From Verrucomicrobiota bacterium (GTDB lineage: Bacteria; Verrucomicrobiota; Verrucomicrobiia; Limisphaerales; SXTU01): 64,000 bases of DNA. Within the stretch, counting starts at the first letter, position 1; every line of letters starts with the position of its first letter. The translations under genes and the position numbers were made by a program. Shown here in pieces: positions 1 through 64,000 of the stretch. The stretch covers positions 2,199-66,198 of the forward strand of contig JBDKJY010000037.1 in NCBI GenBank assembly GCA_039796295.1, in the 5' to 3' direction. The notes beneath the pieces are model-generated. The model worked only from the letters and a program-made list of their open reading frames with translations. It was not told the origin of the DNA and made no database searches.

Positions 1-27
1 CCAGTTCGTTTTGGGTGGGGGGCGCGA

Positions 28-780
28 TCAGCTTCTGGCCTGCACGCTGCCAAGACCGCCATCCACGCCGAGAACCTGACCCGTGACCCAGCTTTGCTCG
101 CGGTCCAGCAGCCAGCAGATGGCGGAAGCCACCTCCGCCGGTTCGCCGATGCGGCCGAGGGGGTGCAGGGCGGCGGAAGCCTTGGCGACAGTTTCATTCT
201 GGGTGAGCGCACGGGTCAAATCTGTGCGGGTGAGTCCGGGGGCGACGCAGTTCACCCGCACGCCCTGGCGCGCGTAAGTCGCGGCGGCGGCCAGCGCCAG
301 GCCTTCGACCCCGGCTTTCGCGGCGGCAATGGCTTCGTGATTGACCAGCCCGCGCCGCGCGGCCACCGACGAACACAACACAATGCTCCCGCCTCCGGCT
401 TGTCGCATCATGAGTCGGGTGGCGGCGCGAAGGAGGTTGAAGGCCGTGGTGAGATTGATCGCCAGCGTGTCGGCGAATTCCTGGTCGCTGATAAGGTGGG
501 CGGGCTTGAGCAGGATGGAGCCGGCGCAGTTGACCACGCCATCCACACGCCCGTGGCTGGCCACCACGGACTGCATCAAAGCATCCACGGCCGCACTGTC
601 GCGGGCGTCGCAGGTAATGGCCTGGGCGGCGGTCTCGGTGGCGACCGTTTGGAGACGCCCGGCATCCCGCCCAGCCAGCACGATCCGGCAATCGCGGGCG
701 GCCAGCCGCCGCGCCACTGCCGAACCGATGCCACCAGCCCCACCGACAATCACCATCACTGGAGAGGTTTCATTATTCAT
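28..780 (-). CDS. SDR family short-chain dehydrogenase/reductase
   Basis: ORF 28..897. Glycine-rich NAD(P) motif VIVGGAGGIGSA near the N-terminus, plus NCAG and VNCVAPG motifs typical of classical SDRs. Start moved to the ATG at 780 (MNNETSPVMVIVGG). Confidence 0.85.
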   Translation of the reverse strand: MNNETSPVMVIVGGAGGIGSAVARRLAARDCRIVLAGRDAGRLQTVATETAAQAITCDARDSAAVDALMQSVVASHGRVDGVVNCAGSILLKPAHLISDQEFADTLAINLTTAFNLLRAATRLMMRQAGGGSIVLCSSVAARRGLVNHEAIAAAKAGVEGLALAAAATYARQGVRVNCVAPGLTRTDLTRALTQNETVAKASAALHPLGRIGEPAEVASAICWLLDREQSWVTGQVLGVDGGLGSVQARS

Positions 781-1435
781 AAATCGATTCGCCCAGATGC
801 CATCTGCATTCAAACAGCCGCCAACAGTAGCGCGAGTTCGTAGTGTTGCCAGTTTGGATCGCAGACAAACTTTCGGGAGGGGGGATAGGCGGCTCATCCA
901 GACTCGTGAGGCGCGACTCAGGGAAGCTAAAAGAAGACCGCATCACCTGCACCAGCGTGGACGCCGCCGCCAAGGTGCGCGACCTGAATTACAAATGCCT
1001 GGCCGAAGGCGAAGGCGCGACCGCCCCTGTTCGCTTCGGCTCCGACGGCATCACCCTCGGCGACCCGAACCGCGCGGGCGAAGGGGCGGAGAAGGTGTTT
1101 AAGAAGATTTACGACAAGGCGGTTTGACCGCTGATTCCGCCCGGCGTCGGCAACGTTCAGTCAGCTCACAATCCCTGAGAAAACCGCAGACGCGCGATGC
1201 GCGCCTACCGTTTCGCTGACTTTCAACCTGTGGCGGTCACGCACTGCACGGCACCGTTTGGAACCCGGGGCGCCCCGTCGGCTGCCAGCCGGCGAAACAG
1301 CAGACTGCAAGTATGCGCTACGGTAACTGCGCCGCTCGACTGCGGAGGTTGAGCTTCAATGGCTGCCGGTCGTCCGGGAAATCTGCGTGACTCTGTCGCG
1401 TGGTTTGCTACTCCAGACCGCGTCATACACACCTC

Positions 1436-2329
1436 ATGAACTACACCCGACGCTCCTTTCTCACCTCCGCCCTCGGTTCCGCCGCCCTCGCCGCCAGCGC
1501 CTCCGCTGCCGAGAAGGTCAGGTTGCCCGAGGTGAAATCGCCGCTGTTCTCCAAGCCGTCGAAGATGCATCTCGGCACCGTCACCTACAATCTGGCCGAG
1601 AAGTGGGATGTCGCCACGATCATCCAGAACTGCACCGAGGCGAAGTTCGAGGGCGTCGAGCTGCGCACCGGTCACGCGCACAAGGTCGAGGTGGACTTGA
1701 CCAAGGCCCAGCGCGCCGAGGTGAAGAAGCGCTTCGCCGACTCGCCGGTGAAGCTCTGGAGCCTCGGCAGCGCGTTCGACTACCACACGCCCGATCAGGC
1801 CAAGCTCCGCAAGGACATCGAGGCGACGAAGGAATACATCCTCCTCGGCGAAGACGTCGGCGCGACCGGCGTGAAGGTCCGGCCGAACGCTTTGCCCAAG
1901 GAAGTTCCGGTTGAGAAGACGCTCGACCAAATCGGCAAGTCCTTGCGCGAGCTGGGCGAGTTCGGCGCGCAGCACGGCCAGCAGATTCGCCTCGAGGTCC
2001 ACGGCACGGGCACCAACCTCGTCCCCCACATCAAGACCATCCTCGACGCCGCTGATCACAAGAACGTCGGCCTCTGTTGGAACTCCAACCAGTCCGACAT
2101 CTTCGGCGACGGTTGGGACGCGAACTTCAACCTCGTGAAGAAGCACATCTTCACCGTCCACATGCGCGACCTCTACTTGGAGGAGTATCCCTTCCGCAAG
2201 CTGCTCACCGGCCTGAACGAAATCGGCTTCACCGGCTTCACCTTCGCGGAGATACCGCCGAGCACCGACCCCATCCGGGTGATGAAGTATTACCGTTCGC
2301 TCTGGTTGGCGTATCAGGGGCTGCTGTAG
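1436..2329 (+). CDS. sugar phosphate isomerase/epimerase (xylose isomerase-like TIM barrel), Tat-signal
   Basis: ORF 1400..2329. Start moved to ATG 1436, giving MNYTRRSFLTSALGSAALAASASA (twin-arginine-like signal). The body resembles AP endonuclease 2/xylose-isomerase-like TIM barrels. Confidence 0.8.
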   Translation: MNYTRRSFLTSALGSAALAASASAAEKVRLPEVKSPLFSKPSKMHLGTVTYNLAEKWDVATIIQNCTEAKFEGVELRTGHAHKVEVDLTKAQRAEVKKRFADSPVKLWSLGSAFDYHTPDQAKLRKDIEATKEYILLGEDVGATGVKVRPNALPKEVPVEKTLDQIGKSLRELGEFGAQHGQQIRLEVHGTGTNLVPHIKTILDAADHKNVGLCWNSNQSDIFGDGWDANFNLVKKHIFTVHMRDLYLEEYPFRKLLTGLNEIGFTGFTFAEIPPSTDPIRVMKYYRSLWLAYQGLL

Positions 2330-2495
2330 GGAAGTGGGAGAGTAATCAGTGTTCAGTATCCAGTGTTCAGTCGGGTCCGGCACTCGATGGCTTCCTCCAA
2401 TTGTTCCTGACTGGTAGTGGAGTTGGAATCTCGGCAGGCTCCCATCGCGCGACAGCACCGACTACTGAACACCGAACACGGCTTACTTCCCTAAC

Positions 2496-3341
2496 ATGGA
2501 CATCAAACGCGCCATCATCACCGCCGCTGGCAAGAGCCAGCGCACGCTCCCGCTCCAGTCCCTCGTGGACCGCGACGGCCAGACCAAGACCGCCCTGGCC
2601 ATCATCATCGAGGAAGTCCTCGCGGCGGGCATCGAGGAACTCTGCGTGGTGATCTGCCCCGGCGACGAGAAGGTTTACCGCGCGGCGGCTGGCGAGCACG
2701 CGAAGCGCCTTGAATTCGTCGAGCAGAAGAAGCCGCTCGGCTACGGCCACGCGGTGTCGTGCGCCGCGAAGTTCGCCGGCAAGAAACCCTTCCTCCTGCT
2801 CGTCGGCGACCACCTCTACGTCAGCGGCGAGGTCCGCCGGTGCGCCCAGCAGCTCGTCGAGGTCGCGGCGACGGAGAACTGCGCCGTGTCCGCCGTGCAA
2901 GCCACGCACGAGAGCAAGCTACCTTACTACGGCGCGATTGGTGGCCGCCTCGTGGCCGCTCGCAAGGGCCGCTACGAAATCACCGAGGTCGTCGAGAAAC
3001 CCACGCCGACCGAGGCGGAGCAACGGCTCATCGTCCCCGGCCTGCGCGCAGGCCACTACCTTTGCTTCTTCGGGATGCACGTCCTCACGCCTTCGGTCAT
3101 GGCGTTGCTTGCGGAGGAAGTCGCCGCTGCTGGTTCGCGTGGTGGCGTCCACCTCTCCGCCACCCTGGCCAAGCTCGCGCGTAAGGAGCGTTACCTCGCT
3201 GCCGAGCTGACCGGTCGCCGCTACGACATCGGCGCGCACTACGGCCTGCTCACCGCGCAACTCGCTCTCGCCCTCAGCGGCAAGGACCGGGATGAAGTGC
3301 TGACGGGGCTGGTGGAACTGCTGGCCCAGCGGGTGAAGTAA
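2496..3341 (+). CDS. sugar-1-phosphate nucleotidyltransferase (GalU/UTP-glucose-1-P uridylyltransferase-like)
   Basis: 281-aa ORF. N-terminal [11 protein letters not shown] motif (nucleotidyltransferase G-x-G-x-R type) and LGYGHAV motif. Confidence 0.75.
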
Positions 3342-3406
3342 TCTGAGCCACGGATGAAACACGGACCGAAGTCCTTCCCCATCCGTGTTTCTTACGTGTT
3401 CAATCC

Positions 3407-6769
<3,363 letters not shown>

Positions 6770-6942
6770 CGCCCGTCCCCGAGGCCAGTCGGGGGGATAC
6801 TAACTGAACGCCACGGCGCGCGCCTGCGCCCCGGCTTCCCCCTGCCTTCCTGCTCCTCTTCCCCGCTTCCTCCCGCAAATTCCCCTTGGTTCCGCGCGTT
6901 GCTTGTTGGTTAATGGGCGTGAGCCACAAGCCAATTCGCACC

Positions 6943-8259
6943 ATGCAAATCCTGAACTCCCGCCGCCACTTTCTCCAGACCTCTGCCGCTGTCGCCGCCG
7001 CGACCACGCTGCCGCAGTGGTTCCTCGCCGAGTCCGCGCAGGCCGCGACGAAGCCGCTCGGACCGAATGACAAACCCGGCGTCGCGCTCATCGGCTGCGG
7101 TGGGCGGGGCAGGGGAGTGGCGCGCGAGGCAGCGGCGCTCGGCCAGATGCTCGCCGTGTGCGACGTGGACGACGTGAACCTCGCGCAGGCGCAGAAGACT
7201 TGGCCCGAAGCGAAGCTCTACAAGGATTTCCGCAAGCTGCTCGAACGCGAGGACGTTCACATCATTGTCAACGGCACGCCGGACCACTGGCACACGCTCG
7301 TGAATCTCGCCGCGCTCAAGGCGGGCAAGGACATCTACAGCGAGAAGCCGCTGACGTTGACGATTGATGAGGGTAAGCGACTGGTGCAGGCGGTGCGCGA
7401 CTCGAAGCGCATCCTCCAGACCGGCAGCCAGCAGCGGAGCGACAAGAACTTCCGGCTCGCCTGCGAGCTGGTGCGCAACGGCCGCATCGGAAAGCTCAAG
7501 CACGTCAACGTCTGGCTGCCGCACGGACGACGCGAAGGGCCGTTTCAGACGACGCCCTTGCCCGCCGGCCTCGACTGGGACATGTGGCAGGGGCAGGTGG
7601 CGAAGACGGATTACGTGAAGGAGAAGACCCACGTCACGTTCCGCTACTTCTGGGAATACTCCGGCGGCACGACGACCGACTGGGGCGCGCATCACAACGA
7701 CATCGCGCTCTGGGGCACGGGCTTCGAGCGCAGCGGCCCGGTGAGCGTCGAGGGGCAGTCGCTGGTGCCGATGATTCCCGGCGGCTTCACGGCGGCGAGC
7801 GAATACGCCGTGGCCTACACCTACGCCAACGGCGTGACGCAGCTCACGCGCAGCACGCCCGGCAATGATTGGAAAGGCTCCGTTCTGGACAAGGAGGCGC
7901 AGCAGCACGGCGTGCGGTTCGAGGGGACGGGCGGCTGGATTTTCGTCACGCGTGGCAAGCTTGAGGCGAGCCACGGCGACCTGCTCACGACGCCCTTGCC
8001 CGCCTCGGCGAAGCGGCTCTACACGAGCGACAACCACATGAAGAACTTCTTCGACTGCGTGCGCTCGCGGCAGCAGCCGATTTGCGATGTGGAAATCGGC
8101 CACCGCTCCGTGACCGTCTGCCACCTCGGCGTGATTGCGATGCGTCTGGGCCGCGCGCTGAAGTGGAACCCGGCGACGGAGCAGTTCGTCGGGGACGCCG
8201 CCGCGAACGGCTGGCTCGCCCGCGAGCATCGCAAGCCGTGGAGCTACGAGACGGTCTGA
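6943..8259 (+). CDS. Gfo/Idh/MocA family oxidoreductase, Tat-signal
   Basis: ORF 6886..8259. ATG 6943 gives MQILNSRRHFLQTSAAVAAATTLP (Tat-like). GVALIGCGGRG Rossmann motif and a GTPDHWH/EKP motif are typical of the family. Confidence 0.85.
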   Translation: MQILNSRRHFLQTSAAVAAATTLPQWFLAESAQAATKPLGPNDKPGVALIGCGGRGRGVAREAAALGQMLAVCDVDDVNLAQAQKTWPEAKLYKDFRKLLEREDVHIIVNGTPDHWHTLVNLAALKAGKDIYSEKPLTLTIDEGKRLVQAVRDSKRILQTGSQQRSDKNFRLACELVRNGRIGKLKHVNVWLPHGRREGPFQTTPLPAGLDWDMWQGQVAKTDYVKEKTHVTFRYFWEYSGGTTTDWGAHHNDIALWGTGFERSGPVSVEGQSLVPMIPGGFTAASEYAVAYTYANGVTQLTRSTPGNDWKGSVLDKEAQQHGVRFEGTGGWIFVTRGKLEASHGDLLTTPLPASAKRLYTSDNHMKNFFDCVRSRQQPICDVEIGHRSVTVCHLGVIAMRLGRALKWNPATEQFVGDAAANGWLAREHRKPWSYETV

Positions 8260-8290
8260 GGCGCAGAGGCTTTGCTCGGCGGGCCTCCGC

Positions 8291-9991
8291 TCACTTGCTC
8301 CGGTTGATCTTGAAGCTGGAGACGCTGCCCTTGGCCGGGGTTGCGTTCCATTCCGGCAGGCTGGTCTTAGGCGCGGCGGTGGGGGCCATGAGGGCGAGTT
8401 GCTCCACTTGGTGCATCATGGAGGAGAGGTTCACGTTGGCCTTGGAGAGCTCGAACTGGGCTTTCTTCAACTCGGATTCCAGCCCTTGCAGGCGGGTTTT
8501 GAAGATCACGAGCATGGCGACGCCGAGGAACAGGATCAGGGCCGAGATCAGCATGCTGATGATCGGGACCCAGTTCGCGTCGCTGCCGCCAGCGGCGGGG
8601 GCGGCGAGCGGGGCCGTCAGCTCGCGACCGCGGGGTTCGGCCACCGGCTCGCGTGTCCGCGCCGGCTCGTTGAGGATTCCCCCGGCGTTGGTGTCCGCCG
8701 CACCGCCGGGCGGGAGGCGGAAAAAATCAGGCGTGGACGGAGCGGGGGCGGGTTCCTTCGTCGCCGCCGGCGCGACGGGGGCAGGTGGGGCAGTGAAGGG
8801 CGGAAGGCTCAGTTCCTTGGCGGTGGTGCCGGGTGGGGCGGATTTGGTGAACGCGGGCGGCGGGGGCACCTCCATGGCCTTGCCCGGCGGGGGCAGCGTG
8901 GGGATGGCGGGGAGCGGTTCCCGTTCCCGCAGGGCGCTGGCGGCGTTCAAGCTGGTGGAAGCCTCCGGCGGGGGCGGTGTGAGGGCGGGTTCTTTGCCGG
9001 TGTAGGACAGTGGCACAAAGGTGCCGGGGGTCGGCTTGGTCGGCGTGAACCCGGTGGCCGCGGCGGTCATCGGGGACTTCTCCGGCACTGCCGCCAACGC
9101 GGTCGGGGCGGCGGGCGCGGGACGGCCGCCTTGACCGAGGTGTTGCTTGGCCAGCTCGTGACCCTGTGCGGCTGCTTTTTCAATCCACGCGCGGCCTTCC
9201 GTTTCGTTGCGCTCTGTGCCTTCGCCGACGAGGAGGGCGCGACCGTAATCGAATTGCGCGCCGGGGAAATTCTGGACCGCCGCCTTGCGAATCCACTTCG
9301 TTGCTTCCTTCAAGTCTTGCTCGACGCCTTGGCCCAACTGGTAAAGCCGCCCGAGCAGGAACTGCGCGCGTGCGTCCTCGCCGGGAGGATACGCTGCCCG
9401 GCGCAGCCAGCGGGACGCTTCAACGAGGTCTTTCTCGACGCCGTTGCCGTTGATGTAGGCGAGCCCGACGTTGCACTGCGAACGCGCGTCGTCTTGCTCC
9501 GCTGCTTTGCGGAACCACTCGAAGGCTTTCTTGCTGTCCTTGAGCACGCCTTCGCCTTTCAGGTAGCAGAGGGCGACGTTGTATTGCGCGTCGGGCAAGC
9601 CCTGTTGGGCGGCGAGTTCATACCACTTCACGGCCTCGCGGAGGTCAGCGGTCACGCCCTCCCCTTGGTCGTAGAGCGTGCCCAAGACATATTGCGCCCG
9701 CGCGTCCCGTTGTAGCGCTGCTGCGCGCACCCAGCGGGCGCCTTCGGCCAAGTCCTGCGTGACGCCCTCGCCGCCGAGGTAGGCGTGGCCGAGGAGGCGC
9801 TGGGCGATGACATCCCCGCGCTCCGCCGCCGCGCGGAGTTCCGCGAAGGAGCGGATGGTCGGAGCGCTGGGTGAGAGTGCCGGGGCGGCTACCACCGCAT
9901 GGTTGACTGCGAGCAATAGCGCCGTTGCGAGTGCCAAGGTGAGGTGGACGAGGCCGTTGCCCAGTCGGAGCGGCGTGAGAAATTTGGTCAT
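8291..9991 (-). CDS. Sel1-repeat (TPR-like) protein with Pro-rich linker, one TM helix and C-terminal coiled coil
   Basis: ORF 8291..10045; start moved to ATG 9991 (MTKFLTPL, signal-like). About 7 Sel1 units (A..W..KAA.QG...AQ..LG..Y..G.GV..D). These are followed by a PAP-rich segment, the TM helix WVPIISMLISALILFLGVAMLVIF, and a coiled coil. Confidence 0.85.
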   Translation of the reverse strand: MTKFLTPLRLGNGLVHLTLALATALLLAVNHAVVAAPALSPSAPTIRSFAELRAAAERGDVIAQRLLGHAYLGGEGVTQDLAEGARWVRAAALQRDARAQYVLGTLYDQGEGVTADLREAVKWYELAAQQGLPDAQYNVALCYLKGEGVLKDSKKAFEWFRKAAEQDDARSQCNVGLAYINGNGVEKDLVEASRWLRRAAYPPGEDARAQFLLGRLYQLGQGVEQDLKEATKWIRKAAVQNFPGAQFDYGRALLVGEGTERNETEGRAWIEKAAAQGHELAKQHLGQGGRPAPAAPTALAAVPEKSPMTAAATGFTPTKPTPGTFVPLSYTGKEPALTPPPPEASTSLNAASALREREPLPAIPTLPPPGKAMEVPPPPAFTKSAPPGTTAKELSLPPFTAPPAPVAPAATKEPAPAPSTPDFFRLPPGGAADTNAGGILNEPARTREPVAEPRGRELTAPLAAPAAGGSDANWVPIISMLISALILFLGVAMLVIFKTRLQGLESELKKAQFELSKANVNLSSMMHQVEQLALMAPTAAPKTSLPEWNATPAKGSVSSFKINRSK

Positions 9992-10293
9992 GTTGCGAAG
10001 TCGGCCCGCGTTCACACCAGCCAGTGGGAGAAAACTGCGGGCCAAGCGCGCGCATCGTGAAAGCCGCCCTCCGTAGTGTCAAGGTTGGGCTGCCCTTGGG
10101 CGAGTTCACGGGCGCATCTCCGCTTGGGCTACGGGGGGCGCAACTTGGTGTCCGCACCGTGACAGAGGAAACAGCCTCGCCCGGCGAGGCCCGACCAAGT
10201 TCATGGAATGGCAGAGGAGCGCCTCGCGGTCCACCTGCTTCCAGCGGGGTTCTTTGCGAAAACGGTTTCTGCGCAGGGCAGTCCCCGCGCACG

Positions 10294-11814
10294 TCAGGGC
10301 TGGTTCACCCGTTGGGCCACGAAGGATTGGCCGAGCTGGCCGTAGCGGCTCACGGCGGTGACGGCGATGACTTCGGGCAACGGCCCCGCCGCGCTGCGGA
10401 AGCTGCGGTTCAGCTGGCTGCTGGGGAGGAGTTCGGTCTGCCATGCGTTGGTCCCGCGCATCTGCACGAGCCACCAGCCGGGCGCGCTGCCATCGGGCAT
10501 CACCCACTGGAAGACGGAGACGCTCTTCGCCGCGTCCTGGCCGAAGGCAACTTGGGGGCGCGTGGGAATGGCTTTGTCCAGCCACGGGGAGGCGGGGATG
10601 AGCGCGGGGGTAAGGTTGATTTGGCGGAGGAGTTTGTTGGCGAGGTCGTCGCGGTTTTGGTGCAGGGCCTTGATGCTCCATTGCAGGCTGCCGCTCGCGC
10701 CGGGTTGCGCGCGGGTGAGCTGGAGTTGTTTGATGATTTCGTCCGCACTGCGACCGGGGCCGATGTTGGCGGAGGCGAGGCCGGGCCAGAGGTGGCGCGC
10801 AGCGGAGTTTTGCTCGGCCCACCATTTCAGGAGCACGGGGAAACTCTGCTCCGGCGCGTCAATCGCCCAGTAGAGCTGCGGCGCGAGGTAGTCCATCCAG
10901 CCGGCGCGGAACCACTTGAGGGCGTCGGCGTAAAGCTCCTGCGTGGCGTCCATGCCGCGGATGCCGGGGGGCGTGCCGGGCTTCCAGATGCCGAAGGGGC
11001 TGAGGCCGACTTTCACCCACGGCTTCTCGGCCTTCACGGTGGTGTAGAGGCGCTGGACGAAGCGGTTCACGTTGTCGCGCCGCCAGTCGTCGCGCGCGAG
11101 CGGGCCGCCGGCCTGCTGGTATTTCTTCCAACTGGCGGTGTCCGGGAAATCCATCGGCTTCTTCGCCGCGTCCTTCTCGCGGTAGGGATAGAAGTAGTCG
11201 TCGAGGTGGACGCCATCCACGTCGTAGCGGCGCACGACATCGAGGATGACCCGGAGCGAATGCTCGTGGACGAGCGGCTCGCCGGGGTCGAGCCAGAGCA
11301 GCTTGCCGTAAGCGCGGACCAGCTCGGGCCGGGTCTTGCTGATGTGATTGTGGGCGACGGGGCCCTTCGCCGAGTTGTGCCGGGCGCGGAAGGGATTGAA
11401 CCACGCGTGCAGCTCCAGCCCGCGCCGGTGTGCCTCGGCGACGGCGAAGGCCAGTGGGTCGTAATACGGCTCGGGCGCGCGGCCCATGCTGCCGGTGAGG
11501 TATTCACTCCACGGTTCGAGCTTCGAGGCGTAGAGGGCGTCGCAGCCGGGGCGGACTTGGAGGACGACGGCGTTGAGGTGGAGGGCGCGGGCCTTGTCGA
11601 GCAAGGCGAGGAGCTCGGTCTGCTGCTGCTGCGTGGTCAGGCCGGCCTTCGAGGGCCAGTCGATGTTCCCGACGGAGGCGATCCACGCGCCGCGAAACTC
11701 GCGCGGCAGTGCCGGGGGTGTGAGCGCCGAGGGGATGTAGCTCACGCCCGCGCCGCGAGCGGGGACCGCCACGGTGGCGGCAGCCAAGGCGAGCAAGGTC
11801 TGGCGGCGGTTCAC
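10294..11814 (-). CDS. glycoside hydrolase-like family 10 (GHL10/YngK-like) protein
   Basis: ORF 10294..11910 (TTG). The likely start is GTG 11814, giving a VNRRQTLLALAAA Tat-like signal. FRGAWIASVGNIDWPS and HAWFNPF motifs are typical of PF02638-type proteins. Confidence 0.75.
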   Translation of the reverse strand: MNRRQTLLALAAATVAVPARGAGVSYIPSALTPPALPREFRGAWIASVGNIDWPSKAGLTTQQQQTELLALLDKARALHLNAVVLQVRPGCDALYASKLEPWSEYLTGSMGRAPEPYYDPLAFAVAEAHRRGLELHAWFNPFRARHNSAKGPVAHNHISKTRPELVRAYGKLLWLDPGEPLVHEHSLRVILDVVRRYDVDGVHLDDYFYPYREKDAAKKPMDFPDTASWKKYQQAGGPLARDDWRRDNVNRFVQRLYTTVKAEKPWVKVGLSPFGIWKPGTPPGIRGMDATQELYADALKWFRAGWMDYLAPQLYWAIDAPEQSFPVLLKWWAEQNSAARHLWPGLASANIGPGRSADEIIKQLQLTRAQPGASGSLQWSIKALHQNRDDLANKLLRQINLTPALIPASPWLDKAIPTRPQVAFGQDAAKSVSVFQWVMPDGSAPGWWLVQMRGTNAWQTELLPSSQLNRSFRSAAGPLPEVIAVTAVSRYGQLGQSFVAQRVNQP

Positions 11815-12173
11815 AGCGCGGAGGCTAGCGGGCGGAGCGGAGGGAACCAAGCTGTAACGTGGCGCGCGGGTGTGTCGCCGACCAGCCGCAGCCTTCCCGC
11901 CCTCCCGCAATCATCGCTCAACGCAGACTAGCCAGAGGTGAGCACCTGCTGCGACTGGTGCCGCGCGCACAGTCGGCCTCGGTTCCGTTTGCTGTTCGGG
12001 GGCAAGGCTGGCGCTGCGGCCACGGAACCGTGCGTGGCAGGAAACGCTTTGCTTCGGCCACCTCGTTATACAGAATCCGCCACCCGATGAACGACGCCTC
12101 TCCCACCCTCGCTGCCACGCTAGGCGGGGGGGGCTGAACCGCAGCGGCTTCCTCTTTGCCCACCGCCCCACCC

Positions 12174-13214
12174 ATGAGCCACGTCAGCGACTACTTCCAA
12201 ACCCTCGGCCAGACAATGGCCAGCCAGCTCGGCGACCACCCCGAGCCGGACAGTGTCTTCGCGGCCATCGCCACCGATGTGTTAAGCGCGGTGCCTGCGC
12301 CCCCGATTGACGTTCTGGCGATGGCGGACTGGGCCGGGCAACAAGATCCGCTCCCCAAGCAGGTCAACTTCAAGTCTGGCTTCGGTCAGCCGCCGCTGGT
12401 GGTCTTCGTGGCCCCCGGCTTCTACATCGAGGTGCTCTTCTGGTTCCCCAGCCGCACCGGCATCCACGGGCACGGGTTCACGGGCGCGTTCCGGGTGCTG
12501 AACGGTTGCTCGGTCCAGGTCGAATACCGGTTCCTCGAGGAGTCCGCCCCGGAGGAGGGACTGCGGCTCGGTAAGCTGGTCGCGCAGGGGATCGAGATGG
12601 TCGCGCCGGGCAAGGTGTGTTCCATCCTGGGCCGGGATGACTTCATCCACTGCGTCGCGCATCTGGGCAACCCCTCCCTCACGCTGGTGGCCCGCACCTA
12701 CGGCAGCAAGGACCTGCGGCAATTCTCCTTCCATCGGTGCGGCTTTGCCCTCCGGGCGAAATACCAGCAGCAGACCATGGAACGGCAGGCGGCGGTGCTG
12801 GCGGCGGTGTTCAAGGCCCGCCCGGCGGCCTTCAGAGAACGGCTCCTGGCCTATCTCGCCGCCACCGACTGCGCCGCCTGCTATGCCGTCCTGAGTGAAC
12901 TCAAGTCCCTCCTCGCCTTTCCCGTGTTCACCAAGCAGGTGCTGCCCGCCGTCCGGGAGCGCTTCGGGGCCACCCACGCGCCCGCACTGGCGGCCCTCGA
13001 CGAGGACGTTCGCTCCAACGGCATCTGGGGCCTGATCGGTAAGCTCAACGATCCCCGGCAGCAGCTCCAGCACGCCCTCACCGAGCTATTCCCCGACGAG
13101 CGGGAACGCGATGCCCTCATCTGCCAATCCCTCGGCGTGGCGGATGCCCAGCCGGTGTTAGCGGAATGGTTGCGGATCGCCGAACAGTCCTCTGCTCCGC
13201 CGGCCACTGGTTGA
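12174..13214 (+). CDS. hypothetical protein, cupin-like N-terminal half
   Basis: ORF 12156..13214 (TTG); ATG at 12174. GIHGHGFTGAFRVLNGCSVQVEY resembles a metal-binding double-stranded beta-helix motif. The C-terminal half is helical. Convergent with the cyclase gene. Confidence 0.6.
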   Translation: MSHVSDYFQTLGQTMASQLGDHPEPDSVFAAIATDVLSAVPAPPIDVLAMADWAGQQDPLPKQVNFKSGFGQPPLVVFVAPGFYIEVLFWFPSRTGIHGHGFTGAFRVLNGCSVQVEYRFLEESAPEEGLRLGKLVAQGIEMVAPGKVCSILGRDDFIHCVAHLGNPSLTLVARTYGSKDLRQFSFHRCGFALRAKYQQQTMERQAAVLAAVFKARPAAFRERLLAYLAATDCAACYAVLSELKSLLAFPVFTKQVLPAVRERFGATHAPALAALDEDVRSNGIWGLIGKLNDPRQQLQHALTELFPDERERDALICQSLGVADAQPVLAEWLRIAEQSSAPPATG

Positions 13215-13243
13215 GACTCGCCGGGCCGGGGTGCCCCAGCGCG

Positions 13244-15181
13244 CTAGCCTTCCACAGCCTGCTTCCCCGCGCGCCCCTGCTCCTGCTGCCAGAGCGTCAA
13301 CGCGGCCAGTGCGTGGCGCACGGTGAGGGTGGGCGGGTGCTTCAGGGCTTCGCGCAGACGGACCGTGTCCACCCACGGGTTGGGCTGGCACAGGCGCTCA
13401 TGCACCGCCGCCAAGGGCTTCGCCTCCTGCCGCTCCTTCTGCCGCTCCGCCAGCGCCGGGTCCTGCTTCACCGAATCCCACGGGACGGCTGGGGGGAAGA
13501 GCTTGCTCGTCGCATGCCGATACAGCACCCGACCCTGACCCGGCTGGTAATGCAGCTCCGGCGGCACGCCATACACGAACTCCAGCACCCGCCGGTCGGT
13601 CAGCGGGTAGGCATACGTCAGCCCGTGTTCCGCTCCGAAGGCCGCCCACGACTCCATCCGCGCCGTGACATGGCCGTGGTAATAGAGCGCCGCCTGGCAT
13701 CTCCGGCTCCCCGGCACCTCCCGCACGTGCGGCACGTCCGTGCGCAGGTGCGGGCGGATGCGCTCGGCGAACTCCACTCGGATAAACGGCTCGCCCCGCT
13801 TACTGCGCGCCTGCCGATACGCCAGCCGCTCCCACAGCGCGGCCGGCAACGTGGGCAGCACCGCACTATCCCAGAACGCCCGCAGCGCCACCAACGCCAG
13901 CCCCGGGCGACGCCACGCGCGCCCCAGCCCCAGATACCCCGCCAGCGCCCCCCACTCTCCGCGCACCAGATAATCCGCCGCCAACCCCCGCCCATTGTAG
14001 CTCACCCCTTCATCCCCGCCCCAACCCGACAGCATCAGCCCGACCCCTTGCGCCGCCGCGCGCACTTGCACCGACCGCTCCAGCCCCATCGTCAGCGCCG
14101 GCCGCAGGGAGATGTCCAGCTCCGCCATCCAGCGCTCATCGTCATCGGTGGCCTCCGTGTAGAGCGGCGTCAACCCCTCCTGCTGGCAGATGGCCACAAT
14201 GCGCCGGTGCTCCGTCTCCTCTGGCTTGGACCCCGGCGGTGGGGACCAGGAGAACATCGTGGGCACCGCCGCCCCGCGCTGCCGCTGGAGCCGCGCCGCC
14301 AGCACCGCCACCGACGATGAATCCAGCCCCCCGCTGAGGTGAGCCCCCACCGGCAGCCGCGTCCGCAAGCAATCCCCTACCGCCCGCTCCACCAGCGCGT
14401 AAAGCTGCTCCACATAGTCGGCGTGCCGCGCCAGCCGCACATCCGGCAGCCGCTCGGGGAACCAATACCGCGCCACCCGCAACCCCCGGTCATCCACCGT
14501 CAGCGTGTGGCCGAATGGCAGCTTGCGCACGCCCCGGTAGTAGGTGCGGACATTGTCATGCGCCCCCGGAGACAGGTTCAACAGCAGCCACCCCACCTCC
14601 ACCTCATCCAGCTCCCGCCGCACCCCGGGGATGGCGAGCAAGGCCGGCAAGTCCGTGGCGAAGGCGAACTCCCGCTCCGTGTGCCAGTAGAACAGTGGGC
14701 GTGCTCCGATGTGATCCCGCGCGAGGAACAGCCGCCGCGCCCCCGCATCCCAGACGGCGAAGGCGTAATCCCCCACCAGATGCTCCGTGCAGCCCTCCCC
14801 CCACCGCTCCCACGCCCGCAGCAACAGCGCCTCATCCGACACCATCGCGCGTTCCGCCGACGGCACGTCCAGCGCGGCGCACAGCTCCGGCCGTCCATCC
14901 AGCCGCGCATCCGCCACGACGGTCAAGGGTCCACGGGTGAGGATGGCAGTTTCCGGTAGGGCCGCGCTGTGCGCGGTCTTGTCTTCCTCCGGCCGTCCAC
15001 AGGACGGCCCTACCGCCTCCGGCGTGAAGTGCTGCACCTGGCAGCCGAGGGCGATGGGACCGCTGCTCCACAGGCCACGCGCATCCCGGCCATACTGCTC
15101 CATCAGGGACAGGGCAGGGGAGAGGGCCGCTGGGGAGACCGGCGCACCGTCCAGCCGGAACAGCCCGGCAATGGCACTCAT
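13244..15181 (-). CDS. asparagine synthetase-like lasso peptide cyclase (C protein) candidate
   Basis: 645-aa ORF. ATP-PPase motif HLSGGLDSS is present, but the N-terminus MSAIAG lacks the Cys2 glutaminase nucleophile. Compare the true AsnB at 33962..35878, which starts MCAITG. The start overlaps the PqqD stop (ATGA, 15178-15181). Confidence 0.8.
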   Translation of the reverse strand: MSAIAGLFRLDGAPVSPAALSPALSLMEQYGRDARGLWSSGPIALGCQVQHFTPEAVGPSCGRPEEDKTAHSAALPETAILTRGPLTVVADARLDGRPELCAALDVPSAERAMVSDEALLLRAWERWGEGCTEHLVGDYAFAVWDAGARRLFLARDHIGARPLFYWHTEREFAFATDLPALLAIPGVRRELDEVEVGWLLLNLSPGAHDNVRTYYRGVRKLPFGHTLTVDDRGLRVARYWFPERLPDVRLARHADYVEQLYALVERAVGDCLRTRLPVGAHLSGGLDSSSVAVLAARLQRQRGAAVPTMFSWSPPPGSKPEETEHRRIVAICQQEGLTPLYTEATDDDERWMAELDISLRPALTMGLERSVQVRAAAQGVGLMLSGWGGDEGVSYNGRGLAADYLVRGEWGALAGYLGLGRAWRRPGLALVALRAFWDSAVLPTLPAALWERLAYRQARSKRGEPFIRVEFAERIRPHLRTDVPHVREVPGSRRCQAALYYHGHVTARMESWAAFGAEHGLTYAYPLTDRRVLEFVYGVPPELHYQPGQGRVLYRHATSKLFPPAVPWDSVKQDPALAERQKERQEAKPLAAVHERLCQPNPWVDTVRLREALKHPPTLTVRHALAALTLWQQEQGRAGKQAVEG

Positions 15182-15465
15182 GCCGTCACCGTCTGGATGT
15201 GCAGCAGCTTGTCCGTGTGAAGCTGGGTGAGGAAGGCCAGCACCTCCCGCTCACACACCGCCGGGTCCACCTCGAACTCCGACTGGAGCTGGGTGACCAG
15301 CTCGCTCACCCGACACGGCTGTTCCACCGCCGCCCACACCCGAGTGGCCATGCGGTTCATCTGGTAGTATTCCCCATTCTCGATGCTCAGGAGCACGGCC
15401 TGCTCATCCAGCGTGCCGGAGATCAGCTCAGGGGCACGGACCACGGTGGAGGTAGAGAATATCAT
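15178..15465 (-). CDS. PqqD family RiPP recognition element (lasso B1/E-type chaperone)
   Basis: ORF 15178..15600; start moved to ATG 15465, giving 95 aa. Typical PqqD pattern: GTLDEQAVLLSIENGEYYQMNRMATRVWAAVEQPCRVSELVTQL. Translationally coupled to the cyclase. Confidence 0.85.
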   Translation of the reverse strand: MIFSTSTVVRAPELISGTLDEQAVLLSIENGEYYQMNRMATRVWAAVEQPCRVSELVTQLQSEFEVDPAVCEREVLAFLTQLHTDKLLHIQTVTA

Positions 15466-15553
15466 AGCGGCATGCAAAGTAAGGGGCAGCAGGTGAGGGT
15501 CAAGTCGGAACCCGGCCACACAGGCGACGGAGCGCGGGCGGTGGGTAGGGCTT

Positions 15554-15640
15554 GGAGTCCCGGCTTCAGCCGGTGGAGCCGTCCGGTTCACCTGTGCCAC
15601 GCGTGCGCGCTGCCGGCTAAAGCCGGGACTCCAAACGGGG
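15554..15640. repeat. 87-nt structured element, copy 1 (20-bp inverted arms GGAGTCCCGGCTTCAGCCGG / CCGGCTAAAGCCGGGACTCC)
   Basis: Near-identical copy at 17684..17770. The arms are complementary apart from one mismatch. Lies between the precursor A1 stop and the PqqD start. Confidence 0.8.
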
Positions 15641-15698
15641 GGCGGGCTGCGGACGCGGGGACCGCAGTCCGGGGGGGCGAACGCGGGCTGCGGTAGTG

Positions 15699-15854
15699 CT
15701 AGGAAGGGGGGGCCGCAGTGCTACGAGAGGTCTCCCTAGTAAAGGAATTTTTTTCCGTCCCCTCGGCAAGGTCGAGGGGCAGTAGCAGCGGCGTCTCCCA
15801 AGGGAGCTTGGCGGCGGGGGCTGGCGGGGCGGGGGATGCTGATTCGGTTTGCAT
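15699..15854 (-). CDS. lasso-type precursor peptide paralog A1 (51 aa, below the ORF-track cutoff)
   Basis: Hand translation of the minus strand: MQTESASPAPPAPAAKLPWETPLLLPLDLAEGTEKNSFTRETSRSTAAPPS, stop TAG. The leader is shared with three paralogs. Lies immediately upstream of the PqqD and cyclase genes. Confidence 0.7.
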   Translation of the reverse strand: MQTESASPAPPAPAAKLPWETPLLLPLDLAEGTEKNSFTRETSRSTAAPPS

Positions 15855-15863
15855 GGCGGCGGG

Positions 15864-15894
15864 AGAGTAGTGGGGGGGGGCGGAGGGCTGTCAA
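15864..15894 (-). promoter_or_regulatory. sigma70-like promoter candidate for A1 (TTGACA-19 nt-TACTCT, 9 nt to ATG)
   Basis: Minus strand has TTGACA (15894..15889) and TACTCT (15869..15864). The spacer contains a G9/C9 run. The module is conserved upstream of all four precursor ORFs. Confidence 0.45.
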
Positions 15895-16102
15895 CGGGAG
15901 AGGGTGGCCCAAGCGCACCGGAGCGCGGGTAGGGCGCGGTGTCCTCCCCGCGCCGCCGAATGGGGAGTGGCATCCGGTTGGCCCACGGCAAGGGGAGGCC
16001 ACCCCGCCCTACCTGCTCCCGGCTGCGGCCAGGCGCAGCTCAGTATTTTGCACGGCCAGGTGGGGATGGTGAATTCGTTGCTCACAAAACGTCGCGCGTC
16101 TT

Positions 16103-16245
16103 CACCCTCACCCCGGCCCTCTCCCTCCAAGGGAGAGGGAGAGCGCTTTACGCCGGCTCGTGCTTCCGAGCACGCCCTTTCGCCGCAGCGCGGCCTGCGT
16201 GGCTCCCTCTCCCAGCGGGAGAGGGCTGGGGTGAGGGAGAACGGC
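16103..16245. repeat. inverted pair of 'GEGRGEG-type' elements (CTCACCCCGGCCCTCTCCC..GGGAGAGGG)
   Basis: 16103-16145 and 16204-16245 are reverse complements of each other and flank about 60 bp. The same family occurs at 19261-19390, 28207-28333, 37623-37668, 46321-46362, 49150-49190 and 49296-49338. Confidence 0.8.
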
Positions 16246-16380
16246 TCCGAGTGCAGAACCGGGTTGCAGGAAAGTAATATGCGCCCCTGCGGCCCATCCC
16301 TTCATTAAGGCGTTGACAAACCAACCCCGTTTCGATAGAGAAAAACCGTCCACACAATCTGAACCGAACCAATCCAAGCT

Positions 16381-17073
16381 ATGCCCTTCAAATACATCCA
16401 AGTTCCGAACACCAAAGACCCGAACAAATCCTCCACCCGCGCCGCCCTGGGCGACCCCGTAAGCGAAGCCGAGTTCTTCGCCTACATGGCCATCCTCCTC
16501 AGCAAACCGCCTGCCGATTGCGAAGCGGCCTTCAATGCGTTGCTGGATACCTGTGTCCACTTCGCCCGGGATACCCGCGCCACCAGCTACCTGCATGGCC
16601 GCCTGCGTATGCAACCCTCCAGCGGCGGCAGCTTCGAGACCGGCACCACCCCGCACTCCCCCAAGGACATCGGCGCGCGTATGAACCTCAGCCTCGGACC
16701 TGATACCGTCGCCGCCTTCGAGGACGACCTGAGCATCGAGAAGGTGGGCGAGGAAGGGGTGCGCGCCCCGCAGATTGACCGCGTGATAGACAACCGCACC
16801 GGGGACACCGATAAATACACGGCCTCCGATGTGCTGGAGGTGGACGGGGAGCACTTCGAGATCGACCCGACGGACACCGCGCAAGGGGTCTTCCTCACCC
16901 CGGTGGCGAGCGGTTCGGCTGTGCGCATCACCCGTTACCTGAGCGTCACGCCTACCCGCATCGAAGTGCTGCTGCCGGCCGGCCTCACCGGCCAGCAACG
17001 CCTCATGGTGGTGTGCAAGTATGACACCAGCCCCCTGCGCTCCAGCACTTACACCAGCGCCCTCAGCCCGTAG
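16381..17073 (+). CDS. HU-like DNA-binding N-terminal domain plus DUF4469-like Ig-fold C-terminal domain protein
   Basis: 230-aa ORF. The C-terminal pattern IDRVIDNRTGDTDKYTASDVLEVDGEHFEIDPTDTAQGVFL...RIEVLLPAGLTGQQRLMVV resembles Bacteroidetes HU/DUF4469 proteins. On the opposite strand to the surrounding RiPP genes. Confidence 0.5.
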   Translation: MPFKYIQVPNTKDPNKSSTRAALGDPVSEAEFFAYMAILLSKPPADCEAAFNALLDTCVHFARDTRATSYLHGRLRMQPSSGGSFETGTTPHSPKDIGARMNLSLGPDTVAAFEDDLSIEKVGEEGVRAPQIDRVIDNRTGDTDKYTASDVLEVDGEHFEIDPTDTAQGVFLTPVASGSAVRITRYLSVTPTRIEVLLPAGLTGQQRLMVVCKYDTSPLRSSTYTSALSP

Positions 17074-17259
17074 GGTCACCCTCCGCCGGTCTGACCCCCA
17101 CCCTCCGCACCACCGAGGGTCACCCTCGCGACGCCGTAGGGTCACCCTCCGACGAGCTGAGGGTCACCCTCCATGAGTCTGAGGGTCACCCTCGTTACGA
17201 CTGAGGGTCACCCTCGTGACGGCTGAGGGTCACCCTCCGCGCGGCTGAGGATGACCCTT
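17071..17259. repeat. tandem array: 9 units at an exact 22-bp period of the 13-bp palindrome GAGGGTCACCCTC
   Basis: Units start at 17071, 17093, 17115, 17137, 17159, 17181, 17203, 17225 and 17247. Five are perfect GAGGGTCACCCTC, two are TAGGGTCACCCTC, and two are degenerate. Spacers are variable 7-mers followed by CT. Confidence 0.95.
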
Positions 17260-17423
17260 GGGGCAGCGCAGGGCTACGTTTGGAATGCACGTGGGGTGCG
17301 GGGCCATCGCCGCACCGCCTTGGTCTGGTGGAATTCAAGTGGCAGACGGCGGGGTGAGGACACCCGCGCTACTGGGAGGTCATTAGGCGAAGGGCCTAGC
17401 CGCCGGTAGGGCAGCGCTTGCGT

Positions 17424-17582
17424 CTATGAGGCCGGGCCTGAGCTTCTGGTAAGTTGTTCAACGGCAGTGATTACAGTCTTCTGGGTCTCATCGGCGAGGT
17501 CGAGGGGGAGGAGGAGCGGGGTCTCCCAGGGGAGCTTGGCGGCGGGGGCTTGCGGGGCGGGGGAGGCAGGTGCGGTCTGCAT
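17424..17582 (-). CDS. lasso-type precursor peptide paralog A2 (52 aa)
   Basis: Hand translation: MQTAPASPAPQAPAAKLPWETPLLLPLDLADETQKTVITAVEQLTRSSGPAS, stop TAG. Confidence 0.7.
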   Translation of the reverse strand: MQTAPASPAPQAPAAKLPWETPLLLPLDLADETQKTVITAVEQLTRSSGPAS

Positions 17583-17591
17583 GGCGGCGGG

Positions 17592-17619
17592 AGGGTAGCT
17601 GGGGTTGGCGAGCTGTCAA
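17592..17619 (-). promoter_or_regulatory. sigma70-like promoter candidate for A2 (TTGACA-16 nt-TACCCT, 9 nt to ATG)
   Basis: Minus strand has TTGACA (17619..17614) and TACCCT (17597..17592). Same module as the other three copies, but with no poly-G run in the spacer. Confidence 0.45.
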
Positions 17620-17683
17620 CGGAGGAGGCAGGCCCAAGCGGTGCGGAGCGCAGACGCCTCCATCCGCAGGCGGGTTGTGGCTG

Positions 17684-17770
17684 GGAGTCCCGGCTTCAGC
17701 CGGTGGAGCCGTCCGATTCACCTATGCCACTCGTGCGCGCTACCGGCTAAAGCCGGGACTCCAAACGGGG
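17684..17770. repeat. 87-nt structured element, copy 2
   Basis: More than 90 percent identical by eye to 15554..15640. Lies between the precursor A3 stop and the A2 promoter module. Confidence 0.8.
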
Positions 17771-17938
17771 CGACGGCGGGTTGCGTTCTCCCTCACCGCC
17801 TACCGACTCAGATGCTGGGGGACTGCGTCCCGCAGGGGCTCCGATGGGGGGAGTCGTAACCTAGGCAAGTCCGACCGTTGCTACGGGTCGCAGACCGGCG
17901 CTGCAAGCGCAGCGTTCAGTGCACCGGCGGCGGGCGGC

Positions 17939-18097
17939 CTACGAGACGGGGCCAAAGGCGGTTCCGATTTCGGTGCTTTGAGGGACGGGCCCGGAATTTG
18001 TCCCGGCGGGGACATCCAGGGGTGTGCAGAGCGGGGTCTCCCACGGGAGCTTGGCGGCGGGGGCTGTCGGGGCGGGGGAGGCAGGTGCGGTTTGCAT
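17939..18097 (-). CDS. lasso-type precursor peptide paralog A3 (52 aa)
   Basis: Hand translation: MQTAPASPAPTAPAAKLPWETPLCTPLDVPAGTNSGPVPQSTEIGTAFGPVS, stop TAG. Confidence 0.7.
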   Translation of the reverse strand: MQTAPASPAPTAPAAKLPWETPLCTPLDVPAGTNSGPVPQSTEIGTAFGPVS

Positions 18098-18106
18098 GGC
18101 GGCGGG

Positions 18107-18134
18107 AGAGTAGCTGGGGGGGGCGGGCTGTCAA
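18107..18134 (-). promoter_or_regulatory. sigma70-like promoter candidate for A3 (TTGACA-16 nt-TACTCT, 9 nt to ATG)
   Basis: TTGACA (18134..18129) overlaps the oxygenase stop codon (18131-18133). The spacer holds a G8/C8 run. Confidence 0.45.
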
Positions 18135-18787
18135 TTGATCGGAGCGCGGGCGTGGGGAGGGCGCTGCGGCTTGACCTTGTCCGCCTTGAGGTGGGCATAG
18201 GGGCCGTCCGCCCGGACGTAGTGCAGGAAGGTCTGGATCATCTCGGTGCCGGTGAAGGGCTCACGCCAATGGGGGCGCTCGATGCCCTGGTAGACCAAAC
18301 CATCCCCCGCCGCGAGGTGGGCGGGCACGGCTTCCCCGGTAGGCGTCTCCACATACAAAGGCCAAGGCACCTGCGGATCGGGCTGGAGGGCGAGGGAGAG
18401 GCTGATTTCGCAGGCGGGGCGGTCCGTGTGCCGGGCCAGCACGGCCCCCGGCTCGTAGATGCGCATGAAGGAGTAGGTAGGCAGGAGCCGGTGGCCGGTG
18501 AGCTGCTCAACCTGCGGGAGCAACCGTAGGAGGAGGTCCTCCGTGACGAGGTTCTTGTAGGCGACGGTGGCCGCTGTCACCGCTCCTTCGCCCCGGCGCA
18601 GGAGGTTGTGGGCCTTCATGGTCTTCAAGTCGGCGGCGGCCTTGGCGCAGACGGCGGCGGGCAGCAAGCCACGGGCGATGAGATAGCCGTGGGTGGCGAA
18701 GGCGTGGGCGGTGTCCACCGGAGCGGGAGGGGATGAAGGGGGACTGCTGGTGGGGGTCTGAGGTGCGCGGGGGGGTGGCGGTGGCAT
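18131..18787 (-). CDS. Fe(II)/2-oxoglutarate-dependent oxygenase
   Basis: ORF 18131..19195; start moved to ATG 18787 (MPPPPPRAPQ..), because the upstream part reads through precursor A4 and repeats. The HxD...H triad is visible: ARHTDRP and ERPHWREP. Confidence 0.75.
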   Translation of the reverse strand: MPPPPPRAPQTPTSSPPSSPPAPVDTAHAFATHGYLIARGLLPAAVCAKAAADLKTMKAHNLLRRGEGAVTAATVAYKNLVTEDLLLRLLPQVEQLTGHRLLPTYSFMRIYEPGAVLARHTDRPACEISLSLALQPDPQVPWPLYVETPTGEAVPAHLAAGDGLVYQGIERPHWREPFTGTEMIQTFLHYVRADGPYAHLKADKVKPQRPPHARAPIN

Positions 18788-18891
18788 CGGGCTCACGATG
18801 CAGCGGACTTTCCGCGTGGGAAGGACTAGCGTCAACCGGGAATCCGGACCCCAGACCCGCAGGCTGAAGGGGCGGACACGACCTGCTTGGA

Positions 18892-19047
18892 CTACGAGGC
18901 GGGGCCGGAGCGGGGACCGGATTCCCTGTAGAAGGTAAATGTTTTGTTTGTCTCTTCGGCGGCATCGAGGGTCTGGCAGACGGGCGTCTCCCAAGGGAGC
19001 TTGGCGGCAGGGGCTGGCGGGGCAGGGGAGGCAGGTGCGGTTTGCAT
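18892..19047 (-). CDS. lasso-type precursor peptide paralog A4 (51 aa)
   Basis: Hand translation: MQTAPASPAPPAPAAKLPWETPVCQTLDAAEETNKTFTFYRESGPRSGPAS, stop TAG. Confidence 0.7.
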   Translation of the reverse strand: MQTAPASPAPPAPAAKLPWETPVCQTLDAAEETNKTFTFYRESGPRSGPAS

Positions 19048-19056
19048 GACGGCGGG

Positions 19057-19084
19057 AGAGTAGCTGGGGGGGGCGGGCTGTCAA
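19057..19084 (-). promoter_or_regulatory. sigma70-like promoter candidate for A4 (TTGACA-16 nt-TACTCT, 9 nt to ATG)
   Basis: TTGACA (19084..19079) and TACTCT (19062..19057). G8/C8 run in the spacer. Confidence 0.45.
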
Positions 19085-19151
19085 CGGAGGAGGCAGGCCG
19101 CAAGCCCGGGGATGAGCCTGCGGGCGGCGAGCGGTTCCCCTAGCCATGAAC

Positions 19152-19218
19152 CGGAGCGCCGAGCATTGCTCGGCAGGAGCGGATGAACGCTCCAAAGCCG
19201 AGCGATGCTCGGCGCTCC
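19152..19218. repeat. REP doublet (GGAGCGCCGAGCATTGCTCGGC ... GCCGAGCGATGCTCGGCGCTCC)
   Basis: Same 22-nt REP family, in inverted pairs, as the copies flanking the RAYT gene at 62.6-63.6 kb. Confidence 0.85.
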
Positions 19219-19260
19219 ACCTCGGTTCAGGGGATGAAATCGCGGCAATTGATGGACCGT

Positions 19261-19390
19261 GGATTCTCTCCCAGCGGGAGAGGGACAGGGTGAGGGAGAA
19301 CGGCTAGGAGTCGTAGCGGGGAGGGATGTCTCCAGACCTCGCTGCCATTCTCCCTCACCCCAGCCCTCTCCCGCTGGGAGAGGGAGGCAG
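19261..19390. repeat. MITE-like unit bounded by an inverted pair of GEGRGEG-type elements
   Basis: 19264-19305 and 19346-19385 are reverse complements of each other (about 40-bp terminal inverted repeats). Confidence 0.75.
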
Positions 19391-19442
19391 GCAGGCCGCT
19401 TCAGTGTTAGCGAGGCGCTGGGGACACCTGGCCTTGCGTAGC

Positions 19443-20305
19443 TCAGTGCACCGGTTGGCCGGTGGCATCCAGGTAGCCATACTGGCGCATGACGTCGGCG
19501 TGGTCGGCGATGACGCGGGCGGCTTGCTCGGGGGTGAGGGCGTCGCGCCAGGAGCCGATGCTGCCCCGGCGGAAGAAGGCCTTGGCCTTGGGGAGGCGCT
19601 CCCGGAAGCCGCCGGCTTGCTCCTGCCGCTGGAGTTCCTCAAAGCGGCTGAACTCGATGGCCTTGCGGATGCGCTCGGGGTCGTCGGGCAGGCCGAGGAA
19701 GCGCACGGCGGTGGTGAAGGTGGCTTCGGGGGTGAGCTTCATGTCCTCGTAGCGGATGACTTGCACGCGGAGGCCGGGGGCGGTGGCCCAACTGGTGACG
19801 TGGCGGCTCCAGGAGAGGAGGCGCTGGCGGAGCTGGTTCGGCTCGGTGGCATCGCTGACGGCCACGCAGGCGTCGGGCTTGCCCAGCAGCTTGACGGAGC
19901 GCTCGTAGTCGGTGCTGCCGCCATGAGCGGCGTAGGAGACGGCGACGTCCAGGGGGTTACGGATAAAGTAGAGGGCGGCCTCGGTGGCCTCGGGGGGCAG
20001 GAGGGGGCGGCCGTCGGGCAGGAAGGTGTAGGCGTCGTGGCACTTGCAGTAGAGGGTCTCCTTGGCCTGGCGGGCGAGGTGGAGATAGACCTCGGGGCGG
20101 AGGGCGTCGGCCTCGTCGGGGGTCAGCTCGCCGGAGTCGTAGCCGACGGCGTTGTCGAAGGGGGCGCGGGCGCTGGAGATGGGGCCGCCGTCGAGGGCAT
20201 TGATGTCGGCGGGCTGGGGGCATCCCGGAGGAAGTTGGTGAGGAAGGTGCGGAACCAAGTGTTACCGGACTTGGGGTAGGAGGCGAGCCAGACGATGCGC
20301 TTCAT
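19443..20305 (-). pseudogene. sulfotransferase, split by a 1-nt frameshift (pseudogene or homopolymer sequencing error)
   Basis: The PAPS 5'-PSB motif MKRIVWLASYPKSGNTWFRTF (ATG 20305) is in one frame. The rest, including the 3'-PB-like IRNPLDVAVSY, is ORF 19443..20258 in another frame. Reading the G5 run at 20216-20220 as G6 gives a continuous ..FLRDAPQPADINALDGGPI.. Confidence 0.8.
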
Positions 20306-20318
20306 GGCGGGCGATGGC

Positions 20319-21256
20319 TCAGGGGCGGAAGTCGGCTTCGAGGCGGTCCACCAGCTCGGTGAGGCGGAAGGCGCCCTCGGGCCGGGTGACGCGGGTGACG
20401 GTGGCCTGCTGGGCGAGGGCCAGGGCGGCGCGGAAGTGGGCGGGCTTGGCGGCGAGGCCATCCACGAAGTGGAAGCGGTAGGTCTGCTGCTTGAGGGCGT
20501 TGAGGCGCTGGGGGCCTTCGACGGAGGTGAGCTGGAGGTCGGGGTCGTTAGTGGCGCGGAGGAGGTAGAGCTTGCGCACCGGGAGGGGGACGGTGGCGAA
20601 GGCGGTGCCCAGGGGGACGGCGCGCTTCTCCAGCGCGGGCCGGATGCGCTGGAGGCCATCGGGTGCGAGGTCGAATTGCTTGAGGGAGTCCAGCCAGAGC
20701 TTGGCATGGGGGAGGCCGGGGTGGAGGACGAGGCGGCCGGTGGCATCCGGGCGGATGGCACAGACGTCGTCGGTGAGGACGGGGTAGCCGCGGCGCTGGC
20801 AGGCGATGGCGGTGGTGGACTTGCCGACACCGGAGATGCCGAGGAAGGCAACGCAGGTATCACCCGTGGCGATGGCGCTGCCGTGGAGGACGAGGTCACC
20901 GCGTTGGTGGAGGAGGGCGGCGAAGGCGGAGCCGTAGAGGAAGAGGCGGACGTCCTCGGGGTCCGCACCGGGCGGGGACTCGATGACGATGCGCCGGCCG
21001 TCCGCGATGAGGAAGCGGGCGATGCCGTCCACGATGAGGAGGAGCTGGCCGGGGGCGGCTTGATAGCGGACGCCACGGTCGGTGGCTCCGGGGAGTTCGG
21101 TGGGGACAGGGCCGGTGAGGATCTCGACGTCGGCGGGGCCATCGGTGGAGGCGGGGGAAGCTCGGGGAGGGGCAGGGTGGAGTGGATGCGCAGGCCGTAG
21201 GCTTGGTGCTGGGGCGGTGGGGGCGGTGGGTTGTCTGTAGTTTCTGGGTCGGCCAT
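20319..21256 (-). pseudogene. HPr kinase-like (HprK-related) peptide kinase, split by a 1-nt frameshift (pseudogene or sequencing error)
   Basis: The N-terminus MADPETTDN..QAYGLRIHSTLPLPELP (ATG 21256) is in one frame. The body, with the P-loop FLGISGVGKSTTA, is in the frame of ORF 20319..21365. Reading the G5 run at 21153-21157 as G6 gives ..LPELPPASTDGPADVEILTG.. Confidence 0.65.
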
Positions 21257-21359
21257 GCGGAGCTACCGTTAGCATGAGGCGGAGGGTGATGTCGAGGGAG
21301 GGGGAGGGCGGGTGAGGATTGGCTGGCCTTGGCGAGGGTGGATTCCCCATGCTGAGGGG

Positions 21360-22487
21360 ATGCAATGGCTTGTGCCGGAACCGGAGTGGCTGGGGGCGTT
21401 ACCCACGGATGTGGCGGCGCATGTGCGGCAACTGGCGGCGTTACCGGGCTTCCCCCGGCACTTGGCCCGGTATAGCGCCGTGCTCAAGAAGCTGAACGAG
21501 AAGCACACTGGCTCGGCCAAGGTGCTGGCCGAGCAGGCGTGGCGGCTGGGGGGCCAGGACCCGGTGGTCCGCCAACACGCGCACTGGGCGATCAGCAAGC
21601 GGGTGCCGGGCTGGCACTTCGGGATCATCAACGACGACGCGCGGAATGCCATCTACCAGGCGGCGCTGAACCGGCATGTGCGTCCGGGGATGATCGTCTT
21701 CGAGGTGGGGACGGGGACGGGCATTCTCGCCATGCTGGCGGCGCGCGCCGGCGCGGCGCATGTCTATACGTGCGAGATGGAGCCGTTGCTGGTGGAGGTG
21801 GCGCGGGAGAACATCGCGCGGAACGGGCTGACGGAGCGGGTGACGGTGATTCCCAAGCGGTCGGACAAGGTGGAGTTGGGCGTGGACCTGCCGGAGCGGG
21901 CGGACCTCTTCGTGGCGGAGATCGTGGATAATGGCCTGCTGGGCGAGGAGGCGCTGGGCATCACGGCGGACGTGCAGGCGCGGCTGCTCAAGCCTGGGGC
22001 GGTGTTGGTGCCCGATCAGATCGAACTGCGCGGGACGCTGGTGGGCGGGCCGTTGGCGAGCCGGGCGTTCCGGGCGCGGCCGGCGTGTGGGCTGGATGTC
22101 TCGGCGCTGGACCGGCTGGGGTCGGGGGTGGTGCAAAGTCCGGCGGGGCTGGAGACGGACCTGGCGGAGGACGTGGTGGCGCTGCACTTCGATCTTGCGC
22201 AGGCGGGAAGTTACCGGACGGCGCAGACGAGCGTGGCGGTGCAGGGGCTAAGGGACGGTGAGGCGGAGGGTTTCCTGAGCTGGATCTGGCTGCGCTTCGG
22301 CGAGGGGCTGGAATACACGAACCGTCCGCCGACGGTCAGTTGCTGGGGTCCGCGCATTCACGTGTTCCCCACGCCCATGCCAGTGACGGCCGGCCACCTG
22401 GTGACGATGCAAGTGCAGCACGACTGCAAGCGGGTGAACATCTGGTCGGAGGCCGGTGGGGCCGGGGTAGGGGAACCGGCAGCGTAA
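21360..22487 (+). CDS. class I SAM-dependent methyltransferase, protein arginine N-methyltransferase (PRMT)-like
   Basis: ORF 21312..22487; ATG 21360. HFGIINDDARNAIYQAALNRHVRPGMIVFEVGTGTGILAMLAARAGAAHVYTCE matches the PRMT pre-motif I and motif I layout. ADLFVAEIVDNGLLGEEAL resembles the PRMT double-E loop region. Confidence 0.65.
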   Translation: MQWLVPEPEWLGALPTDVAAHVRQLAALPGFPRHLARYSAVLKKLNEKHTGSAKVLAEQAWRLGGQDPVVRQHAHWAISKRVPGWHFGIINDDARNAIYQAALNRHVRPGMIVFEVGTGTGILAMLAARAGAAHVYTCEMEPLLVEVARENIARNGLTERVTVIPKRSDKVELGVDLPERADLFVAEIVDNGLLGEEALGITADVQARLLKPGAVLVPDQIELRGTLVGGPLASRAFRARPACGLDVSALDRLGSGVVQSPAGLETDLAEDVVALHFDLAQAGSYRTAQTSVAVQGLRDGEAEGFLSWIWLRFGEGLEYTNRPPTVSCWGPRIHVFPTPMPVTAGHLVTMQVQHDCKRVNIWSEAGGAGVGEPAA

Positions 22488-22512
22488 ACGCAGGGCGGGG
22501 GTGCCGCCGCAC

Positions 22513-23619
22513 TCACCGCACGCGGACGAAGACCTTGCCGGGCAGTTGCCGCACCATCCGCTTCATCTCCAGACTCAGCAGCCCCACCGAGACGGCGGAC
22601 GCTGGCAGGCCGCTGGCGCGGATGACTTCGTCCATGTGCGCCTCCTCGTGCGTCACGACGGCGAGGATTTTGGTTTCGTTCTCCGAGAGGGACAGCCCCG
22701 GCAGCACGCCGGTCTCGCCGGGGGAGGGCGGCTTGTTCGAGGCGGGGAACAGATACTCGAACTCGCTCAAGATGTCCTCCGCGCCCTCGCAGAGCTTCGC
22801 ACCTTTCTTGATCAGGTCGTGGCAGCCCTTGCTGCGCGGCGAGTCAATCCGCCCGGGCACGGCGAAGACCTGGCGGCCGTAGTCCGTGGCGAAGTTCGCC
22901 GTGATGAGCGCGCCGCTGCTGAGGTTCGCCTCGACGACGACGGTGCCCAGCGTCATGCCCGCGACGATGCGGTTGCGGATGGGGAAGGACTGCTTGTCCG
23001 CCGGGCGGTTGAACGGGAACTGCGAGACAACCGCGCCACTCGCCGCGATGCGTTGGAACAGCTCTGCGTTCTCGGGCGGGAAGACCAAGTTAATGCCCGT
23101 GCCCAAGACCGCGACCGTGCGGCCCTTCGCCGCCAGCGCGCCCTGGTGCGCCGCCGTGTCAATCCCACGCGCCCCGCCGCTCACCACCGTGACGCCGATG
23201 TAGGCGAGTTGGTAGCCGAGCTTGCGCGCCGTCTCGACGCCGTAACTGGTGGTCTGACGCGAACCGACGAGCGCGACGGAGTGCTTGTCCTGTGCGGTGA
23301 GCGTGCCCTTCACGTAGAGCACGATGGGCGGGTCGTAGATTTGCCGGAGCGACTCGGGATACTCCGGGTCCTCCTGCGTGAGCACGTGGCAGCCGTAGTC
23401 CGCGATACGCTTCAGCTCGCCGCTCAGGTCAACGCCACTCTCCCAGTCGGCAATCGCGTCCGCCGTCTCCGCGCCGATGCCGCGCACCTGCTGGAGCTGC
23501 TGCTGGTTCGCGCGCAAGATGGTCGGCGCGTCGCCGAAGTGGTCGAGCAGTTGCCGGACGCGCACCGGGCCGACGTGCTCAATCAAGTTGAGGGCGATGA
23601 ACGCTTCCTTGGAGGTCAT
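22513..23619 (-). CDS. dprA: DNA-processing protein DprA/Smf
   Basis: ORF 22513..23928; start moved to ATG 23619. VALVGSRQTTSYG, SGGARGIDTAAHQGAL and FPIRNRIVAG motifs are typical of DprA. Confidence 0.9.
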   Translation of the reverse strand: MTSKEAFIALNLIEHVGPVRVRQLLDHFGDAPTILRANQQQLQQVRGIGAETADAIADWESGVDLSGELKRIADYGCHVLTQEDPEYPESLRQIYDPPIVLYVKGTLTAQDKHSVALVGSRQTTSYGVETARKLGYQLAYIGVTVVSGGARGIDTAAHQGALAAKGRTVAVLGTGINLVFPPENAELFQRIAASGAVVSQFPFNRPADKQSFPIRNRIVAGMTLGTVVVEANLSSGALITANFATDYGRQVFAVPGRIDSPRSKGCHDLIKKGAKLCEGAEDILSEFEYLFPASNKPPSPGETGVLPGLSLSENETKILAVVTHEEAHMDEVIRASGLPASAVSVGLLSLEMKRMVRQLPGKVFVRVR

Positions 23620-23775
23620 GGCTTTCGGATAGCGAAAGCGGCGCGGCGCGGCAAGCCACGAGTAGGGGAAAGTTTGCTCCGCATGGTGAGCGCGCCGGGT
23701 GGCCGGGAATGAGTGGCCTTGGCTAATCCCATTTTCTAGTGGAGCCGGGCGCGGGGCTTGCGCCAAGCTGCCGCT

Positions 23776-24576
23776 GTGGAAGTCATCATTCAACCCACAC
23801 CGGAAGCCGCTGCTGAGTTGTTGGCGCGGCTGGTCGCCCATGAACTGCACGCGCGGCCCAGCCTGGTCCTCGGATTGGCCACGGGCCGCACGATGGAGAG
23901 CGTCTATGACCGCCTCGCGCGGATTCACCGTGAGTCGGGGTTAAGCTTCGCCGGGACGCGCACCTTCAACCTCGACGAATACGTCGGCCTGCCCGCGAGT
24001 GACCCGCACTCGTATCGCCACTACATGCAGGAGCACCTGTTCCGGCACGTGAACGTGGACTTGCTCAACACGCATCTGCCGCACGGAGACGCCGCCGACC
24101 TGGCAGCGGAGTGTGAGCGCTACGAGCAGTTGATTGCGCAGTGCGGCGGGATTGATGTGCAACTACTGGGCATCGGGCAGACCGGCCACATCGGCTTCAA
24201 CGAACCGCTTTCGGCCTTGCGCTCCCGCACGCGGGTGAAGGCGCTTTCGCCCGTCACCGTGGCGCAGAACGCCTCGCTGTTCGCTGATCCGAGCAAGATG
24301 CCGCGGCGCGCGATCACCATGGGCGTGGGCACCATTCTCGAAGCCCGCCGGGTCCTGCTCCTGGCCACCGGCGCGGGTAAGGCGGAGATCATCGCCAAGG
24401 CGGTCGAAGGCCCCATCACCTCGATGATTTCCGCGACCGCACTCCAGATGCACCCGCGCTGCACCGTCATCGTGGATGAAGCGGCGGCGGCCAAGCTCCA
24501 AGGCGTGGACTACTACCGGTGGATTTTCGAGAACGAGCCGGAGTGGGAGCCGTATCGGACGCCAGCTATCTGCTGA
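23776..24576 (+). CDS. nagB: glucosamine-6-phosphate deaminase
   Basis: ORF 23758..24576 (TTG). The in-frame GTG at 23776 gives VEVIIQ, typical of NagB N-termini. LGLATGRTM, FNLDEYVGL and LLGIGQTGHIGFNEP motifs are present. Start is uncertain by 6 codons. Confidence 0.88.
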   Translation: MEVIIQPTPEAAAELLARLVAHELHARPSLVLGLATGRTMESVYDRLARIHRESGLSFAGTRTFNLDEYVGLPASDPHSYRHYMQEHLFRHVNVDLLNTHLPHGDAADLAAECERYEQLIAQCGGIDVQLLGIGQTGHIGFNEPLSALRSRTRVKALSPVTVAQNASLFADPSKMPRRAITMGVGTILEARRVLLLATGAGKAEIIAKAVEGPITSMISATALQMHPRCTVIVDEAAAAKLQGVDYYRWIFENEPEWEPYRTPAIC

Positions 24577-24579
24577 CGC

Positions 24580-26037
24580 CTACTGCTTCTTCTTTTCAGC
24601 CTTCTTCTCCCCCTTGCCGCCGGGCGGGCGGTAAGGTTCCGCCCAGTTCTTCGCGATGAGCGCCTTCAACTCCTTCACCGTGCCCGCGTGCTTCGGGTCG
24701 GCGGCGAAATCGTGCAATTCCTGCGGGTCGGCCTGCATGTCGTGGAGCTGCGCGCCCTGCTTGCCGCCGTCCCACTCGGTGTAACGCCAGCGTTCAGTGC
24801 GGACGCTGTGGCCGGGGTAGTTGCCGCGCCAAGTCTGGGTGAAGGCGGGCTTCGTCCAAGGGGCGTTTGGATTCTCCAAGAGCGGCTTGAGGCTCGCACC
24901 GGTCAAGGTCTTCGGCGGCGTGAGGCCAGCGAGGTCGGCCAGCGTGGGGTAGAGGTCCACAAATTCCACGGTGCGCCCGCTGACGCCGCCGTTGCCCTTT
25001 GCCCCGGGCGCATGGATGAGCAAGGGCGCGCGGGCCGAGCCTTCCCAAAGACTTTGCTTCATCCACAGGCCGTGCTCGCCCTCGTGGTAGCCGTGGTCGC
25101 TCCAGAAAACGACGATGGTGTTCTGCGCGAGCTTTAGGCGGTCGAGCGCATCGAGCAGACGCCCCACCTGCGCGTCCACGAACGAGATGGTCGCGTAGTA
25201 AGCCTGCTTGGCCTCGCGCGACTGCTGCTCCGTCGTGCCGAACCACGGCCACGGCGTGACCGAGGCGAGCGAGGGCTTGGGCGCGGCGAGGGCTTCGGGG
25301 AAGGAGCCTTGCGGCATCGTGATTTTGTCCAGCGGGTAGAGGTCGAAGTATTTCTTCGGCGCGATGTAAGGGCAGTGCGGCCGATAGAAACCAGCGGCGA
25401 TGAAGAACGGCTTTTCCTTGTTCGCCTCCAGCAGCTTGATGACTTCGGTCGCGACCTTGCCGTCGGTCTGTTCCTCGTCCGTGCCCTCGGCCTTCATGAA
25501 GGAAAGCGAGCTGCCCAGGCCACGCTTGGGCGTGTGGTTCGTGAGCTTGTCCTCCTCGTCCTTGTCGCGCCCGCGCGGGTTGAGCGCGACTTGCCACGAC
25601 TGCGGGTCATCAAGGCCGGGCGTGCCGATTTGGCCGGGGTTGCCGTAGTGATAAATCTTCCCGACGCGCGCGGCGAAGTAGCCGTTGTTGCTGAACATCT
25701 GCGGCAGCGTCACCACGTCCGGCAGGTGCGTGCGGAAGTGGTATTGCAGGTCGAAGACGCGCGTCACATCCGGGCGCAGGCCGGTCATCAGCGACGAGCG
25801 GCTCGGCGAGCACAGCGGGAACTGGCAATACGCGCGGTCGAAGCGCACGCCGGACTTGGCGAGCCGATCAATGTGCGGCGACTTCACGAGCGGATGCCCG
25901 TAGCAACCGAGGCTGTTGCTCATGTCGTCCACGGCGATGAAGAGGACGTTGGGCTTGGCGGCGGCTGGGATGGCCGCGGTCGGGAGCACGGCGGCAACGA
26001 GACACAGAGCGAGCGCGGCGAGGCGGCGTGTTTGCAT
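24580..26037 (-). CDS. sulfatase (iduronate-2-sulfatase-like), signal peptide
   Basis: ORF 24580..26142; ATG 26037 gives MQTRRLAALALCLVAAVL. Formylglycine motif CSPSRSSLMTG and N-terminal VLFIAVDD are present. Confidence 0.9.
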   Translation of the reverse strand: MQTRRLAALALCLVAAVLPTAAIPAAAKPNVLFIAVDDMSNSLGCYGHPLVKSPHIDRLAKSGVRFDRAYCQFPLCSPSRSSLMTGLRPDVTRVFDLQYHFRTHLPDVVTLPQMFSNNGYFAARVGKIYHYGNPGQIGTPGLDDPQSWQVALNPRGRDKDEEDKLTNHTPKRGLGSSLSFMKAEGTDEEQTDGKVATEVIKLLEANKEKPFFIAAGFYRPHCPYIAPKKYFDLYPLDKITMPQGSFPEALAAPKPSLASVTPWPWFGTTEQQSREAKQAYYATISFVDAQVGRLLDALDRLKLAQNTIVVFWSDHGYHEGEHGLWMKQSLWEGSARAPLLIHAPGAKGNGGVSGRTVEFVDLYPTLADLAGLTPPKTLTGASLKPLLENPNAPWTKPAFTQTWRGNYPGHSVRTERWRYTEWDGGKQGAQLHDMQADPQELHDFAADPKHAGTVKELKALIAKNWAEPYRPPGGKGEKKAEKKKQ

Positions 26038-26161
26038 GAAGCGGGACCGTAGCGAGGCGGTGGTCGGGAAGGCAAAAGCAAACTCCGGGCGGACGCTGGT
26101 TCGCCGTGCGCAGCGCGAGCGCCCGCTTGCTCCGGCCCCCAATGCCCGTCACCCTCAACGC

Positions 26162-26341
26162 ATGGAAGACAGCGCGACAGTGGAATGCCCCTTCTGCGGC
26201 CAGAGCATGGAACTGGTGCTCGACACCAGCATCCCCCGCCAGTGCTTCACCACCGACTGTGAAGTCTGCTGCCGCCCCTTTGAAGTCACCGCCGAGTGCG
26301 AGCCGGGCGCGGTGCTCTCCGCTAGCGCCGCCGGCAACTGA
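26162..26341 (+). CDS. CPXCG motif-containing cysteine-rich small protein
   Basis: 59 aa, within ORF 25916..26341. MEDSATVECPFCGQSMELVLDTSIPRQCFTTDCEVCCRPFEV has two Cys pairs (zinc-ribbon-like). Confidence 0.65.
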   Translation: MEDSATVECPFCGQSMELVLDTSIPRQCFTTDCEVCCRPFEVTAECEPGAVLSASAAGN

Positions 26342-26431
26342 GCTGGCCTCGCAGGCGAGAAATCTGTTTGCGCTCGCGCCTGACGGAACGGATAAGTTCA
26401 CCCGTCGCCGCGCCCGGAAACGCCATCTCGC

Positions 26432-28075
26432 ATGAAACCCACAAGCCTCGCCTCGTCCGCCCTGTTGCTCCTGCTCGGCGCTGCTCTGGGCGTGCTGGCG
26501 GACCGAGCGCTCTTGCGTCCGACGCAGCCTGCGAGAGCCGTTCCTGCAACCCAGACCAGTGCCACCAAAGAGCTCCCCGCCCTTGCTCGCCCGCCGGCCC
26601 GCCGCCCCAACTCCGTTGCGTCCGAGACCGAGCCGCCTGCCGCGCCGGTGACGGTCGAAGACTTCGCCTCTGCCTTCGCCGCCGCGCTGCGTGACCCGAA
26701 CGCCGAGAGCCGCATGACCAAGCTGTTTGAACTCGCCCAGCGCATCGCCCCCGCCAATGCGCCGCGCGTCATTCAACTTCTCGACCAACTGACCCGCCGC
26801 GACGAACGCGAAGGCGTCCTGCACGCGCTCCTCGCCCGTTGGGCCGGCGCGGACTCCGCTGCCGCGCTGCGCTTCGCCCAGCAACTCACGCGCCCCGCCG
26901 AGCGACGCTCCGCCACCAGCGCCGTGCTCGAAGTCTGGGCCGGCACCGACAACGCCGCCGCGCTCGCGTGGGCCCAGGCTCTCCCGCCCGGCTCCGTGCG
27001 CAACGAAGCCCTCCAGACCGTCCTCGCCAAACTCGCCGAAGAAAATCCCGCCGCCGCCCTTGCCGCGCTCACCAAGTCCGGCCTCACCACTCCCAACTCC
27101 GGTTTGCCGGAAGCCATCTTCGGACGCTGGGCCAACACCGATCCCGCCACCGCCGCCGCCCAAGCCCTCGCCCAGCTTCCCCCCGGCCGCCAGCGCGACA
27201 GCGTCCTGCAAACCATCGCCAGCATCTGGGCCAACACCGACGCCCCCGCTGCCGCCGCTTGGCTCGCGCAACAGCCCGACAGCAAAGGCAAACGCGAGCT
27301 GGTGCAAAACGTCGCCAGCGAACTCGCCGCCACCGACCCGAAGGCTGCCGTCGAACTCGCCCTCACCCTTCCCGCCGGCAACGCGCAGAACCAGGCCCTC
27401 GCCAACATCGCCTCCCGCTGGGCCAGCGTGGACCTCGACGGTGCTCTCGCCTGGGTGAAGCAACTCCCGCCCGGTCGCGCCCGCGAAAACGCCCTCGTGA
27501 ACCTCAGCCATGAATGGGCGCAATCCAGCCCCCGCGCCGCCGCCGACTTCGCCGCCTCGTTGCCGACCGGCGACACGCAGAACTCGCTCTTCTCCGCCGT
27601 CGCGAACCAGTGGGCGACAGTGGACCCGCAGGCCGCCTTGAAGTGGGCGCAGGCCCTGCCCACCGAGGACGCCCGCCGGTTTGCTCTCGATGCCACCCTC
27701 GCGGTTTGGGCAGGCGACGCACCCGAGCTGGCCGCCGCCTTCGTCGCGAGTCTGCCGGGAGGCGAAGCGAGGCAATCGCTCCTGCAGAACCTCGCTTCCA
27801 ACTGGGCCGCGAACGACGCGGATGGGGCTTTAGCTTGGGCAAAGCAACTCTCCGCCGCCGAACAAGCCCACGCCTACGAAGGCATCCTCCCGACGCTGGC
27901 CAACGACAACCCCGTCGCCGCCGCCGCGCTGCTGGGCAAGCTGACGCCGGAGCGTCGCGCGCAGGTCGCTGAGGACATCGCGACCCAATGGCTGCAACTG
28001 GATCCCGACGCCGCCCGCGTCTGGCTCGCCACCGCCCCGCTGACGGACGAGGTGAAGCAGCGGCTGCTCAAGTAG
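26432..28075 (+). CDS. secreted or anchored repeat protein (about 12 HEAT/TPR-like units of ~36 aa)
   Basis: 547-aa ORF with a signal or anchor MKPTSLASSALLLLLGAALGVLA. Recurring unit ..WA..DP.AAL.WAQ.LP.G..R..AL..V...WA. Confidence 0.8.
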   Translation: MKPTSLASSALLLLLGAALGVLADRALLRPTQPARAVPATQTSATKELPALARPPARRPNSVASETEPPAAPVTVEDFASAFAAALRDPNAESRMTKLFELAQRIAPANAPRVIQLLDQLTRRDEREGVLHALLARWAGADSAAALRFAQQLTRPAERRSATSAVLEVWAGTDNAAALAWAQALPPGSVRNEALQTVLAKLAEENPAAALAALTKSGLTTPNSGLPEAIFGRWANTDPATAAAQALAQLPPGRQRDSVLQTIASIWANTDAPAAAAWLAQQPDSKGKRELVQNVASELAATDPKAAVELALTLPAGNAQNQALANIASRWASVDLDGALAWVKQLPPGRARENALVNLSHEWAQSSPRAAADFAASLPTGDTQNSLFSAVANQWATVDPQAALKWAQALPTEDARRFALDATLAVWAGDAPELAAAFVASLPGGEARQSLLQNLASNWAANDADGALAWAKQLSAAEQAHAYEGILPTLANDNPVAAAALLGKLTPERRAQVAEDIATQWLQLDPDAARVWLATAPLTDEVKQRLLK

Positions 28076-28093
28076 TCGAGGCCTGCTGGTGAA

Positions 28094-28439
28094 CGCGCCA
28101 GCGTCTTGGAGTGCGCCAGCCCTCTGGCGCTTTCCCCGTCGTGGCCGAACTCATACCAGTTCCAAATGAGTTCCGTGCAACCGCTTGGGGACCGCGACGC
28201 GCTTCGACTCCCTCTCCCTTCATTGGATGAGGAGAGAGGGCCGGGGTGAGGGGTTACGTGCGTCGGTGTTGGCGGCCCCACCCCTCATCCGGCCTTCGGT
28301 CACCTTCTCCCTTCCTCCGAGGAAGGGAGAAGGCGTGCGTCGTTGCGTCCGGTTAGCATCCCACCGACTGGCATCTTGAATGTGAAGCCCACCACTGACA
28401 AAGCGGCAGAGGACTGCCGCACTCCAAGACGCTGGCGCG
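28094..28439. repeat. composite nested repeat: two 'QSKTLAR-type' half-elements flanking an inverted GEGRGEG pair
   Basis: GCGCCAGCGTCTTGGAGTGCG (28094-28114) and CGCACTCCAAGACGCTGGCGC (28419-28439) are perfect inverted repeats. GEGRGEG-type copies at 28207-28255 and 28279-28333 lie between them. Confidence 0.8.
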
Positions 28440-28459
28440 TCCGCCCGCCCCGCCGAACC

Positions 28460-30496
28460 TCACTGCAACGCCTCGCGCATCGCCGCGAACATGTCCTTCG
28501 CGCTGGCCTGCGTGACGGGCTTCTTTCCCTTCTCCGCCGCGTCTTCGATGAGCTCCTTCGGCAGCTCTTTCAGGAACGGCGACGGATGGCACGGCATCAC
28601 CTGCCCATACTTCTTCCGCCCGCCGCAGTGCGAAATCATCAGCTCCCGCTTCGCCCGCGTGATGGCGACGTAGAAGAGCCGCCGCTCCTCGTCCATCGTG
28701 CCCTCGACCTTCGACCGTGAGTGCGGCAGCAACCCGTCCTCCAGCCCCACGACATACACATGCGGATACTCGAGTCCCTTGCACGAGTGCATCGTGATGA
28801 GCGTCACGGCGTCGCCAGCCTCCTTCTCCTCGGCGCGGTCGGCGTCGAGCGTCATGTCTTCGAGGAACGTGTCGAGGCGGTCGGCGGGCAGCCGGTTGGC
28901 CACCGTGCCGTCCATCTTCGCAATCAAGTCCTTCAAGTTGCGGATGCGGTTCTCAGCCTGCTCCACGTTCCTCTCGCCGCGCCGGAGTTCGTTCCAATAA
29001 CCCGTGTCGGTGAGAAACTTCTCCGACCACTCCTGCAAAGCCGTCGGATGCCCCGCGAGCGTTTCGTCCGCGAGCCGCGACCGCGTCTCCTCGATGAACG
29101 TGATGAACTCCTGAATCGCCTCACGCGAGCGGACTTGAAAACTCTCCTGCACATCCGTGTGCCGCATCGCGGTGAAGACCGAGCTTTGCCGCTCCTGACT
29201 CGCCGCCAGCAAGCGCTCCATCGTCACATCGCTCAGGCCGCGCGCCGGGACGTTCGCGATGCGCAGCAGGCTCACGTCATCGTGCGGGTTCAGGAACGTC
29301 TTCACGTAGGCGATGAAATCCCGCACCTCGCGCCGGTCGAAGTAGCTCTGCCCGCCAATGAGATGGTAGCGAATGCCCGCCTTGCGCAGCTCCATCTCGA
29401 TGGGCCGCGACTGGAGGTTCGTGCGGAAGAGAATCGCTTGGTCGCCCCACGGCACGCGTTGCGTCATGCGCTTGAACTCGATGGTTTCCGCCACCGTGCG
29501 CGCCTCGGTGTCGTCGGTGTCGAAGGCGTGCAGGAGGATTTTTGCGCCCTGGCCGTTCTGCGACCACAGGTTCTTCCCGCGCCGGCGGGCGTTGTTCTTG
29601 ATGACCGCGTTGGCGGCCTGGAGAATCGTGTTCGTCGAGCGGTAGTTCTGCTCCAGCTTCACGACCTTCACCTCGGGGAAATGCTTTTCGAGATCGAGCA
29701 AGTTGGCCACCTCCGCGCCGCGCCAGCCGTAGATGGATTGGTCGTCATCGCCGACGACGCAGAGGTTGCGGTGCTTGAGCGTGAGCGCGTGGACGAGCTG
29801 GAACTGCGCGGCGTTCGTGTCCTGATACTCGTCCACCATCACGTAGCGGAAGCGCGCGCGGCAGGCATCGAGCGCGTCCGGGTGCTCGGTGAAGAGGCGG
29901 AGCGTGAGCAGGATGAGATCGTCGAAGTCCACCGCGTTGCAGGCCTTCAGGGCGGACTCGTATTTCTTGCGGACGTGCTGGGCGAGCGCGGAGACGTTGG
30001 GGTCCTTGAACGCCGCCTCGGCCGCCGCGCCGCCGTTCTTGAACTTGCTCAAGAGCGTGAGCACCGCGCGCGGGTCGGTCTGCTCGCCCTTCGCGGAGAC
30101 GTTGGCGAGGATCTTCTTAATTGCCCCGAGCTGCTCCGCCTCGTCGTAGATGACGAAGTTCTTCTTGTAGCCGAGCAGCTCGATGTGCTGCCGCAGGATG
30201 CGGACGCAGAGCGAGTGGAAGGTGGAGACCGTCGGACGCGACGGCTTTTCCCCGTCTGCGCTGCGGCGTTTGGGAAGGAGTTGGTTCACCCGCTCCAGCA
30301 TCTCGCGCGCGGCCTTGTTGGTGAACGTGACGGCCAAAATATTCTCCGGCGCGATGCCGCGCTGGACCATGTGCGCGATGCGGAAGGTGATGACGCGCGT
30401 CTTGCCCGTGCCCGCGCCCGCGAGGATGAGCACCGGCCCGCGCACCGTCTCCACGGCGTCGCGTTGTTCGGGGTTGAGGGTGTCTAGGTTCAGCAT
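28460..30496 (-). CDS. ATP-dependent DNA helicase, UvrD/PcrA/Rep family
   Basis: 678-aa ORF. Walker A AGAGTGKT, and the motifs VDEYQDTN, TFHSLC and VTLITMHSCKGLEYPHVYV are present. Confidence 0.92.
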   Translation of the reverse strand: MLNLDTLNPEQRDAVETVRGPVLILAGAGTGKTRVITFRIAHMVQRGIAPENILAVTFTNKAAREMLERVNQLLPKRRSADGEKPSRPTVSTFHSLCVRILRQHIELLGYKKNFVIYDEAEQLGAIKKILANVSAKGEQTDPRAVLTLLSKFKNGGAAAEAAFKDPNVSALAQHVRKKYESALKACNAVDFDDLILLTLRLFTEHPDALDACRARFRYVMVDEYQDTNAAQFQLVHALTLKHRNLCVVGDDDQSIYGWRGAEVANLLDLEKHFPEVKVVKLEQNYRSTNTILQAANAVIKNNARRRGKNLWSQNGQGAKILLHAFDTDDTEARTVAETIEFKRMTQRVPWGDQAILFRTNLQSRPIEMELRKAGIRYHLIGGQSYFDRREVRDFIAYVKTFLNPHDDVSLLRIANVPARGLSDVTMERLLAASQERQSSVFTAMRHTDVQESFQVRSREAIQEFITFIEETRSRLADETLAGHPTALQEWSEKFLTDTGYWNELRRGERNVEQAENRIRNLKDLIAKMDGTVANRLPADRLDTFLEDMTLDADRAEEKEAGDAVTLITMHSCKGLEYPHVYVVGLEDGLLPHSRSKVEGTMDEERRLFYVAITRAKRELMISHCGGRKKYGQVMPCHPSPFLKELPKELIEDAAEKGKKPVTQASAKDMFAAMREALQ

Positions 30497-30571
30497 CGGA
30501 GCGCGGAGTGTAGGAGTGGGCGAAGTGAAGGCAAGCGTGGGGGAGGAAACTGCCAGCCGAGGCGCTACGGC

Positions 30572-30646
30572 GTAGGGCGCGTCTGTCCCCAGCGCGCCGT
30601 TTGGCGTTCGGATGGGCTGCGGCGCGCTGAGGACAGACGCGCCCTA
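30572..30646. repeat. palindromic element (26-bp arms TAGGGCGCGTCTGTCCCCAGCGCGCC / GGCGCGCTGAGGACAGACGCGCCCTA)
   Basis: One mismatch between the arms and a 23-nt loop. The right arm overlaps the maf stop codon (30644-30646). GTAGGGCG-type arms also start the element at 46961. Confidence 0.8.
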
Positions 30647-31222
30647 GCCGTGCCGCCGCCACTGCGCCAGCTCGTGCTTCACCCGCTCCTGCGGCAGGCC
30701 GACCACGTTGCTGAATGACCCGGAGATGCGCTCCACGATTTGGTCCCCGTGGTCTTGGATGGCGTAAGCCCCGGCTTTGTCCAGCGGCTGGATGGCGGCG
30801 AGGTAGGTCGCGATTTGCGCCTCAGTCAGCGGCTTGAACGTCACGTTCGTCGTCTCGGCGAAAAGACGGCAACGGTGCGCGCCGAGTTGCAGCAGGCAGA
30901 CGCCGGTCACGACTTGGTGCGTGTGCCCGGCCAACTCGCGGAGCATCCGGTGCGCGTCGGCGAGGTCGGCGGGTTTGCCGTAAAGCGTCGTGCCCAGATA
31001 CACGAGCGTGTCCGCGCCGAGCACGAGTGCCTGCGGGTGAACCTTCGCCACCACGCGAGCCTTGCGATAGGCATTCACCAGACACAGCTCGCGCGCCGTG
31101 AAGTCCTCCTGATGCGCCTCCTCCGCCGCGCTGGTGATGACCGCGAACTCCAGCCCCAGCTCACGGAGCAGTTCCGCGCGGCGCGGCGAGGCGGAGGCGA
31201 GGATGAGCGGAGGAGAGGGCAT
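30644..31222 (-). CDS. maf: Maf-like nucleoside triphosphate pyrophosphatase
   Basis: 192-aa ORF. N-terminal LILASASPRRAELL, plus GAYAIQ and VVGLP motifs. Confidence 0.9.
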   Translation of the reverse strand: MPSPPLILASASPRRAELLRELGLEFAVITSAAEEAHQEDFTARELCLVNAYRKARVVAKVHPQALVLGADTLVYLGTTLYGKPADLADAHRMLRELAGHTHQVVTGVCLLQLGAHRCRLFAETTNVTFKPLTEAQIATYLAAIQPLDKAGAYAIQDHGDQIVERISGSFSNVVGLPQERVKHELAQWRRHG

Positions 31223-31229
31223 GGGGAGA

Positions 31230-31295
31230 GTGATTAGTAATTAGTGATTAGTGGGTGGCAGAAGAGTCGTCGCACGCAAACTAATTACTAATCAC
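31230..31295. repeat. hairpin built from complementary heptamer arrays (GTGATTAGTAATTAGT / ACTAATTACTAATCAC)
   Basis: 16-bp perfect stem (31230-31245 with 31280-31295) and a 34-nt loop. Lies between the DUF58 stop and the maf start. Confidence 0.75.
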
Positions 31296-32257
31296 TAACT
31301 ACTTCCTCCCCTCCTCCTCCGCTTCACCCGCGTGTCAAAGAACTTCCCCAACGCCGCCGCGTAAGGCTGGTCCGTGCGGAGCTGGATCGAGTCCAGGCCG
31401 ATGGTGCGGAAGGCGCGCCGCAGCGCGGTCTGGAACAGGGCTTGATGCTCGGCGAAGGCGGCGCGATGCCGGGCGTTGCTGGTCTGGATTTCTACGACCT
31501 CACCGGTCTCAGCGTCTTTCAACACGAGGCGGCCCAACGCGGGGAGTTCGAGTTCGTAGCGGTCGGTGATTTGCACGGCCACAAGGTCGTGGCGGCGATG
31601 GGCCTGCCGGAGGGCGACCTGCGTGGCAGGCGCGAGCGGTTCGCCAAAGGCCATCGGCTGCGTGGGTGCGCGCGAGCCGAAGCGCATCGGCGCACGGGCT
31701 TCGAGAAAGTCCGAGAGCACCACCACCACGGACTTGTGCGGAAGCATGCGGCTGACGAAGTGCAGCGCGCCCGGCAGGTCCGTGCCGTGGCGCTTCGGCT
31801 CGAAGAAGAGGATTTCGCGGATGACGCGCAGCACATGGCGACGGCCCTTGCGCGGCGGGATGAACTTCTCCACCTCGTCGCTGAAGAGCACGAGTCCTAC
31901 CTTGTCGTTGTTGCGGATGGCGGAGAACGCGAGCACCGAGGCGATCTCGGCGGCCAGCTCGCGCTTGGATTGCTCGCCGGAGCCGAAGAGGCCGGAGCCG
32001 CTCAGGTCCACGACCAGCATCACCGTCATCTCCCGCTCCTCCACGAACTTCTTGATGAACGGGTGGTTCATCCGCGCCGTGACGTTCCAGTCAATCGCCC
32101 GCACATCATCGCCGGGCTGATACTCGCGCACCTCGTCGAAGTTCATGCCTTGGCCCTTGAACACGCTGTGATACGCGCCGGACACGGACTCGGACACGAG
32201 GCGGTTGGTGCGAATCTCGATCTGGCGGATCTTCTTGAGCAGCTCGCGAGGGATCAT
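31295..32257 (-). CDS. DUF58 domain protein (MoxR-associated, vWA-like)
   Basis: 320-aa ORF. The motif FKGQGMNFDEVREYQPGDDVRAIDWNVTAR is the DUF58 hallmark. Confidence 0.85.
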   Translation of the reverse strand: MIPRELLKKIRQIEIRTNRLVSESVSGAYHSVFKGQGMNFDEVREYQPGDDVRAIDWNVTARMNHPFIKKFVEEREMTVMLVVDLSGSGLFGSGEQSKRELAAEIASVLAFSAIRNNDKVGLVLFSDEVEKFIPPRKGRRHVLRVIREILFFEPKRHGTDLPGALHFVSRMLPHKSVVVVLSDFLEARAPMRFGSRAPTQPMAFGEPLAPATQVALRQAHRRHDLVAVQITDRYELELPALGRLVLKDAETGEVVEIQTSNARHRAAFAEHQALFQTALRRAFRTIGLDSIQLRTDQPYAAALGKFFDTRVKRRRRGGSS

Positions 32258-32710
32258 GGAGTGGCGGCGCGCAAAATGGTTCAGGCGGTCGCTCCGGCTG
32301 GCATCAGCCCGGCGACCAAGACGTGCCCAGAGCTTGGTCTGGCAAGGCGTGGAGAATCACGAAAATTGTGCGTGGTTGGCTTTCCGGCCCGAGCTTCGAG
32401 GGTGCGAAAGATAAGCCCGCATAAACCGGAACGATGTCGTGGGATCGCGCGGTGGGACCACCGCGACGCGAGGCCCACAGAGCAATCCAACCGTAGCGGT
32501 GACGCCCGGCGGAGCAGGCGCTAGCAATGGGGTTTCACTGGAGCCAGCGCGTCTGTGTGGTGCCGCTCAAGTCTTAATCGTCGGGTTCCGGTTAAGTGGC
32601 AGACCGGCACCTACGCTCCCGGGGGGCAGCCCGAAAGTTTGTCGGCCAGTTGCCTTTCTTGCTCGGCCTGTATCCGAAACGGAGAAGCCACGTTTGGTAT
32701 CGCGGCACTG

Positions 32711-32850
32711 CTACCGTTTCAAACTCTCCCGCCCGGTCATGGAGCGCTCGATGAAGATGCGGTGCCAGAGTTCGAGCCAGAGGAGGGAGTGAAGGTCCGC
32801 CTCGCCGCACCGACCAAACAGCCTCAATTTTTCAGCTGGAGAAGTTTTAA
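32711..32850 (-). pseudogene. 3'-terminal remnant of an asnB paralog
   Basis: The tail of ORF 32711..33079 reads ..HSLLWLELWHRIFIERSMTGRESLKR*. The intact AsnB C-terminus is ..RLWSLLWLELWHRIFVERSMTGRESLRA* (33962..). About 65 nt of DNA similarity; no upstream asnB sequence remains. Confidence 0.7.
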
Positions 32851-33041
32851 CGCGCCCGACCACTTGACTTTTCAGCTCCGGCTCCGACGTTGCGACCCGA
32901 ATGAAATCTTTTGTCTCCGCTGACACGCTCAATTGCTTGGAGCAGGTCTTCCTAGTCCCACCTCCCCCCCTCTCAAGGGATTCCCGGCGGAAGCTTGCTG
33001 AGCGAAGAAAACGCGTATCCGGTCCCGGACCTGTTGGTGAC

Positions 33042-34226
33042 ATGGCGGATTGCTCGGCTGCGCAGACCGTGGTCACCAACCTCGATTTCGAACTCTCGCA
33101 AGCGCGCGAAAGAGATGCTCGCGCAGTTCACCGAACAGTCAATGACATCGCTGGTCTCACAAGGGACCGAGCCGAGGCCGATCTACAAGCGGCATGCCTG
33201 CGAGAGTTGATCGCAACCGGACAGATCCACAACAGACACAAGGGCATCGACACAACCCAAGAAAGCACCCAAGCAACGACCAAGTTGATCAGCTTGGGGG
33301 CAACACTCACACGCTACACCATCGAGGCGGTTTCAGCAGAATTGGCGTTCATTGACTTGCGCTCGTTGCTTCTGTCCGCTTCGTTTTTTTATCGACATGA
33401 ACTAAGCCACAGCGACCAACCCGCCGACCCAGCACTCAACGAGGCGATTTTCGCAGGATTAGTTTGGCTGGCGGCGGCGGCGGCAGGCGCAGGTTACTAC
33501 GATCCGGCGATCTCCATCGCAATCTCGGCGAGGAGGTTCGCGGAGCTAAGTGGCATTTCGCGCTCGCACTTCAGCAGACGAACATACGGCCAAAGTCTGC
33601 TGGCGGAAGCACAAGCACATCTCGGAAAGCGTAACTACCTCGCGGCCTCAGAAAAGGCAAAGCATTGCCTTCGGTGGACCCACCAGTGCGAAATGGAGTG
33701 GGGGGAGACCAACGAAAACAGGAAATTAGTTTGCGTGCGAGTCATCGCCATGTCCTACCGGAGCGTTTCAAGCCTGGGGTTGCCGGCCGCCGGCCCGGAG
33801 TATTTTTGGGAATGGGGAAATGCGGAGTCCTGGGCGCTCGCGCGCGTGGCGTCGTTGGCATCCGGCATGGCGAGAGGTTGGCAAGCTTCGTGGGGAGAGA
33901 CAACCCTAGCCTGGATTCCTTCACCCCTTCAGGGTGCGCCTCGCTCAACGCCCCTGCACGGTCAGGCGCGCAAGCTTTCCCGCCCCGTCATTGAGCGCTC
34001 GACGAAGATGCGGTGCCAGAGTTCCAGCCAAAGGAGGGACCAGAGGCGGTGGGTGTGTTGGGCCGCGCCGCTGGTGTGCTCGGTGATGAGGCGCTGGATT
34101 TCGGTCTTCTTGAACCAGCCGGCTTTGACGAGGTTGCCGTCGGGGAGGAGGCGGTTCAGGACGGGGGCGAGGTCGGTGCGGAGCCAGTGTTTCAGCGGGA
34201 GACTAAAACCCTTCTTCGGGCGGTAG
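33042..34226 (+). CDS. hypothetical protein in a lower-GC insert (3' end uncertain or possibly disrupted)
   Basis: ORF 32901..34226; ATG 33042. Protein-like composition across about 300 aa in a visibly AT-richer segment. The last ~265 nt run antisense through the asnB 3' end, so the true terminus is doubtful. Confidence 0.35.
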   Translation: MADCSAAQTVVTNLDFELSQARERDARAVHRTVNDIAGLTRDRAEADLQAACLRELIATGQIHNRHKGIDTTQESTQATTKLISLGATLTRYTIEAVSAELAFIDLRSLLLSASFFYRHELSHSDQPADPALNEAIFAGLVWLAAAAAGAGYYDPAISIAISARRFAELSGISRSHFSRRTYGQSLLAEAQAHLGKRNYLAASEKAKHCLRWTHQCEMEWGETNENRKLVCVRVIAMSYRSVSSLGLPAAGPEYFWEWGNAESWALARVASLASGMARGWQASWGETTLAWIPSPLQGAPRSTPLHGQARKLSRPVIERSTKMRCQSSSQRRDQRRWVCWAAPLVCSVMRRWISVFLNQPALTRLPSGRRRFRTGARSVRSQCFSGRLKPFFGR

Positions 34227-35878
34227 ATGACTTCCCAGGGCAGGTAGCGCTCGGCGAGCTTCTTGGGCAGATACTTTTGCACGCCGTCCTTCACCTTGAG
34301 CAGCGGGTCGAGGGAGCTGGAGAGCGCGCAGAGGTCGGTGTCGAGGAAGGGGCTTCGGAGTTCGAGGGCGACCTTCATGGAGGCCACGTCCACCTTCACG
34401 AGGTAGTCGTTGGAGAGGCGGGCCATGAGGACGTGGTAGAGGTTTTGGTCGAGGATGTTCAGCTCGGCCATCGCGGCGGCGTGGCGCTCGTAGATGTGCC
34501 ACGGGCGGTGCGCGCCGAGGCTGGTGCGGAAGGTGTCGGTGTAGAGGGCCTCGCGCTGGCGTTGGTTGAAGGCCATCGAGTAGCCGTGGCGACGCGCGGG
34601 GTCGGGGCTGGCGTGGGTGGCGAGGGTTTTTAGTTTCTGCGCGAAGCCGGTGCGCTCGGCGGCGAAGAGCCAGTCCTCCAACGGGCCGCGCACGAAGCCG
34701 GGCATGAGAGCGTCGTAGCGCATCGCGTGGAAGGAGGCGCGGGCGATGTCGTAGCCGCCGAAGAGTTCATCGCCGCCGTCGCCGGTGAGCGCGACGGTGA
34801 CGAACTCCTTCGCGGCCCGCGAGACGTAGTAGGTGGGGATGGCGGAGGAGTCGGCGAAGGGTTCGCCGTATTCCCACACGAGCGAGGGGAGGATTTCGAG
34901 CACGTCGGGCTTGAGGCGGATTTGCTGGTGCTCGGTCTGGTAACGCTTCGCGACGGCGTCGGAGTATTCCAGCTCGGAGAAGTCCTGTTCCTCGAAGCCG
35001 ATGCTGAAGGTCTTCACCGGCTTGCTGGAGAGCTCGCTCATCATCGCGACGACGAGGCTGCTGTCCACGCCGCCGCTGAGGAACGCGCCGAGGGGCACGT
35101 CGGCAATCATGCGTTTGCGCACGCCTTCCTTCAGCGCGGCGTCGATGCGCTCCAGCGCCTCGGCCTCGGTGACGTTGATTTTGTCGCGGAAGTTGGGCTG
35201 CCAATAGCGCACCTCGCGGGCACGGACTTCGCCGGAAGCGTCGCGCTCGAAGACTTTGAAGTGCGCGGGCGGGAGCTTGCTGACCTCGTTGTAAATCGTG
35301 TGGTCGGTGGTGACGGCGAGGTGGTGCAGGTAGCAGTCAATCGCCGCGTGGTTCACCGTGAGCGCCGCGCCGGGCAGTGACCAGAAGGCCTTGCTGTCGG
35401 AGGCGAAACGCACGGTCGCGCCGTGGTGCGAGTAGTAGAGGGGTTTCTTGCCGAAGCGGTCGGTGGCGATGAGGAGCGTGTCCCGCCGCGTGTCCCAGAT
35501 GCCGATCGCGAACATGCCGTCCATGCGCGCGACGACGCCTTCGCCCCATTCCTCGAAGCCGTGGACGATGACCTCGGTGTCGGAGTGGGAGCGGAACTGG
35601 TGGCCCTTGGCTTCGAGTTCCTTCCGCAGCGACTGGAAGTTGTAAATCTCGCCGTTGAACGTGACCCAGATGGTGGAGTCCTCGTTGGTCATCGGCTGGT
35701 TGCCGAGCGGGGAGAGGTCAATGATGCGGAGCCGCCGATGGCCGAGCGCCGCGTGCCCGCCGAACCACTGGCCGCCGTGCTCGGGGCCGCGGTTGACCAT
35801 CACGTCGCGCATGGTGACGAGTTCGGATTCCGCAACGGGGCGACGGTCGAAGTGGACGATACCGGTGATGGCACACAT
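33962..35878 (-). CDS. asnB: asparagine synthase (glutamine-hydrolysing)
   Basis: 638-aa ORF. The N-terminus MCAITGIV has the Cys2 nucleophile. The SGGVDSS ATP-PPase motif is present. Confidence 0.9.
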   Translation of the reverse strand: MCAITGIVHFDRRPVAESELVTMRDVMVNRGPEHGGQWFGGHAALGHRRLRIIDLSPLGNQPMTNEDSTIWVTFNGEIYNFQSLRKELEAKGHQFRSHSDTEVIVHGFEEWGEGVVARMDGMFAIGIWDTRRDTLLIATDRFGKKPLYYSHHGATVRFASDSKAFWSLPGAALTVNHAAIDCYLHHLAVTTDHTIYNEVSKLPPAHFKVFERDASGEVRAREVRYWQPNFRDKINVTEAEALERIDAALKEGVRKRMIADVPLGAFLSGGVDSSLVVAMMSELSSKPVKTFSIGFEEQDFSELEYSDAVAKRYQTEHQQIRLKPDVLEILPSLVWEYGEPFADSSAIPTYYVSRAAKEFVTVALTGDGGDELFGGYDIARASFHAMRYDALMPGFVRGPLEDWLFAAERTGFAQKLKTLATHASPDPARRHGYSMAFNQRQREALYTDTFRTSLGAHRPWHIYERHAAAMAELNILDQNLYHVLMARLSNDYLVKVDVASMKVALELRSPFLDTDLCALSSSLDPLLKVKDGVQKYLPKKLAERYLPWEVIYRPKKGFSLPLKHWLRTDLAPVLNRLLPDGNLVKAGWFKKTEIQRLITEHTSGAAQHTHRLWSLLWLELWHRIFVERSMTGRESLRA

Positions 35879-35943
35879 GAGCGCGGGGAGTTAAGCCAAG
35901 TGGGCGGCGGGTTTCAACGCAAACGGCGCTGAGACGCGAGGAA

Positions 35944-36255
35944 TCAGGGGAAACTTTTCCGCCGCCGGGCCAGCTCTGCCTCCGAGTCCCGTGCGCCGTG
36001 AAGCACGCCCAGCACGACGACGGTCGGCCCTTCCACGAAGTAGAACGTGCCGTAGGGAAACCGCCGCAAGTTCAACCGCCGGATGTCAGCGAACCGGACG
36101 CGATAGACCATCGGCTCGTGCGCGAGCCGGCGGAGCACGGTGGCAGATTCCTCCAGCAAGCGGTCCCCGAGTTCCAGGGCCTGCCCCTCATACCAGGCGA
36201 AGGCCTCCAGCAGGTCAGCCCGGACGAGCGGATGAAACGCGAGCGCGAACTTCAC
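35944..36255 (-). CDS. type II toxin, RelE/ParE family
   Basis: 103 aa. The C-terminal pattern FYFVEGPTVVVLGVLHGARD is typical of ParE/RelE plasmid-stabilisation toxins. Immediately downstream of a small antitoxin-like ORF. Confidence 0.75.
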   Translation of the reverse strand: MKFALAFHPLVRADLLEAFAWYEGQALELGDRLLEESATVLRRLAHEPMVYRVRFADIRRLNLRRFPYGTFYFVEGPTVVVLGVLHGARDSEAELARRRKSFP

Positions 36256-36487
36256 GGGCGATGCCTCCCAGATACTCGTTCAACTCCCCGTCCGCCCCGA
36301 CCTTCTCGAAGCGTTCGGGGTGGTCGAAGAATTCCTGCCGCCGACGGAGTAGCTCTTCCTGTTGCGCGGCGGGCGTCTCGTCCGGCGGGAGGAGGTCGTG
36401 GCGATGGTTGTCAAACCACTCGGCAAAGTGCTGCCGTTCCTCGGCGGAGAGGGCCTGAACTTGCTCTTCCAGTTGCTCAACACTCAT
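36215..36487 (-). CDS. antitoxin candidate (addiction-module component-like)
   Basis: 90 aa. N-terminal MSVEQLEEQVQALSAEERQHFAEWF resembles the L..LS..ER..LA motif of addiction-module antitoxins. Overlaps the toxin start by 41 nt. Confidence 0.6.
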   Translation of the reverse strand: MSVEQLEEQVQALSAEERQHFAEWFDNHRHDLLPPDETPAAQQEELLRRRQEFFDHPERFEKVGADGELNEYLGGIAREVRARVSSARPG

Positions 36488-36529
36488 GGGCGGAATTTAG
36501 TCTTCGCCGGCAGATTCGCGACACTTTCC

Positions 36530-39073
36530 TCAGCGGCAGTTCACGGCCTTCTCCGGCTTCTGCCCGGCCAGCTTCACCGGCGGCGTTGAGCCGTTGCTCT
36601 TCGGCAGGTTGAGGAGGCGCTGGGCTTCGGTGAGGAGGAACTTCGGCTCCATGAACGGCTGGAAGCTGATGTCCTGCCAGCGGATGAGGCCCTCGCCATC
36701 AATGAGGAAGGTGCCGTGCAGCGGCTGGCTCTCGAAGTCGTCGTGGGCGCGGAAGGCCTTGAAGGTCTTCAGGCTCGCGTCCGAGAGCAGCGGGATGGGG
36801 AAGCCGCCGTTGTATTTGGCTTTCTCGACCGTGAAGTTCAGGCCCGCGACGGTGTCGGTGCTCACGGCCACGATGGAAATGCCGGCCTTCTTGAACGCCT
36901 CGGCCTCGGGCGCGAACGCCACCAGTTGCTCGATGCAATGCACACAGCCCGCGCCGAGGTAGAAGATGACCACGACGGGTTTACCTCGGAACTGCCGGAG
37001 CGTGGTCTTCTTCCCGTCGCCGTCGGGCAGGGAGAGGTCCGGCGCGGCGGAGGGCTGCCAGCGGAACGGGCCGAGCGACGCCAGGCTGGGGCGCGGGCCG
37101 AAGTCCCATGAGCGCGTCAGCGGCGGACGCCAGTCGGCAGCGAGCTTCAAGTCCTTCGCCACGGGGGCGAGGCGGCGGAAGACGGGCGCGTCGAGGTCGG
37201 CCTCGGCACTCAACTCGCGCAGCTTGTAGAAGGCGTCGTAGGCCTCGCGAAACTTGCCGTTGCGGTAGGCGAGGTCCACGTAGCTGGCGAGGGGCTGGAC
37301 TTGGTTTTCGGCGGCCTTCATCGCTTCGGCTGCGAGGGTCTCGGCCTTGGCCTTGTCGCCGGCGGCGAAGTGGAGGCGGGCGAGTCGCTCTTTGGGAATG
37401 CCGGTGGCTTTGGCGAGTTGGTCTTTGGCGGCGGTGAAGTTGCCTTCCTTCAACGCGCTGAGAATGCGGAGTTCGGCGATGGCGCTCGCGATGGCGTTGG
37501 TGCTGGCGGTGGCGAGCAGCGCGGTGCCGCGGTCGTAGCCGCCGGTGGAGGCGGCTTTCTTCGTGTCGGATTTCGGGGCGGGCGGCGTGGCGGGTTTGGG
37601 AGCGGTGGTGGCATTGGTGCGCGCTGCCCCCTCTCCCCGGCCCTCTCCCCCGGTGGGGGCGAGGGAGGAAGCAGCGAGGGACTTCGCGTAGGCGGCCTTG
37701 GCGGCGAGGGAGTTGGTAAGCGCAGGCGTGGTCGCTTTGGAGGCGAGCGCGTTGGTGGAGTTAGATGTCAGGCTGGAAGCCTGACCTGCTATGGGGGCTT
37801 CCGCCGGCTTCGCAGCGGGGGCGTTGGTGGTGGGCTTGGGCGTGATTTTCTTGGCAAGGGATTCGAGGGCGGCGATTTGGTTTTTGCCGCCGGTGATGTC
37901 GCCGGTGTTCAACGCCGCGAGGCCGAGCGCGTGGGAGCGGCGGGCTTCGTGGTCGTTGTTGGCGGTCGGTTGGAGATAGACGGAGCCGCCGAGGGCGAGG
38001 AGTTCGTCCCAGAGTTCGTAGCGGACGAGGGTTTCGAGGAGGCGCTGGTAGCCGTAGCTCGAGCTGCCTTTGGTGAGCGTGTTGAACTTCGGGTGGCGCG
38101 GCAGCTCGATCATGTTCTTCGCGAGGTCCACGGCGCGGCGCGCGGCCCCGATGTGGTTGAGGTCGCGAATGAGCCACTCGTTGTTGTGGGCGAAGTTGTG
38201 GATTTGGTCGGGCAAGACGGAGTTGCCCATCATGTAGGCGTGGTCCACGCGGGCGCTGGCCTCCTGCTGCCACGCGGCGTCCGAGTAGCGCTTGAGCGCC
38301 GAGTAGGTGTGGCCGCTCATGTGCCACATGTGCGCGATGCCGGGCGCGGAGAAACCGTCGTTGGCGGCGGAGACGAGCGCGTTAGTGGCGCGCGCGCCTT
38401 CATCCCAGAGGTGGATGCGGAAGTGGTTCGCCGGGTGGAGCGGGTTCGCGGCGAGGATGTCGTTGAGCAGACCGTCCACGGTTTTCTTGTCGCCGTAGGG
38501 GACGCCTTCGCCGTTGTCCTGCCAGCGGCGCACGGCGAGGAAGGCCTTGGCTTCGAGATCGGCGGGGTAGGCCTTCACGATCTGTTCGAGGGCCTTCTGG
38601 TAATCCTTGCGGCGCTCCTTCTCGTCCTTCATCTCGTCGCGGTAGAAGCCGGCGAGCGCGGCAATCCACTGGCGTTCGCGCGGGCTGGCGGCGGCCTGAT
38701 ACTTCTCGGCGGTCTTGATGAACTCCTTCGCGCGCTTGGGGCTGTTGGCCATCGCCATACCCCAGTAGGCGCTGGCGCAAAACGGGTCCAGCGCGGCGAC
38801 TTGGCGGAAGGAACGTTCCGCCTCGAGGTAGAAGAAACCGTGGAGCTGGCCGATGCCTTGGTTGAAGAATTTCTGGGCGAGCGGATGCTTCGTGGTGATG
38901 GGGAAATGCACGTTGCCCATGCCGGTCATCAGGTGCGCCTGCTGGCGCGGGCCTTCGTTGTAAGCATCGCCCTGTAACGAGTGGCCGGCGGGCTGGTCGT
39001 GGTCCGCGCGCGCGGTGGTGGCGAAGGCGAGGCAGGCGACGACGAGCCACGCGAGCGGGAGAAGGCGGTTCAT
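36530..39073 (-). CDS. TPR-like domain protein fused to a C-terminal peroxiredoxin/thioredoxin-fold (AhpC/TSA) domain
   Basis: ORF 36530..39109; ATG 39073 gives the signal MNRLLPLAWLVVACLAFATTARA. The C-terminus FRGKPVVVIFYLGAGCVHCIEQL...GISIVAVSTD is redoxin-like. Contains an in-frame GEGRGEG-type element at 37623-37668. Confidence 0.8.
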   Translation of the reverse strand: MNRLLPLAWLVVACLAFATTARADHDQPAGHSLQGDAYNEGPRQQAHLMTGMGNVHFPITTKHPLAQKFFNQGIGQLHGFFYLEAERSFRQVAALDPFCASAYWGMAMANSPKRAKEFIKTAEKYQAAASPRERQWIAALAGFYRDEMKDEKERRKDYQKALEQIVKAYPADLEAKAFLAVRRWQDNGEGVPYGDKKTVDGLLNDILAANPLHPANHFRIHLWDEGARATNALVSAANDGFSAPGIAHMWHMSGHTYSALKRYSDAAWQQEASARVDHAYMMGNSVLPDQIHNFAHNNEWLIRDLNHIGAARRAVDLAKNMIELPRHPKFNTLTKGSSSYGYQRLLETLVRYELWDELLALGGSVYLQPTANNDHEARRSHALGLAALNTGDITGGKNQIAALESLAKKITPKPTTNAPAAKPAEAPIAGQASSLTSNSTNALASKATTPALTNSLAAKAAYAKSLAASSLAPTGGEGRGEGAARTNATTAPKPATPPAPKSDTKKAASTGGYDRGTALLATASTNAIASAIAELRILSALKEGNFTAAKDQLAKATGIPKERLARLHFAAGDKAKAETLAAEAMKAAENQVQPLASYVDLAYRNGKFREAYDAFYKLRELSAEADLDAPVFRRLAPVAKDLKLAADWRPPLTRSWDFGPRPSLASLGPFRWQPSAAPDLSLPDGDGKKTTLRQFRGKPVVVIFYLGAGCVHCIEQLVAFAPEAEAFKKAGISIVAVSTDTVAGLNFTVEKAKYNGGFPIPLLSDASLKTFKAFRAHDDFESQPLHGTFLIDGEGLIRWQDISFQPFMEPKFLLTEAQRLLNLPKSNGSTPPVKLAGQKPEKAVNCR

Positions 39074-39414
39074 TTGCTCAAGCGCCGACGGCCCGGCGCT
39101 CCCGACCATTCAGCGGGCGTCGGCGCACAGGGGTGGCAACCGTTCCGGGCGCGGGCATGGCCAACCAACAGCCGCACCTAGAGTCTTCCGCATGGGGCGC
39201 TCGCGGGCGGCGCGCACCGTTCGATAGGTTCTCGGGCGAGGTGGACGTTAGCGGATGTTGGTGGAGGCTGGATTTCCGGTAGTGCCCGGGGCACTTCGGG
39301 GGGGTGGCGTCGCTGTGGCGCAAGGCCGACTTGAAAATCTGCCGCCTCGACCTCGGGCGCGTCGCCGTAGCCGGAAACGGGATGATTACGCGGCCGTTAG
39401 CCGGAACGATTCCT

Positions 39415-39569
39415 TTGAAACCACAAAGGCACAAAGAACACGAAGGTCAGGCAGAAAAACTTGTGGTTTGGCAAAGGTGGTGAAGGCGCACTGAACGGTG
39501 CGGCCAGATTTGTTGAACGGCCCTGCTTCTGCGGCTCCGCTTCGTGCGCTTCGTGCCTTTGTGGTTCAA
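39415..39569. repeat. long imperfect inverted repeat (TTGAAACCACAAAGGCAC.. / ..GTGCCTTTGTGGTTCAA)
   Basis: The ~30-nt arms at 39415-39445 and 39540-39569 share perfectly complementary 14-nt and 7-nt blocks. Lies in the 600-bp divergent intergenic region. Confidence 0.7.
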
Positions 39570-39679
39570 GCCATCTGCCTGGTTCCGGCTTAGAGGCGCT
39601 GCGTGTGTGGCCCGGCGAGCAATCACGCTGCGCTGTGCGGGAATTGGGAATTGATTGGCGACTCGTTAGCCCGTCTCCT

Positions 39680-40162
39680 ATGCGGATTCGTATGAGCCAC
39701 GCCTCACCCAAAACGCTCGCCTACAAACGCTCGCGCTTCGCCGCGCAGTTGCCGCTCGAAGCGCTTTACAGCCCGTCGCACGCGTGGGCGGCGCGGCAGG
39801 CGGACGGCGCGTGGCGCGTGGGCATCACCAAGTTCGCCACCCGCATGCTCGGCGACATGGTTGAGTGCGGTTGGGAAATCGAACCGGGCACGAAGGTCGC
39901 CTGTGGGCAAGTCGTCGGCTGGGTCGAGGGCTTCAAGGCCATCTCAGATGTCTATTGCATCGTGGACGGCGAGTTCCTCGGCGCGAACCCGCTGCTCAAA
40001 ACCAAGATCACCACCGTGAACAAAGACCCGCACGGCAATGGCTGGCTCTACGCCGCCACCGGCACGCCCGAGTCCCGCTGCCTCGATGTGCACGCGTATG
40101 TGAAGCTGCTGGACAAGACGATTGATAAGATTCTGGAGCGCGAGCACGCGGAGGAAAAATGA
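39680..40162 (+). CDS. glycine cleavage system H-like (lipoyl-domain) protein
   Basis: ORF 39461..40162; ATG 39680 (or 39692). VGWVEGFKAISDVY matches the GcvH lipoyl-lysine region (E-x-x-K-A-x-S-D). GNGWLY tail. Confidence 0.7.
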   Translation: MRIRMSHASPKTLAYKRSRFAAQLPLEALYSPSHAWAARQADGAWRVGITKFATRMLGDMVECGWEIEPGTKVACGQVVGWVEGFKAISDVYCIVDGEFLGANPLLKTKITTVNKDPHGNGWLYAATGTPESRCLDVHAYVKLLDKTIDKILEREHAEEK

Positions 40163-40258
40163 GGTGTTCAGTTTTCAGTGCTGACGCCCTTTCGAACAGC
40201 CCGTTGTAGCCGACACGCTGACTGAACACTGGATTCTGCACACTTTCCCAAACCAACC

Positions 40259-41368
40259 ATGACCCAAGCCCGTTACCTCATGCTCGGCGGCTTCCTCGGC
40301 GCTGGTAAGACCACCGCCGTCGCCAAGCTCGCCGAGCGCCTCACCGCGCAGGGGCTGCGCGTCGGCCTCATCACCAACGACCAAGGCAAGGAGCTCGTGG
40401 ACACGGCGATGCTCCGTTCGCGCGGCTTTGCCACCGAAGAAATCCCCGGCGGCTGCTTCTGCTGTCGCTTCAACTCGCTCGTGGACGCAGCGAACAAGCT
40501 CACCGAACGCACGCGCCCCGATGTCTTCATCGCCGAGCCGGTGGGTAGTTGCACCGACCTCGTCGCCACCGTCACCTACCCGCTGCGACGGATATATGGC
40601 GACCAGTTCCTCATCGCGCCCCTGAGCGTGCTCGTGGACCCGGTGCGCGCCCAGCGCGTGCTCGGCCTCGCGGACGGCGGACAGTTCTCCGAGAAGGTGC
40701 TCTATATCTACCGCAAGCAACTCGAGGAAGCCGACCTCATCGTCATCAACAAACGCGAACTCCTCGACACCCTCCAACTCGACCGCCTCCGCCTCCGCCT
40801 CGCCGAACAATTCCCCCGCGCCAAAGTCCTCGCCGTCTCGGCCCGCACCGGCGCGGGCCTCGACGACTGGTTTCAGCACATCACCGCCACCGAGCAAATC
40901 GCCCGCGTCGCGATGGCCGTGGACTACGAAGTCTATGCCGAAGGCGAAGCGCTCCTCGGTTGGCTGAACGCCACCGTGGCCCTCTCAAACCAAAAGGGCT
41001 TCGACGGCAACCAAGTCCTCCGCGACCTCGCTGACACCCTGCGCCGCCTGCTAGCGGAAGCCGGGGCGGAAGTCGCGCATTTGAAAATGACCTTGGAGCC
41101 GGAAGATGCGGGCCTCGGCGACCTCGCCGTCATCAACCTCGTGCGGAACGACATCGTCCCCGAGCTGTCGCAAGAACTCTCTGACTGGCTCGACGCCGGC
41201 AAGCTCATCCTCAACTGCCGCGCGGAAGCCGGCCCCGACACGCTGAACTCCGTCCTCAACGCCGCCCTTACCGAAGTCGGCAAGCAACACCCGCAGCTCT
41301 TCCTGCGGCTGGAACACCTCGAACACTTCCGCCCAGGTAAGCCGCAGCCGACGCACCGGGACGCGTAG
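40259..41368 (+). CDS. CobW/COG0523-type G3E family GTPase (metallochaperone-like)
   Basis: 369-aa ORF. P-loop GGFLGAGKTT, metal-binding GGCFCC motif, and INKRELL (NKxD-like). Confidence 0.8.
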   Translation: MTQARYLMLGGFLGAGKTTAVAKLAERLTAQGLRVGLITNDQGKELVDTAMLRSRGFATEEIPGGCFCCRFNSLVDAANKLTERTRPDVFIAEPVGSCTDLVATVTYPLRRIYGDQFLIAPLSVLVDPVRAQRVLGLADGGQFSEKVLYIYRKQLEEADLIVINKRELLDTLQLDRLRLRLAEQFPRAKVLAVSARTGAGLDDWFQHITATEQIARVAMAVDYEVYAEGEALLGWLNATVALSNQKGFDGNQVLRDLADTLRRLLAEAGAEVAHLKMTLEPEDAGLGDLAVINLVRNDIVPELSQELSDWLDAGKLILNCRAEAGPDTLNSVLNAALTEVGKQHPQLFLRLEHLEHFRPGKPQPTHRDA

Positions 41369-41601
41369 TCCAAGTAATACCAATTCCCAAAGCCAATCGG
41401 TGCCTTACCGTCCTGTGGGGGGAAGGGGTGTGGACGACCACCGAACGCTACTGACCGAAGCTCATAGGGACTTGGGATAAGTCAGCGGCTGCCCTGGTCG
41501 GGCCGCCGGACAGAAATTGAACGGACGCCCCGCCGGGCAAATGGTTTGACCCCTCCGCGCTTTGCCTTTAGCAATGCGCGCCACCAAACCGAACACCACG
41601 C

Positions 41602-43131
41602 ATGAGCACCGCCACCGACCGTCCGCCGGCCACCCAACGCACCAAATACATGACCCTGCTCGCCGCCCTGCTGGGGTGGATGTTCGACGGCTTCGAGATG
41701 GGGCTCTTCCCGCTCATCGGCGGGCCGGCGCTCGCGGATTTGCTCGGGCCGACTTCCTCGCCGGCGGACGCGGGCAAGTGGTTTGGGGCCATCATCGCTG
41801 TCTTCCTCGTCGGCGCGGCGACCGGCGGCGTTCTCTTCGGCTGGCTGGGCGACAAGATTGGCCGCGTGCGCGCGATGTCGTTAAGCATCTTCACCTACGC
41901 CATTTTCACGGGCCTGTGCGGGTTCGCGACGGAGGCGTGGCACATCGCGGCCTTGCGGTTCATCGCGTCGCTGGGCATGGGTGGCGAGTGGTCGCTGGGC
42001 GTGGCGCTGGTGAATGAGGTTTGGCCGGGCAAGTCCCGCGCGTTCATCGCCGGCCTCATTGGCGCGGCGGCGAACGTAGGCTTCCTCATGGTCGCGGTCC
42101 TGAGCATGGGGCTGGCGGGCTTCATCGGCGGCGTGGAGGGGATGCTGAAAGCCATCGGCTGCTCGGACGCGACGACGACAAAGCTGCTGGCGAACTCTGC
42201 GTGGCGCTTCCTGATGATCAGCGGCGCGTTCCCGGCGCTACTCATCTTCTTCATCCGCCTCTTCGTGCCGGAGTCGGAGAAGTGGGAGGACGAGAAGGCC
42301 AAGGGCGGCACGGCGAACTGGGCGAACTCCGACCTGCTCGGCGTGCTCATCGGCTGTGTCGCGGCGCTGGGTATCATCTACGTGTGGTCGCCGGCGGCGG
42401 CGCACATCAGCGGCGCGGTCGCGACGCTCGTCACTCTTGTCGGGTTGGTGGTGGCGTTGTTCGGCTATCTGTTTCCGGTGCGGCAATACCTGGCCCGCTC
42501 GGTTGCCGGTGGCTCGCTCAAGCCGGAGTCCCAGACCGCCGTGGTGAAAAGCATGTTGCTGGGCGCGGGTCTTGCGGCAGTGGCGCTGCTGGGCACGTGG
42601 GGTTCCATCCAGTGGGCTCCGCGCTGGGCCGGCCAACTCCAGCCCGACACGAAGGAAGTGAAACACTACGCGAAGGAGAAAACCCAGATTGCCACCGCCG
42701 TCGGGGCCATCATCGCGACCATCGTGGCGGCGGTGGCGGCGGGGCGGTTTGGGCGGCGCGTCACTTACACCGTGATGTGCGTCGGCTCCATCGCGTCCGC
42801 GCTCTGGTTTTACAACGCCAACACCGCCTTCGGCCCGGGCTTCCTGTTCGCGGCGTTCATGGCGGGCGGCATCACCGCGTCGTTCTACGGTTTCTTTCCG
42901 CTCTACTTCCCGGAGTTGTTCCCCACGGCGGTGCGCGCGACGGGGCAGGGGTTCTCGTTCAACTTCGGGCGCATCGTCGCGGCCATCGGCGGCCTGCAAA
43001 CCGCCACGTTGATGAAGGCTTTCGACGGCAGCTTCCCGAAAGCCGGCTCCGTCATGGCGGCCATCTACGTCATCGGCATCTTCATCATCTGGCTCGGGCC
43101 GGAGACGAAGGACCGCGAGCTGCCGGAGTGA
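41602..43131 (+). CDS. MFS transporter
   Basis: 509-aa ORF with about 12 hydrophobic segments. The motif GWLGDKIGRVR matches MFS signature loop 2-3. Confidence 0.85.
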   Translation: MSTATDRPPATQRTKYMTLLAALLGWMFDGFEMGLFPLIGGPALADLLGPTSSPADAGKWFGAIIAVFLVGAATGGVLFGWLGDKIGRVRAMSLSIFTYAIFTGLCGFATEAWHIAALRFIASLGMGGEWSLGVALVNEVWPGKSRAFIAGLIGAAANVGFLMVAVLSMGLAGFIGGVEGMLKAIGCSDATTTKLLANSAWRFLMISGAFPALLIFFIRLFVPESEKWEDEKAKGGTANWANSDLLGVLIGCVAALGIIYVWSPAAAHISGAVATLVTLVGLVVALFGYLFPVRQYLARSVAGGSLKPESQTAVVKSMLLGAGLAAVALLGTWGSIQWAPRWAGQLQPDTKEVKHYAKEKTQIATAVGAIIATIVAAVAAGRFGRRVTYTVMCVGSIASALWFYNANTAFGPGFLFAAFMAGGITASFYGFFPLYFPELFPTAVRATGQGFSFNFGRIVAAIGGLQTATLMKAFDGSFPKAGSVMAAIYVIGIFIIWLGPETKDRELPE

Positions 43132-43225
43132 GCGGGGAACAAGCGCCGCCTCCCTCCCGGCGAAAGCCTGCACTGCGCCAGCCCGCTGGCGCTTTTCCCG
43201 CGCGTGTTGAACACTCCTCCGCGCC

Positions 43226-45610
43226 GTGACTCCGCCTACCGCCCACTCCGATCCCGAAACGCCGAACTCGGAACGCTTCGTCACGCCCGGGCGTTTCGCC
43301 ACCCTGCTTGCTCTGCTCGTCTTCGTCTCGTGGTCGGATGTCCTCCTCGGCGCGGGGAGCTTCGTCCTGCGCGACTACAGCCTCTTTGGCTATCCCATCG
43401 CGCACTACCACCACGACTGTTTCTGGCGCGGCGAACTGCCGCTCTGGAACCCGCTCAACAACTGCGGCCTCCCCTTCCTCGCGCAGTGGAACACGCTGAC
43501 GCTTTACCCCGGTGCGCTCTGCTACCTGCTCCTGCCGCTGCCGTGGTCGCTGGGCTTGTTCATGCTGTTGCATCTCTGGCTCGGCGGCTTCGGCGTGTAT
43601 GCCCTCGCGCGCCGTTGGACGGAGCTGAACTTCCCCGCCGCCGTCGCCGGCGTGGCCTACGCCTTTCACGGCCTTGTGCAGCAATCCCTCATGTGGCCGA
43701 ACAACCTCGCCGCCTTCGCCCTGCTCCCGTGGGTCGTGCTGACGGTGGAAACCGGCGTGCGCGAAGGTGGTCGCAAGCACGTCGTGGCTGCGCTCGTCGG
43801 CGCGCTGCAAATGCTCACCGGCGCGCCGGAGGTAATCCTGTTCACCTGGCTGCTGGTCGCGGCGTTGGCGGCGGGGAGACTGTTCAGTGTTCAGTGTTCA
43901 GTGTTCAGAAGGTGTTCGGAACTCGGCGTGCCCACCGAGCGCCCGCCACTCTTCACTCTTCACCCTTCACTCTTCACTCCCCTCCTCCGCCTCCTCAGCG
44001 TCATCGTCCTCGTCACCCTCCTCGCCGCCGCCCAACTCCTGCCCTTCCTCGAACTCCTTCACCATTCGCAGCGGGACGCGGGCTTCAACGGCGCGATCTG
44101 GTCTTTGCCCCTCTGGGGCGCGGCGAACCTCGTATCGCCGCTCTTCCAGACAACGCTTTCCGCGCCCGGCGTGCCTTTCCAAAACGGGCAGAGCTGGACG
44201 GCTTCGTTCTACGCCGGCCTGCCCGTGCTCGCGCTCGCACTCGTCGCCGTCCGGCGCGGCAGTTCACCGCGGGTATGGGTGCTTGCGACCGTGGTGCTCT
44301 TGAGCCTCGCGACCGCCCTAGGTGAGAACGGCTGGTTGTATCTCGCCTTGAAACAAATCGGGCCGCTCGGCGGGATGCGCTACCCGGCGAAGTTCGTCAT
44401 CCCGCTCACCTTCGCGCTCCCGTTGCTCGCCGCCTTCGCGCTGCGCGACTTGCTCCCCGCCCCGGGCCAGCCGCTTCCCCTGGCCCCCACCGCTCGCCGA
44501 CGCTTGTGGGGAGCTGCCAGCGTGCTCCTCGCCCTCAGCGTAGGCCTCACGCTGTATGGCTGGAAGCACCCGGTGCCGGGCGAAGGCGAGGCCGGTCAAC
44601 ACCTCTTGCTGCGCGGCACCCTGGTGGGCGGCATCGCGCTGCTCCTAGCGCTCGCGGCCGTGTTGGGACTGGCGCGGGCCGGGACGCCGGGGCGAACCCT
44701 CAGCCTTAGTCTCGCGCTCCTGGTCTTGATTTTCTTGGACCTGAAAACCCACCTGCCCCAGCTCACCCCACGAGTCGCCCTCGACGTTTACCAGCCCGGT
44801 CATCCGCTCACGCAAGCCCCGGACGCCCCGCGCCTCGGTGGCCCCCGTGCCGCGCTCACCTGGCAGGCGGCGCAGGAGTTCAGAGGCAAGCTCCTGCCCA
44901 GCTTTACCGACACGCTCCTGAACCAGCGCATGGGCCTCTTCGGAGACCTCAATCTGATCGAGGGCCTCCCCAAAACCGACGGCTTCTTCAGCCTCTACCT
45001 GCGCGCGCAGCGGGAGGTTGAGACGCAGCTCATCTTCGGGAGCCAGACAAACTCGCTCCCCGACCCGATCCTGGACTTCCATGGCATCGCGCACCTCAGC
45101 TCCTCGACGAACCTCTTCCAGTGGCACCACCGCGCCACCGCCCTCCCGCTCATCACCGCCGGGCAACGCCCCGAGTTCGTCGCCGCCGAGCAGACCCTGA
45201 CTGCGCTCGGCTCGCCCGGGTGGAACCCCACGGCGACCGTTTTCATTCATCCGTGGGACCGGATGTATGTGCCCAACACCAACGCCACAACCGCCAAAGT
45301 CCTGTCCACGCACTGGACCGCCCACCGCATCGAGTGCGAAGTGGACTCGCCCGCGCCCACGCTGGTCGTCCTCGCGCAAGCGTTCTACACTCCGTGGCAA
45401 GCCACCGTGAACGGCCAGCCAACAAACATCCTTCGCGCCAACTACGCCTTCCAAGCCGTGCCCATCCCGGCTGGCCGGAGCACGGTGCGGCTGGAGTATG
45501 TGGACCACCGCTTCCAACTTGGTGTCGGGTTGTCCGCGCTCGGCCTCCTCGCGTGCTGCGTCCTCTGGTGCCGCGCCAAACCCAGCGCCTCACTAATCAC
45601 TAAACACTAA
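43226..45610 (+). CDS. YfhO-like GT-C membrane protein, paralog 1
   Basis: 794 aa, polytopic. The C-terminal pattern FYTPWQATVNGQPTNILRANYAFQAVPIPAGRSTVRLEYV is typical of the YfhO family. First of three tandem paralogs. Confidence 0.8.
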   Translation: MTPPTAHSDPETPNSERFVTPGRFATLLALLVFVSWSDVLLGAGSFVLRDYSLFGYPIAHYHHDCFWRGELPLWNPLNNCGLPFLAQWNTLTLYPGALCYLLLPLPWSLGLFMLLHLWLGGFGVYALARRWTELNFPAAVAGVAYAFHGLVQQSLMWPNNLAAFALLPWVVLTVETGVREGGRKHVVAALVGALQMLTGAPEVILFTWLLVAALAAGRLFSVQCSVFRRCSELGVPTERPPLFTLHPSLFTPLLRLLSVIVLVTLLAAAQLLPFLELLHHSQRDAGFNGAIWSLPLWGAANLVSPLFQTTLSAPGVPFQNGQSWTASFYAGLPVLALALVAVRRGSSPRVWVLATVVLLSLATALGENGWLYLALKQIGPLGGMRYPAKFVIPLTFALPLLAAFALRDLLPAPGQPLPLAPTARRRLWGAASVLLALSVGLTLYGWKHPVPGEGEAGQHLLLRGTLVGGIALLLALAAVLGLARAGTPGRTLSLSLALLVLIFLDLKTHLPQLTPRVALDVYQPGHPLTQAPDAPRLGGPRAALTWQAAQEFRGKLLPSFTDTLLNQRMGLFGDLNLIEGLPKTDGFFSLYLRAQREVETQLIFGSQTNSLPDPILDFHGIAHLSSSTNLFQWHHRATALPLITAGQRPEFVAAEQTLTALGSPGWNPTATVFIHPWDRMYVPNTNATTAKVLSTHWTAHRIECEVDSPAPTLVVLAQAFYTPWQATVNGQPTNILRANYAFQAVPIPAGRSTVRLEYVDHRFQLGVGLSALGLLACCVLWCRAKPSASLITKH

Positions 45611-45619
45611 TCACTCACC

Positions 45620-48280
45620 TTGGCTGAACTCGTCCCCACTGACAGATCGCAATTGCCCGACTGGTTCACCCCGCGGCGCTTCGCCGTCTTCCTCCTCCTC
45701 GCCTTCGTCCTCGCCTTCCCCGGCATCTGGCTGGGCACCGAGACCTTCTTCCGCTCCGACTACGGCGTGATGGCTTATCCGTCCGCGCACTACCTGCGCG
45801 AGAGCCTCCGCGTCGGCGAACTGCCGCTCTGGAACCCGCTCTCGAACTGCGGCGCACCCTTCCTCGCGCAATGGGGCACCATGTGCCTCTACCCCGGCTC
45901 GCTCTTCTTCGTCGCGCTGCCGATGCCCTGGGCACTGGGCGTCTTCTGCCTCCTGCACCTGTGGCTCGGTGGCCTCGGAGCGCGGGCCTTGGCGGAACGC
46001 TGGACGGGCAACCGCTTCGCCGCCGCCGTCGCCGGCACGGCCTTCGCCATCAACGGCGCGTCGCTTGCGTGCATCACCTGGCCGAACTACTGCGTCGCCC
46101 TCGGCTGGATGCCGTGGATTGTCCTGCTCACCGAGCAAGCGTGGCGCGAAGGCGGCCGCAAACTCGTCCTCGCCGCGCTGGCGGGCACGATGCAGATGCT
46201 CACCGGCGTGCCGGAGTTGGTCGTGCTGACGTGGGGTTTGCTCGCGGTGATGCTCGTCGCCGAGTGGGTTCAAAGTTCAAAGTTCAAAGTTCAAAGTCAG
46301 TCGGCGCACGAACCCTCCGTCCCCCTCGCCCCCATCGGGGGAGAGGGCCGGGGTGAGGGGGTAGGCCACCCACAACCCACTGCGCCCAAGTCTCCAGCAC
46401 CCTCCCCACTAATCACTTATCACTTCTCACTCCTCACCCGCTTCACCGCCGTCATCCTCCTCATCACCGCCCTCTCCGCCGCGCAACTCCTCCCCTTCTT
46501 CGACCTCCTCGCCCACTCGCAGCGCGACGCCGCCTACCGCGACGCCCGCTGGCCGATGCCGCCGTGGGGCTGGGCGAACTTCCTCGTGCCGCTCTTCCGC
46601 TACTTCCAAACCCCGCAGGGCCTCTGGGTGCAGCAAGACCAGCAATTCCTCTCCAGCTACTATCTCGGCCTCGGCGTGCTCGCGCTCGCGTTGTTGGCCG
46701 TCTGGAAATCCCGCGAGCGCCGCGTCTGGCTGCTGGCGGGCGCAACCGCGTTCGCCCTCGTCATGGCGCTCGGCGATGCTGGCTACCTCTACACCGCGCT
46801 GAAACACGCCTTGCCTGGCGGCGGCATCGCGCGCTTCCCCGTGAAGTTCGTCCTCCTCGCCGCCTTCACCGCGCCCATGCTCGCCGCCTTCGGCGTCGCG
46901 TGGCTCATGGGAAATGCTGAAGGTGGAAGGCGGAAGGCGGAACCCGCCGCCACACCGCGCCCGGTAGGGCGAGACTCCGTCGAGCCCTCGATACCGCCAC
47001 AGGCGGTGCGAGCGCAGCGAGCATCTCCGGCAGCCGCGTCCGAAACCGAAACTCGCTGCGCTCGCCTCGCTGCGCTCGAAATGGGGTTCGACGGAGTCTC
47101 GCCCTACCGGGCGCTCCTCACCATCGGCATCGCCCTCGTGGCGGCCGTGGCGGCCGTCCTCTGGCTCGGCCAGCAGCACCCGCTGCAATACGACCGTTGG
47201 CCGGAGACAACCAACAATGCGCTCATCAGGATTTCGCTGCTCCTGCTGTTCCTTGTGACCATGGGCGCGCTGCTCCGCCCGGCTATCAGCGCCAACTTGG
47301 TGGCCAGCCTCGTGTTGCTCGTCCTGCTTGTCGATCTTCTAGGGCATATGCCGGCGCAGTCGCCGCGCGTCCCGGCGTTTACCATGAGCGTGTGGCCCAA
47401 ACTCTCACAGGCGCCCGAGGTCACCGGAGTTGAACCGAGGCGGTTTTTCATCACTCCATTCGCCGAGCAAGACCTGCTCTACGGAAAGCAGGTTAATTGG
47501 CCGGCTATGCACGACGACACAGGGCATTATGCTGGGTTCCAACTAGATGTATGGCCGGATCATCTACTGATGGACGCATTGAGCAAGGGAACCGCCAAGT
47601 GGTCCCATCTGAACTTGTTGAGCCGCGCTTACAAGGTGAACGGTTCCTCCACGTTGCAAGTCCGTGAACAAGCAGACGTTCAAAAGCGGCTATATCCAAC
47701 CAACCTCGCCACCGTGCCGAACGCGGACGGGATGAAGGATTTCCTGGCTGTGAATCGGATCATCAATCCGCGCGGTCCCTATCTCTGGACAAAAAGCGAT
47801 TCTGCGTTGGCGCTGGTTGCCGGAGGAACTGCTCCGACCTTTTCCGAATCTGCCGAGCTGCTCGATCAGCTCGTTGCCCCTCGCTTTGCCCCGCGCCGCG
47901 TCGTGTATCTGCCTCTTGAGGCGCAAGGCTTCGTCCCCACGAACTCCGCCAACGCCCGCGTCACCACCCACCGCTTCGCCGCCCACGAAATCCTCGCCGA
48001 GGTCGAGACCGACGCCCCGACGCTCGTGACCGTGGCGCAATCCTTCTACCACCCGTGGCGTGCCTTCGTGGACGGACAGCCGGTTAAACTCTGGCGCGCG
48101 AACTACGCCTTCCAAGCCCTCGTCGTCCCGGCGGGCAAACACACCATCCGCCTCGTGTATGTGGATGAGCAGTTCCGCCTCGGTGTCGGCATTTCGCTCG
48201 CGGGCTTGGCGGTGTGCGGCTTCCTCTGGTGGCGCGCGGGACGCGCGACTACCAGCGCACCTGAACCTATCGTGACATGA
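45620..48280 (+). CDS. YfhO-like GT-C membrane protein, paralog 2
   Basis: 886 aa (TTG start). The N-terminal 200 aa are collinear with paralogs 1 and 3. C-terminus FYHPWRAFVDGQPVKLWRANYAFQALVVPAGKHTIRLVYV. Carries in-frame repeat insertions. Confidence 0.8.
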   Translation: MAELVPTDRSQLPDWFTPRRFAVFLLLAFVLAFPGIWLGTETFFRSDYGVMAYPSAHYLRESLRVGELPLWNPLSNCGAPFLAQWGTMCLYPGSLFFVALPMPWALGVFCLLHLWLGGLGARALAERWTGNRFAAAVAGTAFAINGASLACITWPNYCVALGWMPWIVLLTEQAWREGGRKLVLAALAGTMQMLTGVPELVVLTWGLLAVMLVAEWVQSSKFKVQSQSAHEPSVPLAPIGGEGRGEGVGHPQPTAPKSPAPSPLITYHFSLLTRFTAVILLITALSAAQLLPFFDLLAHSQRDAAYRDARWPMPPWGWANFLVPLFRYFQTPQGLWVQQDQQFLSSYYLGLGVLALALLAVWKSRERRVWLLAGATAFALVMALGDAGYLYTALKHALPGGGIARFPVKFVLLAAFTAPMLAAFGVAWLMGNAEGGRRKAEPAATPRPVGRDSVEPSIPPQAVRAQRASPAAASETETRCARLAALEMGFDGVSPYRALLTIGIALVAAVAAVLWLGQQHPLQYDRWPETTNNALIRISLLLLFLVTMGALLRPAISANLVASLVLLVLLVDLLGHMPAQSPRVPAFTMSVWPKLSQAPEVTGVEPRRFFITPFAEQDLLYGKQVNWPAMHDDTGHYAGFQLDVWPDHLLMDALSKGTAKWSHLNLLSRAYKVNGSSTLQVREQADVQKRLYPTNLATVPNADGMKDFLAVNRIINPRGPYLWTKSDSALALVAGGTAPTFSESAELLDQLVAPRFAPRRVVYLPLEAQGFVPTNSANARVTTHRFAAHEILAEVETDAPTLVTVAQSFYHPWRAFVDGQPVKLWRANYAFQALVVPAGKHTIRLVYVDEQFRLGVGISLAGLAVCGFLWWRAGRATTSAPEPIVT
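46961..47110. repeat. 150-bp palindromic MITE-like element embedded in-frame in YfhO paralog 2
   Basis: The arms CCGGTAGGGCGAGACTCCGTCGA (46961-46983) and TCGACGGAGTCTCGCCCTACCGG (47088-47110) are perfect reverse complements. Inner sub-palindrome GCGAGCGCAGCGAG / CTCGCTGCGCTCGC. Length is 50 codons. Confidence 0.85.
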
Positions 48281-48298
48281 CTCTTCCACCGCACCCCA

Positions 48299-48390
48299 CA
48301 AAGCGGCGGAGGGCCGCCGCACTCCAAGACGCTGGCGCGCCCATTCTGCGCGCCAGCGTCTTGGACTGCGCCAGCCCTCTGGCGCTTTTC
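48299..48390. repeat. palindromic 'QSKTLAR-type' hairpin element
   Basis: Arms AAAGCGGCGGAGGGCCGCCGCACTCCAAGACGCTGGCGCG and CGCGCCAGCGTCTTGGACTGCGCCAGCCCTCTGGCGCTTTT around an 8-nt loop. Directly after the stop of YfhO paralog 2. Confidence 0.85.
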
Positions 48391-48419
48391 CCCGGACGCC
48401 ACCAAGCTCCCCCCACGCC

Positions 48420-51146
48420 GTGACCAACCCCACGACCAAGTCCGAACTCAGAACTCCGAACCCAGAACTGTCGCTCCTCACCCCCCGCCGCTTCGCCCTC
48501 GTGCTCGCCGTGCTCCTCGCCGTCACGTTCTGGCGCGTGCTCTTCGGCGGCGAGGCGTTCTTCTATCGCGACTACGGGTTCCTCGGCTACCCGTTCGCGC
48601 ACTTCCACCGCGAGTGTTTCTGGAGCGGCGACTTCTTCCCGCTGTGGAATCCCTACGTGAACTGCGGCGCGCCCTACCTCGCGCAATGGAACACGCTTTG
48701 CCTCTACCCTGGCTCGCTCCTCTACCTACTCCTGCCGCTCCCGTGGTCGCTGGGGCTCTTCTGCGTGGCGCACCTGTTCCTCGGCGGGATGGGGATGCGC
48801 GCGCTGGCGGAGCGGTGGACGGGCAGCTCGTTCAGCGCGGCGGTGGCGGGCGTGGCGTTCATCTTCAGCGGGCTGGTGCTGGGCTGCACCATCTACCCGA
48901 ACTACCTCGTCGCATTGGGCTGGATGCCGTGGGTCGTGCTCGCGACGCGACGCGCGTGGCAGGAGGGCGGGCGAAGCCTCGTCCTCGCCGCGCTGACCGG
49001 CGCGATGCAGATGCTGACAGGTGCGCCGGAAATCATTTTGCTGACGTGGGGGTTTCTCGCAGCCTTGGTCGTGGTGGATTGGGTCCAAAGTCCAAAGTCC
49101 AAAGTCCAAAGTTGGTCGGCGCAAGGATGCGATGGGGAGCAGGGTGATTCCTCCCTCACCCCGGCCCTCTCCCGCTGGGAGAGGGAGGGCGCAAGTGCGA
49201 CGGCGGAGACTTCTCATGCGCCACTAGCGAAGCCCGCTCCCGTGCATTCCGCTCCGCAGTCAGCAGTGCCCGAGTCCACAGCAACGCAGCCGACGTCTCC
49301 CCCTCTCCTAGCGGGAGAGGGCCGGGGTGAGGGAGAACGCGCGCCCATTGAAACCACCGTGCCCCCTTCAGTCCGACGCGCCACTAATCACTACTCACTA
49401 ATCACTCGTTTCTTCGCCGTCATCGCCCTCATCACCGGCCTCTGCGCCGCGCAACTCCTCCCGTTCCTCCAACTCCTCTCGCTCTCGCAGCGCAGCGGGG
49501 ATGCGGTGAACTCGTTTTGGTCGCTGCCGGGCTGGGGCTGGGTGAACCTGTTCTTCCCGCTGTTCATGAACTTCCAGACCGAGCAGGGCGTGTTCGTGAT
49601 GATCGGGCAGGCGTTCTTCCCGTCGGTTTATCTGGGCATCGTGCCGCTGACGCTGGCGCTGCTGGCGGTGTGGCGCGTGCGGACGCCGGAGGTGAAGCTG
49701 CTCGGCACGGCCACTCTGCTGGCCGTGCTGCTGGCGATGGGGGACAACTTCGTGCTCTGGCGTGCGCTGCGCGAAGTGTTGCCGTTGGGCATCATGCGCT
49801 TCCCGATCAAGGCGCTGCTGCTCGCGGCCTTCACGGTGCCGCTGCTGGCGGCTTGGGGAATGAAGTGGCTTGAGGATGTTGCGGTTGAGCTTCCGAAGGA
49901 TTTGCGTCAATCCCATGACTTCAGCCCTGAATTCTGGAGGCGACTGCGCGCGCACGAGGGCTGGAGGGAAGTTTGCCAACTCCTCCCCGTGCTGTTGTCC
50001 TCCGCGTTAGCGGTCGCACTCCTTGCAACGCTCTACCAAATCGGGGAACAGCCAGTGCGGGAAATTAGGCTTCGCACCCTGCTCGTGGCACTTCAAGAGT
50101 TGGTGCCGGGAATGTTCATAATCGCGTGTGTCGTGTTCACTCTTGGGTGGAGGTATCGAAACCGTTTCGTTTTGTTCCCGCTGGTTCTACTTCCAATCTG
50201 CACTGTCTTTACTCATCACCCGATCCTGAACCCCACCATCCCCGCCTCCGCCTTCGAGCCGGGCCTCGCCGCCGCCTACCACGCCAGCAAGGACGCGCTC
50301 ACGCCCGCGCCGAAGCTCGGCGAGTCGCGCATCATGCTCAGTCCGCTGGCCGAACGCGCGCTGCACACGCGGATGGTGCCGAAGTTCTACGACGACTTCA
50401 TCGGCCAGCGGCTGGCGTTCTGGGGCAACCTGAACCTGCTCGACGGGCTGCCGAAAGTGAACGGTGCGTCCACGCTCGTGACGCGCGAGTGGAACGACGT
50501 GGAGTATTTCCTCTACGGCACCACGAACCCCGCGCCCGCGAACCTCATGGACTTCCTCGGCGTGACGCACACGACCAAGCCCGGCGAGCTGATGCAGTGG
50601 GAACGCCGGACAAATGCGCTGCCGCTGGTGAGTTTGCCGCAGCAAGTCATTGAACTCGGCCGCGAGTTCGACCCGCTGCCGGAGTGGATGCAGAAGGCGG
50701 ACTGGGATCCCCGCTCGCTTGCGTTTCTAACCAAGCCGAAATCGGGGGAAAGCTCGGCGGAATTTCTGACGATCGTCTGCTATACACAAGGCCAGAAACC
50801 ACCGACTCCGCTCGGGGCTGTTCGAGTCAGCCGATTCGCCACCTCTCAGGTCGAGCTGGAGGTCGAAGCCAACATGCCACGGTGGGTGGTGCTGGCGCAG
50901 AACCATTACCCAAGCTGGCAGGCGACGGTGAATGGAGAAAAGACGGTCATCCGCAAAGCCAACCACGCTTTCCAAGCTATCCCTGTCCCCGCCGGCCAGA
51001 GCACCGTCCACCTCACCTACGTGGACTGGCATTTCCGCATCGGCGGCGGCATTTCGCTGGCGGGCTTGGCGGTGTGCGGTCTCCTCTGGTGGCGTGCGGG
51101 CTGCGGGCCGACCACCGTAACTGAAGTTGGCGGGACGGGAGAGTGA
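48420..51146 (+). CDS. YfhO-like GT-C membrane protein, paralog 3
   Basis: 908 aa (GTG start). Same N- and C-terminal architecture (HYPSWQATVNGEKTVIRKANHAFQAIPVPAGQSTVHLTYV). Has the largest repeat-built insert, at 49083-49404. Confidence 0.8.
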   Translation: MTNPTTKSELRTPNPELSLLTPRRFALVLAVLLAVTFWRVLFGGEAFFYRDYGFLGYPFAHFHRECFWSGDFFPLWNPYVNCGAPYLAQWNTLCLYPGSLLYLLLPLPWSLGLFCVAHLFLGGMGMRALAERWTGSSFSAAVAGVAFIFSGLVLGCTIYPNYLVALGWMPWVVLATRRAWQEGGRSLVLAALTGAMQMLTGAPEIILLTWGFLAALVVVDWVQSPKSKVQSWSAQGCDGEQGDSSLTPALSRWEREGASATAETSHAPLAKPAPVHSAPQSAVPESTATQPTSPPLLAGEGRGEGERAPIETTVPPSVRRATNHYSLITRFFAVIALITGLCAAQLLPFLQLLSLSQRSGDAVNSFWSLPGWGWVNLFFPLFMNFQTEQGVFVMIGQAFFPSVYLGIVPLTLALLAVWRVRTPEVKLLGTATLLAVLLAMGDNFVLWRALREVLPLGIMRFPIKALLLAAFTVPLLAAWGMKWLEDVAVELPKDLRQSHDFSPEFWRRLRAHEGWREVCQLLPVLLSSALAVALLATLYQIGEQPVREIRLRTLLVALQELVPGMFIIACVVFTLGWRYRNRFVLFPLVLLPICTVFTHHPILNPTIPASAFEPGLAAAYHASKDALTPAPKLGESRIMLSPLAERALHTRMVPKFYDDFIGQRLAFWGNLNLLDGLPKVNGASTLVTREWNDVEYFLYGTTNPAPANLMDFLGVTHTTKPGELMQWERRTNALPLVSLPQQVIELGREFDPLPEWMQKADWDPRSLAFLTKPKSGESSAEFLTIVCYTQGQKPPTPLGAVRVSRFATSQVELEVEANMPRWVVLAQNHYPSWQATVNGEKTVIRKANHAFQAIPVPAGQSTVHLTYVDWHFRIGGGISLAGLAVCGLLWWRAGCGPTTVTEVGGTGE

Positions 51147-51157
51147 GTCCGTAAGCC

Positions 51158-51250
51158 AAAAGCGGCGGAGGGCCGCCGCACTCCAAGACGCTGGCCCGAA
51201 GAGGGGGCGCGCCAGCGTCTTGGACTGCGCCAGCCCTCTGGCGCTTTTCC
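51158..51250. repeat. palindromic 'QSKTLAR-type' hairpin element
   Basis: Same family as 48299-48390. Directly after the stop of YfhO paralog 3. A half-copy lies at 43168-43198, after the MFS gene. Confidence 0.85.
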
Positions 51251-51337
51251 TCGGACCCCGGGCAGCCACCTCTTCGCCAGAACATCCCCTGCCGCCAACT
51301 CCAACTCGGAACCCAACACTCGGAACTCAAAACCGCT

Positions 51338-52432
51338 TCACCGCGCCAGCGGCAGGGTGAAGATAAACGTGGCACCTTTGCCCGGCTCGCTGCGGGCGGA
51401 GATTTTGCCGCCGTGGTCTTCGACGATCTTCTTGCAGATGGAGAGGCCCAGGCCGGTGCCGCTCTGCTTGCCGTGCGTGGCGAAGGGCTCGAAGAGGCGC
51501 TGGGCGATCTCGGGCGCGATGCCCGGGCCGGTGTCTTCCACCTCGGTGACCACTTCGCTGTCGCGCTGGTAGGCCCGGATCGTGATGAGGCCGCCGGGTT
51601 TCATCTCTTCGCAGGCGTTGTTGACGAGGTTGTAGAAGAGGCGTGAGAGGCGCTGCGGCTCGAGCGCTACCGCTACCGCCGGCAGCGGCGGCTCGACGCG
51701 CAACTGCATCCCGCGCTCGGCGATCTCCGCGCCGAGCTCCTCGCCCAGCGCGCCGACATATTCGGCGTAGCTGACGGTGGCCAGGACGAGCTGGGAACTG
51801 GTGTTGCGGGTGAAGTCCAGCAGTTCGTTGAGCATGTTGGTCATGCGGGCGACCTGTCGGGAGATGCGCACCTGGGCCTGGCCGCGCAGCTCGGGGGTGG
51901 CGTGGTCCATACCGGCCATCTCAGCGGCGAGGCCGATGACGTTGAGTGGGTTCTTGAAGTCGTGGACGATGGTGCGCGCGAAGCGGCCCACCATGGCGAG
52001 GCGTTCGGCCTGGAGGATTTCATCTATGTATTTCTGGTTCAGCGAACGGACGCGCTGGCTGAACTCGCGGATGAGGTTCAAGGCCAGCTTGGGGCGATGC
52101 TCCAGCAGGAGCAGCAGCTCCGGGCGTCCGATGCAGAACGCCTGTGTCTCCACCTCGGCGGTGGCGGTGGCGGACCGTGGGGCTTCGTCCAGCAGGGCCA
52201 TCTCGCCGAAGAACTCGCCGGCGGCGAAGGTCGCCAGCTGGCGCGAGTCCTTACCGACGACAGCAGAAATGACGACACGGCCCGACTCGACGAGGTAGAA
52301 GCCGTCGCCCGAATCGCCCGCGCGGAAGATGGTCTCGCCGGCTCGGAACCGACGCATCTTGGCGGTCTGTTCCAACGCCTGGAGTTCTTCGTTGAGGAGT
52401 CCGGCGAAGCGTTTCTCTTCGAGTGGGTTCAT
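51338..52432 (-). CDS. cyclic nucleotide-binding domain histidine kinase
   Basis: 364 aa. N-terminal cNMP-binding pattern ([18 protein letters not shown]...[15 protein letters not shown]). Followed by the H-box VHDFKNPLN and HATPase_c motifs (DTGPGI, GTGLGLS). Confidence 0.88.
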
Positions 52433-52637
52433 AGCGGTGCCAATCTATTCCGCCGGGGCCTTCCGTAAAGCCCGGAGATTCCTGACGGGGCGGAACGGGG
52501 TGCAGCCCGGGTTTGTAACCCGATACAGCTCGGGCCCGCCAATCACGCTCGGCCTGATCAGGGTGGGCGCAGTCGGGCAACGCTGTGGGCCCACAGACCC
52601 GGCGGCATTCGGCGGCAGCAAGCAGCACCCCGTCGCC

Positions 52638-54314
52638 TCACTTCTTCTTCTTCGGCACCGGCGGGGGCGCGGGCTTGTTCGCCACGGTCAGCCACGCAAT
52701 GTGGCCGTCATTGATGAGGCGGTCGCCGCGTGCATCGGCACCGCGCAGGCTGAAGGTCGCGGCGCGGCTCAGGGGCGGGCGCACCTCGGGCGCGGAGAGC
52801 AGGATTTCAATCGGCCCGCTCGCCGCCTTCGCATCGGAGCTCGCGACAAGCTCCAGCTTCACTTCACCGCTCTTGTCCGGCACGGCGGCGGGACGGGCGG
52901 TCACGCCGTCGGGCAGGCCTTTCACGCTGAGGACGAGCTTCTCCTTGAAGCCCTCGACGCGCGTTACGGTGACTTTGATTTCGTTCGTCTTGCCGTTCTC
53001 CACGAAGAACGCGTGCGTCGGCACCGTGGCGGTGAAGTGCGGCGGAGCCGGAGCGGTCGCGAGCCGATAGACGTGGTCTGCGCTGCCCTGGCCATACATA
53101 TCGCTGACGGCCACGATGAAATTGCCGTCCGTCGGCGCGGTCCAGGCGAGGCGCGGGTCGGTGCCATCGCCGCCCTCCGCTTGGGCGAGCGAGACGCCGT
53201 TGGTGTCCTCCACGCGCACCCGCGCGGCGAGCGGGGAATGCAGCGCGGCGGCCCGCATCTGGAAGTTGAAGCGGTCGGCTTTCTTCGCGGTGAAGGTGAA
53301 ACGGTCCACATCGCCGAGCTTGCCGATGCGCCCGTTCAAGGTCGCGGGGAGCGTGACGGGCTGGGCGTTCGTGGTCGCGTCGTTCGGCTCCATCTCGGTC
53401 AACTCAGTGCCGTCGCCCACGTCGAGCCAGAGTGCGTCGCCGGTCAGTTCGGCGGGGAGGAAGAGCAATGGCTCGGCGGGTTGGACGCGGGAGGCGTCCA
53501 CGGTCTGCGGGGTAGGGGGCAAGTTCCAGCCAAGCAAGTTCAGCGCGGTCTTGCTCCCGCGCTTCACGCCCACCGGGAAGGCGGAGCGGGCGAACGGACC
53601 GGTGGTGACGGTGAGGCGATAGACGTAGGCGGCGTTGCCCTTGGCCGCGATGTCGGAGGCGGGCGGGTGGGCGAAGCCGAGCACCTGCACGGTGTAAGTG
53701 CCCGCGCGCTCCACCCGGAACGCGACGAGCGGATCGAGGTTGTGGGTGTCGTGGTTGAAAGCCACGCGCACGCCGCGCTCGTCGAGGATTTGCACGACGG
53801 GGTCCACGGAGCTGCCGAGCGCGTAGGACGCCACGCTGGCCACGAGCCATTTTCCCGGTTCAACCACGAGCGAGAAACTGTCCACGTCACCGGCTTTCTC
53901 CAGTCGGCCATTGATGACGACGGCGGTTTGGTCGAGCCGCTGCGCTTGGCGGAAGTCGTCGTTCGGCTCGGCCTCCAGGATTTCCGCGCGCGCGCCGACG
54001 ACGAAGGTGCGCGGTTCCGCTGCGCCCTCGGGGTTGTAGAAGCGCACCAGATGCGGTCCCGGCGGCACTTCCGCGCCGATGCTCACGGAGTAAGTGCCGC
54101 TGTTGGTCACGGCCTTGAAGACGAGTCCGGCGTGGTCGGTCCACGCGCCGACGGGCCAGCCGTCCAGCTTGCCGCCGACGGTGACGCTGACGGTTGCGCC
54201 CACCTTGCCGCCGCTGGGGAAGAGGAACTCCGGCGCGGGCACGGCGGCTGGGGCGGAGAGGATAGCGGTTAGCGGATAGAGAAGAGCGGCGACGAGCCGG
54301 ACGCACACGGACAT
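52638..54314 (-). CDS. secreted protein with repeated pre-peptidase C-terminal (PPC)-like domains
   Basis: ORF 52638..54527; ATG 54314 gives the signal MSVCVRLVAALLYPLTAILSAPA. Two E.EPND....A......ING.......GDVD.F.F units are typical of PPC domains. Lys-rich C-terminal tail. Confidence 0.75.
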   Translation of the reverse strand: MSVCVRLVAALLYPLTAILSAPAAVPAPEFLFPSGGKVGATVSVTVGGKLDGWPVGAWTDHAGLVFKAVTNSGTYSVSIGAEVPPGPHLVRFYNPEGAAEPRTFVVGARAEILEAEPNDDFRQAQRLDQTAVVINGRLEKAGDVDSFSLVVEPGKWLVASVASYALGSSVDPVVQILDERGVRVAFNHDTHNLDPLVAFRVERAGTYTVQVLGFAHPPASDIAAKGNAAYVYRLTVTTGPFARSAFPVGVKRGSKTALNLLGWNLPPTPQTVDASRVQPAEPLLFLPAELTGDALWLDVGDGTELTEMEPNDATTNAQPVTLPATLNGRIGKLGDVDRFTFTAKKADRFNFQMRAAALHSPLAARVRVEDTNGVSLAQAEGGDGTDPRLAWTAPTDGNFIVAVSDMYGQGSADHVYRLATAPAPPHFTATVPTHAFFVENGKTNEIKVTVTRVEGFKEKLVLSVKGLPDGVTARPAAVPDKSGEVKLELVASSDAKAASGPIEILLSAPEVRPPLSRAATFSLRGADARGDRLINDGHIAWLTVANKPAPPPVPKKKK

Positions 54315-54427
54315 GGGGAAACGGACTGGGGCGAGAGCAGATGTAATCAAACCGAGTGCCGGCGGCTTGCCGCCGGCGTCGAGAGCTTCGGAACTCACAG
54401 GCAGCGACTTGAAGTCGCCGACACGGG

Positions 54428-55642
54428 TCACACCAAGTCCCCGTCGCTGCGGCGGTTGAAAGCCGATTCGTAAAGGCCAACGAAGTCCGCGACCTCGACC
54501 CGGCGCGGGTTGAAGTTCGCGGTCCACTGCTTCGCGGCCTCCTCGGCGAGCAGCTTAATTTTCGGCGGCTCGACGCCGCAGTCGGAGAGCGAGCGTGGGA
54601 AGCCGGCGAGGTTGAGCAATGATTCAAGCCGCGCCAGCAACGCTTCGAGCGCCGTCGTTAGACCGCCCTTCACGGTGGCGAGCTCGGGGCCGGAGGCAAG
54701 TTCGGCGTAGCAGCGCAGCGCGGCGGGGTCCGCTGCGTTGAAGCGGATGACGACCGGCAGCATCATGCCGACGGCCTGACCGTGGACGATGTCGTAGTGC
54801 GCGGTCAGAGGGTTCGCCATCGAGTGCGCCGCGCCGAGCATGGAGTTCTCAATCGCGATGCCCGCGTAAGCCGCGCCCAGCAGCATCCGGCCGCGCGCCT
54901 CGAGGTCGCGCGGATGCTTCAGCACCTGCGGCAGGCTCGTGACACACAGCCGGAACGCTTCGCGCGAATACATTTGCGAGAGTGGGTTGCGCTTCGTGGT
55001 CACGGCGGTCTCGACGGCGTGGGCGAGGGCGTCAATGCCTGTGCAGGCCGTAACGCGGTGCGGCTGCGAGACGGTGAGCGCGGGGTCGAGGATGGCGACG
55101 CGCGCGGCGGCCTTCGGGTCGAGGCAGGCCATCTTCATGTGCGTGTGCTCGTCCGCGATGAGCGCGGCGGACTGGCATTCGCTGCCCGTGCCGGCGGTGG
55201 TAGGGATGGCGATGAGCGGGAGCATCGGCAACTTCGCCTTGCCCACACCCCAGTAGTCCTGCATGCGCCCGCCGTTGGTGAGGATGAAGTTGCAGCCCTT
55301 CGCCGTGTCCATTGAGCTGCCGCCACCCAGGCCCACGAGCAGGTCAATTTTCTCCGCCGCCGCCACGGTCACACATTCGTCCACGCACCGGGTGGTGGGG
55401 TTTACCTTCGCGCGGTCGAAAAGGCTGACGTGCAGACCGGCCTTGGCGAGCGACTCCTGCACTTGGGTGGCGTGACCCGCCTTCACGAGCCCGGGATCGG
55501 TGACGAGCAAGACGCGTCGCCCGCCGAGTTCCGCTGCCAGCTCGCCAACCCGCGCAACGGTGCCCGCACCGAAGACCAGTCGAGTGCGAGGCACGAAATC
55601 AAACAGCTCGGCAGGAGCGAAAACGTGGGCAGCGGAAGTCAT
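54428..55642 (-). CDS. iron-containing alcohol dehydrogenase
   Basis: 404 aa. GGGSSMDTAKG motif and His-rich metal-site region (DALAHAVE, HSMANPL). Confidence 0.88.
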   Translation of the reverse strand: MTSAAHVFAPAELFDFVPRTRLVFGAGTVARVGELAAELGGRRVLLVTDPGLVKAGHATQVQESLAKAGLHVSLFDRAKVNPTTRCVDECVTVAAAEKIDLLVGLGGGSSMDTAKGCNFILTNGGRMQDYWGVGKAKLPMLPLIAIPTTAGTGSECQSAALIADEHTHMKMACLDPKAAARVAILDPALTVSQPHRVTACTGIDALAHAVETAVTTKRNPLSQMYSREAFRLCVTSLPQVLKHPRDLEARGRMLLGAAYAGIAIENSMLGAAHSMANPLTAHYDIVHGQAVGMMLPVVIRFNAADPAALRCYAELASGPELATVKGGLTTALEALLARLESLLNLAGFPRSLSDCGVEPPKIKLLAEEAAKQWTANFNPRRVEVADFVGLYESAFNRRSDGDLV

Positions 55643-55769
55643 GTGCGGTTAGAGACTGGCCGAGGATTCTGGCTGTTCAAGAATTTACCACCGCCCACCA
55701 CTGCTCGCTCGACGAACGAACCGCTCGTCAGGTCGCCGCCACCAATGGCCCCATTCCGAGGTCGGCGGC

Positions 55770-56288
55770 TCAGGGCCACCACATCCGCCACACGCCCAGC
55801 AGCGAGTAGAACGTTACCGCCACCGCATACGCGACCATCCCCATGCCGACCGCCAACGGGATCGACGGCCATTCGCTCGACGCCACCACGGCACCGCCCA
55901 CAAGGCCGAAGAGCAGCGTCTCTCCCAGCACGCTGACGAGGTAGGAACGGCGGGTGGAACGGTGCATCGCGTCGCCCACGAGCAACGAGTAATCCGCCTC
56001 GCCCAGCGCGCGCATGAGCCAGGCGGATTTGAAGTTCCGCGCCGCCACCAACAGGCTGGTCGTGACCACAATCAAGCCCGCCAGCGGCCAGTGCGCCGCC
56101 GCGAGGCACAGGCCGAGGTTGAAGGCGATACCCCACTTCCAGCCCAGCCGCTTCGCCAGCGGGTTCGCCTCCAGCGCGAGCGTCGGCGTGGCGAACCAAG
56201 TGCTCAGGAAGTCCATCCCGCGCGCGAAGACCAGCAGGCCAAGCGTGATGAGGTGGTCACGGCTGGCGAAGGGGACGAAGTCTTCCAC
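55770..56288 (-). CDS. hypothetical membrane protein (DUF5658-like)
   Basis: 172 aa with 4-5 hydrophobic helices. LEANPLAK motif after helix 1. Confidence 0.6.
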   Translation of the reverse strand: MEDFVPFASRDHLITLGLLVFARGMDFLSTWFATPTLALEANPLAKRLGWKWGIAFNLGLCLAAAHWPLAGLIVVTTSLLVAARNFKSAWLMRALGEADYSLLVGDAMHRSTRRSYLVSVLGETLLFGLVGGAVVASSEWPSIPLAVGMGMVAYAVAVTFYSLLGVWRMWWP

Positions 56289-56313
56289 GGCGAGGAGGGG
56301 AGGAGGGGAGGAA

Positions 56314-56394
56314 TTTTATAAGGAGAGCAGGAAGGCAGGAGAGGGAAGAGCGCGGCGGCGGTTAAATTCCTGCCTTCCTGCTCTCCTTATAAAA
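56314..56394. repeat. 27-bp perfect inverted repeat with 27-nt loop
   Basis: TTTTATAAGGAGAGCAGGAAGGCAGGA (56314-56340) is the exact reverse complement of 56368-56394. Lies between the hisI stop and the next gene's start. Confidence 0.9.
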
Positions 56395-56400
56395 AACCCC

Positions 56401-56793
56401 TCATGCCTTCTTCCCGTAAATCTGCTCCGGCGTCTCCAGCCGTGGCTCGGTCTCTCGGCAGCTCGCGCCTCCTGCTTCGATGCTGCGGAAGAAGCAGCTC
56501 TTGAAACCTTCGTGGCAGGCCGCGCCGGTCTGCTCGACTTGGATGAGCAGCGTGTCGCCGTCGCAATCGAAGGCGATGTCCTTCACCACCTGCACGTGCC
56601 CGCTGGACTCGCCCTTCATCCAGAACTTCTGCCGCGAGCGGCTCCAGAAGTGCGTCTTGCCGGTGGCGATGGTGGTTTCGAGCGAGGCGCGATTCATCCA
56701 CGCCATCATCAGCACGCGGCCGGTGGAGTGCTCCTGGATAATGGCGGGGACGAGGCCGTCGGTGGTGAACTTGAGTTGGTCGTAGAAGCTCAT
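56401..56793 (-). CDS. hisI: phosphoribosyl-AMP cyclohydrolase
   Basis: 130 aa. [21 protein letters not shown]...[16 protein letters not shown]...DCDGDTLL pattern. Confidence 0.92.
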
Positions 56794-57209
56794 TGGGGGG
56801 AGTTGAGAGTTGAAGGTTGAGGGTTGAGAGGGGGCGGCTGGCCGGAAGCGTCATTGCCCGTGTCGAGGCGGACGAAGCAGACGGCGGCGATGACGCAGGC
56901 GAAGGCGGCGAAGTGATTCCACTTCAGCTTCTCGCCAAGGAAGCCGACCGCAAAGCCGCTGAAGACGACGAACGTGATAACTTCCTGCATGATCTTGAGC
57001 TGCGTCGCCGAGTAAGTGCCGTGGCCCCAGCGGTTCGCCGGCACCATCAGGCAATACTCGAAGAACGCGATGCCCCAACTCGCCAGCACGACCACCCAGA
57101 GCGGCGCGGTCTTGAACTTCAGATGCCCATACCACGCGACCGTCATGAAGACGTTCGAGGCGATGAGCAGCAGGATGGGCGTGAACCGGGATTCAGTGAG
57201 CGATGCCAT
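56790..57209 (-). CDS. DMT-superfamily small membrane protein (DUF486-like)
   Basis: 139 aa with 4 TM segments. [13 protein letters not shown] motif. 4-nt overlap with the hisI start. Confidence 0.75.
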
Positions 57210-57213
57210 AGGG

Positions 57214-57990
57214 TCAGACCGGGCGCACGGGAATTCCCCTCCCAGCCAAGTGGCGCTTCACGTCGCCGACGGTGTAGGTGCCGAAGTGAAAGATGCTCGC
57301 GGCCAGCACCGCGTCAGCCCTGCCCAGAAGCAGCACGTCTGCCATGTGCTCCAAGCTGCCCGCGCCGCCGCTCGCCACCACGGGGACGCCCACCGCCTCG
57401 CTCACGCGCCGGGTGATGACGAGGTCGAAGCCGGCCTTCGTGCCGTCTGCGTCAATGGAGTTCAAGACGATTTCCCCCGCGCCAAGGGCCACCGCACGTT
57501 TCGCCCACTCGACCGCTTCGAGGCCGGTCGCCTGCCGCCCGCCTTTCGCGAAGACCTCCCAGCGGTCCGGTGCGACCTGCTTGCAATCAATCGAGACGAC
57601 GATGCACTGGCTGCCGAACTTCTCCGCGCCCTGCCGGATAAGGTCTGGCGTCGCGAGTGCCGAGGAGTTGATGCTCACCTTGTCCGCGCCGGCCCGCAGC
57701 ATCGTCTGCATGTCTTCCAACACGCGGATGCCGCCGCCGACGGTGAGCGGCATGAAGCACTGGTCCGCCGCGCGCTCAATCACGTCCACCATGCTCGCGC
57801 GCCCGTGCGCGCTGGCCGTGATGTCGAAGAACACCATCTCGTCTGCGCCCTGCGCGTTGTAACGAACCGCCAGCTCGACCGGGTCGCCGACGTTCCGCAA
57901 GCCGCCGGTCTCCGCGCGCCCGAACTGCACGCCGCGCGTGACCTGACCGTCGTGAACGTCGAGACACGGGATGATGCGTTTGGCGAGCAT
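57214..57990 (-). CDS. hisF: imidazole glycerol phosphate synthase, cyclase subunit
   Basis: ORF 57214..58032; ATG 57990 gives [12 protein letters not shown]. The motifs [15 protein letters not shown] and ASGGAG are present. Confidence 0.93.
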
Positions 57991-58058
57991 GGGGTGGGCA
58001 AGGAAACCGCCCGATGACTCGCGATGAATCATCGGGCGGCGACGAGAGTGGTGGTTGG

Positions 58059-58451
58059 TTACTTGCCGACGCTGAACTTGCCGTCGGTGTTTTTGAAGGA
58101 CTTGTCTGTGTAAAGCACGGTGCTGATGGAGCTGAGGGCATCCTTGGCCGAGAACTTGTAACCCAGCTTCTGGACGGCTTCGAGGAGCTCCTTCCGGCCC
58201 AACGCCTTGTCGCCAAGCGCCTGGGTCATCGCTTCCTTCATGGTCATGGAGTTCTTGGCGCGCGGGCCCCGGCGGGCACCCGGCTTCGCGGCGAGTTTGG
58301 GTTCAGGCTTGGGTCCAGGCTTGGCGGCGGCAGGGCCAGGGCTCCCATCCAGTGCACGGTTGATGGCAGCGAGCCGGGTTTCGAGGGTGGCCTTTTCCTG
58401 CGTCAGGGACGCGCGCATGGCCATGTATTGATCTACATCGGTTAGTTTCAT
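58059..58451 (-). CDS. hypothetical DNA-binding-like protein (coiled coil, Lys/Pro-rich linker, HARE-HTH-like C-terminus)
   Basis: 130 aa. The [26 protein letters not shown] linker is histone-H1-like. The C-terminal [11 protein letters not shown]...[13 protein letters not shown]...DGKFSV resembles winged-helix HARE-HTH. Confidence 0.55.
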
Positions 58452-58582
58452 GGGTTTCCTATATGTCGCCAGGAGTTAGCTGGCAAGCTGTCTGACAAGC
58501 CGTCGCCTTGACACTCCCCCGCTCAATCCTCATTTTCGCCCGTGTGAACGGGACATTCTCCCGCTGACCGCGACAACTTTTT

Positions 58583-61285
58583 ATGAGCCATAATCTGTTC
58601 AACACACTGCAATCTTTTGACCTCGGCAACGGCAAGTCAGGCCAGTTCTACTCGCTTCCCGCGCTGGAAGCCGCCGGTGTCGGCCCCATCTCGCGCCTGC
58701 CCGTGAGCATTCGCATCGTGCTGGAATCCGTGCTGCGCAACTACGACGACAAGAAGGTCAGCGAGGCGAACGTCAAGGAACTCGCGAACTGGAAGCCAAA
58801 CGACACGCGCACGGCGGAAATTCCGTTCGTGGTCGCGCGCATCGTGTTGCAGGACTTCACCGGCGTGCCGCTGCTCGTGGATCTCGCGGCGATGCGCAGC
58901 GCCGTCGCGAAGCTCGGCAAGAACCCGAAGATCATCGAACCGCTCGTGCCGGTGGACCTCGTCGTCGATCACTCGGTGCAGGTGGATGCGGCGGGCGCGG
59001 CGGATTCGTTCGCGAAGAACCTGGAGATCGAATTCCAGCGCAACCGTGAGCGCTACCAGTTTTTGAAATGGGGCATGCAGGCGTTCGACACGTTCAAAGT
59101 CGTCCCGCCCGGCATCGGCATCGTCCATCAGGTGAACCTCGAATACCTCGCCAAGGGCGTCCTCTCCGCCGGCGGCGTTTATTATCCCGACACCCTCGTC
59201 GGCACCGACTCGCACACCACGATGATCAATGGTCTCGGCATCGTCGGCTGGGGCGTCGGCGGCATCGAGGCGGAGGCGGGCATGCTCGGCCAGCCGGTTT
59301 ATTTCCTCACGCCGGATGTCGTGGGCGTCCACCTGACCGGCGCGATTCGCGAAGGCGTCACCGCCACGGACGTCGCGCTCACCGTCACGCAACTGCTGCG
59401 CAAGGCGAAGGTCGTCGGCAAGTTCGTTGAGTTCTTTGGCCCCGGTGCCGCCGCGCTCCCGCTCGTGGACCGCGCGACCATCGCGAACATGGCACCTGAA
59501 TACGGCGCGACGATGGGCTTCTTCCCCATCGACGAGGAATGCACCAACTACCTGCGCGCCACCGGCCGCAGCGAGGCGCATTGCCTGATGTATGAGAACT
59601 ACTACAAGGCGCAGAATCTCTGGGGCATTCCCCAGGCTGGCCAGGTGGATTACTCGCAGGTCATCGAACTCGACCTCAACACGGTGAAGCCCAGCGTCGC
59701 CGGTCCGAAACGTCCGCAGGACCGCATCGAACTGCCAAACCTTCGTCGCGAATTCTTCAGCTCCTTCCAACGCCCCGTGACCGAGAACGGCTTTGGCAAG
59801 ACGCGCAAAGACTTCTCGAAATCCGTGAAGGTCGAGATGACTACAAAGAAAAAAGCCACCGTCGGCACCGGCTCCGTGCTTATCGCCGCCATCACGAGCT
59901 GCACGAACACGAGCAACCCGAGCGTGATGATCGCCGCCGGTTTGCTCGCGAAGAAGGCCGTGGAAAAAGGGCTCAAGGTGAACCCCGCCGTGAAGGCGTC
60001 GCTCGCGCCCGGTTCGCGCGTCGTCACCGATTACCTCAAAAAGACCGGCCTCACGCCGTATCTCAACAAGCTGCGCTTCAACCTCGTCGGCTACGGGTGC
60101 ACGACCTGCATCGGCAACTCCGGCCCGCTCGACGCGAACATTGAGGAGGCCGTGGTGAAGAACGATCTCATCACCGCCAGCGTGCTCTCCGGCAACCGCA
60201 ACTTCGAGGCGCGCGTGCATCAGAACATCAAGGCGAACTTTCTCATGTCGCCGCCGCTCGTCGTCGCGTTCGCGCTCGCGGGCCGCGTGGATCTCGACCT
60301 GAGCTGCGAGCCGCTTGGCAAGGACAAGGACGGCGAACCCGTCTATCTCGCCGACCTCTGGCCCACGCTCCAGGAAGTGCGCGACGCCATGCAGTCGTCG
60401 CTCAAGCCGGAGATTTTCCAGAAACTCTACAAGAACTTCGCCTCGCAGAATCCGAAGTGGAACGAGATTCCGTCCACCGTCGGCAACGTCTATGAGTGGG
60501 ACCGGCAGAGCACTTACATCCAGGAACCGCCGTTCTTCACGAACTTCGGCATGGAGCCCGGCAGCATCAAGCCCATCACTGGCGCGCGCGCCCTCGGCAT
60601 CTTCGGCGACAGCGTCACCACCGACCACATCTCGCCCGCCGGCGCGATCAAGAAGAGTTCGCCCGCCGGAAAATTCCTCGGCGACAACGGCGTCGAGTTT
60701 GTGGACTTCAACAGCTACGGCTCGCGTCGTGGCAACGACCGCATCATGACGCGCGGCACCTTCGCCAATGTGCGCATCAAGAACCTGATGCTCGGCGGCG
60801 AGGAAGGCGGCAACACCATCTATCAGCCCACCGGCGAGAAGATGGCCATCTACGACGCGGCGGTGAAGCACATCGCCAGCGGCACGCCGCTCATCATCCT
60901 GGCCGGACAGGAATACGGCACCGGCTCCAGCCGCGACTGGGCTGCGAAAGGCACGAACCTGCTCGGCGTGAAAGTCGTCGTCGCACAGAGCTTCGAGCGC
61001 ATCCATCGCAGCAACCTCGTCGGCATGGGCGTGCTCCCGTTGCAATTCAAGGAAGGCACCACGGCGCAGACCCTGAAGCTCGACGGCAGCGAGACCTACG
61101 ACATCGTGGGCCTCGACGCGAACCTCAAGCCCCAGCAGGATCTCACGCTGAAAATCACGCGCAAAGACGGCACCGTGGAGAACATCGCCGTCGCCTGCCG
61201 CATCGATACGCCCATCGAGATCGACTACTACCAGCACGGCGGAATCCTGCCGTATGTGTTGCGGCAGTTGGTCGCGAAGGCGTAG
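58583..61285 (+). CDS. acnA: aconitate hydratase A
   Basis: 900 aa. Fe-S ligand regions [17 protein letters not shown] and [10 protein letters not shown] are present, as is the swivel-domain motif [10 protein letters not shown]. Confidence 0.95.
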
Positions 61286-61290
61286 TCGGT

Positions 61291-61355
61291 GGAGCGCCGA
61301 GCATCGCTCGGCCCGAAGCGAAGACGCGCACAAGCCGAGCAATGCTCGGCGCTCC
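61291..61355. repeat. REP doublet downstream of acnA
   Basis: GGAGCGCCGAGCATCGCTCGGC (61291-61312) and GCCGAGCAATGCTCGGCGCTCC (61334-61355). A further degenerate copy lies at 61368-61384. Confidence 0.85.
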
Positions 61356-61420
61356 GAACACAGGAACGCCAAGCATTGCTTGGCTTGGAGCGTGAGATGG
61401 ATTGAGCGCAAAATTACTGC

Positions 61421-62635
61421 ATGGCACGCGATAACTATTTGTTGAGTTCTGAAGATTTCAGTTCACGGTTGGAAAATGCCCGCCGCGAAATTCAGGACGT
61501 TGTGGCGAGAGAGACAGACGACTATATCCTGTCCGTAAACGAATTGGCCTACGCCGCTAGCCTTGAGAGCCGGTTCAGCATCGACGAGTTGGAGTTCTTT
61601 CCTGACAAAGCTTATGTCGCTTGGGAGGGAGACCGCGCAGTCTCTTACGAGTCGCGGTTCGGAAGGACGGGGACGCGAAATGTTCACCACATCACGTTTA
61701 CTGTGCCTTGGAGCGGGCCCAAGTGGTTGCTGGTCTGCCAACCAAATCAGTTCACCACTTGTCCTCCTCAAGCGATTATCACGGCAACCGAGTTACAATG
61801 GACTTACGCAACCGAAAATCGGACACCAGAGCAAATCAAGCAGGAGTTCGACTCATCCGTGGCGCTCGTTGGTCGTTACGTCGGCTGGGTGAACGAGATG
61901 GTCAGGCACTGGAATCAGAATCTGCGCGGAGTCATTGAACCGCTCTTTCGACACCGCAAAGAACGTCTCACCAAGGGAACATCGTTCGCCCAAAGCTTCG
62001 GTCTTCCAGTTCGTTCCCGCAGTGCAAGTCAGCAGCCCTTGCCGGTGCCAGTGTCTCGCGGACGAATCGAGATCCCAAAGCCATCCGCAGCCACAAGTCC
62101 GACGGAGCGCGCGCGGACTCTCGACGATGCCATCTATGAGGAAATCCTTGCGAACCTTCGGAACATGAACACGGTGGTTGAGCGGAATCCATCCGCCTTC
62201 AAGGGAATGGATGAGGAGACGCTTCGTTGGCATTTCTTGGTGCAGCTCAACAACAACTTTGAAACTGGAGCAACAGGAGAAACTTTCAGCAAGAAAGGGA
62301 AGACTGACATTTTTCTGTCTGCTGATGGAAGGGCGGCTTTCATCGCAGAGTGCAAATTCTGGACAGGCCCGTCGTCTTTTTTACCCATCATCGATCAGTT
62401 GCTTGGTTATCTAACCTGGCGAGACACAAAGACGGCGATTCTCCTGTTCGTCAGAAACAAGGACTTCAGTTCAGTTGCCGTTCAGGTTCCAGCGCTCGTC
62501 CAAGGCCACCCCAATCACATTCGGTTTCTCGGCGAAAAGCACCCCGCCGAATTTCGGTTTCTCCTGCGCTCTCGGGATGCCAGCAACGAATTCTTAACCT
62601 TGGCCGTCATGTGCTTTCACCTTCCCTCGGATTAG
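61421..62635 (+). CDS. hypothetical protein with C-terminal PD-(D/E)xK nuclease-like motif
   Basis: 404-aa ORF in a visibly lower-GC segment. KGKTDIFLSADGRAAFIAECKFW fits the D...E-x-K spacing of restriction-endonuclease-fold proteins. Bracketed by REP doublets. Confidence 0.65.
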   Translation: MARDNYLLSSEDFSSRLENARREIQDVVARETDDYILSVNELAYAASLESRFSIDELEFFPDKAYVAWEGDRAVSYESRFGRTGTRNVHHITFTVPWSGPKWLLVCQPNQFTTCPPQAIITATELQWTYATENRTPEQIKQEFDSSVALVGRYVGWVNEMVRHWNQNLRGVIEPLFRHRKERLTKGTSFAQSFGLPVRSRSASQQPLPVPVSRGRIEIPKPSAATSPTERARTLDDAIYEEILANLRNMNTVVERNPSAFKGMDEETLRWHFLVQLNNNFETGATGETFSKKGKTDIFLSADGRAAFIAECKFWTGPSSFLPIIDQLLGYLTWRDTKTAILLFVRNKDFSSVAVQVPALVQGHPNHIRFLGEKHPAEFRFLLRSRDASNEFLTLAVMCFHLPSD

Positions 62636-62659
62636 ACACGCAGTTTCGACACTGGAGTC

Positions 62660-62842
62660 GGAGCGCCGATCATCGCTCGGCATGAGGGCACGAACACCCG
62701 TCGGGCCGAGCAATACTCGGCGCTCCGGGGATGGGGGGGGGGCGTCCGATGGGCGGCGCTCCGGCGGGTGGAGCGCCAAGCATTGCTTGGCCGGAGTGCG
62801 ATGTGCTTCACTTCACCCGTGCCGAGCGATGCTCGGCGCTCC
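62660..62842. repeat. two REP doublets immediately upstream of the RAYT gene
   Basis: REP copies at 62660-62681, 62705-62726, 62770-62791 and 62821-62842, in alternating orientation. The last one ends 1 nt before the RAYT ATG. Confidence 0.9.
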
Positions 62843-62843
62843 G

Positions 62844-63539
62844 ATGAACGCGAACCGGCCACCACTCACGAAGCGGCAATACCTGCGCGAGTTGGTTTCC
62901 GAGAAGAACAAGTGGGATGAACCGCTGTCGGACCCCGACAAGGCCAACGGCTTCCTCGGCTGGCACGAGCGCGGTTATCTGCCGCACTGCGACAAGCCCG
63001 GCCTCGTGCAACTCGTCACGCTTCGCCTTGTCGATTCACTTCCCGCCTCCCGTCGCGGCGAGTGGGAACACTTGCTCAAGATTGAGGACACCCGCGAGCG
63101 GCGGACAGAACTGGAATCCTACCTCGACCGCGGCGTCGGCGAATGCTGGCTCCGCGACGCGCGTGTCGCCGCCTGCATGGAACAGTCGATGCGGTTTCAT
63201 CACGGCGAGCGTTACGAATTGCTGGCTTGGTGCGTGATGCCGAACCATGTCCATGTGCTCGTCCACGTCTGGGATTGGCCGTTGGCGAAGACGCTTCAAA
63301 ACTGGAAATCCATCGCAGCAGTCAAAACCAACCGCATCCTCGGTCGCAGCGGTTCATTCTGGCAGCGCGAGTATTGGGACACTTTCATGCGAAGCACTGA
63401 GCAGGAGAAGACGGCCATTCGTTACGTGGAGAGCAATCCAATGAAGGCGAAGCTGTGTCGAGCGGCAGAAGATTGGCCGTTCAGCAGTGCGCGATTCCGC
63501 GACGGGTATCGGCGGCTGGTTTTGCCTCTGAAGACATAG
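62844..63539 (+). mobile_element. REP-associated tyrosine transposase (RAYT, IS200/IS605 TnpA-like Y1 HUH enzyme)
   Basis: ORF 62682..63539; ATG 62844 gives 231 aa. HUH motif VMPNHVHVLV and catalytic Tyr region FWQREYWDTFMRS. Flanked on both sides by REP doublets. Confidence 0.85.
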
Positions 63540-63544
63540 CTTTC

Positions 63545-63612
63545 GGAGCGCCGAGCATTGCTCGGCATTGGTTCGCGCCTGCCCGTTCGTGCCGAGCAAT
63601 GTTCGGCGCTCC
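63545..63612. repeat. REP doublet between the RAYT and the truncated RAYT copy
   Basis: GGAGCGCCGAGCATTGCTCGGC (63545-63566) and GCCGAGCAATGTTCGGCGCTCC (63591-63612). Confidence 0.9.
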
Positions 63613-63618
63613 GAGGGC

Positions 63619-63795
63619 ATGACGCCGCGAACCAAACGCGAATACCTGCGCGAACTGGTGGCCAACAAGAACCGGTGGTCGCGTCCGCTCACAGCCGAGG
63701 AGCACGCCCTTGGTTTCCTCGGTTGGCACGAGCACGATTACCTATCGATCTGCCACCGAGGCCATCTTTCCGAGGCACGGATCGCTCTAGCCTGA
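63619..63795 (+). pseudogene. truncated second RAYT copy (N-terminal ~45 aa only)
   Basis: MTPRTKREYLRELVANKNRWSRPLTAEEHALGFLGWHEHDYL parallels the RAYT N-terminus MNANRPPLTKRQYLRELVSEKNKWDEPLSDPDKANGFLGWHERGYL. It then diverges and stops, and no HUH motif follows. Confidence 0.7.
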
Positions 63796-64000
63796 AATGC
63801 CTGCTATCTCCTTGCTTTCGAGGTGTTTTTCTTGATGGCTCCAATTGAGATTGGTTCTCCGGGAGCTGTCTCAAGTCTTCCGAGCGCCGTCTTAAGTCTT
63901 CCGGGAGCTGTCTTAAGCTTTCGCTCCTTCGGGGATCATAGTGGGTAAAGATCGAGCTTTCCGCAGAAGAACAGGATGCGCGTCCGGTAGTTCTGAAAGT

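Follow-up and report, generated by a model that had tools for sequence, protein, structure and literature searches.

Sigma70-type promoters that give rise to leaderless mRNAs are exemplified by lambda cI, transcribed from PRM, and by many genes of Mycobacterium, Streptomyces and Deinococcus-Thermus. The classical leaderless distance (d) between the −10 hexamer and the ATG is 6 or 7 nt, and a 3-nt leader is suboptimal for classical leaderless initiation in E. coli and mycobacteria. To our knowledge, such a layout has not been described in Verrucomicrobiota. Multi-precursor RiPP loci, in which a conserved leader is combined with a hypervariable core, include the prochlorosin ProcA genes and the three-precursor caulosegnin lasso cluster. 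Homopolymer tracts underlie the phase-variable promoters of Bordetella fim and Mycoplasma hyorhinis vlp. In the same group are N. meningitidis porA, with poly-G between −35 and −10, and opc, with poly-C (PMC7864442). The T. pallidum promoters of tp0126 and tprE/G/J/L carry variable poly-G tracts of 7–11, which modulate transcription (PMC7864442).

The stretch of DNA analysed here (64,000 nucleotides, referred to as the window) contains four lasso-precursor genes, each preceded by a conserved promoter-like module. Judged from the sequences, we estimate a probability of about 0.7 that the four modules are genuine sigma70/sigmaA-type promoters, one per precursor gene, with near-leaderless mRNA. 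The arrangement is a tidy but fairly ordinary form of gene expression.

Modules in the lasso cluster

The precursors A1–A4 are encoded beside a lasso cyclase and a PqqD-type RRE (Table 1). The cyclase matches NF033535 with an E value of 1e-94, a match that falls short of the curated cutoff, and the PqqD protein scores 79.3 bits with NF033536, for which the cutoff is 80. The leader motif PWETP, followed by L, places Thr at −2 in 4/4 precursors. Core position 9 is Glu or Asp in A1, A2 and A4, and A3 (LCTPLDVPA) has no Asp/Glu at positions 7–9. The kinase and sulfotransferase genes are frameshifted in the window. For the B2 leader peptidase, no Transglut_core3 protein was found near the window cluster, and its gene may lie in another part of the genome; such a protein is present in distant Opitutaceae clusters.

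Table 1. Positions of the modules, hairpin elements and genes of the cluster within the window.
Feature	Positions	Strand	Details
A1 module	15852-15894	-	−35 TTGACA 15889-15894; 19-nt spacer 15870-15888; −10-like TACTCT 15864-15869; CCCGCCGCC 15855-15863; ATG 15852-15854
A2 module	17580-17619	-	−35 17614-17619; 16-nt spacer with interrupted tract CCAACCCC; −10-like TACCCT 17592-17597; CCCGCCGCC; ATG 17580-17582
A3 module	18095-18134	-	−35 18129-18134; 16-nt spacer; −10-like TACTCT 18107-18112; CCCGCCGCC; ATG 18095-18097
A4 module	19045-19084	-	−35 19079-19084; 16-nt spacer; −10-like TACTCT 19057-19062; CCCGCCGTC; ATG 19045-19047
PqqD/RRE-gene module	15463-15503	-	TTGACC 15498-15503; N16; TACTTT 15476-15481; N10; ATG 15463-15465
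Oxygenase-gene module, weaker	18794-18835	-	TTGACG 18830-18835; N17; GAAAGT; N10; GTG 18794-18796
HprK-like kinase-gene module, weak	21254-21295	-	TCGACA 21290-21295; N18; TAACGG; N9; ATG 21254-21256
Hairpin element, copy 1	15552-15634	-	85-nt, near-perfect; between A1 and PqqD promoter; dG −60 kcal/mol, z −5.1
Hairpin element, copy 2	17684-17762	-	between A3 and A2 promoter; dG −59 kcal/mol, z −6.0
Precursor A1	15699-15854	-	51 aa; MQTESASPAPPAPAAKLPWETP followed by LLLPLDLAEGTEKNSFTRETSRSTAAPPS
Precursor A2	17424-17582	-	52 aa
Precursor A3	17939-18097	-	52 aa
Precursor A4	18892-19047	-	51 aa
PqqD/RRE gene	15178-15465	-	95 aa
Cyclase gene	13244-15181		overlaps the end of the PqqD/RRE gene
Putative oxygenase	18131-18796	-	221 aa; GTG start

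On the 5′ side of every precursor ORF (n = 4, minus strand) the module TTGACA-N16/19-TAC(T/C)CT-CCCGCCG(C/T)C-ATG was found. A search for the exact form TTGACA-N16-19-TACYCT-CCCGCCGYC-ATG returned 4 matches in the window against 0.00 expected from 100 shuffles. The TGA inside TTGACA is in frame with the precursor in the window modules, and longer precursor ORFs are thereby excluded. In A3 this TGA (18131-18133) is also the stop codon of the putative oxygenase ORF 18131..19195(-); the homology of the A3 copy begins exactly at the −35, despite the abutting stop codon. An independent Logan contig (L021) contains the same sequence of the A2 module, and Rfam gave no family match to the region.

The G tracts of the plus strand, G9 at 15872-15880 (A1), G8 at 18116-18123 (A3) and G8 at 19066-19073 (A4), read as poly-C in the coding direction. 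Independent Logan contigs of this strain are identical to the window where they overlap it; they break at the repeats, short of the C8/C9 tracts. Two neighbouring genes have 1-nt deletions at C5 runs. The hexamers, spacers, 9-nt stretches, G tracts and A3 overlap listed in the sequence-only reading are all confirmed, on the minus (coding) strand. Its statement that a Shine-Dalgarno (SD) sequence is missing stands insofar as no purine-rich SD-like motif occurs in the 9 nt before the ATG of A1–A4 (CCCGCCGYC), but it does not set these genes apart: an SD precedes only ~3/19 called genes on related contigs, and its absence is typical of the lineage, not special to the precursor genes.

The same layout recurs at other cluster genes. 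A loose scan of the 64-kb window with TTGACN-N15-19-TANNNT-N5-10-RTG gave 5 matches (0.09 ± 0.29 expected), all of them at cluster genes, namely A1–A4 and the PqqD gene; at the same stringency the layout was not seen at other genes of the window. The PqqD/RRE-gene module is kept in four genomes (window, L002, L005 and L024). In the related MAG L002, the oxygenase gene has TTGACA-N18-GAATCT-N7-GTG 5′ of a conserved N-terminal extension, and the kinase gene has TCGACA-N18-TACCGG-N9-ATG, the same geometry as in the window. The hairpin element is also present 5′ of the precursor copies Pa and Pb in L002 and is a candidate terminator or insulator. No canonical U-tract terminators were found between the units, and polycistronic RNA may read through across them.

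Conservation and the predicted transcripts

The modules were compared in a set of 15 class-1 precursor modules, comprising the four of the window and 11 from three related assemblies (L002, L003 and L005). All 15 keep a TTGACA-type −35 and a TAnnnT −10. The −35 is TTGACA at 6/6 positions in 4/4 window modules and in 14/15 precursor modules overall, while T1, A2 and T6 of the −10 are invariant across 18/18 modules. Across the 15 precursor and 4 PqqD modules the spacer and discriminator diverge, whereas the hexamers are kept and the ATG stays close to them: pairwise identity is 0.96/0.90 in the −35 and 0.77/0.81 in the −10, as against 0.47/0.43 in the spacer. Spacers in the precursor modules measure 16 or 19 nt, with a single one of 15 nt; 19 nt is the commonest length in the relatives (9/15 overall, A1 included), and 17 or 18 nt never occurs among the 15. 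The −10 and the ATG are separated by 6–9 nt, and in the diverged precursor copies the A of the ATG lies 7 or 8 nt past the −10 (d = 6 or 7). The start codon is ATG in 15/15 precursors, and the N-terminus MQxxPAS is conserved in all of them. The architecture is absent from more distant Opitutaceae clusters. For A2–A4, Pa and Pb, which form the closest subfamily, recent duplication or gene conversion alone could explain the identity of the modules.

The −10-like hexamer of the window modules matches TATAAT at only 3/6 positions (T1, A2 and T6), and for this reason a standard sigma70 scan with a 4-of-6 rule reported no promoter at the modules. With respect to the 17 ± 1 optimum, the 16-nt spacers of A2–A4 are inside, and those of A1 and the other 19-nt modules are far outside. 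Folding of the initial 48 nt of each predicted transcript gives minimum free energies of −2.8 to −5.5 kcal/mol, compared with −13.4 ± 4.8 kcal/mol for background 48-mers of the window, which places the predicted 5′ ends in the least-structured 2–6% of window sequence.

On the sequence of the modules, their conservation, geometry, cluster specificity and low predicted 5′ structure, we infer promoter activity, a start-site position, leaderless translation and a hierarchy of promoter strengths. Each precursor would be transcribed from a −35 that matches the consensus in full (TTGACA) and from a weak −10 (TAYYCT, with T1, A2 and T6 kept). Since no more than 9 nt lie between the −10 and the ATG, transcription is predicted to begin 0–3 nt before the start codon, most probably at a conserved purine 7 nt past the −10, to give 5′-GCC-AUG. 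By geometry, a start at the usual position over this 9-nt gap, which is not the 6–7 nt of classical leaderless promoters, would leave a 3-nt leader. Such an mRNA would have no leader or almost none and no SD, would be C-rich and unstructured, and its translation would be initiated in a 5′-end-dependent rather than an SD-directed manner. The promoter and the segment coding for the leader peptide appear to form a conserved cassette of ~159 nt, copies of which would have arisen by duplication and probably been kept alike by homogenisation as the core-peptide parts diverged. At the RRE-cyclase operon, the oxygenase and the kinase, this layout would recur with −35 hexamers further from the consensus (TTGACC, TTGACG and TCGACA), and this fits the proposal that the precursors are transcribed independently of the enzymes and more strongly. 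Strong hairpins may set some of the transcription units apart. The poly-C run would simply be part of the spacer, with its length setting that of the spacer (15, 16 or 19 nt), and may adjust the strength of the promoters on an evolutionary timescale. Overall, the proposal of the sequence-only reading that each precursor has its own promoter and a near-leaderless mRNA gains support from the comparison with relatives, the cluster specificity and the low predicted 5′ structure.

Alternative explanations

The modules might be regulated or non-housekeeping promoters, or protein-binding sites, in which the 16/19-nt spacing and the weak −10 would make transcription dependent on an activator or on a non-standard sigma factor; the conserved hexamers could otherwise be an operator and not RNA polymerase contacts. 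As activator, a candidate would be the LuxR-type response regulator beside the cluster in L001 and L002, where a response-regulator/histidine-kinase pair adjoins the clusters. The two discrete spacer classes, with 16 and 19 nt and none with 17 or 18, are in line with such regulation, as are a semi-conserved TTG 2 nt 5′ of the −10 in the N19 modules and a conserved palindrome, CGGGACACGGTCCCG, 5′ of the N19 modules in the relatives. The palindrome is nevertheless missing upstream of the window modules, the hexamers agree with the sigma70 consensus where it is most informative (TTGACA; T1, A2 and T6), and no recognisable ECF or sigma54 pattern was seen by inspection. We regard this explanation as unlikely. 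It is somewhat harder still to sustain that the modules lack promoter function and owe their conservation only to hitch-hiking on a precursor cassette that was duplicated or gene-converted recently. In that case a single polycistronic RNA, begun 5′ of the kinase or sulfotransferase, would carry all the genes, and the precursors would be translated by SD-independent internal initiation. The near-identity of module and leader coding sequence among A2–A4, Pa and Pb, the common orientation of the cluster genes except the DUF4469 gene, the lack of canonical terminators between units and the rare use of SD in the lineage would all be accommodated. However, the hexamers and geometry persist in copies that have diverged in spacer, discriminator and upstream flanks, the geometry is common to the non-homologous 5′ regions of the PqqD, oxygenase and kinase genes, the architecture is expected by chance at 0.09 per window, and the DUF4469 gene lies on the opposite strand between A2 and A1.

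The tracts had also been taken as a slipped-strand route to variable promoter strength. In a phase-variable system of this kind, slippage over C7–C9 during replication would shift the −35/−10 spacing and switch the precursors on or off individually, giving a population mixed peptide repertoires, much as in porA, tp0126/tpr, fim and vlp. C9, C8 and C8 do lie exactly between the hexamers of A1, A3 and A4, a C8 is found again in a diverged N19 module of L005, and two L002 paralogues with otherwise identical spacers differ as C7 (15 nt) and C8 (16 nt), the sole slippage-like difference; the T. pallidum promoters supply a precedent in which poly-G tracts vary and modulate transcription (PMC7864442). 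Against this, G/C runs of at least 8 are not enriched in the window (65.8% GC; 5 observed, 4.1 ± 2.0 expected), 9/15 precursor modules have no tract of at least 5 and yet retain the same hexamers and spacing, and the A2 tract is interrupted with no change in spacer length. Moreover, the three window tracts are not independent observations because they are paralogous, and tract lengths in a MAG may carry homopolymer errors. On/off switching of the promoters by slipped-strand variation of the poly-C/G tracts is weakly supported; phase variation is improbable as an account of the modules. Its strongest form, in which each poly-C promoter slips independently and a clonal population stochastically expresses different peptide subsets, is more doubtful again. 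If true, it would amount to bet-hedging, a vlp/tpr-like phase variation of the RiPP repertoire in a free-living verrucomicrobium, with C7, C8 and C9 (spacer lengths 15, 16 and 19 nt) as the switch states.

Comparison with known systems

The gene content resembles the paeninodin-type kinase lasso clusters in its HprK-like kinase, sulfotransferase, PqqD RRE and Asn-synthase-like cyclase (PMC8498205), and 4/4 precursors end in Ser, the residue phosphorylated by those kinases (PMC8498205). Unlike that type, the window cluster carries frameshifts in its kinase and sulfotransferase genes and has neither a B2 peptidase nor a transporter next to it, and the core of the window precursors begins with Leu or Val. 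With phase-variable promoters the window modules share a G/C homopolymer inside the promoter spacer, and they come closest to vlp and tpr as a paralogous family with an own tract between a conserved 5′ region and a variable product region. The tracts here are short (7–9), however, and missing from most family members, and the product is a RiPP precursor of an environmental bacterium instead of a pathogen surface antigen.

Like the promoters of leaderless mRNAs, the modules place a TAnnnT −10 a few nt before a strictly kept ATG, without SD and with an unstructured predicted 5′ end; they depart from the canonical 6–7 nt in that the −10-to-ATG distance is 9–10 nt in the window, and 6–7 nt only in some relatives. 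As in the ProcA and caulosegnin loci, several near-identical leaders with divergent cores are served by one enzyme set. In place of the one-operon packing of those loci, a tailoring gene and hairpin elements lie among the precursors here, and each duplicated precursor cassette has its own promoter-like module.

Upstream modules of the precursor genes

The products of the four lasso-peptide precursor ORFs, A1 to A4, have 51–52 aa and share the N-terminus MQT(A/E)(P/S)ASPAP..AAKLPWETP, after which they diverge up to a last residue that is Ser in 4/4. Upstream of every ATG the order is TTGACA, then 16 nt (A2–A4) or 19 nt (A1) of spacer, TAC(T/C)CT and CCCGCCG(C/T)C. The four copies of this layout proposed by the sequence-only reading were recovered as exact matches, where shuffles gave an expectation of 0.00, while TTGACA alone is not enriched in the window (13 observed vs 15.9 expected). 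The G9, G8 and G8 runs reported for the spacers are in place and read poly-C on the coding strand; in the A2 spacer the tract is interrupted (CCAACCCC). It was also correct that the A3 −35 element overlaps the oxygenase stop codon, as the TGA within TTGACA terminates the ORF 18131..19195(−). Because only 3/6 positions of the −10-like hexamer agree with TATAAT, the standard sigma70 scan of the window called no promoter at the modules. Rfam and tRNA scans gave no match. The four copies have in common a block of ~159 nt, which extends from ~15 nt upstream of the −35 element, across the leader peptide, as far as the ...PLD motif; beyond it the core diverges. In the A3 copy the homology starts exactly at the −35 element, where the module lies directly against the stop codon of the oxygenase.

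Features of the window and poly-C tracts of precursor modules (L002 and L005 are related loci)
Feature	Position in window	Strand	Layout or location	Tract	Spacer (nt)
Precursor A1	15699-15854	minus		C9	19
Precursor A2	17424-17582	minus
Precursor A3	17939-18097	minus		C8	16
Precursor A4	18892-19047	minus		C8	16
Pb, L002 paralogue				C8	16
Pa, L002 paralogue				C7	15
L005-750				C8	19
PqqD gene module	15463-15503	minus	TTGACC-N16-TACTTT-N10-ATG
~159-nt block, four copies	15748-15906, 17476-17634, 17991-18149, 18941-19099
85-nt hairpin copy 1	15552-15634		between A1 and predicted PqqD promoter
85-nt hairpin copy 2	17684-17762		between A3 and predicted A2 promoter
DUF4469 gene	16381-17073	plus	own TTGACA at 16313
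REP-like inverted repeats	16101-16251, 19266-19399		flanking DUF4469 gene; upstream of A4
22-nt tandem units	17072-17291		just 3′ of DUF4469 gene
Sulfotransferase	19443-20305	minus
Kinase	20123-21256	minus

Precursors of this family are rare. In a protein collection from which the window's own precursors are absent, a search with the precursors found only 2 relatives. Scans of genome and metagenome collections for leader-coding DNA added 2 short contigs, the other matches being due to chance, and the real matches of leader-pattern scans were L003, L005 and L012 only, L012 being the same contig as L002. The usable loci were L002, L003, L005, L001 and L024. L002 carries a syntenic cluster with 7 precursors. 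The clusters of L002 and L003 are syntenic with that of the window and their proteins are 77–94% identical; their labels, 'uncultured Klebsiella sp.' and 'Candidatus Saccharibacteria', are evidently wrong. In L024, whose cyclase is 73% identical, the architecture is kept at PqqD only. As two distant Opitutaceae clusters, L025 and L026 (cyclases 54–55% identical), have neither PWETP precursors nor the module architecture, the arrangement is restricted to a narrow clade.

Every ...PWE(T/S)P precursor of the window and its relatives was compared together with its upstream DNA. In these 15 modules the −35 hexamer is TTGACA (14/15) or TTGACT (1/15), and the −10 hexamer is TAYNYT with T1, A2 and T6 invariant. 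The spacer has 19 nt in nine, 16 nt in five and 15 nt in one; ATG follows the −10 hexamer after 9 nt in eleven, 7 nt in three and 6 nt in one. Between pairs of modules within the N19 and N16 groups, respectively, identity at the −35 is 0.96 and 0.90, at the −10 it is 0.77 and 0.81, and in the spacer it is only 0.47 and 0.43. As judged from these comparisons, the contrast is a phylogenetic footprint on both hexamers.

A precursor-blind scan of both strands for TTGACN-N15-19-TANNNT-N5-10-RTG gave exactly 5 matches in the window, A1–A4 and the PqqD gene, vs 0.09 ± 0.29 expected. Among the relatives only precursor and PqqD genes were matched, and several precursors overlooked by gene callers were recovered. 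The PqqD gene has TTGMCM-N16/18-TACNYT-N10-ATG in 4 genomes with unrelated discriminator sequences. A looser scan adds the window oxygenase (TTGACG-N17-GAAAGT-N10-GTG); in L002 the oxygenase has TTGACA-N18-GAATCT-N7-GTG ahead of a conserved N-terminal extension. The window kinase gene has TCGACA-N18-TAACGG-N9-ATG, with the same geometry in L002. Therefore, every unit of the cluster seems to have a promoter-like element against its start codon, the −35 hexamers of the precursors being better than those of the enzyme genes. Elsewhere in the window the layout was not seen at any gene at equal stringency.

Taken together, we estimate a probability of about 0.68 that the modules are promoters giving near-leaderless mRNAs, and in function they look like sigma70-type promoters. 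The proposal of an own promoter and near-leaderless mRNA for each precursor is well supported by comparison across loci, the start sites being predicted.

Predicted start sites and the poly-C tracts

RNA polymerase starts modally 7 nt after the −10 element and prefers a purine after a pyrimidine. In modules with 9 nt before ATG, the start would fall on the G of CCCGCC-G-CC and give 5′-GCC-AUG, a 3-nt leader; in relatives with 6 or 7 nt, the A of ATG would lie at +7 or +8 and the mRNA would be truly leaderless. A purine at −3 after a pyrimidine is conserved at any −10-to-ATG distance. The start codon assignment finds support in the use of ATG in 15/15 precursors, the common N-terminus MQxxPAS and the fact that the window ORFs cannot extend further 5′, since the TGA within TTGACA is in frame. 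This TGA was dismissed as a functional feature, as the frame relation is lost in modules with other spacings.

Over their first 48 nt, the predicted RNAs are rich in C and poor in G; these stretches fold at −2.8 to −5.5 kcal/mol vs −13.4 ± 4.8 kcal/mol for window 48-mers, which places them among the least-structured 2–6%. This low predicted structure fits 5′-end-dependent initiation. The earlier observation that a Shine-Dalgarno sequence is lacking holds at the precursors and is not distinctive, since in L001 and L002 such a sequence precedes only ~3/19 called genes. Window-wide, TANNNT lies 5–10 nt upstream of 7 candidate starts vs a rough chance value of ~13.

Slippage of the poly-C tracts in the module spacers could instead point to phase variation, a reading we consider quite improbable. 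The idea is legitimate, as promoter poly-G tracts of 7–11 in known systems are able to change in length and to affect transcription (PMC7864442). Pa and Pb differ by one C in otherwise identical spacers, as slippage would give, though this is a single event in a MAG consensus. A tract of at least C7 is found in 6/15 modules; it is not required, because the other 9/15, with a longest run of at most C5, keep hexamers and spacings unchanged. Nor is a tract evidence on its own, because homopolymers are not enriched in the 65.8% GC window, where 5 G/C runs of at least 8 were observed vs 4.1 ± 2.0 expected; the only others, 12126-12133 (G8) and 62733-62742 (G10), are apparently non-coding. MAG tract lengths carry the caveat of possible homopolymer errors, 1-nt deletions being found at C5 runs in kinase and sulfotransferase. 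Logan contigs assembled independently for the window strain, from three sequencing runs, match the window at 100% identity over 12184-15585 and 16219-17713; they stop at the repeats, so that the C8/C9 tracts lie outside them. MerR-type, ECF and sigma54 readings of the 19-nt spacer were discarded by inspection, as the spacer showed neither a conserved palindrome nor a motif that matches.

Gene content and other elements of the cluster

On the minus strand the cluster reads HprK-like kinase, sulfotransferase, A4, putative oxygenase, A3, A2, DUF4469 gene, A1, PqqD/RRE and Asn-synthase-like cyclase, as assigned from Pfam and NCBIfam, the DUF4469 gene lying on the opposite strand. The cyclase is hit by the lasso cyclase model (E 1e-94), and a Verrucomicrobiota MAG encodes a protein with 100% identity to it; PqqD scores 79.3 bits against the lasso RRE model (cutoff 80). 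For the oxygenase, exact-sequence queries from either of two possible starts gave no entry. No B2 (transglutaminase-like) peptidase or ABC exporter was found near the window cluster; L025 and L026 have Transglut_core3, NTP_transf_5 and an ABC transporter. The A3 core, LCTPLDVPAGT..., is without Asp or Glu at positions 7–9. Kinase and sulfotransferase are each split over two frames by a 1-nt deletion at a C5 run, near 21150 (cttcccccgcc) and near 20215 (gatgcccccagcc), relative to intact L002 orthologues; either both are pseudogenes in the window strain or these are homopolymer errors in the assembly.

The DUF4469 gene with its flanks, which include REP-like inverted repeats (CTCTCCC...GGGAGAGGG...GGTGAGGG), appears to have been inserted into the precursor array. 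Next to it, ~9 tandem units each consist of a 13-nt palindrome, GAGGGTCACCCTC, and 9 variable nt. The variable stretches fall short of CRISPR spacer length, and the units are possibly a protein-binding array.

The 85-nt near-perfect hairpin (arms GGAGTCCCGGCTTYAGCCGG), whose 2 window copies both lie inside the cluster, folds at ~−60 kcal/mol (z −5 to −6) and is conserved in L002. A scan of the window found no U-tract terminators near precursors; the hairpin, which has no U-tract, may be a terminator or an insulator. In relatives, N19-class modules have a common palindrome, CGGGACACGGTCCCG, ~12 nt upstream of the −35 element (L002 13825-13850; L003 1395-1422 and 1846-1873; L005 1940-1965), which could be an activator site or hairpin; none is present at the window modules. 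A second, unrelated module that is also conserved, GATTCTTTCCGATAYACCTCGCTATSSG...CGTCAGGTTGGRCACCGM-ATG, precedes precursors with MM../ME.. leaders (L001 ~9935-10000; L002 ~11030-11090, 11465-11526 and 12625-12684; L003 ~675-735). It contains the palindrome CCGATA-N8-TATCGG and no TTGACA, is absent from the window, and is possibly an operator or another promoter class.

Significance and comparison with known systems

To our knowledge, neither promoter architecture nor translation initiation has been described in Verrucomicrobiota. If true, the promoter reading would provide a clear case, in this phylum, of a RiPP cluster made up of self-contained cassettes, each a promoter joined to a leader peptide, with leaderless or 3-nt-leader mRNAs, a simple rule for locating uncalled precursor genes, and compact natural parts for expression. 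Perfect −35 elements at precursors and imperfect ones at enzyme genes would offer a rationale for precursor-over-enzyme stoichiometry. Phase variation would be far more interesting than the promoter reading; it has little support at present and appears improbable.

The nearest analogues for phase variation are tpr, a paralogous family with an own promoter tract per member, and the vlp and fim families, which likewise have one promoter tract per member. Such systems are defined by tract-length heterogeneity, and the window cluster is no more than a candidate among them. In its gene set the window cluster resembles kinase-type lasso clusters (PMC8498205). As in multi-precursor RiPP loci, a conserved leader is combined with a variable core, and the window modules appear alike in function to sigma70-type promoters with leaderless mRNAs.

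Follow-up and report, generated by a model that had tools for sequence, protein, structure and literature searches.

A short block of palindromes, repeated in tandem at a fixed interval of 22 bp, begins at the stop codon of a gene for a putative DNA-binding protein in the 64-kb stretch of Verrucomicrobiota DNA analysed here (referred to as the window). The question raised by this locus is what might read such an array, and whether the gene next to it encodes the reader. An earlier note on the same DNA had likened the array to the iterons and centromere-like sites of plasmids, had placed it within a RiPP locus and had named the neighbouring product as its candidate ligand.

Sequence and geometry of the array

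The number of units, their strict 22-bp spacing and the 13-bp dyad core can all be read directly from the window sequence, as the earlier note had described them, and the register is perfect from the first unit to the last; the array does begin at the TAG of the HU-like/DUF4469 gene (Table 1). The exact core, GAGGGTCACCCTC, is present in five units and TAGGGTCACCCTC forms the core of units 1 and 4, while the cores of units 2 (GACCCCCACCCTC) and 9 (GAGGATGACCCTT) are degenerate. The spacer had been given as 7 nt and measures 9 nt: its final CT is semi-conserved, which leaves the ~7 variable positions previously noted. Since 22 bp corresponds to ~2.1 turns of relaxed B-DNA, the location of all sites on one face of the helix holds just approximately, unless slight overwinding accompanies binding.

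Tandem Repeats Finder reported the interval 17072-17258 with a period of 22 and 8.5 copies, together with periods 44 and 66. The lag-22 self-identity of 0.77 at the array is the highest of the whole 64-kb window (runner-up, 0.45), and a single array was found in the window by the motif and lag-22 scans. With at most one mismatch, GAGGGTNACCCTC occurs seven times in the window, every time within the array, against a chance expectation of 0.18 and a count of seven in none of 100 shuffles. The mean pairwise identity of the 13-bp cores is 0.85 vs 0.42 for the 9-bp spacers, a difference indicative of selection acting on the core, as opposed to slippage of recent date; the mean relative entropy per position is 1.35 bits in the core vs 0.49 in the spacer.

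Table 1. Features of the window array and its gene, and arrays at related loci
Feature	Position	Strand	Description
HU-HIG gene, 230 aa	16381..17073	(+)	N-terminal HU/IHF-fold domain and C-terminal Ig-like DUF4469 domain (predicted); proposed array ligand
TAG stop codon	17071..17073	(+)	End of ORF 16381-17073; bases 1-3 of unit 1
Array	17071..17259	(.)	Nine 22-bp units: 13-bp dyad core GAGGGT-C-ACCCTC plus 9-bp spacer
Array unit starts	17071, 17093, 17115, 17137, 17159, 17181, 17203, 17225, 17247	(.)	
Best-conserved block	17115..17237	(.)	Run of six cores, of which five match GAGGGTCACCCTC exactly and one is TAGGGTCACCCTC; spacers divergent
L127			Array after gene: GAGGGTGACCCTC x10
L136, L143			Arrays decayed, 22-bp register kept
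L133-135			CCAGCAAsTTGCTGG x11
L137-142			TTGCAcgsTGCAA units
L129			Weak signal
L126 (74% identity)			No array
L144			CATACGsCGTATG x16
L154			AAACCCGsCGGGTTT x5
L155			Units of 66 bp (3 x 22) that include GTCGGAGTCACTCCGAC
L156			Seven perfect 22-bp units
L001, L002 (Bacteroidales)			GAGGGTGACCCTC x4 and x3, respectively
B. finegoldii WP_004314067.1			TGACACCCGGGTGTCA x4
P. distasonis WP_008779936.1			GTGAAAnGATCnTTTCAC x4-5

As for the earlier statement that no coding frame or known repeat class accounts for the array, a period of 22 bp does not divide by 3, and a scan of the whole window against Rfam gave zero matches at the gathering threshold. A coding origin was rejected on the same consideration of period, on the lineage-variable cores and on the spurious appearance of ORFs that run over the arrays. 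The dimensions (13-bp core, 9-bp spacer) are also not those of a CRISPR array, with repeats of ~23-50 bp and spacers that are similar or longer, and there were no cas genes among the Pfam matches. An inverted-repeat finder run on 16900-17700 with a seed of 9 returned no pairs because the arms of the dyad are just 6 bp long.

The protein encoded beside the array

The product of the adjacent gene is, by its modelled structure, an HU-HIG protein in which an HU fold is joined to an Ig-like DUF4469 domain. Pfam places DUF4469 (PF14734) at residues 132-217 (E 2.4e-9, 37.5 bits, cut-off 22.6), and the same domain was matched in 22 of 24 relatives. An AlphaFold2 model based on a 32-sequence alignment (pLDDT 91.3) was matched by Foldseek over its full length to PDB entry 4FMR (BVU_2165, an HU-HIG protein with an Ig domain; E 1e-13), and its N-terminal domain was matched to HU proteins with a probability of 1.0; IHF and TF1 were among the weaker matches of the first model. 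P79, G82 and G83, which belong to a predicted arm segment between the strands at 75-80 and 100-105, are invariant in 32 homologs. The assignment of homology to the HU-HIG family rests on the Foldseek results, on matches to PF18291 in three of 24 family members (best E 2e-8, the window protein itself being below threshold) and on an HMM match at 7e-8; an hhalign comparison of the window family with an alignment of Bacteroidales HU-HIG proteins was weak. The window protein is identical in sequence to RL514_3675 of a Verrucomicrobiota MAG, and a tblastn search of plasmids with this protein gave no match.

Conservation of the gene-array pair

In ~10 of 12 Verrucomicrobiota lineages, at protein identities that extend down to ~25%, the HU-HIG gene is accompanied by a 22-bp-phased array. 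Among the close relatives (56-87% identical) such an array directly follows the gene in most cases, and in L136, the 87% homolog, the TAG leads directly into the array register, as in the window. The distant homologs (~25-33% identity) have 22-bp-phased arrays with unrelated cores. The 16 diverged units of L144 keep their register without an indel, which argues for selection on helical phase. Some arrays (L156 and the first half of L137-142) consist of direct repeats with little dyad symmetry. The genes that surround the gene-array module differ in every clade, and no second gene is conserved with it. L126 is without an array and the cores of L136 and L143 have decayed beside an intact protein, so that the array may not be essential or may be read with little stringency.

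In two of the distant lineages a predicted RNA structure separates the gene from its array. The stop codon of L156 is followed by a classic A5-hairpin-U5 terminator (-29.8 kcal/mol, z -8) ahead of the array, and a strong hairpin (-34.9 kcal/mol, z -6.2) occupies the same place in L154, so that the arrays at these loci are probably outside the mRNA. The L156 terminator was found by direct folding after a promoter/terminator scanner had missed it because the A/U tracts extend its stem. In the window, the same scanner, run on 16000-17800, detected neither a sigma-70-type promoter nor a terminator flanking the array.

The pairing extends to two other phyla. Bacteroidales HU-HIG genes are accompanied by three to five lineage-specific palindromes phased at 22 or 23 bp, mostly 30-300 bp upstream of the gene, and for one Treponema HU-HIG gene (Spirochaetota) the periodic array is downstream and weaker. 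The strongest repeat period fell on 22, 23, 44 or 45 bp at 22 of 26 HU-HIG loci vs four of 60 control segments. No relevant paper was found in the literature on the core sequence, or on HU-HIG or DUF4469 proteins with repeats, and the gene-array pairing is new for the HU-HIG family with respect to the literature found.

Arrays of the same core were also seen at five loci with no HU-HIG gene in the available sequence: L003 (between serS and glgA), L039 (ilvN and leuA), L034, L046 and L008. Pairs of the type xAGGGTWACCCTx in other contigs (AAGGGTWACCCTT, CAGGGTWACCCTG) are heterogeneous, with no established tie to HU-HIG genes. The window's own genome falls outside the set of species representatives that was scanned. 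A scan of viral contigs for the motif pair yielded two phage sites, which are unrelated, and a metagenome scan yielded >120 matches, mostly in low-GC contigs with mixed 17/22-bp spacing, which were set aside for their appearance as eukaryotic (coral-associated) satellites.

The array as a proposed binding platform for the neighbouring protein

We propose, with a probability of about 0.7, that the array serves as a cognate binding platform, linked in cis, for the HU-HIG/DUF4469 protein whose gene is immediately upstream. It is most likely the docking site of this protein because relatives in three phyla have 22-bp-phased arrays of their own with different palindromes. The earlier suggestion of a protein-binding array with the adjacent product as its likely ligand has thereby gained strong comparative support from the conservation of the pairing in distant homologs, from the retention of the period while the palindrome changes and from the separate decay of half-sites described below, and it agrees with the HU fold and Ig-like domain that the structural comparisons confirmed.

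The binding that we infer, together with its stoichiometry, cooperativity and physiological output, might be pictured as follows. The HU-HIG protein would dimerise with two-fold symmetry, as is typical of HU folds, with one dimer on each 13-bp dyad, and the two-turn spacing would set successive dimers in nearly equal helical phase. Adjacent dimers might then touch each other, possibly through their Ig-like domains, and bind cooperatively, so that as many as nine dimers would build a single large complex, bent or wrapped, along ~190 bp. Gene and array would constitute a co-evolving two-part module, the specificity of which varies by lineage around a fixed geometry. The promoter-proximal location of the Bacteroidales arrays suggests autoregulation. 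For the larger 3'-flanking array of this Verrucomicrobiota clade, a site of high-avidity nucleation, sequestration, roadblock or architectural (centromere-like) function is more likely than a promoter operator.

A wider and more tentative reading, which we hold at somewhat less than even odds, is that HU-HIG proteins, expanded in gut Bacteroidales and present also in Verrucomicrobiota and Spirochaetota, make up an extensive but so far unrecognised class of HU-fold proteins that bind DNA sequence-specifically. Each would form a co-evolving module with a 22-bp-phased cis array of lineage-specific sites, and the long Verrucomicrobiota 3' arrays, with 8-16 units that would assemble a wrapped complex of many dimers, would represent a new architectural or centromere-like element of the chromosome with no known NTPase partner.

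The location of the array in the 3' flank, the regulatory logic of which is not established, counts against a binding platform, as do the absent or decayed arrays of L126, L136 and L143 and the same-core arrays at loci with no HU-HIG gene in the available sequence.

Alternative explanations

A co-transcribed array might act as RNA, in the manner of a REP-like 3'-UTR element, with a series of hairpins, or a single long one, at the stop codon that would stabilise the 3' end of the mRNA, terminate transcription or slow the termination of translation, as has been suggested for the REP elements of E. coli. A regulatory role in 3' UTRs and an association of their RNAs with HU have been reported for REP arrays (PMC4550694; bioRxiv 10.64898/2026.03.23.713779), the arrays of the window, L136, L127 and L143 begin at the stop codon or no more than ~20 nt from it, without an intervening terminator, and a single unit of the window array is predicted to fold with -8.8 kcal/mol and the whole array with -146.9 kcal/mol (z -3.95). 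Complementarity within units, however, does not exceed that between units in six of the eight arrays with informative variation and is marginal in the other two (uncorrected p ~0.04-0.13); the covariation analysis found no excess of within-unit pairing in the arrays tested, compensatory changes are absent and the half-sites decay independently. This independent decay, and a central core base that switches freely between C and G, are what is expected of a symmetric dimer site, and the decay together with the L156 and L154 hairpins ahead of the array favours a protein site at the DNA level. Hairpins also do not need a strict, indel-free 22-bp phase, nor does a role in RNA require the palindrome to change with the protein lineage; the Bacteroidales arrays are upstream of the gene, some arrays have the direct-repeat structure noted above, and Rfam is silent, all of which makes the RNA explanation improbable, if not negligibly so. 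Slightly less probable still, and in our opinion unlikely, is a phased site read not by the HU-HIG protein but by some other, unlinked factor with a role in regulating or marking the HU-HIG gene. Binding by the adjacent product is a matter that we infer, arrays of the same core exist away from HU-HIG genes, and in 4FMR the Ig domain occupies the DNA cleft (PMC5499826). Such an unlinked factor would nonetheless have to co-diversify with each HU-HIG lineage across three phyla, and the variable neighbourhoods of the module offer no conserved second gene as its source, whereas dyad sites suit a homodimeric HU fold. That the array is an ordinary repeat, one of the dispersed palindromes of the REP/BIME or MITE class that a transposase has spread, and adjoins the gene by chance, might come to mind from the same-core arrays at other intergenic places in other genomes (L003, L039, L034, L046) and from the further REP-like elements that are common in the window. 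We regard it as very unlikely given the adjacency to the gene that ~10 of the 12 Verrucomicrobiota lineages and the majority of Bacteroidales loci have conserved with lineage-specific cores, the occurrence of one array only in 64 kb, the strict phase without an indel in the window or over the 16 units of L144, and the fact that no transposase or RAYT-like gene was noticed among the flanking genes examined.

An iteron-type origin or a plasmid or chromosome partition centromere, with a dedicated initiator or NTPase, was the analogy first drawn for this array and is the explanation that we consider extremely improbable. The 22-bp tandem period is classic for the iterons of R6K and pPS10 (PMC4980987), and phased tandem repeats of 17-22 bp are indeed present as nine units at 22 bp, but these units are dyads. 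The array adjoins the gene of its candidate binding protein, an arrangement of tandem palindromes that recalls sopC and SopB (PMC3177203), and L126, alone among the homolog loci, has a ParA-like gene 1 kb downstream; this ParA locus is, however, the one without an array. No Rep, ParA or ParM gene was found beside the window array by Pfam and NCBIfam searches of the flanking ORFs, nor was a partner NTPase of the ParA, ParM or TubZ type detected in the flanking ORFs of the module, which removes the ground for a plasmid centromere. The origin features that the earlier note had proposed to look for did not appear: the flanks contain no AT-rich unwinding element (GC 0.63-0.69 in every 200-bp window), and the DnaA boxes, four found vs 2.7 expected, form no cluster and include none within 4 kb of the array. 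The homolog modules have housekeeping genes as neighbours, gatCA and RNase E/G being examples, and the proposed link to the RiPP locus is likewise not conserved. In the window, the lasso cyclase and PqqD genes are on one side of the array only and a putative precursor ORF is on the other. Membership in a RiPP locus was rejected as a general explanation of the array because the homolog modules occupy non-RiPP contexts.

Comparison with known systems

Plasmid iterons (the R6K gamma origin and pPS10, as well as RK2, F and P1) resemble the array in the head-to-tail arrangement of 22-bp units (R6K, pPS10) by the gene of the presumed binder, and their cooperativity depends on helical phase, being lost on a half-turn shift (PMC4980987). 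They are, however, asymmetric direct repeats bound by winged-helix Rep monomers in an autonomous replicon with an AT-rich unwinding element and DnaA boxes, whereas the array is chromosomal, composed of dyads beside a gene for an HU-fold protein, and lacks these origin features.

Among partition sites, sopC of the F plasmid is located directly downstream of sopB. It consists of 12 tandem 43-bp repeats, each with a 16-bp inverted repeat bound by SopB (PMC3177203), and the arrays recognised by ParR or omega, which can also serve as operators, assemble with these proteins into wrapped or superhelical complexes (PMC5016525). Each of these systems (sopC, parC/ParR and the heptad parS of pSM19035 omega) needs an NTPase (SopA, ParM or delta) and uses helix-turn-helix or ribbon-helix-helix binders, whereas no NTPase partner was found for the array, which differs from them in period, core and protein fold.

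IHF, Hbb of Borrelia and TF1 of phage SPO1 show that an HU fold is able to read specific sites and to bend DNA sharply. Their sites are single and, for IHF, mostly asymmetric. They are not known to be long phased arrays of dyads beside the gene for their own protein.

The tandem extragenic palindromes of E. coli (REP/BIME, including REP325 and naRNA4) are found in 3' flanks, like the array, and a functional connection with an HU-family protein has been reported for them (PMC4550694), although the role of REP325 in the nucleoid is contested (bioRxiv 10.64898/2026.03.23.713779). REPs have longer palindromes in alternating orientation with variable linkers, number hundreds genome-wide and are paired with no specific HU gene, in contrast to the strict phase and lineage-specific core of the array.

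The HU-HIG clade of 4FMR (BVU_2165) has the same two-domain build as the window protein. It has been characterised as a radiation within the Bacteroidetes in which gene linkage is hardly conserved at all and sequence specificity is unlikely (Burroughs et al. 2017, PMC5499826). The Verrucomicrobiota branch and the Bacteroidales members depart from this description in their conserved cis partner, which would have been invisible to gene-neighbourhood analysis because it is non-coding. A conserved non-coding partner that varies with the protein would overturn the view of a family with neither linkage nor specificity. The pairing provides a predicted target site for each HU-HIG paralog, whereby the function of the family becomes testable, as for example in tractable species of Bacteroides. 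The different lineages would form a natural series in which an HU fold has re-tuned its specificity and kept its binding geometry, and such a series bears on how non-specific nucleoid proteins turn into specific ones. If the Verrucomicrobiota 3' arrays do build large wrapped complexes, they would amount to a new type of chromosomal landmark. The DUF4469 branch alone contains 406 cluster representatives at 50% identity, and the HU-HIG family is strongly expanded in the Bacteroidales of the human gut.

The array and the adjacent protein

The array is a real feature of the window. Its exact 22-bp register from the stop codon, reported in the earlier note, was confirmed on the sequence and by Tandem Repeats Finder (period 22, 8.5 copies, with periods 44 and 66 also called), and the TAG at 17071-17073 serves both as the stop of ORF 16381-17073 and as the start of unit 1. 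The core GAGGGTCACCCTC is exact in five of the nine units and two others carry TAGGGTCACCCTC, units 2 and 9 being degenerate. When one mismatch at most is allowed, the core pattern occurs seven times in 64 kb, always within the array (0.18 expected; seven matches in 0 of 100 shuffles), and lag-22 self-identity reaches 0.77 there, the highest value in the window, the runner-up being 0.45. Mean pairwise identity is 85% for the cores versus 42% for the 9-bp spacers, the latter not far above the ~27% estimated from base composition. Because recent slippage would also have copied the spacers, this combination of similar cores and divergent spacers indicates that the core is under selection. That no coding frame or known repeat class explains the array also held good, in that a 22-bp period is incompatible with a protein repeat and an Rfam scan gave no match; a 13-bp core with a 9-bp spacer is not CRISPR-like either.

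The product of ORF 16381-17073, which has the same sequence as RL514_3675 from a Verrucomicrobiota MAG, was correctly labelled HU-like/DUF4469. Pfam places DUF4469 (Ig-like) on residues 132-217, and an initial AlphaFold2 model built on 11 sequences, although mediocre (pLDDT 69), matched HU proteins and 4FMR, the crystal structure of the HU-HIG protein BVU_2165. With a 32-sequence alignment the pLDDT rose to 91.3, and Foldseek aligned this model along its whole length with each of the four 4FMR chains (E 1e-13) and its N-terminal domain with HU proteins (probability 1.0). Residues P79, G82 and G83, invariant in 32/32 aligned sequences, lie between model strands 75-80 and 100-105, the place expected for the arm of an HU fold. 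The Ig domain of 4FMR fills part of the DNA cleft, and the describers of the HU-HIG family doubted its sequence specificity (PMC5499826).

Pairing of gene and array

Genomic contexts of homologs of the window gene provided the arrays listed in the table; the close relatives (L126, L127, L129 and L133-143) have 56-87% protein identity, and L144 and L154-156 are more distant. No array was found at the homolog gene in L126, and contigs break at or within arrays in several loci, as expected of repeats. Copy number differs among contigs L137-142 even where the encoded protein is identical, and the L144 array has the 6-1-6 geometry of the window core with zero indels over ~350 bp. Since the flanking genes differ among clades (gatCA, RNase E/G, peptidase M29, response regulators, ECF sigma factors) and the array is kept, the conserved unit is, on these comparisons, the gene plus its array, with the geometry fixed and the palindrome changing.

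When species-representative genomes were searched for exact matches to two GAGGGTCACCCTC cores 22 bp apart, three loci came up, two of them in gut MAGs that are rich in GC and carry the label 'uncultured Bacteroides'. These contain the core four times (L001) and three times (L002), 50-130 bp upstream of a HU-HIG gene (Pfam, E 1.5e-20) whose protein is matched by the Verrucomicrobiota family profile at 7e-8. A further 13 HU-HIG loci were gathered from plasmid and phage collections. In the majority of Bacteroidales loci there is a set of 3-5 palindromes with a 22- or 23-bp phase, generally 30-300 bp ahead of the start codon and lineage-specific in sequence (TGACACCCGGGTGTCA, GTGAAAnGATCnTTTCAC, TCACnnnnGTGA, GTTCACTAnAGTGAAC, GACAGCTGTC and CTATAGTCGTACGACTATAG are examples). 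The strongest period between 9 and 45 bp was 22, 23, 44 or 45 in 22 of 26 HU-HIG loci and in only 4 of 60 control segments from the window, where multiples of 3 dominate. The pairing appears to be general across the family; in the literature searched, no paper linked HU-HIG or DUF4469 to repeats.

Features of the window and of fetched genomic loci (L-numbers); s is a central C or G
Location	Feature	Remarks
Window 13244-15600, minus	Lasso cyclase (NF033535, E 1e-94) and PqqD chaperone	
Window 17071-17259	Array of nine 22-bp units	Register perfect, read from sequence
Window 17424-17582, minus	52-aa ORF	Convergent on array; conserved in L136 (87% homolog locus)
Window 21312-22487	PrmA-like methyltransferase	After ORFs 19326-20279 and 20295-21200
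Window 22513-23928, minus	dprA	After the methyltransferase
Window 43881-43908 + 43947-43979; 46268-46297 + 46402-46437; 49083-49112 + 49382-49406; 31229-31253 + 31280-31303	7-bp repeat pairs	
Window 45590, 48444, 56800, 2346	7-bp repeats	Further sites
Window 16200-16245, 46330-46360, 49150-49190, 49300-49335; L003 5940-5990; L129 7020-7075	REP-like element	
L127	Ten GAGGGTGACCCTC units, 22 bp apart	First unit 16 bp past stop codon
L136	8 units	22-bp register intact, cores decayed
L143	11 units	22-bp register intact, cores decayed
L133-135	Eleven 22-bp units, CCAGCAAsTTGCTGG	Another dyad
L137-142	22-bp units with TTGCAcgsTGCAA	
L129	Weak lag-22 signal	Exactly at expected position
L144	At least 16 units, CATACGsCGTATG	33% identical homolog; from 20 bp past stop codon
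L154	AAACCCGsCGGGTTT x5	About 25% identical homolog
L155	66-bp units (3 x 22) containing GTCGGAGTCACTCCGAC	
L156	Seven perfect 22-bp units	
L151	Weaker periodic array	Treponema HU-HIG locus; downstream of gene
L003 5564-5806	11-unit 22-bp array, same core	MAG labelled Proteobacteria, WB5_2B_004; between serS and glycogen-synthase-like gene (glgA)
L066 3530-3595; L029, L058, L074, L084, L103, L111, L122	Pairs spaced 22 bp	AAGGGTWACCCTT or CAGGGTWACCCTS
L006, L010, L024-L026, L028, L031 and many others	AGGGTNACCCT clusters	Low-GC Ga0126336 and OFE* metagenome contigs

Alternative readings of the array

The array might act as RNA hairpins, and it does fold well (z -3.95), which is true of any palindrome array. 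Complementarity of half-sites within units was not above that between units in six of the eight arrays with informative variation, in which the halves decay independently without co-variation, and was marginal in the other two (uncorrected p about 0.04-0.13). Both inside a single array and from one array to another, the central base is sometimes C and sometimes G, which fits a symmetric site readable from either strand. An A5-hairpin-U5 terminator in L156 (-29.8 kcal/mol, z -8) and a strong hairpin in L154 (-34.9 kcal/mol, z -6.2) lie between stop codon and array, and the upstream position of the Bacteroidales arrays counts against the hairpin reading. Survival of the strict phase in diverged units argues for a constrained helical geometry, and we favour a putative protein site at the DNA level over an RNA hairpin.

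By analogy, the array might work in a manner comparable to iteron, centromere or operator arrays. The iterons of R6K and pPS10 share its 22-bp period and show phase-dependent cooperativity (PMC4980987), sopC consists of 12 x 43-bp repeats, each with a 16-bp inverted repeat for SopB (PMC3177203), and the parC/ParR and omega heptad arrays also serve as operators (PMC5016525). The iteron and plasmid-centromere readings of the earlier note nevertheless failed, and no origin features were found. Around the array GC is 0.63-0.69, DnaA boxes number 4 versus 2.7 expected, with none within 4 kb of it, and the ORFs flanking the module include no Rep, ParA or ParM gene; with Rep plus an unwinding element, and a partition NTPase, looked for and not found, the array does not belong to any of these systems. 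It also recalls REP arrays, for which a link to HU is debated (PMC4550694), yet unlike them it keeps a strict phase and is paired with one specific gene.

The earlier note had also set the array amid a RiPP locus. The lasso genes are indeed nearby, and in the window lineage the module may sit inside their cluster; homologs in other lineages are located elsewhere, and therefore the array goes with the HU-HIG gene, not with the RiPP pathway. The 52-aa ORF, which no family model matches, has a WETPLL motif reminiscent of the lasso leader YxxPxL and a possible core, KTVITAVE..., which is preceded by Thr at -2 and has Glu as its eighth residue; it is a candidate for the missing precursor.

Proposed mode of binding

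Given the array, its selective signature, the fold of the protein and the conserved, co-varying linkage between gene and array, we regard it as probable (about 0.7) that the array is the cognate phased binding array of the HU-HIG protein. The array-less L126 and the decayed cores of L136 and L143 are caveats to this reading, as are the Ig domain in the 4FMR cleft, the doubt over sequence specificity and the same-core arrays described below. Each HU-fold homodimer would read one dyad, the two-turn spacing would allow neighbouring dimers to make contact, plausibly via their Ig domains, and cooperative binding might build a complex, bent or wrapped, with as many as nine dimers. The proposal that all sites face one side of the helix is only partly upheld by this spacing: in relaxed DNA 22 bp makes about 2.1 turns, so the sites would spiral slowly unless bound DNA were overwound to 11 bp/turn. 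The upstream Bacteroidales arrays suggest autoregulation, and the larger 3' arrays of this Verrucomicrobiota clade suggest nucleation, sequestration, a roadblock or an architectural function.

Related repeats and other features

Same-core arrays also occur in sequence where no HU-HIG gene was found. In L003 the first units retain the right half-site only (CCCACCCTC), four full dyads follow in the middle and the final units drift, and no HU-HIG gene was found in the 8 kb available; L039 (ilvN-leuA), L034 and L046 likewise have arrays and no HU-HIG gene in the available sequence. Such arrays could be trans sites or unrelated. The 22-bp-spaced pairs lie in unrelated prokaryote-like metagenome contigs, one directly upstream of a recA-like gene. 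Dense AGGGTNACCCT clusters with mixed spacings (17, 22, 49, 61 bp), in contigs whose GC is 38-44%, resemble a eukaryotic (coral-associated) satellite and not the bacterial arrays.

In the Bacteroidales loci L149 (1-130) and L153 (419-529), a 22-bp-phased array lies 0.9-1.5 kb upstream and not directly at the HU-HIG gene, in L149 preceding a hypothetical/DUF4373 gene pair and then the HU gene; the HU-HIG genes here belong to a recurring cluster with DUF3987/VapE, DUF4248, amidase and 'smalltalk' genes.

From 17600 to 22500 GC skew is strongly positive (0.23-0.31); the tightly spaced plus-strand ORFs 19326-20279 and 20295-21200 have no Pfam or NCBIfam match. A REP-like element, consisting of CCCTCTCCC-N-GGGAGAGGG and then GGGGTGAGGG, recurs between genes at several places in the window, once immediately upstream of the HU-HIG gene, and in other PVC-like contigs. 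Many AT-richer 7-bp tandem repeats of 3.4-4.7 copies (such as TGTTCAG, CACTCTT, GTTCAAA, GTCCAAA, CACTAAT) are present in this 66% GC genome, their pairs apparently lying on either side of intergenic spacers where genes end. Several of them give every frame of one strand a stop codon (TAA in CACTAAT, TGA in the complement of GTTCAAA), and similar heptamer arrays are found close to HU-HIG and 'smalltalk' genes of Bacteroidales (L152 2082-2129, L153 2399-2437).

Follow-up and report, generated by a model that had tools for sequence, protein, structure and literature searches.

Probable recent loss of a kinase-sulfotransferase tailoring module from a lasso-peptide cluster in an uncultured Verrucomicrobiota bacterium

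Introduction

Among lasso-peptide biosynthetic systems, the paeninodin-type clusters are those in which phosphorylation of the C-terminal Ser has been established for HPr-kinase homologues of the PadeK type, and putative sulfotransferase genes are found at the start of some of these clusters (PMC8498205). A comparable pair of genes is present in the 64,000-nt stretch of DNA analysed here (hereafter the window), which originates from a Verrucomicrobiota metagenome-assembled genome (MAG; NCBI protein MEN9575822.1). A preliminary description, made from the sequence of the window, had reported that a sulfotransferase gene and an adjacent kinase gene are each broken by a one-base deletion in a five-base G/C run, and had left homopolymer error, recent inactivation and on/off switching as three open explanations. 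Comparison with related assemblies, homologous proteins and profile collections favours recent inactivation, disfavours homopolymer error and lends no support to switching. The preferred reading of the two lesions is that a dispensable tailoring module has truly, and recently, been lost; on the sequence evidence, a probability of roughly 0.75 is assigned to this reading, and the pseudogenisation most likely represents ordinary, routine gene decay.

Organisation of the lasso-peptide cluster

The kinase gene is followed, after a 13-nt spacer, by the sulfotransferase gene, and the pair heads a lasso-peptide cluster, which bears out the earlier view of the two as tailoring genes of one locus. The remainder of the cluster comprises four precursor genes (all Ser-ending), a PqqD chaperone and a lasso cyclase, all of which are intact (Table 1).

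Table 1. Positions of the cluster genes and of the two lesions in the window.
Feature	Position	Strand	Remarks
Lasso-peptide isopeptide-forming cyclase (asparagine-synthase-like)	13244..15181	-	645 aa; intact
PqqD-family lasso chaperone (B1/RRE)	15178..15465	-	95 aa; intact; Pfam PqqD
Lasso precursor gene 4	15699..15854	-	51 aa; putative core KNSFTRETSRSTAAPPS
Lasso precursor gene 3	17424..17582	-	52 aa; putative core KTVITAVEQLTRSSGPAS
Lasso precursor gene 2	17939..18097	-	52 aa; putative core SGPVPQSTEIGTAFGPVS; repeat family D1
Conserved cluster protein without family match	18131..18802	-	intact; start codon uncertain
Lasso precursor gene 1	18892..19047	-	51 aa; conserved leader MQTAPASPAP..KLPWETP; putative core KTFTFYRESGPRSGPAS
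PAPS-type sulfotransferase gene	19443..20305	-	frameshifted after codon 30; repaired product 287 aa
Sulfotransferase lesion	20216..20220	-	coding-strand C5 run, GAT GCC CC- CAG; codon 30 one base short
HPr-kinase-like (HprK-related) lasso-peptide kinase gene	20319..21256	-	frameshifted after about codon 35; repaired product 312 aa
Kinase lesion	21153..21157	-	coding-strand C5 run, CTT CC-CCC GCC; one base short relative to relatives
SAM-dependent methyltransferase (PrmA-like)	21360..22487	+	divergent from kinase; intact; adjoins kinase in relatives

Homologues of the first precursor gene, 51-52 aa in length, were called in three related contigs (L002, L006 and L009). With the register set by eye, a leader Thr at position -2 and a core Glu at positions 7-9 are shared by 4/4 window precursors and by nine from relatives (Asp in L009). 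The cyclase carries the Pfam domains Asn_synthase and GATase_7 and matches NCBIfam lass_lactam_cya with E = 1.3e-94 and 318 bits, under the strict cut-off of 525; the exact protein also occurs on the Logan contig L001. The chaperone scores 79.3 bits against NCBIfam lasso_PqqD_Bac (cut-off 80). The conserved protein encoded at 18131..18802 has no Pfam, NCBIfam or PDB match and aligns without gaps to the product of a 191-aa gene of L006 (90.6% identity). A 2OG/Fe(II) oxygenase assignment, considered for the 223-aa cluster protein on an HxD...H pattern, was discarded, none of these three collections supporting it. When compared with L006, the chaperone (88% identity), the cyclase (77%), the protein without family match (91%) and the methyltransferase (86%) display no disruption of frame. 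A B2 leader peptidase (transglutaminase-like) was recognised by Pfam or NCBIfam neither among the ORFs scanned at 12-23 kb of the window nor in three scanned L006 genes (191, 312 and 423 aa); its gene may lie in another part of the genome or have diverged beyond recognition.

Lesion of the sulfotransferase gene

Minus-strand translation of the sulfotransferase gene gives MKRIVWLASYPKSGNTWFRTFLTNFLRDAP in one frame, while ...QPADINALDGG...YFIRNPLDVAVSY... up to the stop at 19443 is read in a frame one base off. The PKSGNTW and RNPLD motifs are thereby placed in different frames, as had been noticed previously, and a single open frame encoding both was found neither in the window nor in two further assemblies. 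Addition of one G (plus strand) to the GGGGG run at 20216-20220 yields an uninterrupted protein of 287 aa, which aligns end to end with intact homologues, all of exactly 287 aa, at up to 94% identity; the resulting alignment (A2) contains 0 gaps in 287 columns. The 30-residue N-terminus recurs nearly identically in one homologue (P0121), and the repaired junction DAPQPA is found verbatim in another (P0123). At codon 30, relatives carry GAC, GAG or CCA.

The identity of the gene is supported by Pfam PF00685 Sulfotransfer_1, a profile that gives the repaired product 80.4 bits against a cut-off of 22 and aligns its residues 5-273 with profile positions 4-251 of 255. Among solved structures in the PDB, TEG12, Teg14 and StaL are matched, one chain being matched by both halves of the broken protein. 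Both PKSGNTW (residues 11-17) and RNPLDVAVS (residues 116-124) lie in invariant columns of A2; the former corresponds to the 5'-phosphosulfate-binding loop (PKxGxTW) and the latter to the 3'-phosphate-binding region (RNPxD...S).

Lesion of the kinase gene

In the kinase gene, MADPETTDNPPPPPPQHQAYGLRIHSTLPLPELPP is translated from the minus strand in one frame, and ...ASTDGPADVEIL...FLGISGVGKST..., extending to the stop at 20319, in a displaced frame, in agreement with the earlier reading that the N-terminal segment and the P-loop body are out of frame with each other. One additional G (plus strand) in the GGGGG run at 21153-21157 restores an uninterrupted kinase of 312 aa. This product shares 85-92% identity, end to end and gap-free at the repair site, with intact kinases of 314-315 aa. 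The junction ELPPA of the repaired kinase is found verbatim in three homologues (P0001-P0003), and in an alignment of the full-length repaired kinase with 11 homologues (A1), the GISGVGKST P-loop and the TDD that follows it are invariant.

The affiliation of the kinase to the HPr kinases is distant: the repaired protein reaches 21.7 bits against Pfam Hpr_kinase_C, under the cut-off of 33.3, and the A1 profile matches the HPr kinase of PDB entry 1ko7 over the P-loop region (E = 9e-5). Together with Pfam, PDB and the full-length alignments, this upholds the gene identities proposed earlier (a sulfotransferase and a P-loop HPr-kinase-like kinase). Against NCBIfam HprK_rel_A (TIGR04352) and HprK_rel_B (TIGR04355), the scores are 23.6 and 25.7 bits, respectively, with cut-offs of 200; judged by its sequence, the kinase is a subfamily distinct from both. 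Some kinase homologues carry the precomputed Pfam assignment PF27840 'ScmC', a name whose origin is evident from 'SynChlorMet cassette protein ScmD' in NCBIfam. The gene stands beside the lasso cyclase, the PqqD chaperone and Ser-ending precursors, and L006 is arranged alike; in L009, the only lasso genes called alongside the kinase are the cyclase and one Ser-ending precursor. In public records, a 271-aa and a 237/318-aa 'hypothetical protein' correspond to halves of the broken sulfotransferase and the broken kinase.

Nature of the lost base

DNA alignment with four relatives (L002, L005, L006 and L009) places CTC CCG CCC, CTC CCC CCC or CTT CCG CCC at the lost position of the kinase gene. 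The earlier claim that each gene suffered a one-base homopolymer deletion is thus partly sustained: one base is lost per gene, the positions are right and repair by a single G works, but a change in homopolymer length is not proven. Where the base is missing, relatives have G or A; the alignments therefore point to the loss of a base within or adjoining the C run, which need not have been a C, and leave the description 'G6 shortened to G5' unproven. An ORF of 377 aa (20123..21256) spans both genes and was considered as two frameshifts compensating each other; it is out of frame nearly throughout and was rejected.

The same tracts might be read through by programmed recoding, whereby tRNA-Pro slipping by -1 on C CCC, or slippage during transcription, would restore the frame and deliver full-length enzymes. 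By reading of the sequence, a single-tRNA -1 slip at either C run would give the homologue-like ...ELPPAST... and ...DAPQPAD...; however, the canonical heptamer X XXY YYZ is found at neither of them, no relative is frameshifted, the close homologues all being single-frame, and recoding sites arising twice in one lineage without conservation are not expected. Recoding is, on this evidence, scarcely credible.

Recurrence of the lesions and homopolymer controls

Apart from the MAG, the lesions occur in separately assembled Logan contigs. That from SRR35181981 (L010/L043) is identical to window positions 19360-23337 (100%, gapless) and covers both tracts, and that from SRR35626833 (L044) is identical to 19360-21095 (100%, gapless) and covers the sulfotransferase tract; the kinase lesion is, besides the MAG, seen in one run only (SRR35181981). 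These runs may be the MAG's own reads, in which case they would be independent of the assembler but not necessarily of the library.

This recurrence bears directly on a sequencing or assembly artefact, in which the organism itself would have both genes whole, a single base having been dropped at each C/G run by the sequencing chemistry or during polishing of the consensus. The window derives from a MAG, both lesions lie at G5/C5 runs, and no other 2 kb of the window is as GC-rich or as G-skewed as this locus (GC 0.70, GC skew 0.31). The two genes are, moreover, unusually rich in five-base runs, holding 15/78 of the coding G/C5 runs counted in the window (15 in 1.8 kb vs 63 in 50 kb of intact genes), which makes them the likeliest place for homopolymer errors; bar the two missing bases, they also look functional, with low dN/dS and no other lesion. 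On the other side stand the identical sequences in separate assemblies (both sites in SRR35181981, the sulfotransferase site in SRR35626833) and the G or A, instead of C, that relatives often have at the lost position. Furthermore, a G10 run at 62733-62742 is called as in the MAG in L040 (SRR35181981) and L041 (SRR35626834), and intact window genes contain 11 in-frame G/C runs of at least 6 bases besides 63 of 5 bases; elsewhere, then, six-base runs show no sign of being systematically undercalled. Nor is a frame switch seen in any other long gene of the window. Taken together, an artefact is considered unlikely. Two local errors, too, would leave neighbouring genes with one lesion each, otherwise undamaged and with a still-low dN/dS.

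The statement on the other long genes derives from a GC3 frame plot of the window, in which short N-terminal truncations escape the method. The GC3-based frame-switch detectors are noisy: they respond to antisense frames as well as to genuine gene junctions, and both known sites, whose N-terminal pieces measure just 30-35 codons, escaped them; they were used for long genes only. The long ORFs of 1120, 908 and 900 aa listed in the preliminary description are present and uninterrupted, and no other long gene is visibly split. A candidate split gene at 55.7-58.5 kb (alternating minus-strand frames) proved to be five separate intact small genes; by sequence appearance, these include hisI and hisF homologues.

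Across the three assemblies (MAG and Logan), only OFF (five-base) alleles are present, minority alleles being invisible in assembled sequence, and neither repaired protein has an exact match among about 15 billion collected proteins, a set to which assemblies of runs carrying the population contribute. An intact allele could persist as a population minority.

Relatives, deletion in a sister lineage and selection

A scan of species-representative genomes provided 28 relatives, among them the MAG CAZCBE01 with two kinase loci, and a scan of JGI metagenomes with the repaired kinase returned one distant locus (74% identity) as its sole match. In all orthologues inspected, the kinase and the sulfotransferase each occupy a single frame. 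The kinase adjoins the sulfotransferase in every relative inspected, and the same contigs recur in both homologue lists; this adjacency is in keeping with a single functional unit, either gene coming under relaxed selection once its partner is lost. The comparison with closely related assemblies proposed earlier thus finds intact genes in close relatives and the module deleted in one sister lineage. In the latter (L045, ENA ERZ28574192; L046, Logan SRR3568955), the whole kinase and the first ~90-100 sulfotransferase codons are gone, and nucleotide homology resumes at about codon 102 of the sulfotransferase remnant (89% nucleotide identity). Three unrelated genes replace the lost module, and the methyltransferase, the sulfotransferase remnant and one precursor are retained. 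Considered together with the lesions described here, this deletion indicates that the tailoring module has been lost repeatedly in the clade.

For the kinase, dN/dS is 0.17-0.22 between the repaired gene and its relatives and 0.15-0.18 between intact pairs; the corresponding values for the sulfotransferase are 0.11-0.29 and 0.09-0.20. As no further stops or indels are present in either repaired gene, the low dN/dS values suggest that the lesions are young.

These comparisons also bear on reversible phase variation, in which slippage of the C tracts between five and six bases would toggle lasso phosphorylation and sulfation within the population. Short homopolymers are the commonest slippage sites, and both lesions lie at such sites; two OFF states within one operon, in genes otherwise undamaged, would be in keeping with a switch. 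Contingency loci, however, usually have tracts well above 5-6 bases in length, and those observed here have 5 (6 if repaired). Relatives carry CCG CCC (same residues) in the kinase, or GAC, GAG and CCA in the sulfotransferase, so that no conserved switch tract exists. The lack of the repaired proteins from the protein collection and the irreversible deletion of the module in the sister lineage argue in the same direction, and phase variation is regarded as very unlikely. More generally, it is highly improbable that the short C tracts are functional at all, whether by switching reversibly at a low rate or by serving for -1 recoding; were they so, the population could toggle or titrate the phosphorylation and sulfation of a four-member lasso library while keeping the genes.

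Discussion

Recent inactivation is favoured by the repetition of the lesions in other assemblies, the intact remainder of the cluster, the low dN/dS and the deletion in the sister lineage. In the proposed history, each gene would be one base short, the loss falling within or alongside a C run. As a consequence, the kinase would be cut off after ~35 codons, translation continuing out of frame, and the sulfotransferase after 30 codons, parting the PKSGNTW PAPS-binding loop from RNPLD and the remaining fold. Both genes would be recent pseudogenes in a cluster that has retained its core machinery (four precursors, PqqD chaperone and cyclase) and that, if still active, would release untailored products. 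By analogy with relatives and the literature, the kinase of intact relatives would phosphorylate the C-terminal Ser of the precursors, and a second modification would come from the PAPS-type sulfotransferase.

For annotators, the two public 'hypothetical protein' calls are to be treated as pieces of broken genes, and for genome miners, phosphorylated or sulfated products are not to be expected from this cluster. The clade provides a natural series in which the tailoring module is intact, frameshifted or deleted, which suggests that the core lasso pathway can do without the kinase and the sulfotransferase. Of greater interest than the pseudogenes is the surrounding widespread and uncharacterised cluster family, which combines a kinase and sulfotransferase pair with multiple hypervariable Ser-ending precursors and has no recognisable B2 peptidase.

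Comparison with known systems

The locus resembles the paeninodin-type clusters (PadeK/ThcK; Zhu et al., 2016, via PMC8498205) in having an HPr-kinase-like P-loop gene beside a PqqD chaperone and an asparagine-synthase-like cyclase, and in that all precursors end in Ser, the residue phosphorylated by PadeK/ThcK on the linear precursor (PMC8498205). It differs from them in its host, a member of the Verrucomicrobiota, in its four precursor genes (seven in L006), in a kinase that falls far under the NCBIfam HprK_rel_A/B cut-offs and in the frameshifts of kinase and sulfotransferase in this genome; neither a B2 leader peptidase nor an ABC exporter was recognised here.

The best solved-structure matches of the sulfotransferase, TEG12, Teg14 and StaL (PDB 3mg9, 3nib and 2ov8), act in glycopeptide antibiotic tailoring. 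They share with it a PKxGNTW loop, an RNPxD region, a single domain of ~290 aa and the tailoring of peptide natural products. The relationship is nevertheless distant (E = 1e-14 over parts), the substrate here is presumably a ribosomal lasso precursor, and the gene is broken after codon 30.

With homopolymer contingency loci, the lesions share a G/C-homopolymer frameshift in the 5' part of the coding sequence; unlike in such loci, the tract has 5-6 bases and lacks conservation among relatives, and ON alleles were not detected. The likeness to ordinary frameshift pseudogenes is closer, comprising one-base deletions at short homopolymers, non-essential genes, intact orthologues and a sister deletion. 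Nothing substantive sets the present case apart from these, and it is notable only in that both tailoring genes are hit and the core genes are intact.

Frames and repair of the two genes

Translation of the window places two minus-strand genes in the region 19443-21256, one for an HPr-kinase-like protein and one for a sulfotransferase, and their preliminary description as neighbours that are each one base short, with split frames, is correct. The kinase begins with an ATG at 21256 and opens with MADPETTDNPPPPPPQHQAYGLRIHSTLPLPELPP, after which the homologous reading carries on in a frame shifted by one base (…ASTDGPADVEIL…FLGISGVGKST…LEADFRP) to a stop at 20319. The sulfotransferase begins at 20305 (ATG, 13 nt downstream of the kinase), opens with MKRIVWLASYPKSGNTWFRTFLTNFLRDAP and also passes into a displaced frame (…QPADINALDGG…YFIRNPLDVAVSY…), which stops at 19443. 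Addition of one G (plus strand) to the GGGGG at 21153-21157 yields an uninterrupted 312-aa kinase, and the same addition at 20216-20220 an uninterrupted 287-aa sulfotransferase; full-length alignments with homologues are gap-free at both repair sites, and the repaired junctions (ELPPA and DAPQPA) are found verbatim in relatives.

Over the whole fold, the repaired 287-aa protein scores 80.4 bits against Pfam Sulfotransfer_1; among solved structures, the glycopeptide-antibiotic sulfotransferases TEG12, Teg14 and StaL are its best matches. Its N-terminal 30 residues and its downstream body match one and the same PDB chain, which, together with the alignments across both junctions, confirms that the N-terminal pieces belong to the downstream bodies. 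For the repaired 312-aa protein, the HPr-kinase P-loop domain and the NCBIfam HprK-related kinases A/B give weak matches, far under the cut-offs. Hundreds of full-length homologues turned up among 5.8 billion protein clusters, those of the sulfotransferase nearly all exactly 287 aa long (identity up to 94%) and those of the kinase ~300-315 aa (the closest 85-92% identical).

Since the two start codons share one frame, the lesions create a spurious 377-aa ORF (kinase N-terminus, Pro/Ser/Ala-rich out-of-frame stretch, sulfotransferase N-terminus, further out-of-frame stretch), which gene callers could take for a real protein. Public gene calls label the fragments hypothetical proteins; the sulfotransferase fragment (271 aa) is deposited as MEN9575822.1 and the lasso cyclase of the same cluster as MEN9575818.1 (locus tags RL514_3677 and RL514_3673).

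Reality of the lesions

Whether the lesions are real was judged by indirect tests (Logan assemblies of single public sequencing runs, homopolymer controls and frame analysis) and not from reads. Logan contig L010/L043 (SRR35181981) reproduces window 19360-23337 (3,978 nt, 100%, gap-free) with both five-base tracts, while L044, from a different run (SRR35626833), covers 19360-21095, including the sulfotransferase tract, and ends 58 nt before the kinase tract. A sequencing or assembly artefact behind both lesions gains some room from the fact that the matching runs may be those from which the MAG was built and could stem from any platform. However, the G10 run at 62733-62742 is exact in L040 (SRR35181981) and L041 (SRR35626834), both 100% identical to the window, which argues for reads with accurate homopolymer calling, and the G/C runs of clearly intact window genes (63 of five bases, 10 of six and one of seven) are all in frame; 6-mers are not generally undercalled. 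With 15 C5 runs in 1.8 kb, the two genes are the likeliest place for mutations and errors alike. On balance, an artefact is given a chance of roughly one in eight. GC3 frame analysis, blind to short N-terminal truncations, found frame switching in no further long gene of the window, in agreement with the claim that the remaining long genes of the 64 kb are unbroken.

Comparison with relatives and probable loss of function

All close relatives retrieved carry the kinase-sulfotransferase pair intact (L002/L012, GCA_964496695.1; L003-L005; L006/L013, GCA_964578245.1; L007-L009). Comparison with these assemblies, as proposed in the preliminary description, gives CTC CCG CCC, CTC CCC CCC or CTT CCG CCC at the kinase lesion site and GAC, GAG or CCA at sulfotransferase codon 30. 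Such lack of conservation in the tracts speaks against a designed switch. Judging from these codons, the lost base could be a G or an A, so that the lesions need not be homopolymer-length changes; of the proposed deletions in G5/C5 runs, the loss of a base at each tract stands, but a change of homopolymer length is not established. Phase variation and programmed -1 recoding at the tracts are compatible with the sequence by itself but unlikely, as every supporting feature open to testing is absent: besides being unconserved, the tracts are short, the ON allele (repaired frame) is absent from a collection of ~15 billion proteins and the orthologues are all single-frame.

A sister lineage, assembled twice independently (L045, ENA ERZ28574192; L046, Logan SRR3568955), keeps the methyltransferase, a precursor gene and approximately the last 190-200 sulfotransferase codons, which are 89% identical to the window at the nucleotide level. 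The entire kinase and the 5' part (about a third) of the sulfotransferase are missing, and three unrelated genes stand in their place (see table). Frameshifts in the window and a deletion in the sister lineage indicate that the module has been lost repeatedly in the clade, by different mechanisms.

The repaired genes carry no further stops or indels, the remaining cluster aligns with that of relative L006 without frame disruption, and dN/dS against relatives (kinase 0.17-0.22, sulfotransferase 0.11-0.29) is close to that of intact relatives compared with one another. The lesions are young relative to the dS of ~0.3 between these lineages. Among the three explanations left open earlier, artefact and reversible switching are disfavoured, and the best-supported reading is that both tailoring genes have genuinely and recently lost their function while the core lasso machinery has been kept. 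Kinase and sulfotransferase always occur together as one operon (homologue lists and relatives inspected), so once one of them is lost, selection on the other would plausibly weaken; this would account for lesions in two adjacent genes. Frameshifted pseudogenes are commonplace in the accessory clusters of MAGs; of more interest is the surrounding cluster family, which the preliminary description did not put forward.

The lasso-peptide cluster and its surroundings

Features of the window, of relative L006 and of the sister lineage (L045, L046)
Feature	Position	Strand	Remarks
PrmA-like methyltransferase	21360-22487		divergently transcribed
Spurious ORF	20123-21256	-	377 aa, spans both genes
REP-like inverted repeat	19266-19304 / 19344-19382		39 nt (CTCTCCCAGCGGGAGAGGG...), arms 90% complementary, loop 39 nt
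Lasso precursor	18892-19047	-	51-52 aa
Conserved protein, family unassigned	18131-18802	-
Lasso precursor	17939-18097	-	51-52 aa
99-nt direct repeat	15549-15647, 17679-17777		92% identical, own hairpin (GGAGTCCCGGCTTCAGCCGG...CCGGCTAAAGCCGGGACTCC)
Lasso precursor	17424-17582	-	51-52 aa
Tandem array	17072-17291		~ten units, 22-nt period
DUF4469 gene	16381-17073	+
Related REP-like copy, ~16.2 kb	16190-16251
Lasso precursor	15699-15854	-	51-52 aa
PqqD chaperone	15178-15465	-
Asparagine-synthase-like lasso cyclase	13244-15181	-
Conserved neighbour, no family match	12156-13214	+	352 aa
IS200/Y1-transposase-like ORF	62682-63539
Precursors of L006	12087-16130		seven
Conserved neighbour in L006, no family match	19050-19988		312 aa
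Replacement genes, sister lineage	L045 1887-5952, L046 118-4183		165 aa, 798 aa (BNR/glycosylhydrolase-like), 338 aa; between methyltransferase and sulfotransferase remnant

The 22-nt array directly follows the DUF4469 gene, which is located within the cluster and has a precursor gene on either side. Every unit combines a conserved palindromic core, (G)AGGGTCACCCTC, with ~10 variable bases after it, and the units may be binding sites for a protein. Two precursor genes have the 99-nt repeat nearby, which may be a regulatory or terminator element common to them. Logan contigs L010 and L044 both break at 19360, within the REP-like element just downstream of the sulfotransferase, which suggests that this element is repeated in the genome. 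Window 61000-64000 may be a mobile element. Its GC is lower (0.58-0.60), identical contigs occur in three SRA runs, a 404-aa ORF has no family match, and the G10 run lies in the 5' region of the transposase-like ORF.

Kinase and sulfotransferase head a lasso-peptide cluster that lies wholly on the minus strand. A common leader (MQTAPASPAP…KLPWETP…T-x) precedes divergent cores in its four precursors, and every core contains Glu at position 7-9 and ends in Ser; the seven L006 precursors likewise combine a conserved leader with hypervariable cores of this pattern. If the Thr(-2) register holds, Lys is the first core residue in three of the four window cores and in about half of 13 inspected; Lys is unusual there, the common first residues of lasso peptides being Gly, Ala, Ser and Cys. 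No B2 (transglutaminase-like) leader peptidase or ABC exporter was recognised in or beside the cluster (window 12000-23000; whole L006 locus).

The cluster family is widespread in Verrucomicrobiota/Opitutaceae and Bacteroidales MAGs, where an HprK-like kinase paired with a sulfotransferase accompanies four to seven hypervariable, Ser-ended precursors and the B2 peptidase is not recognisable. MAG CAZCBE01 (GCA_964496695.1) holds two different kinase loci, L012 and L021 (86% and 52% identical to the query), and thus paralogous clusters within one genome; the window's source MAG could likewise hold a second, intact module beyond the window. HPr-kinase homologues of lasso clusters are known to phosphorylate the linear precursor at its C-terminal Ser (PMC8498205), which, with the cluster context, makes 'tailoring genes' a fair description of the pair; some reported clusters of this kind also begin with sulfotransferase genes, which are uncharacterised (PMC8498205).

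Follow-up and report, generated by a model that had tools for sequence, protein, structure and literature searches.

Heptanucleotide repeat modules in tandem YfhO-like genes of uncultured Verrucomicrobiota

The window analysed here, a stretch of 64,000 nucleotides from a Verrucomicrobiota bacterium, contains three neighbouring genes that each carry four perfect copies of a 7-nt unit within the open reading frame. The unit is not divisible by three, and the locus raises the question of whether such tracts serve to switch the genes on and off or arise and persist in some other way. We examined the arrays of the window, their reading frames and their counterparts in related loci.

The YfhO-like genes and the arrays of the window

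The genes Y1 (43226–45610, 794 aa), Y2 (45620–48280, 886 aa) and Y3 (48420–51146, 908 aa) all lie on the + strand and are tandem paralogs with an identity of 41–44%. All three are supported by their ORF, the Pfam match and the paralog alignment; Y2 has a TTG start adjoining a CACTAAT array. The three proteins match the Pfam family YfhO (PF09586) in their C-terminal part only, with scores of 34.9–37.5 bits (34.9 for Y1) against a gathering cut-off of 28.5, and a search of the PDB by sequence found no relative of them. By this family match above a curated cut-off they are classed as YfhO-like GT-C membrane glycosyltransferases, the enzymatic role being predicted.

The first loop of each protein (loop-1) opens with a perfect array: (TGTTCAG)x4.0 at 43881–43908 in Y1 (peptide FSVQCSVF), (GTTCAAA)x4.3 at 46268–46297 in Y2 (VQSSKFKVQS) and (GTCCAAA)x4.3 at 49083–49112 in Y3 (VQSPKSKVQS), all on the + strand. 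These left arrays share columns ~222–235 of the paralog alignment, so that coordinates and alignment agree with the initial annotation, which had placed perfect four-copy arrays at the homologous position of the three genes. No other perfect arrays with at least 4 copies of a 4- to 12-nt unit exist in the whole window. The degenerate second array described downstream of each was also present on the + strand. In Y1 it is (CACTCTT)x4.7 at 43947–43979, whose peptide PLFTLHPSLFT opens the next TM helix; in Y2, a CACTAAT-type array at 46402–46437 (LITYHFSLLT) that is degenerate at the would-be in-frame TAA; and in Y3, CACTAAT x3.6 at 49382–49406 (TNHYSLIT), in which the in-frame TAA has become TAC. 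When arrays were counted at 80% self-match over 4 units, the window contained 12 of period 7, compared with 0.05 expected from shuffles, and 0–5 for each of the other periods (4–6 and 8–15).

Similar heptamer modules had been reported elsewhere in the window and were found again at 2346, 31229/31280, 45588, 46913, 48441, 51297 and 56798. Within the gene cluster, Y3 has an N-terminal array of GAACTCA/GAACCCA at 48441–48469 (+; codons 8–17, SELRTPNPE), and a degenerate remnant of the same type was read by eye at the N-terminus of Y1 (43249–43275, +; SDPETPNSE). The CACTAAT-type array at the Y1/Y2 junction (45588–45619, +) supplies the stop codon TAA of Y1 (45608–45610) and adjoins the TTG start of Y2. 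The second loop of Y2 keeps a remnant of GAAGGCG x3.4 (46913–46947, +), and orthologs have (AATGCGG)x4 or (AATCGGC)x4–5 at this site. Downstream, a period 7/14 array (51297–51336, +) lies between the end of Y3 and the stop codon of a histidine kinase gene in convergent orientation (51338–52432, −). Farther away, an in-frame (CCAGACN) array lies in a UDPGP-like ORF (3641–3669, +; SPDARPQTQ), and a DMT_6 transporter gene has another array in its C-terminal tail (56798–56830, −). The claim that complementary arrays can pair as hairpin arms also stood. An intergenic hairpin at 31229–31303 (−), with the arms AGTGATT and ACTAATY, lies between the DUF58 stop and the Maf start, its CACTAAT arm adjoining the Maf ATG, and pairs strongly (31229/31280, z −5.1 to −6.4; −5 to −6 for 31222–31310); a second inverted pair, TCAGTGT ... 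CTGAACA (2346–2480, +), which precedes a gene for a nucleotidyl transferase, is weak (2346/2459, z −1.1).

The loops also contain palindromes of another kind. The arm of a dispersed REP-like palindrome, GGGAGAGGGCCGGGGTGAGGG, lies in frame in the Y2 loop (46339–46359, +; GEGRGEG). The Y3 loop holds an in-frame, MITE-like insert of ~200 nt with a long hairpin (49145–49340, +), which consists of two inverted REP-like palindromes at 49153–49173 (−) and 49313–49333 (+) and has a hairpin z of −9.4. The window contains 10 copies of the REP palindrome, with 0 expected, and 3 of them are in the Y2/Y3 loops; inside ORFs they are in frame and free of stops, as is the case for in-frame palindromic-element insertions. 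REP/MITE palindromes have inserted into the loop spacer of only some of the YfhO genes.

To compare the reading frames we took two conserved motifs, Q[ML]L.G.PE and AAQLLPF, as the borders of loop-1 and located it in all paralogs of the window and in those of 75 related loci. In 98 of 100 instances the loop was in the common frame without stops, and the two out-of-frame loops represent one allele present in two assemblies. The ORFs continue through both loop-1 arrays and through the variable stretch between them, and as judged from the frames the heptamer arrays of the YfhO genes are translated. Since 7 and 3 have no common factor, all seven cyclic triplets are read over three units; therefore units without a stop in any of them, such as GTTCAAA and CACTCTT, can be perfect. 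Arrays of CACTAAT and CTGAACA, as read from the sequence, depart from perfection exactly where TAA or TGA would be in frame. An intervening sequence or split gene was considered and rejected, as one frame is continuous through the loop in all paralogs and orthologs. Loop-1 has 171 nt in distant Verrucomicrobia that lack the heptamers and 183–483 nt in the clade of the window. Hydropathy alone, counted back from the large C-terminal domain, would place all array segments of the YfhO proteins on the cytoplasmic side, and these segments probably tolerate insertions.

Distribution, anatomy and copy number of the modules in related loci

The relatives that carry such genes are uncultured Verrucomicrobiota of the Limisphaerales/Pedosphaera type. 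In 37 related loci (542 kb) we found 93 period-7 arrays and at most 9 of any other period. The arrays were confined to loci with a GC content of 0.63–0.67 and close YfhO relatives, and none of period 7 was found in 19 loci from distant Verrucomicrobia. This excess over chance and over other periods, in many loci of a restricted lineage, is what is expected of heptanucleotide LSSR or STRR-type families; the mainly intergenic location of such families is not shared, since 165 of 179 arrays are in YfhO gene territory, mostly within ORFs. When the clade loci and the window were taken together, YfhO territory had 0.78 arrays per kb, compared with 0.07 per kb in flanking sequence, an approximately 11-fold difference. 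The initial annotation had spoken of a genome-wide module family co-opted into coding sequence. There is indeed a wider family, including some hairpin pairs, but its concentration in YfhO clusters calls for a qualification of that description.

The repertoire of units is limited, with 45 canonical units among 162 arrays and about ten of them dominating. CACTAAT, GGCAAAA, CCCCAGA, GTCCAAA, ATTCGCA, AATGCGG and others recur at non-homologous sites. Within the YfhO genes four kinds of site are occupied: the first ~25 codons (with CCCCAGA x4, ATTCGCA x4 or GAACTCN), both ends of loop-1 (the left arrays at about codon 215), the second loop of Y2, and the C-terminal tail or gene junction. In six contexts (CACTAAT)n followed by a short pyrimidine stretch immediately precedes a start codon.

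In its archetypal form the module consists of two arrays of roughly 4 units each, inverted relative to each other and separated by a spacer. The right array of many orthologs reverse-complements the left one (GGCAAAA/CCTTTTT, TGTTCAG/CTGAACA, GTGTTGC/GCAACAC). The left arm is A-rich and encodes a polar, K/R-rich peptide, and the complementary right arm is T/C-rich and codes for the residues with which the next TM helix starts. This would account for the tolerance of an inverted repeat at the boundary between loop and membrane. Hairpins of such arms reached z values of −6.0 (Y3 of locus L011) and −5.8 (Y3 of L010). The arms of Y1 and Y2 of the window were rejected as RNA hairpins because of weak pairing (z −1.9 and −1.7, respectively), and no known RNA family in Rfam matches the arrays.

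Blocks flanking the loop fall into four ancient paralog classes, and the upstream and downstream sides are concordant. An exchange of N- and C-terminal protein blocks among paralogs, with crossovers in the arrays, was thus rejected; both blocks yield the same four classes, and the arrays are therefore not break-points of domain shuffling. The module types of the loop are, on the other hand, scattered among orthologs and tend to be common to the paralogs of one genome: all four paralogs have CGGAAAA/TTACGCA in L007 and GGCAAAA/CCTTTTT in L008. Sharing of 8-mers in the loops was 0.103 for paralogs of the same genome and 0.049 for orthologs across genomes, whereas in the flanks the values were 0.139 and 0.405. 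The right arm of L007 is near-identical across the four paralogs, with the adjoining codons diverged, and L041 has one 37-nt ATTCGCA module in identical form at two non-homologous sites, the Y0 loop and the Y2 N-terminus. No module type is tied to one paralog class: each occurs in all of the classes in one genome or another. In the right arm of Y1, all units have changed from CACTGAA to CACTCTT, and one left-array site hosts perfect arrays of GTCCAAA, GTTCAAA or GTTCAAG. Since perfect arrays of three different units can occupy one site, the units must have been homogenised in concert.

The number of units is much more constant than their sequence. Of 19 left arrays of type (a), drawn from orthologs and paralogs, 17 had exactly 4.3 units, and strain pairs at 98.8–99.9% identity mostly showed no change in array length. 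In these pairs the density of substitutions did not differ consistently between the inside and the outside of arrays. Nevertheless, units have been lost. In L040 and L065 (GTGTTCA)4 is reduced to three copies relative to L011, which frameshifts Y1; the loss is the sole indel in 10.8 kb of sequence with 99.87% identity. Similarly, the (GGCAAAA)4 of four relatives has become (GGCAAAA)3 in L076, with a frameshift in Y2, and in L077 the spacer and right arm are deleted, again with a frameshift. Other length changes are in-frame steps of 21 nt, as in Y2 of L048, in L023 compared with L049 and L055, and at the N-terminus of Y2 of the window (1 unit, 4 in relatives). Alleles with one additional unit were not seen among those compared, a look-up of the exact Y2 protein gave no record, and a metagenome scan found no strain of the window's own species. 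A protein search with the Y2 N-terminus, in which only proteins of up to 400 aa were listed, served to find frameshifted alleles and is no basis for frequencies. Among YfhO genes with resolved ends 72 of 76 were intact, and all disruptions in the clade were inside modules.

It had been predicted that gain or loss of one 7-nt unit would shift the frame, and two independent losses in relatives did break the gene. The further claim of a classic contingency-locus design fared less well. The unit length and the two frame-breaking losses agree with it, but the copy number is close to fixed, ON and OFF states are not both common (98 of 100 loops in frame), the tracts are short (28–30 nt) and often imperfect in relatives, and the changes tolerated are the in-frame 21-nt steps. 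The proposed comparison of strains thus gave two alleles lacking a unit and several three-unit changes, yet most strain pairs and the 17 arrays remained unchanged; the outcome named beforehand as contrary to switching, a copy number fixed at four in relatives, was nearly reached.

Slippage, switching and other explanations

The reading that we prefer, with a probability of roughly 0.55, is that these are slippage-prone, translated heptanucleotide microsatellite modules of one Limisphaerales/Pedosphaera-like clade, residing in tandem YfhO-like genes. Replication slippage with a bias to 7 nt would create the arrays and keep their units homogeneous, possibly with contributions from template switching across hairpin arms and from short-tract conversion between paralogs. 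Purifying selection would keep stop codons out and hold the total length to a multiple of 3. Single-unit slips, seen twice, frameshift and inactivate one paralog, and three-unit slips alter the length of the loop in frame; any on/off effect would be a rare, ON-biased by-product. The YfhO arrays are real frameshift hot spots; as on/off switches they are candidates only, and adaptive phase variation by the modules is possible.

Passive slippage explains poorly a set-point of ~4 units whatever the unit or context, the recurrence of units at non-homologous sites, the agreement of paralogs at the nucleotide level and the 11-fold higher density in YfhO genes. These observations leave room for a function at the nucleic-acid level or for active copying. 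An extended form of the latter, in which a self-homogenising heptamer "cassette" system phase-varies a bank of 3–4 envelope GT-C glycosyltransferases in free-living Verrucomicrobia and a dedicated mechanism, as opposed to polymerase slippage, copies a limited set of inverted pairs of ~4 units into the same sites of all paralogs, appears unlikely to us.

If the arrays were true contingency loci, they would have been selected as slipped-strand on/off switches of individual YfhO paralogs, so that the surface glycan could take on combinatorial states, for instance as a defence against phages. A unit whose length is no multiple of 3 would suit such a role, and so would the location of arrays within the first 25 codons and near codon 215, the two independent OFF alleles, otherwise intact, in natural populations, and the 11-fold higher density of arrays in tandem genes for envelope glycosyltransferases. 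The homogenised units imply repeated cycles of loss and gain, and there is a precedent in Neisseria pglE, which is phase-varied by a heptanucleotide repeat (PMC7157529). However, a copy number of ~4.3, almost invariant across species and paralogs, counts against it; ~97–98% of alleles are ON and no +1 allele was seen. The shortness and imperfection of the tracts, the strain pairs at 98.8–99.9% identity that mostly lack length changes, and the occurrence of like arrays in intergenic spacers and other genes argue in the same direction, and we consider this explanation doubtful. Less credit still is due to functional nucleic-acid elements, that is, array pairs that would work as hairpins in RNA or DNA, or would offer single-strand binding sites at regular intervals, with coding merely tolerated. 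The strong array-arm hairpins of some orthologs and of 31229/31280 fit this, and so do the right-arm nucleotide identity across diverged paralogs and the recurring repertoire of units. The (CACTAAT)n tracts with pyrimidines at start codons in six contexts could likewise be G-free CACUAAU leaders serving as unstructured platforms for translation initiation, and arrays could also be sites of intra-operon pausing or processing, though we think these particular roles improbable as well. But the arms of Y1 and Y2 in the window scarcely pair (z −1.9, −1.7), the units are too diverse for a single sequence-specific binder, Rfam contains no match, and complementarity of the arms is given up wherever it would result in a stop codon.

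The least probable explanation, and by our estimate a very improbable one, is that of mobile REPIN- or MITE-like hairpin elements which insert or home into a permissive site that is the same in each paralog. The architecture of an inverted pair with a spacer, the repetition of a module at non-homologous sites and the presence of each module type in each paralog class in some genome would be expected of such elements, and a genuine REP/MITE family does occur inside the loops. On the other hand, copies with like arms have no common spacer or core, neither a target-site duplication nor a transposase was identified, simple repeats make up the arms in place of a fixed recognition sequence, and short loops substitute for the ancestral loop instead of being added to it. 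Slippage-prone microsatellite modules under selection for an open frame remain our preferred reading.

To our knowledge, bacteria have been known for decades to have an excess of heptamer microsatellites, and no explanation has been offered. The modules described here offer a tractable natural system, because heptamers are concentrated ~11-fold in one tandem family, are translatable and homogenised, and were caught frameshifting genes. They open the question of how 7-nt repeats arise and persist, and whether SSR switching of envelope glycosylation genes also takes place in environmental, non-pathogenic bacteria. Some caution in annotation is also advisable, as YfhO genes are readily split or mis-called at the arrays.

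Comparison with known repeat systems

A search of the literature on heptamer repeats of Verrucomicrobia and on phase variation of YfhO gave nothing relevant, and we compared the modules with three kinds of known system. Phase variation mediated by SSRs is familiar from the LOS genes of Haemophilus, with their tetranucleotide tracts. In Neisseria, switching of pglE is governed by an intragenic heptanucleotide repeat (PMC7157529). The YfhO genes resemble pglE-type genes in having a 7-nt unit within the ORF of an envelope glycosyltransferase, where a slip of one unit shifts the frame, and resemble phase-variable glycosyltransferases in general in that several paralogous or related genes carry tracts. 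Unlike those, their tracts have ~4 units in almost invariable number and are nearly always ON, and they are known from sequence alone. They also occur as inverted pairs that encode a loop and the start of a TM helix, and the host is a free-living Verrucomicrobium.

The second comparison is with dispersed heptanucleotide repeats. An SSR (LSSR) excess biased to heptamers in other bacteria was described by Mrazek 2007, according to the citations of that work in PMC4692102 and PMC4679880, and lineage-specific families include the cyanobacterial STRR and the GGGAATC type of Xanthomonas and Nostoc (PMC4692102) as well as TAACTGA of Beggiatoaceae (PMC4679880). The period-7-specific excess, the restriction to a clade, the dispersed copies and the occasional inverted pairs are common to these and to the YfhO modules, as are arrays that adjoin start codons and a 7-mer array that reads all seven cyclic codons. 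Those families, however, are mostly intergenic and consist of one or a few units, whereas most of the arrays described here are inside the ORFs of a single gene family, where their positions are conserved, with about a dozen or more types of unit that turn over between orthologs.

Finally, the modules can be compared with the palindromic elements of Rickettsia, which are in-frame palindromic insertions in genes. The REP-like palindrome and the array hairpins likewise lie in frame in ORFs, in segments that probably tolerate additional peptide. The arms of the YfhO modules differ from those elements in being tandem heptamers that are still active in slippage and are homogenised among paralogs.

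Limits of conservation in the YfhO genes

The between-species blastn matches of more than 90% that linked the window (45654-46252 and 46452-46906) to many related loci ended exactly at the heptamer modules; hypervariable repeat segments thus delimit the conserved TM blocks. Four related proteins (P0020, P0024, P0034 and P0056) carry no heptamers, yet their frameshifted tails begin in the same loop, which may reflect a sequencing error or a fragile site that is independent of the arrays. We also noticed that several of the verrucomicrobial contigs (L004, L005, L008-L010, L012, L013 and L030) are deposited with titles that name, for example, Klebsiella, Akkermansia muciniphila or Proteobacteria, probably owing to errors in MAG taxonomy.

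Inverted repeats in and around Y2 and Y3

In orthologs of Y2, the second of the three tandem YfhO paralogs, the second loop contains an in-frame inverted repeat, GGTAGCAGCCGACGTGAGGAGGCT ... AGCCTCCTCACGTCGGCTGCTACC, which is translated as GSSRREEA...SLLTSAAT, and the heptamer array sits in the loop of this repeat (L042, 6120-6240; L041, 6258-6380; L011, 4525-4645; and other Y2 orthologs). In several species, the GTG start of Y2 or Y3 is preceded, at a distance of about 20-30 nt, by a short conserved hairpin, GAGACTCCTRACGTCGTCTCC (L002, 2000-2050; L007, 9915-9960 and 12500-12545; L041, 4950-5000 and 7695-7740). Directly 3' of the stop codons of Y2 and Y3 lies a palindromic element of about 90 nt, AAAGCGGCGGAGGGCCGCCGCACTCCAAGACGCTGGCG...CGCCAGCGTCTTGGACTGCGCCAGCCCTCTGGCGCTTTTC, at window positions 48301-48390 and 51160-51250, respectively; related copies are present at 28096-28120 and 28413-28437, and its arm gave six matches in the window, with zero expected.

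Repeats dispersed over the window

The palindromic motif (G)AGGGTCACCCT(C) recurs roughly eight times at 17072-17258, once per 22 nt, with variable 10-nt spacers between its copies (TRF period 22/44/66), and this region looks like a binding-site array. Another tandem repeat, with 2.9 copies of the 21-nt unit TCCGAGAGCCGTCTTAAGTCT (82% matches), was located at 63858-63917. A REP-like palindrome, GGGAGAGGGCCGGGGTGAGGG, is dispersed over the window (15106, 16105/16217, 19276/19352, 28232, 37629, 46339 and 49153/49313). Three of its copies are read in frame in the YfhO loops, giving GEGRGEG, and the copies frequently form inverted pairs, in a MITE-like manner.
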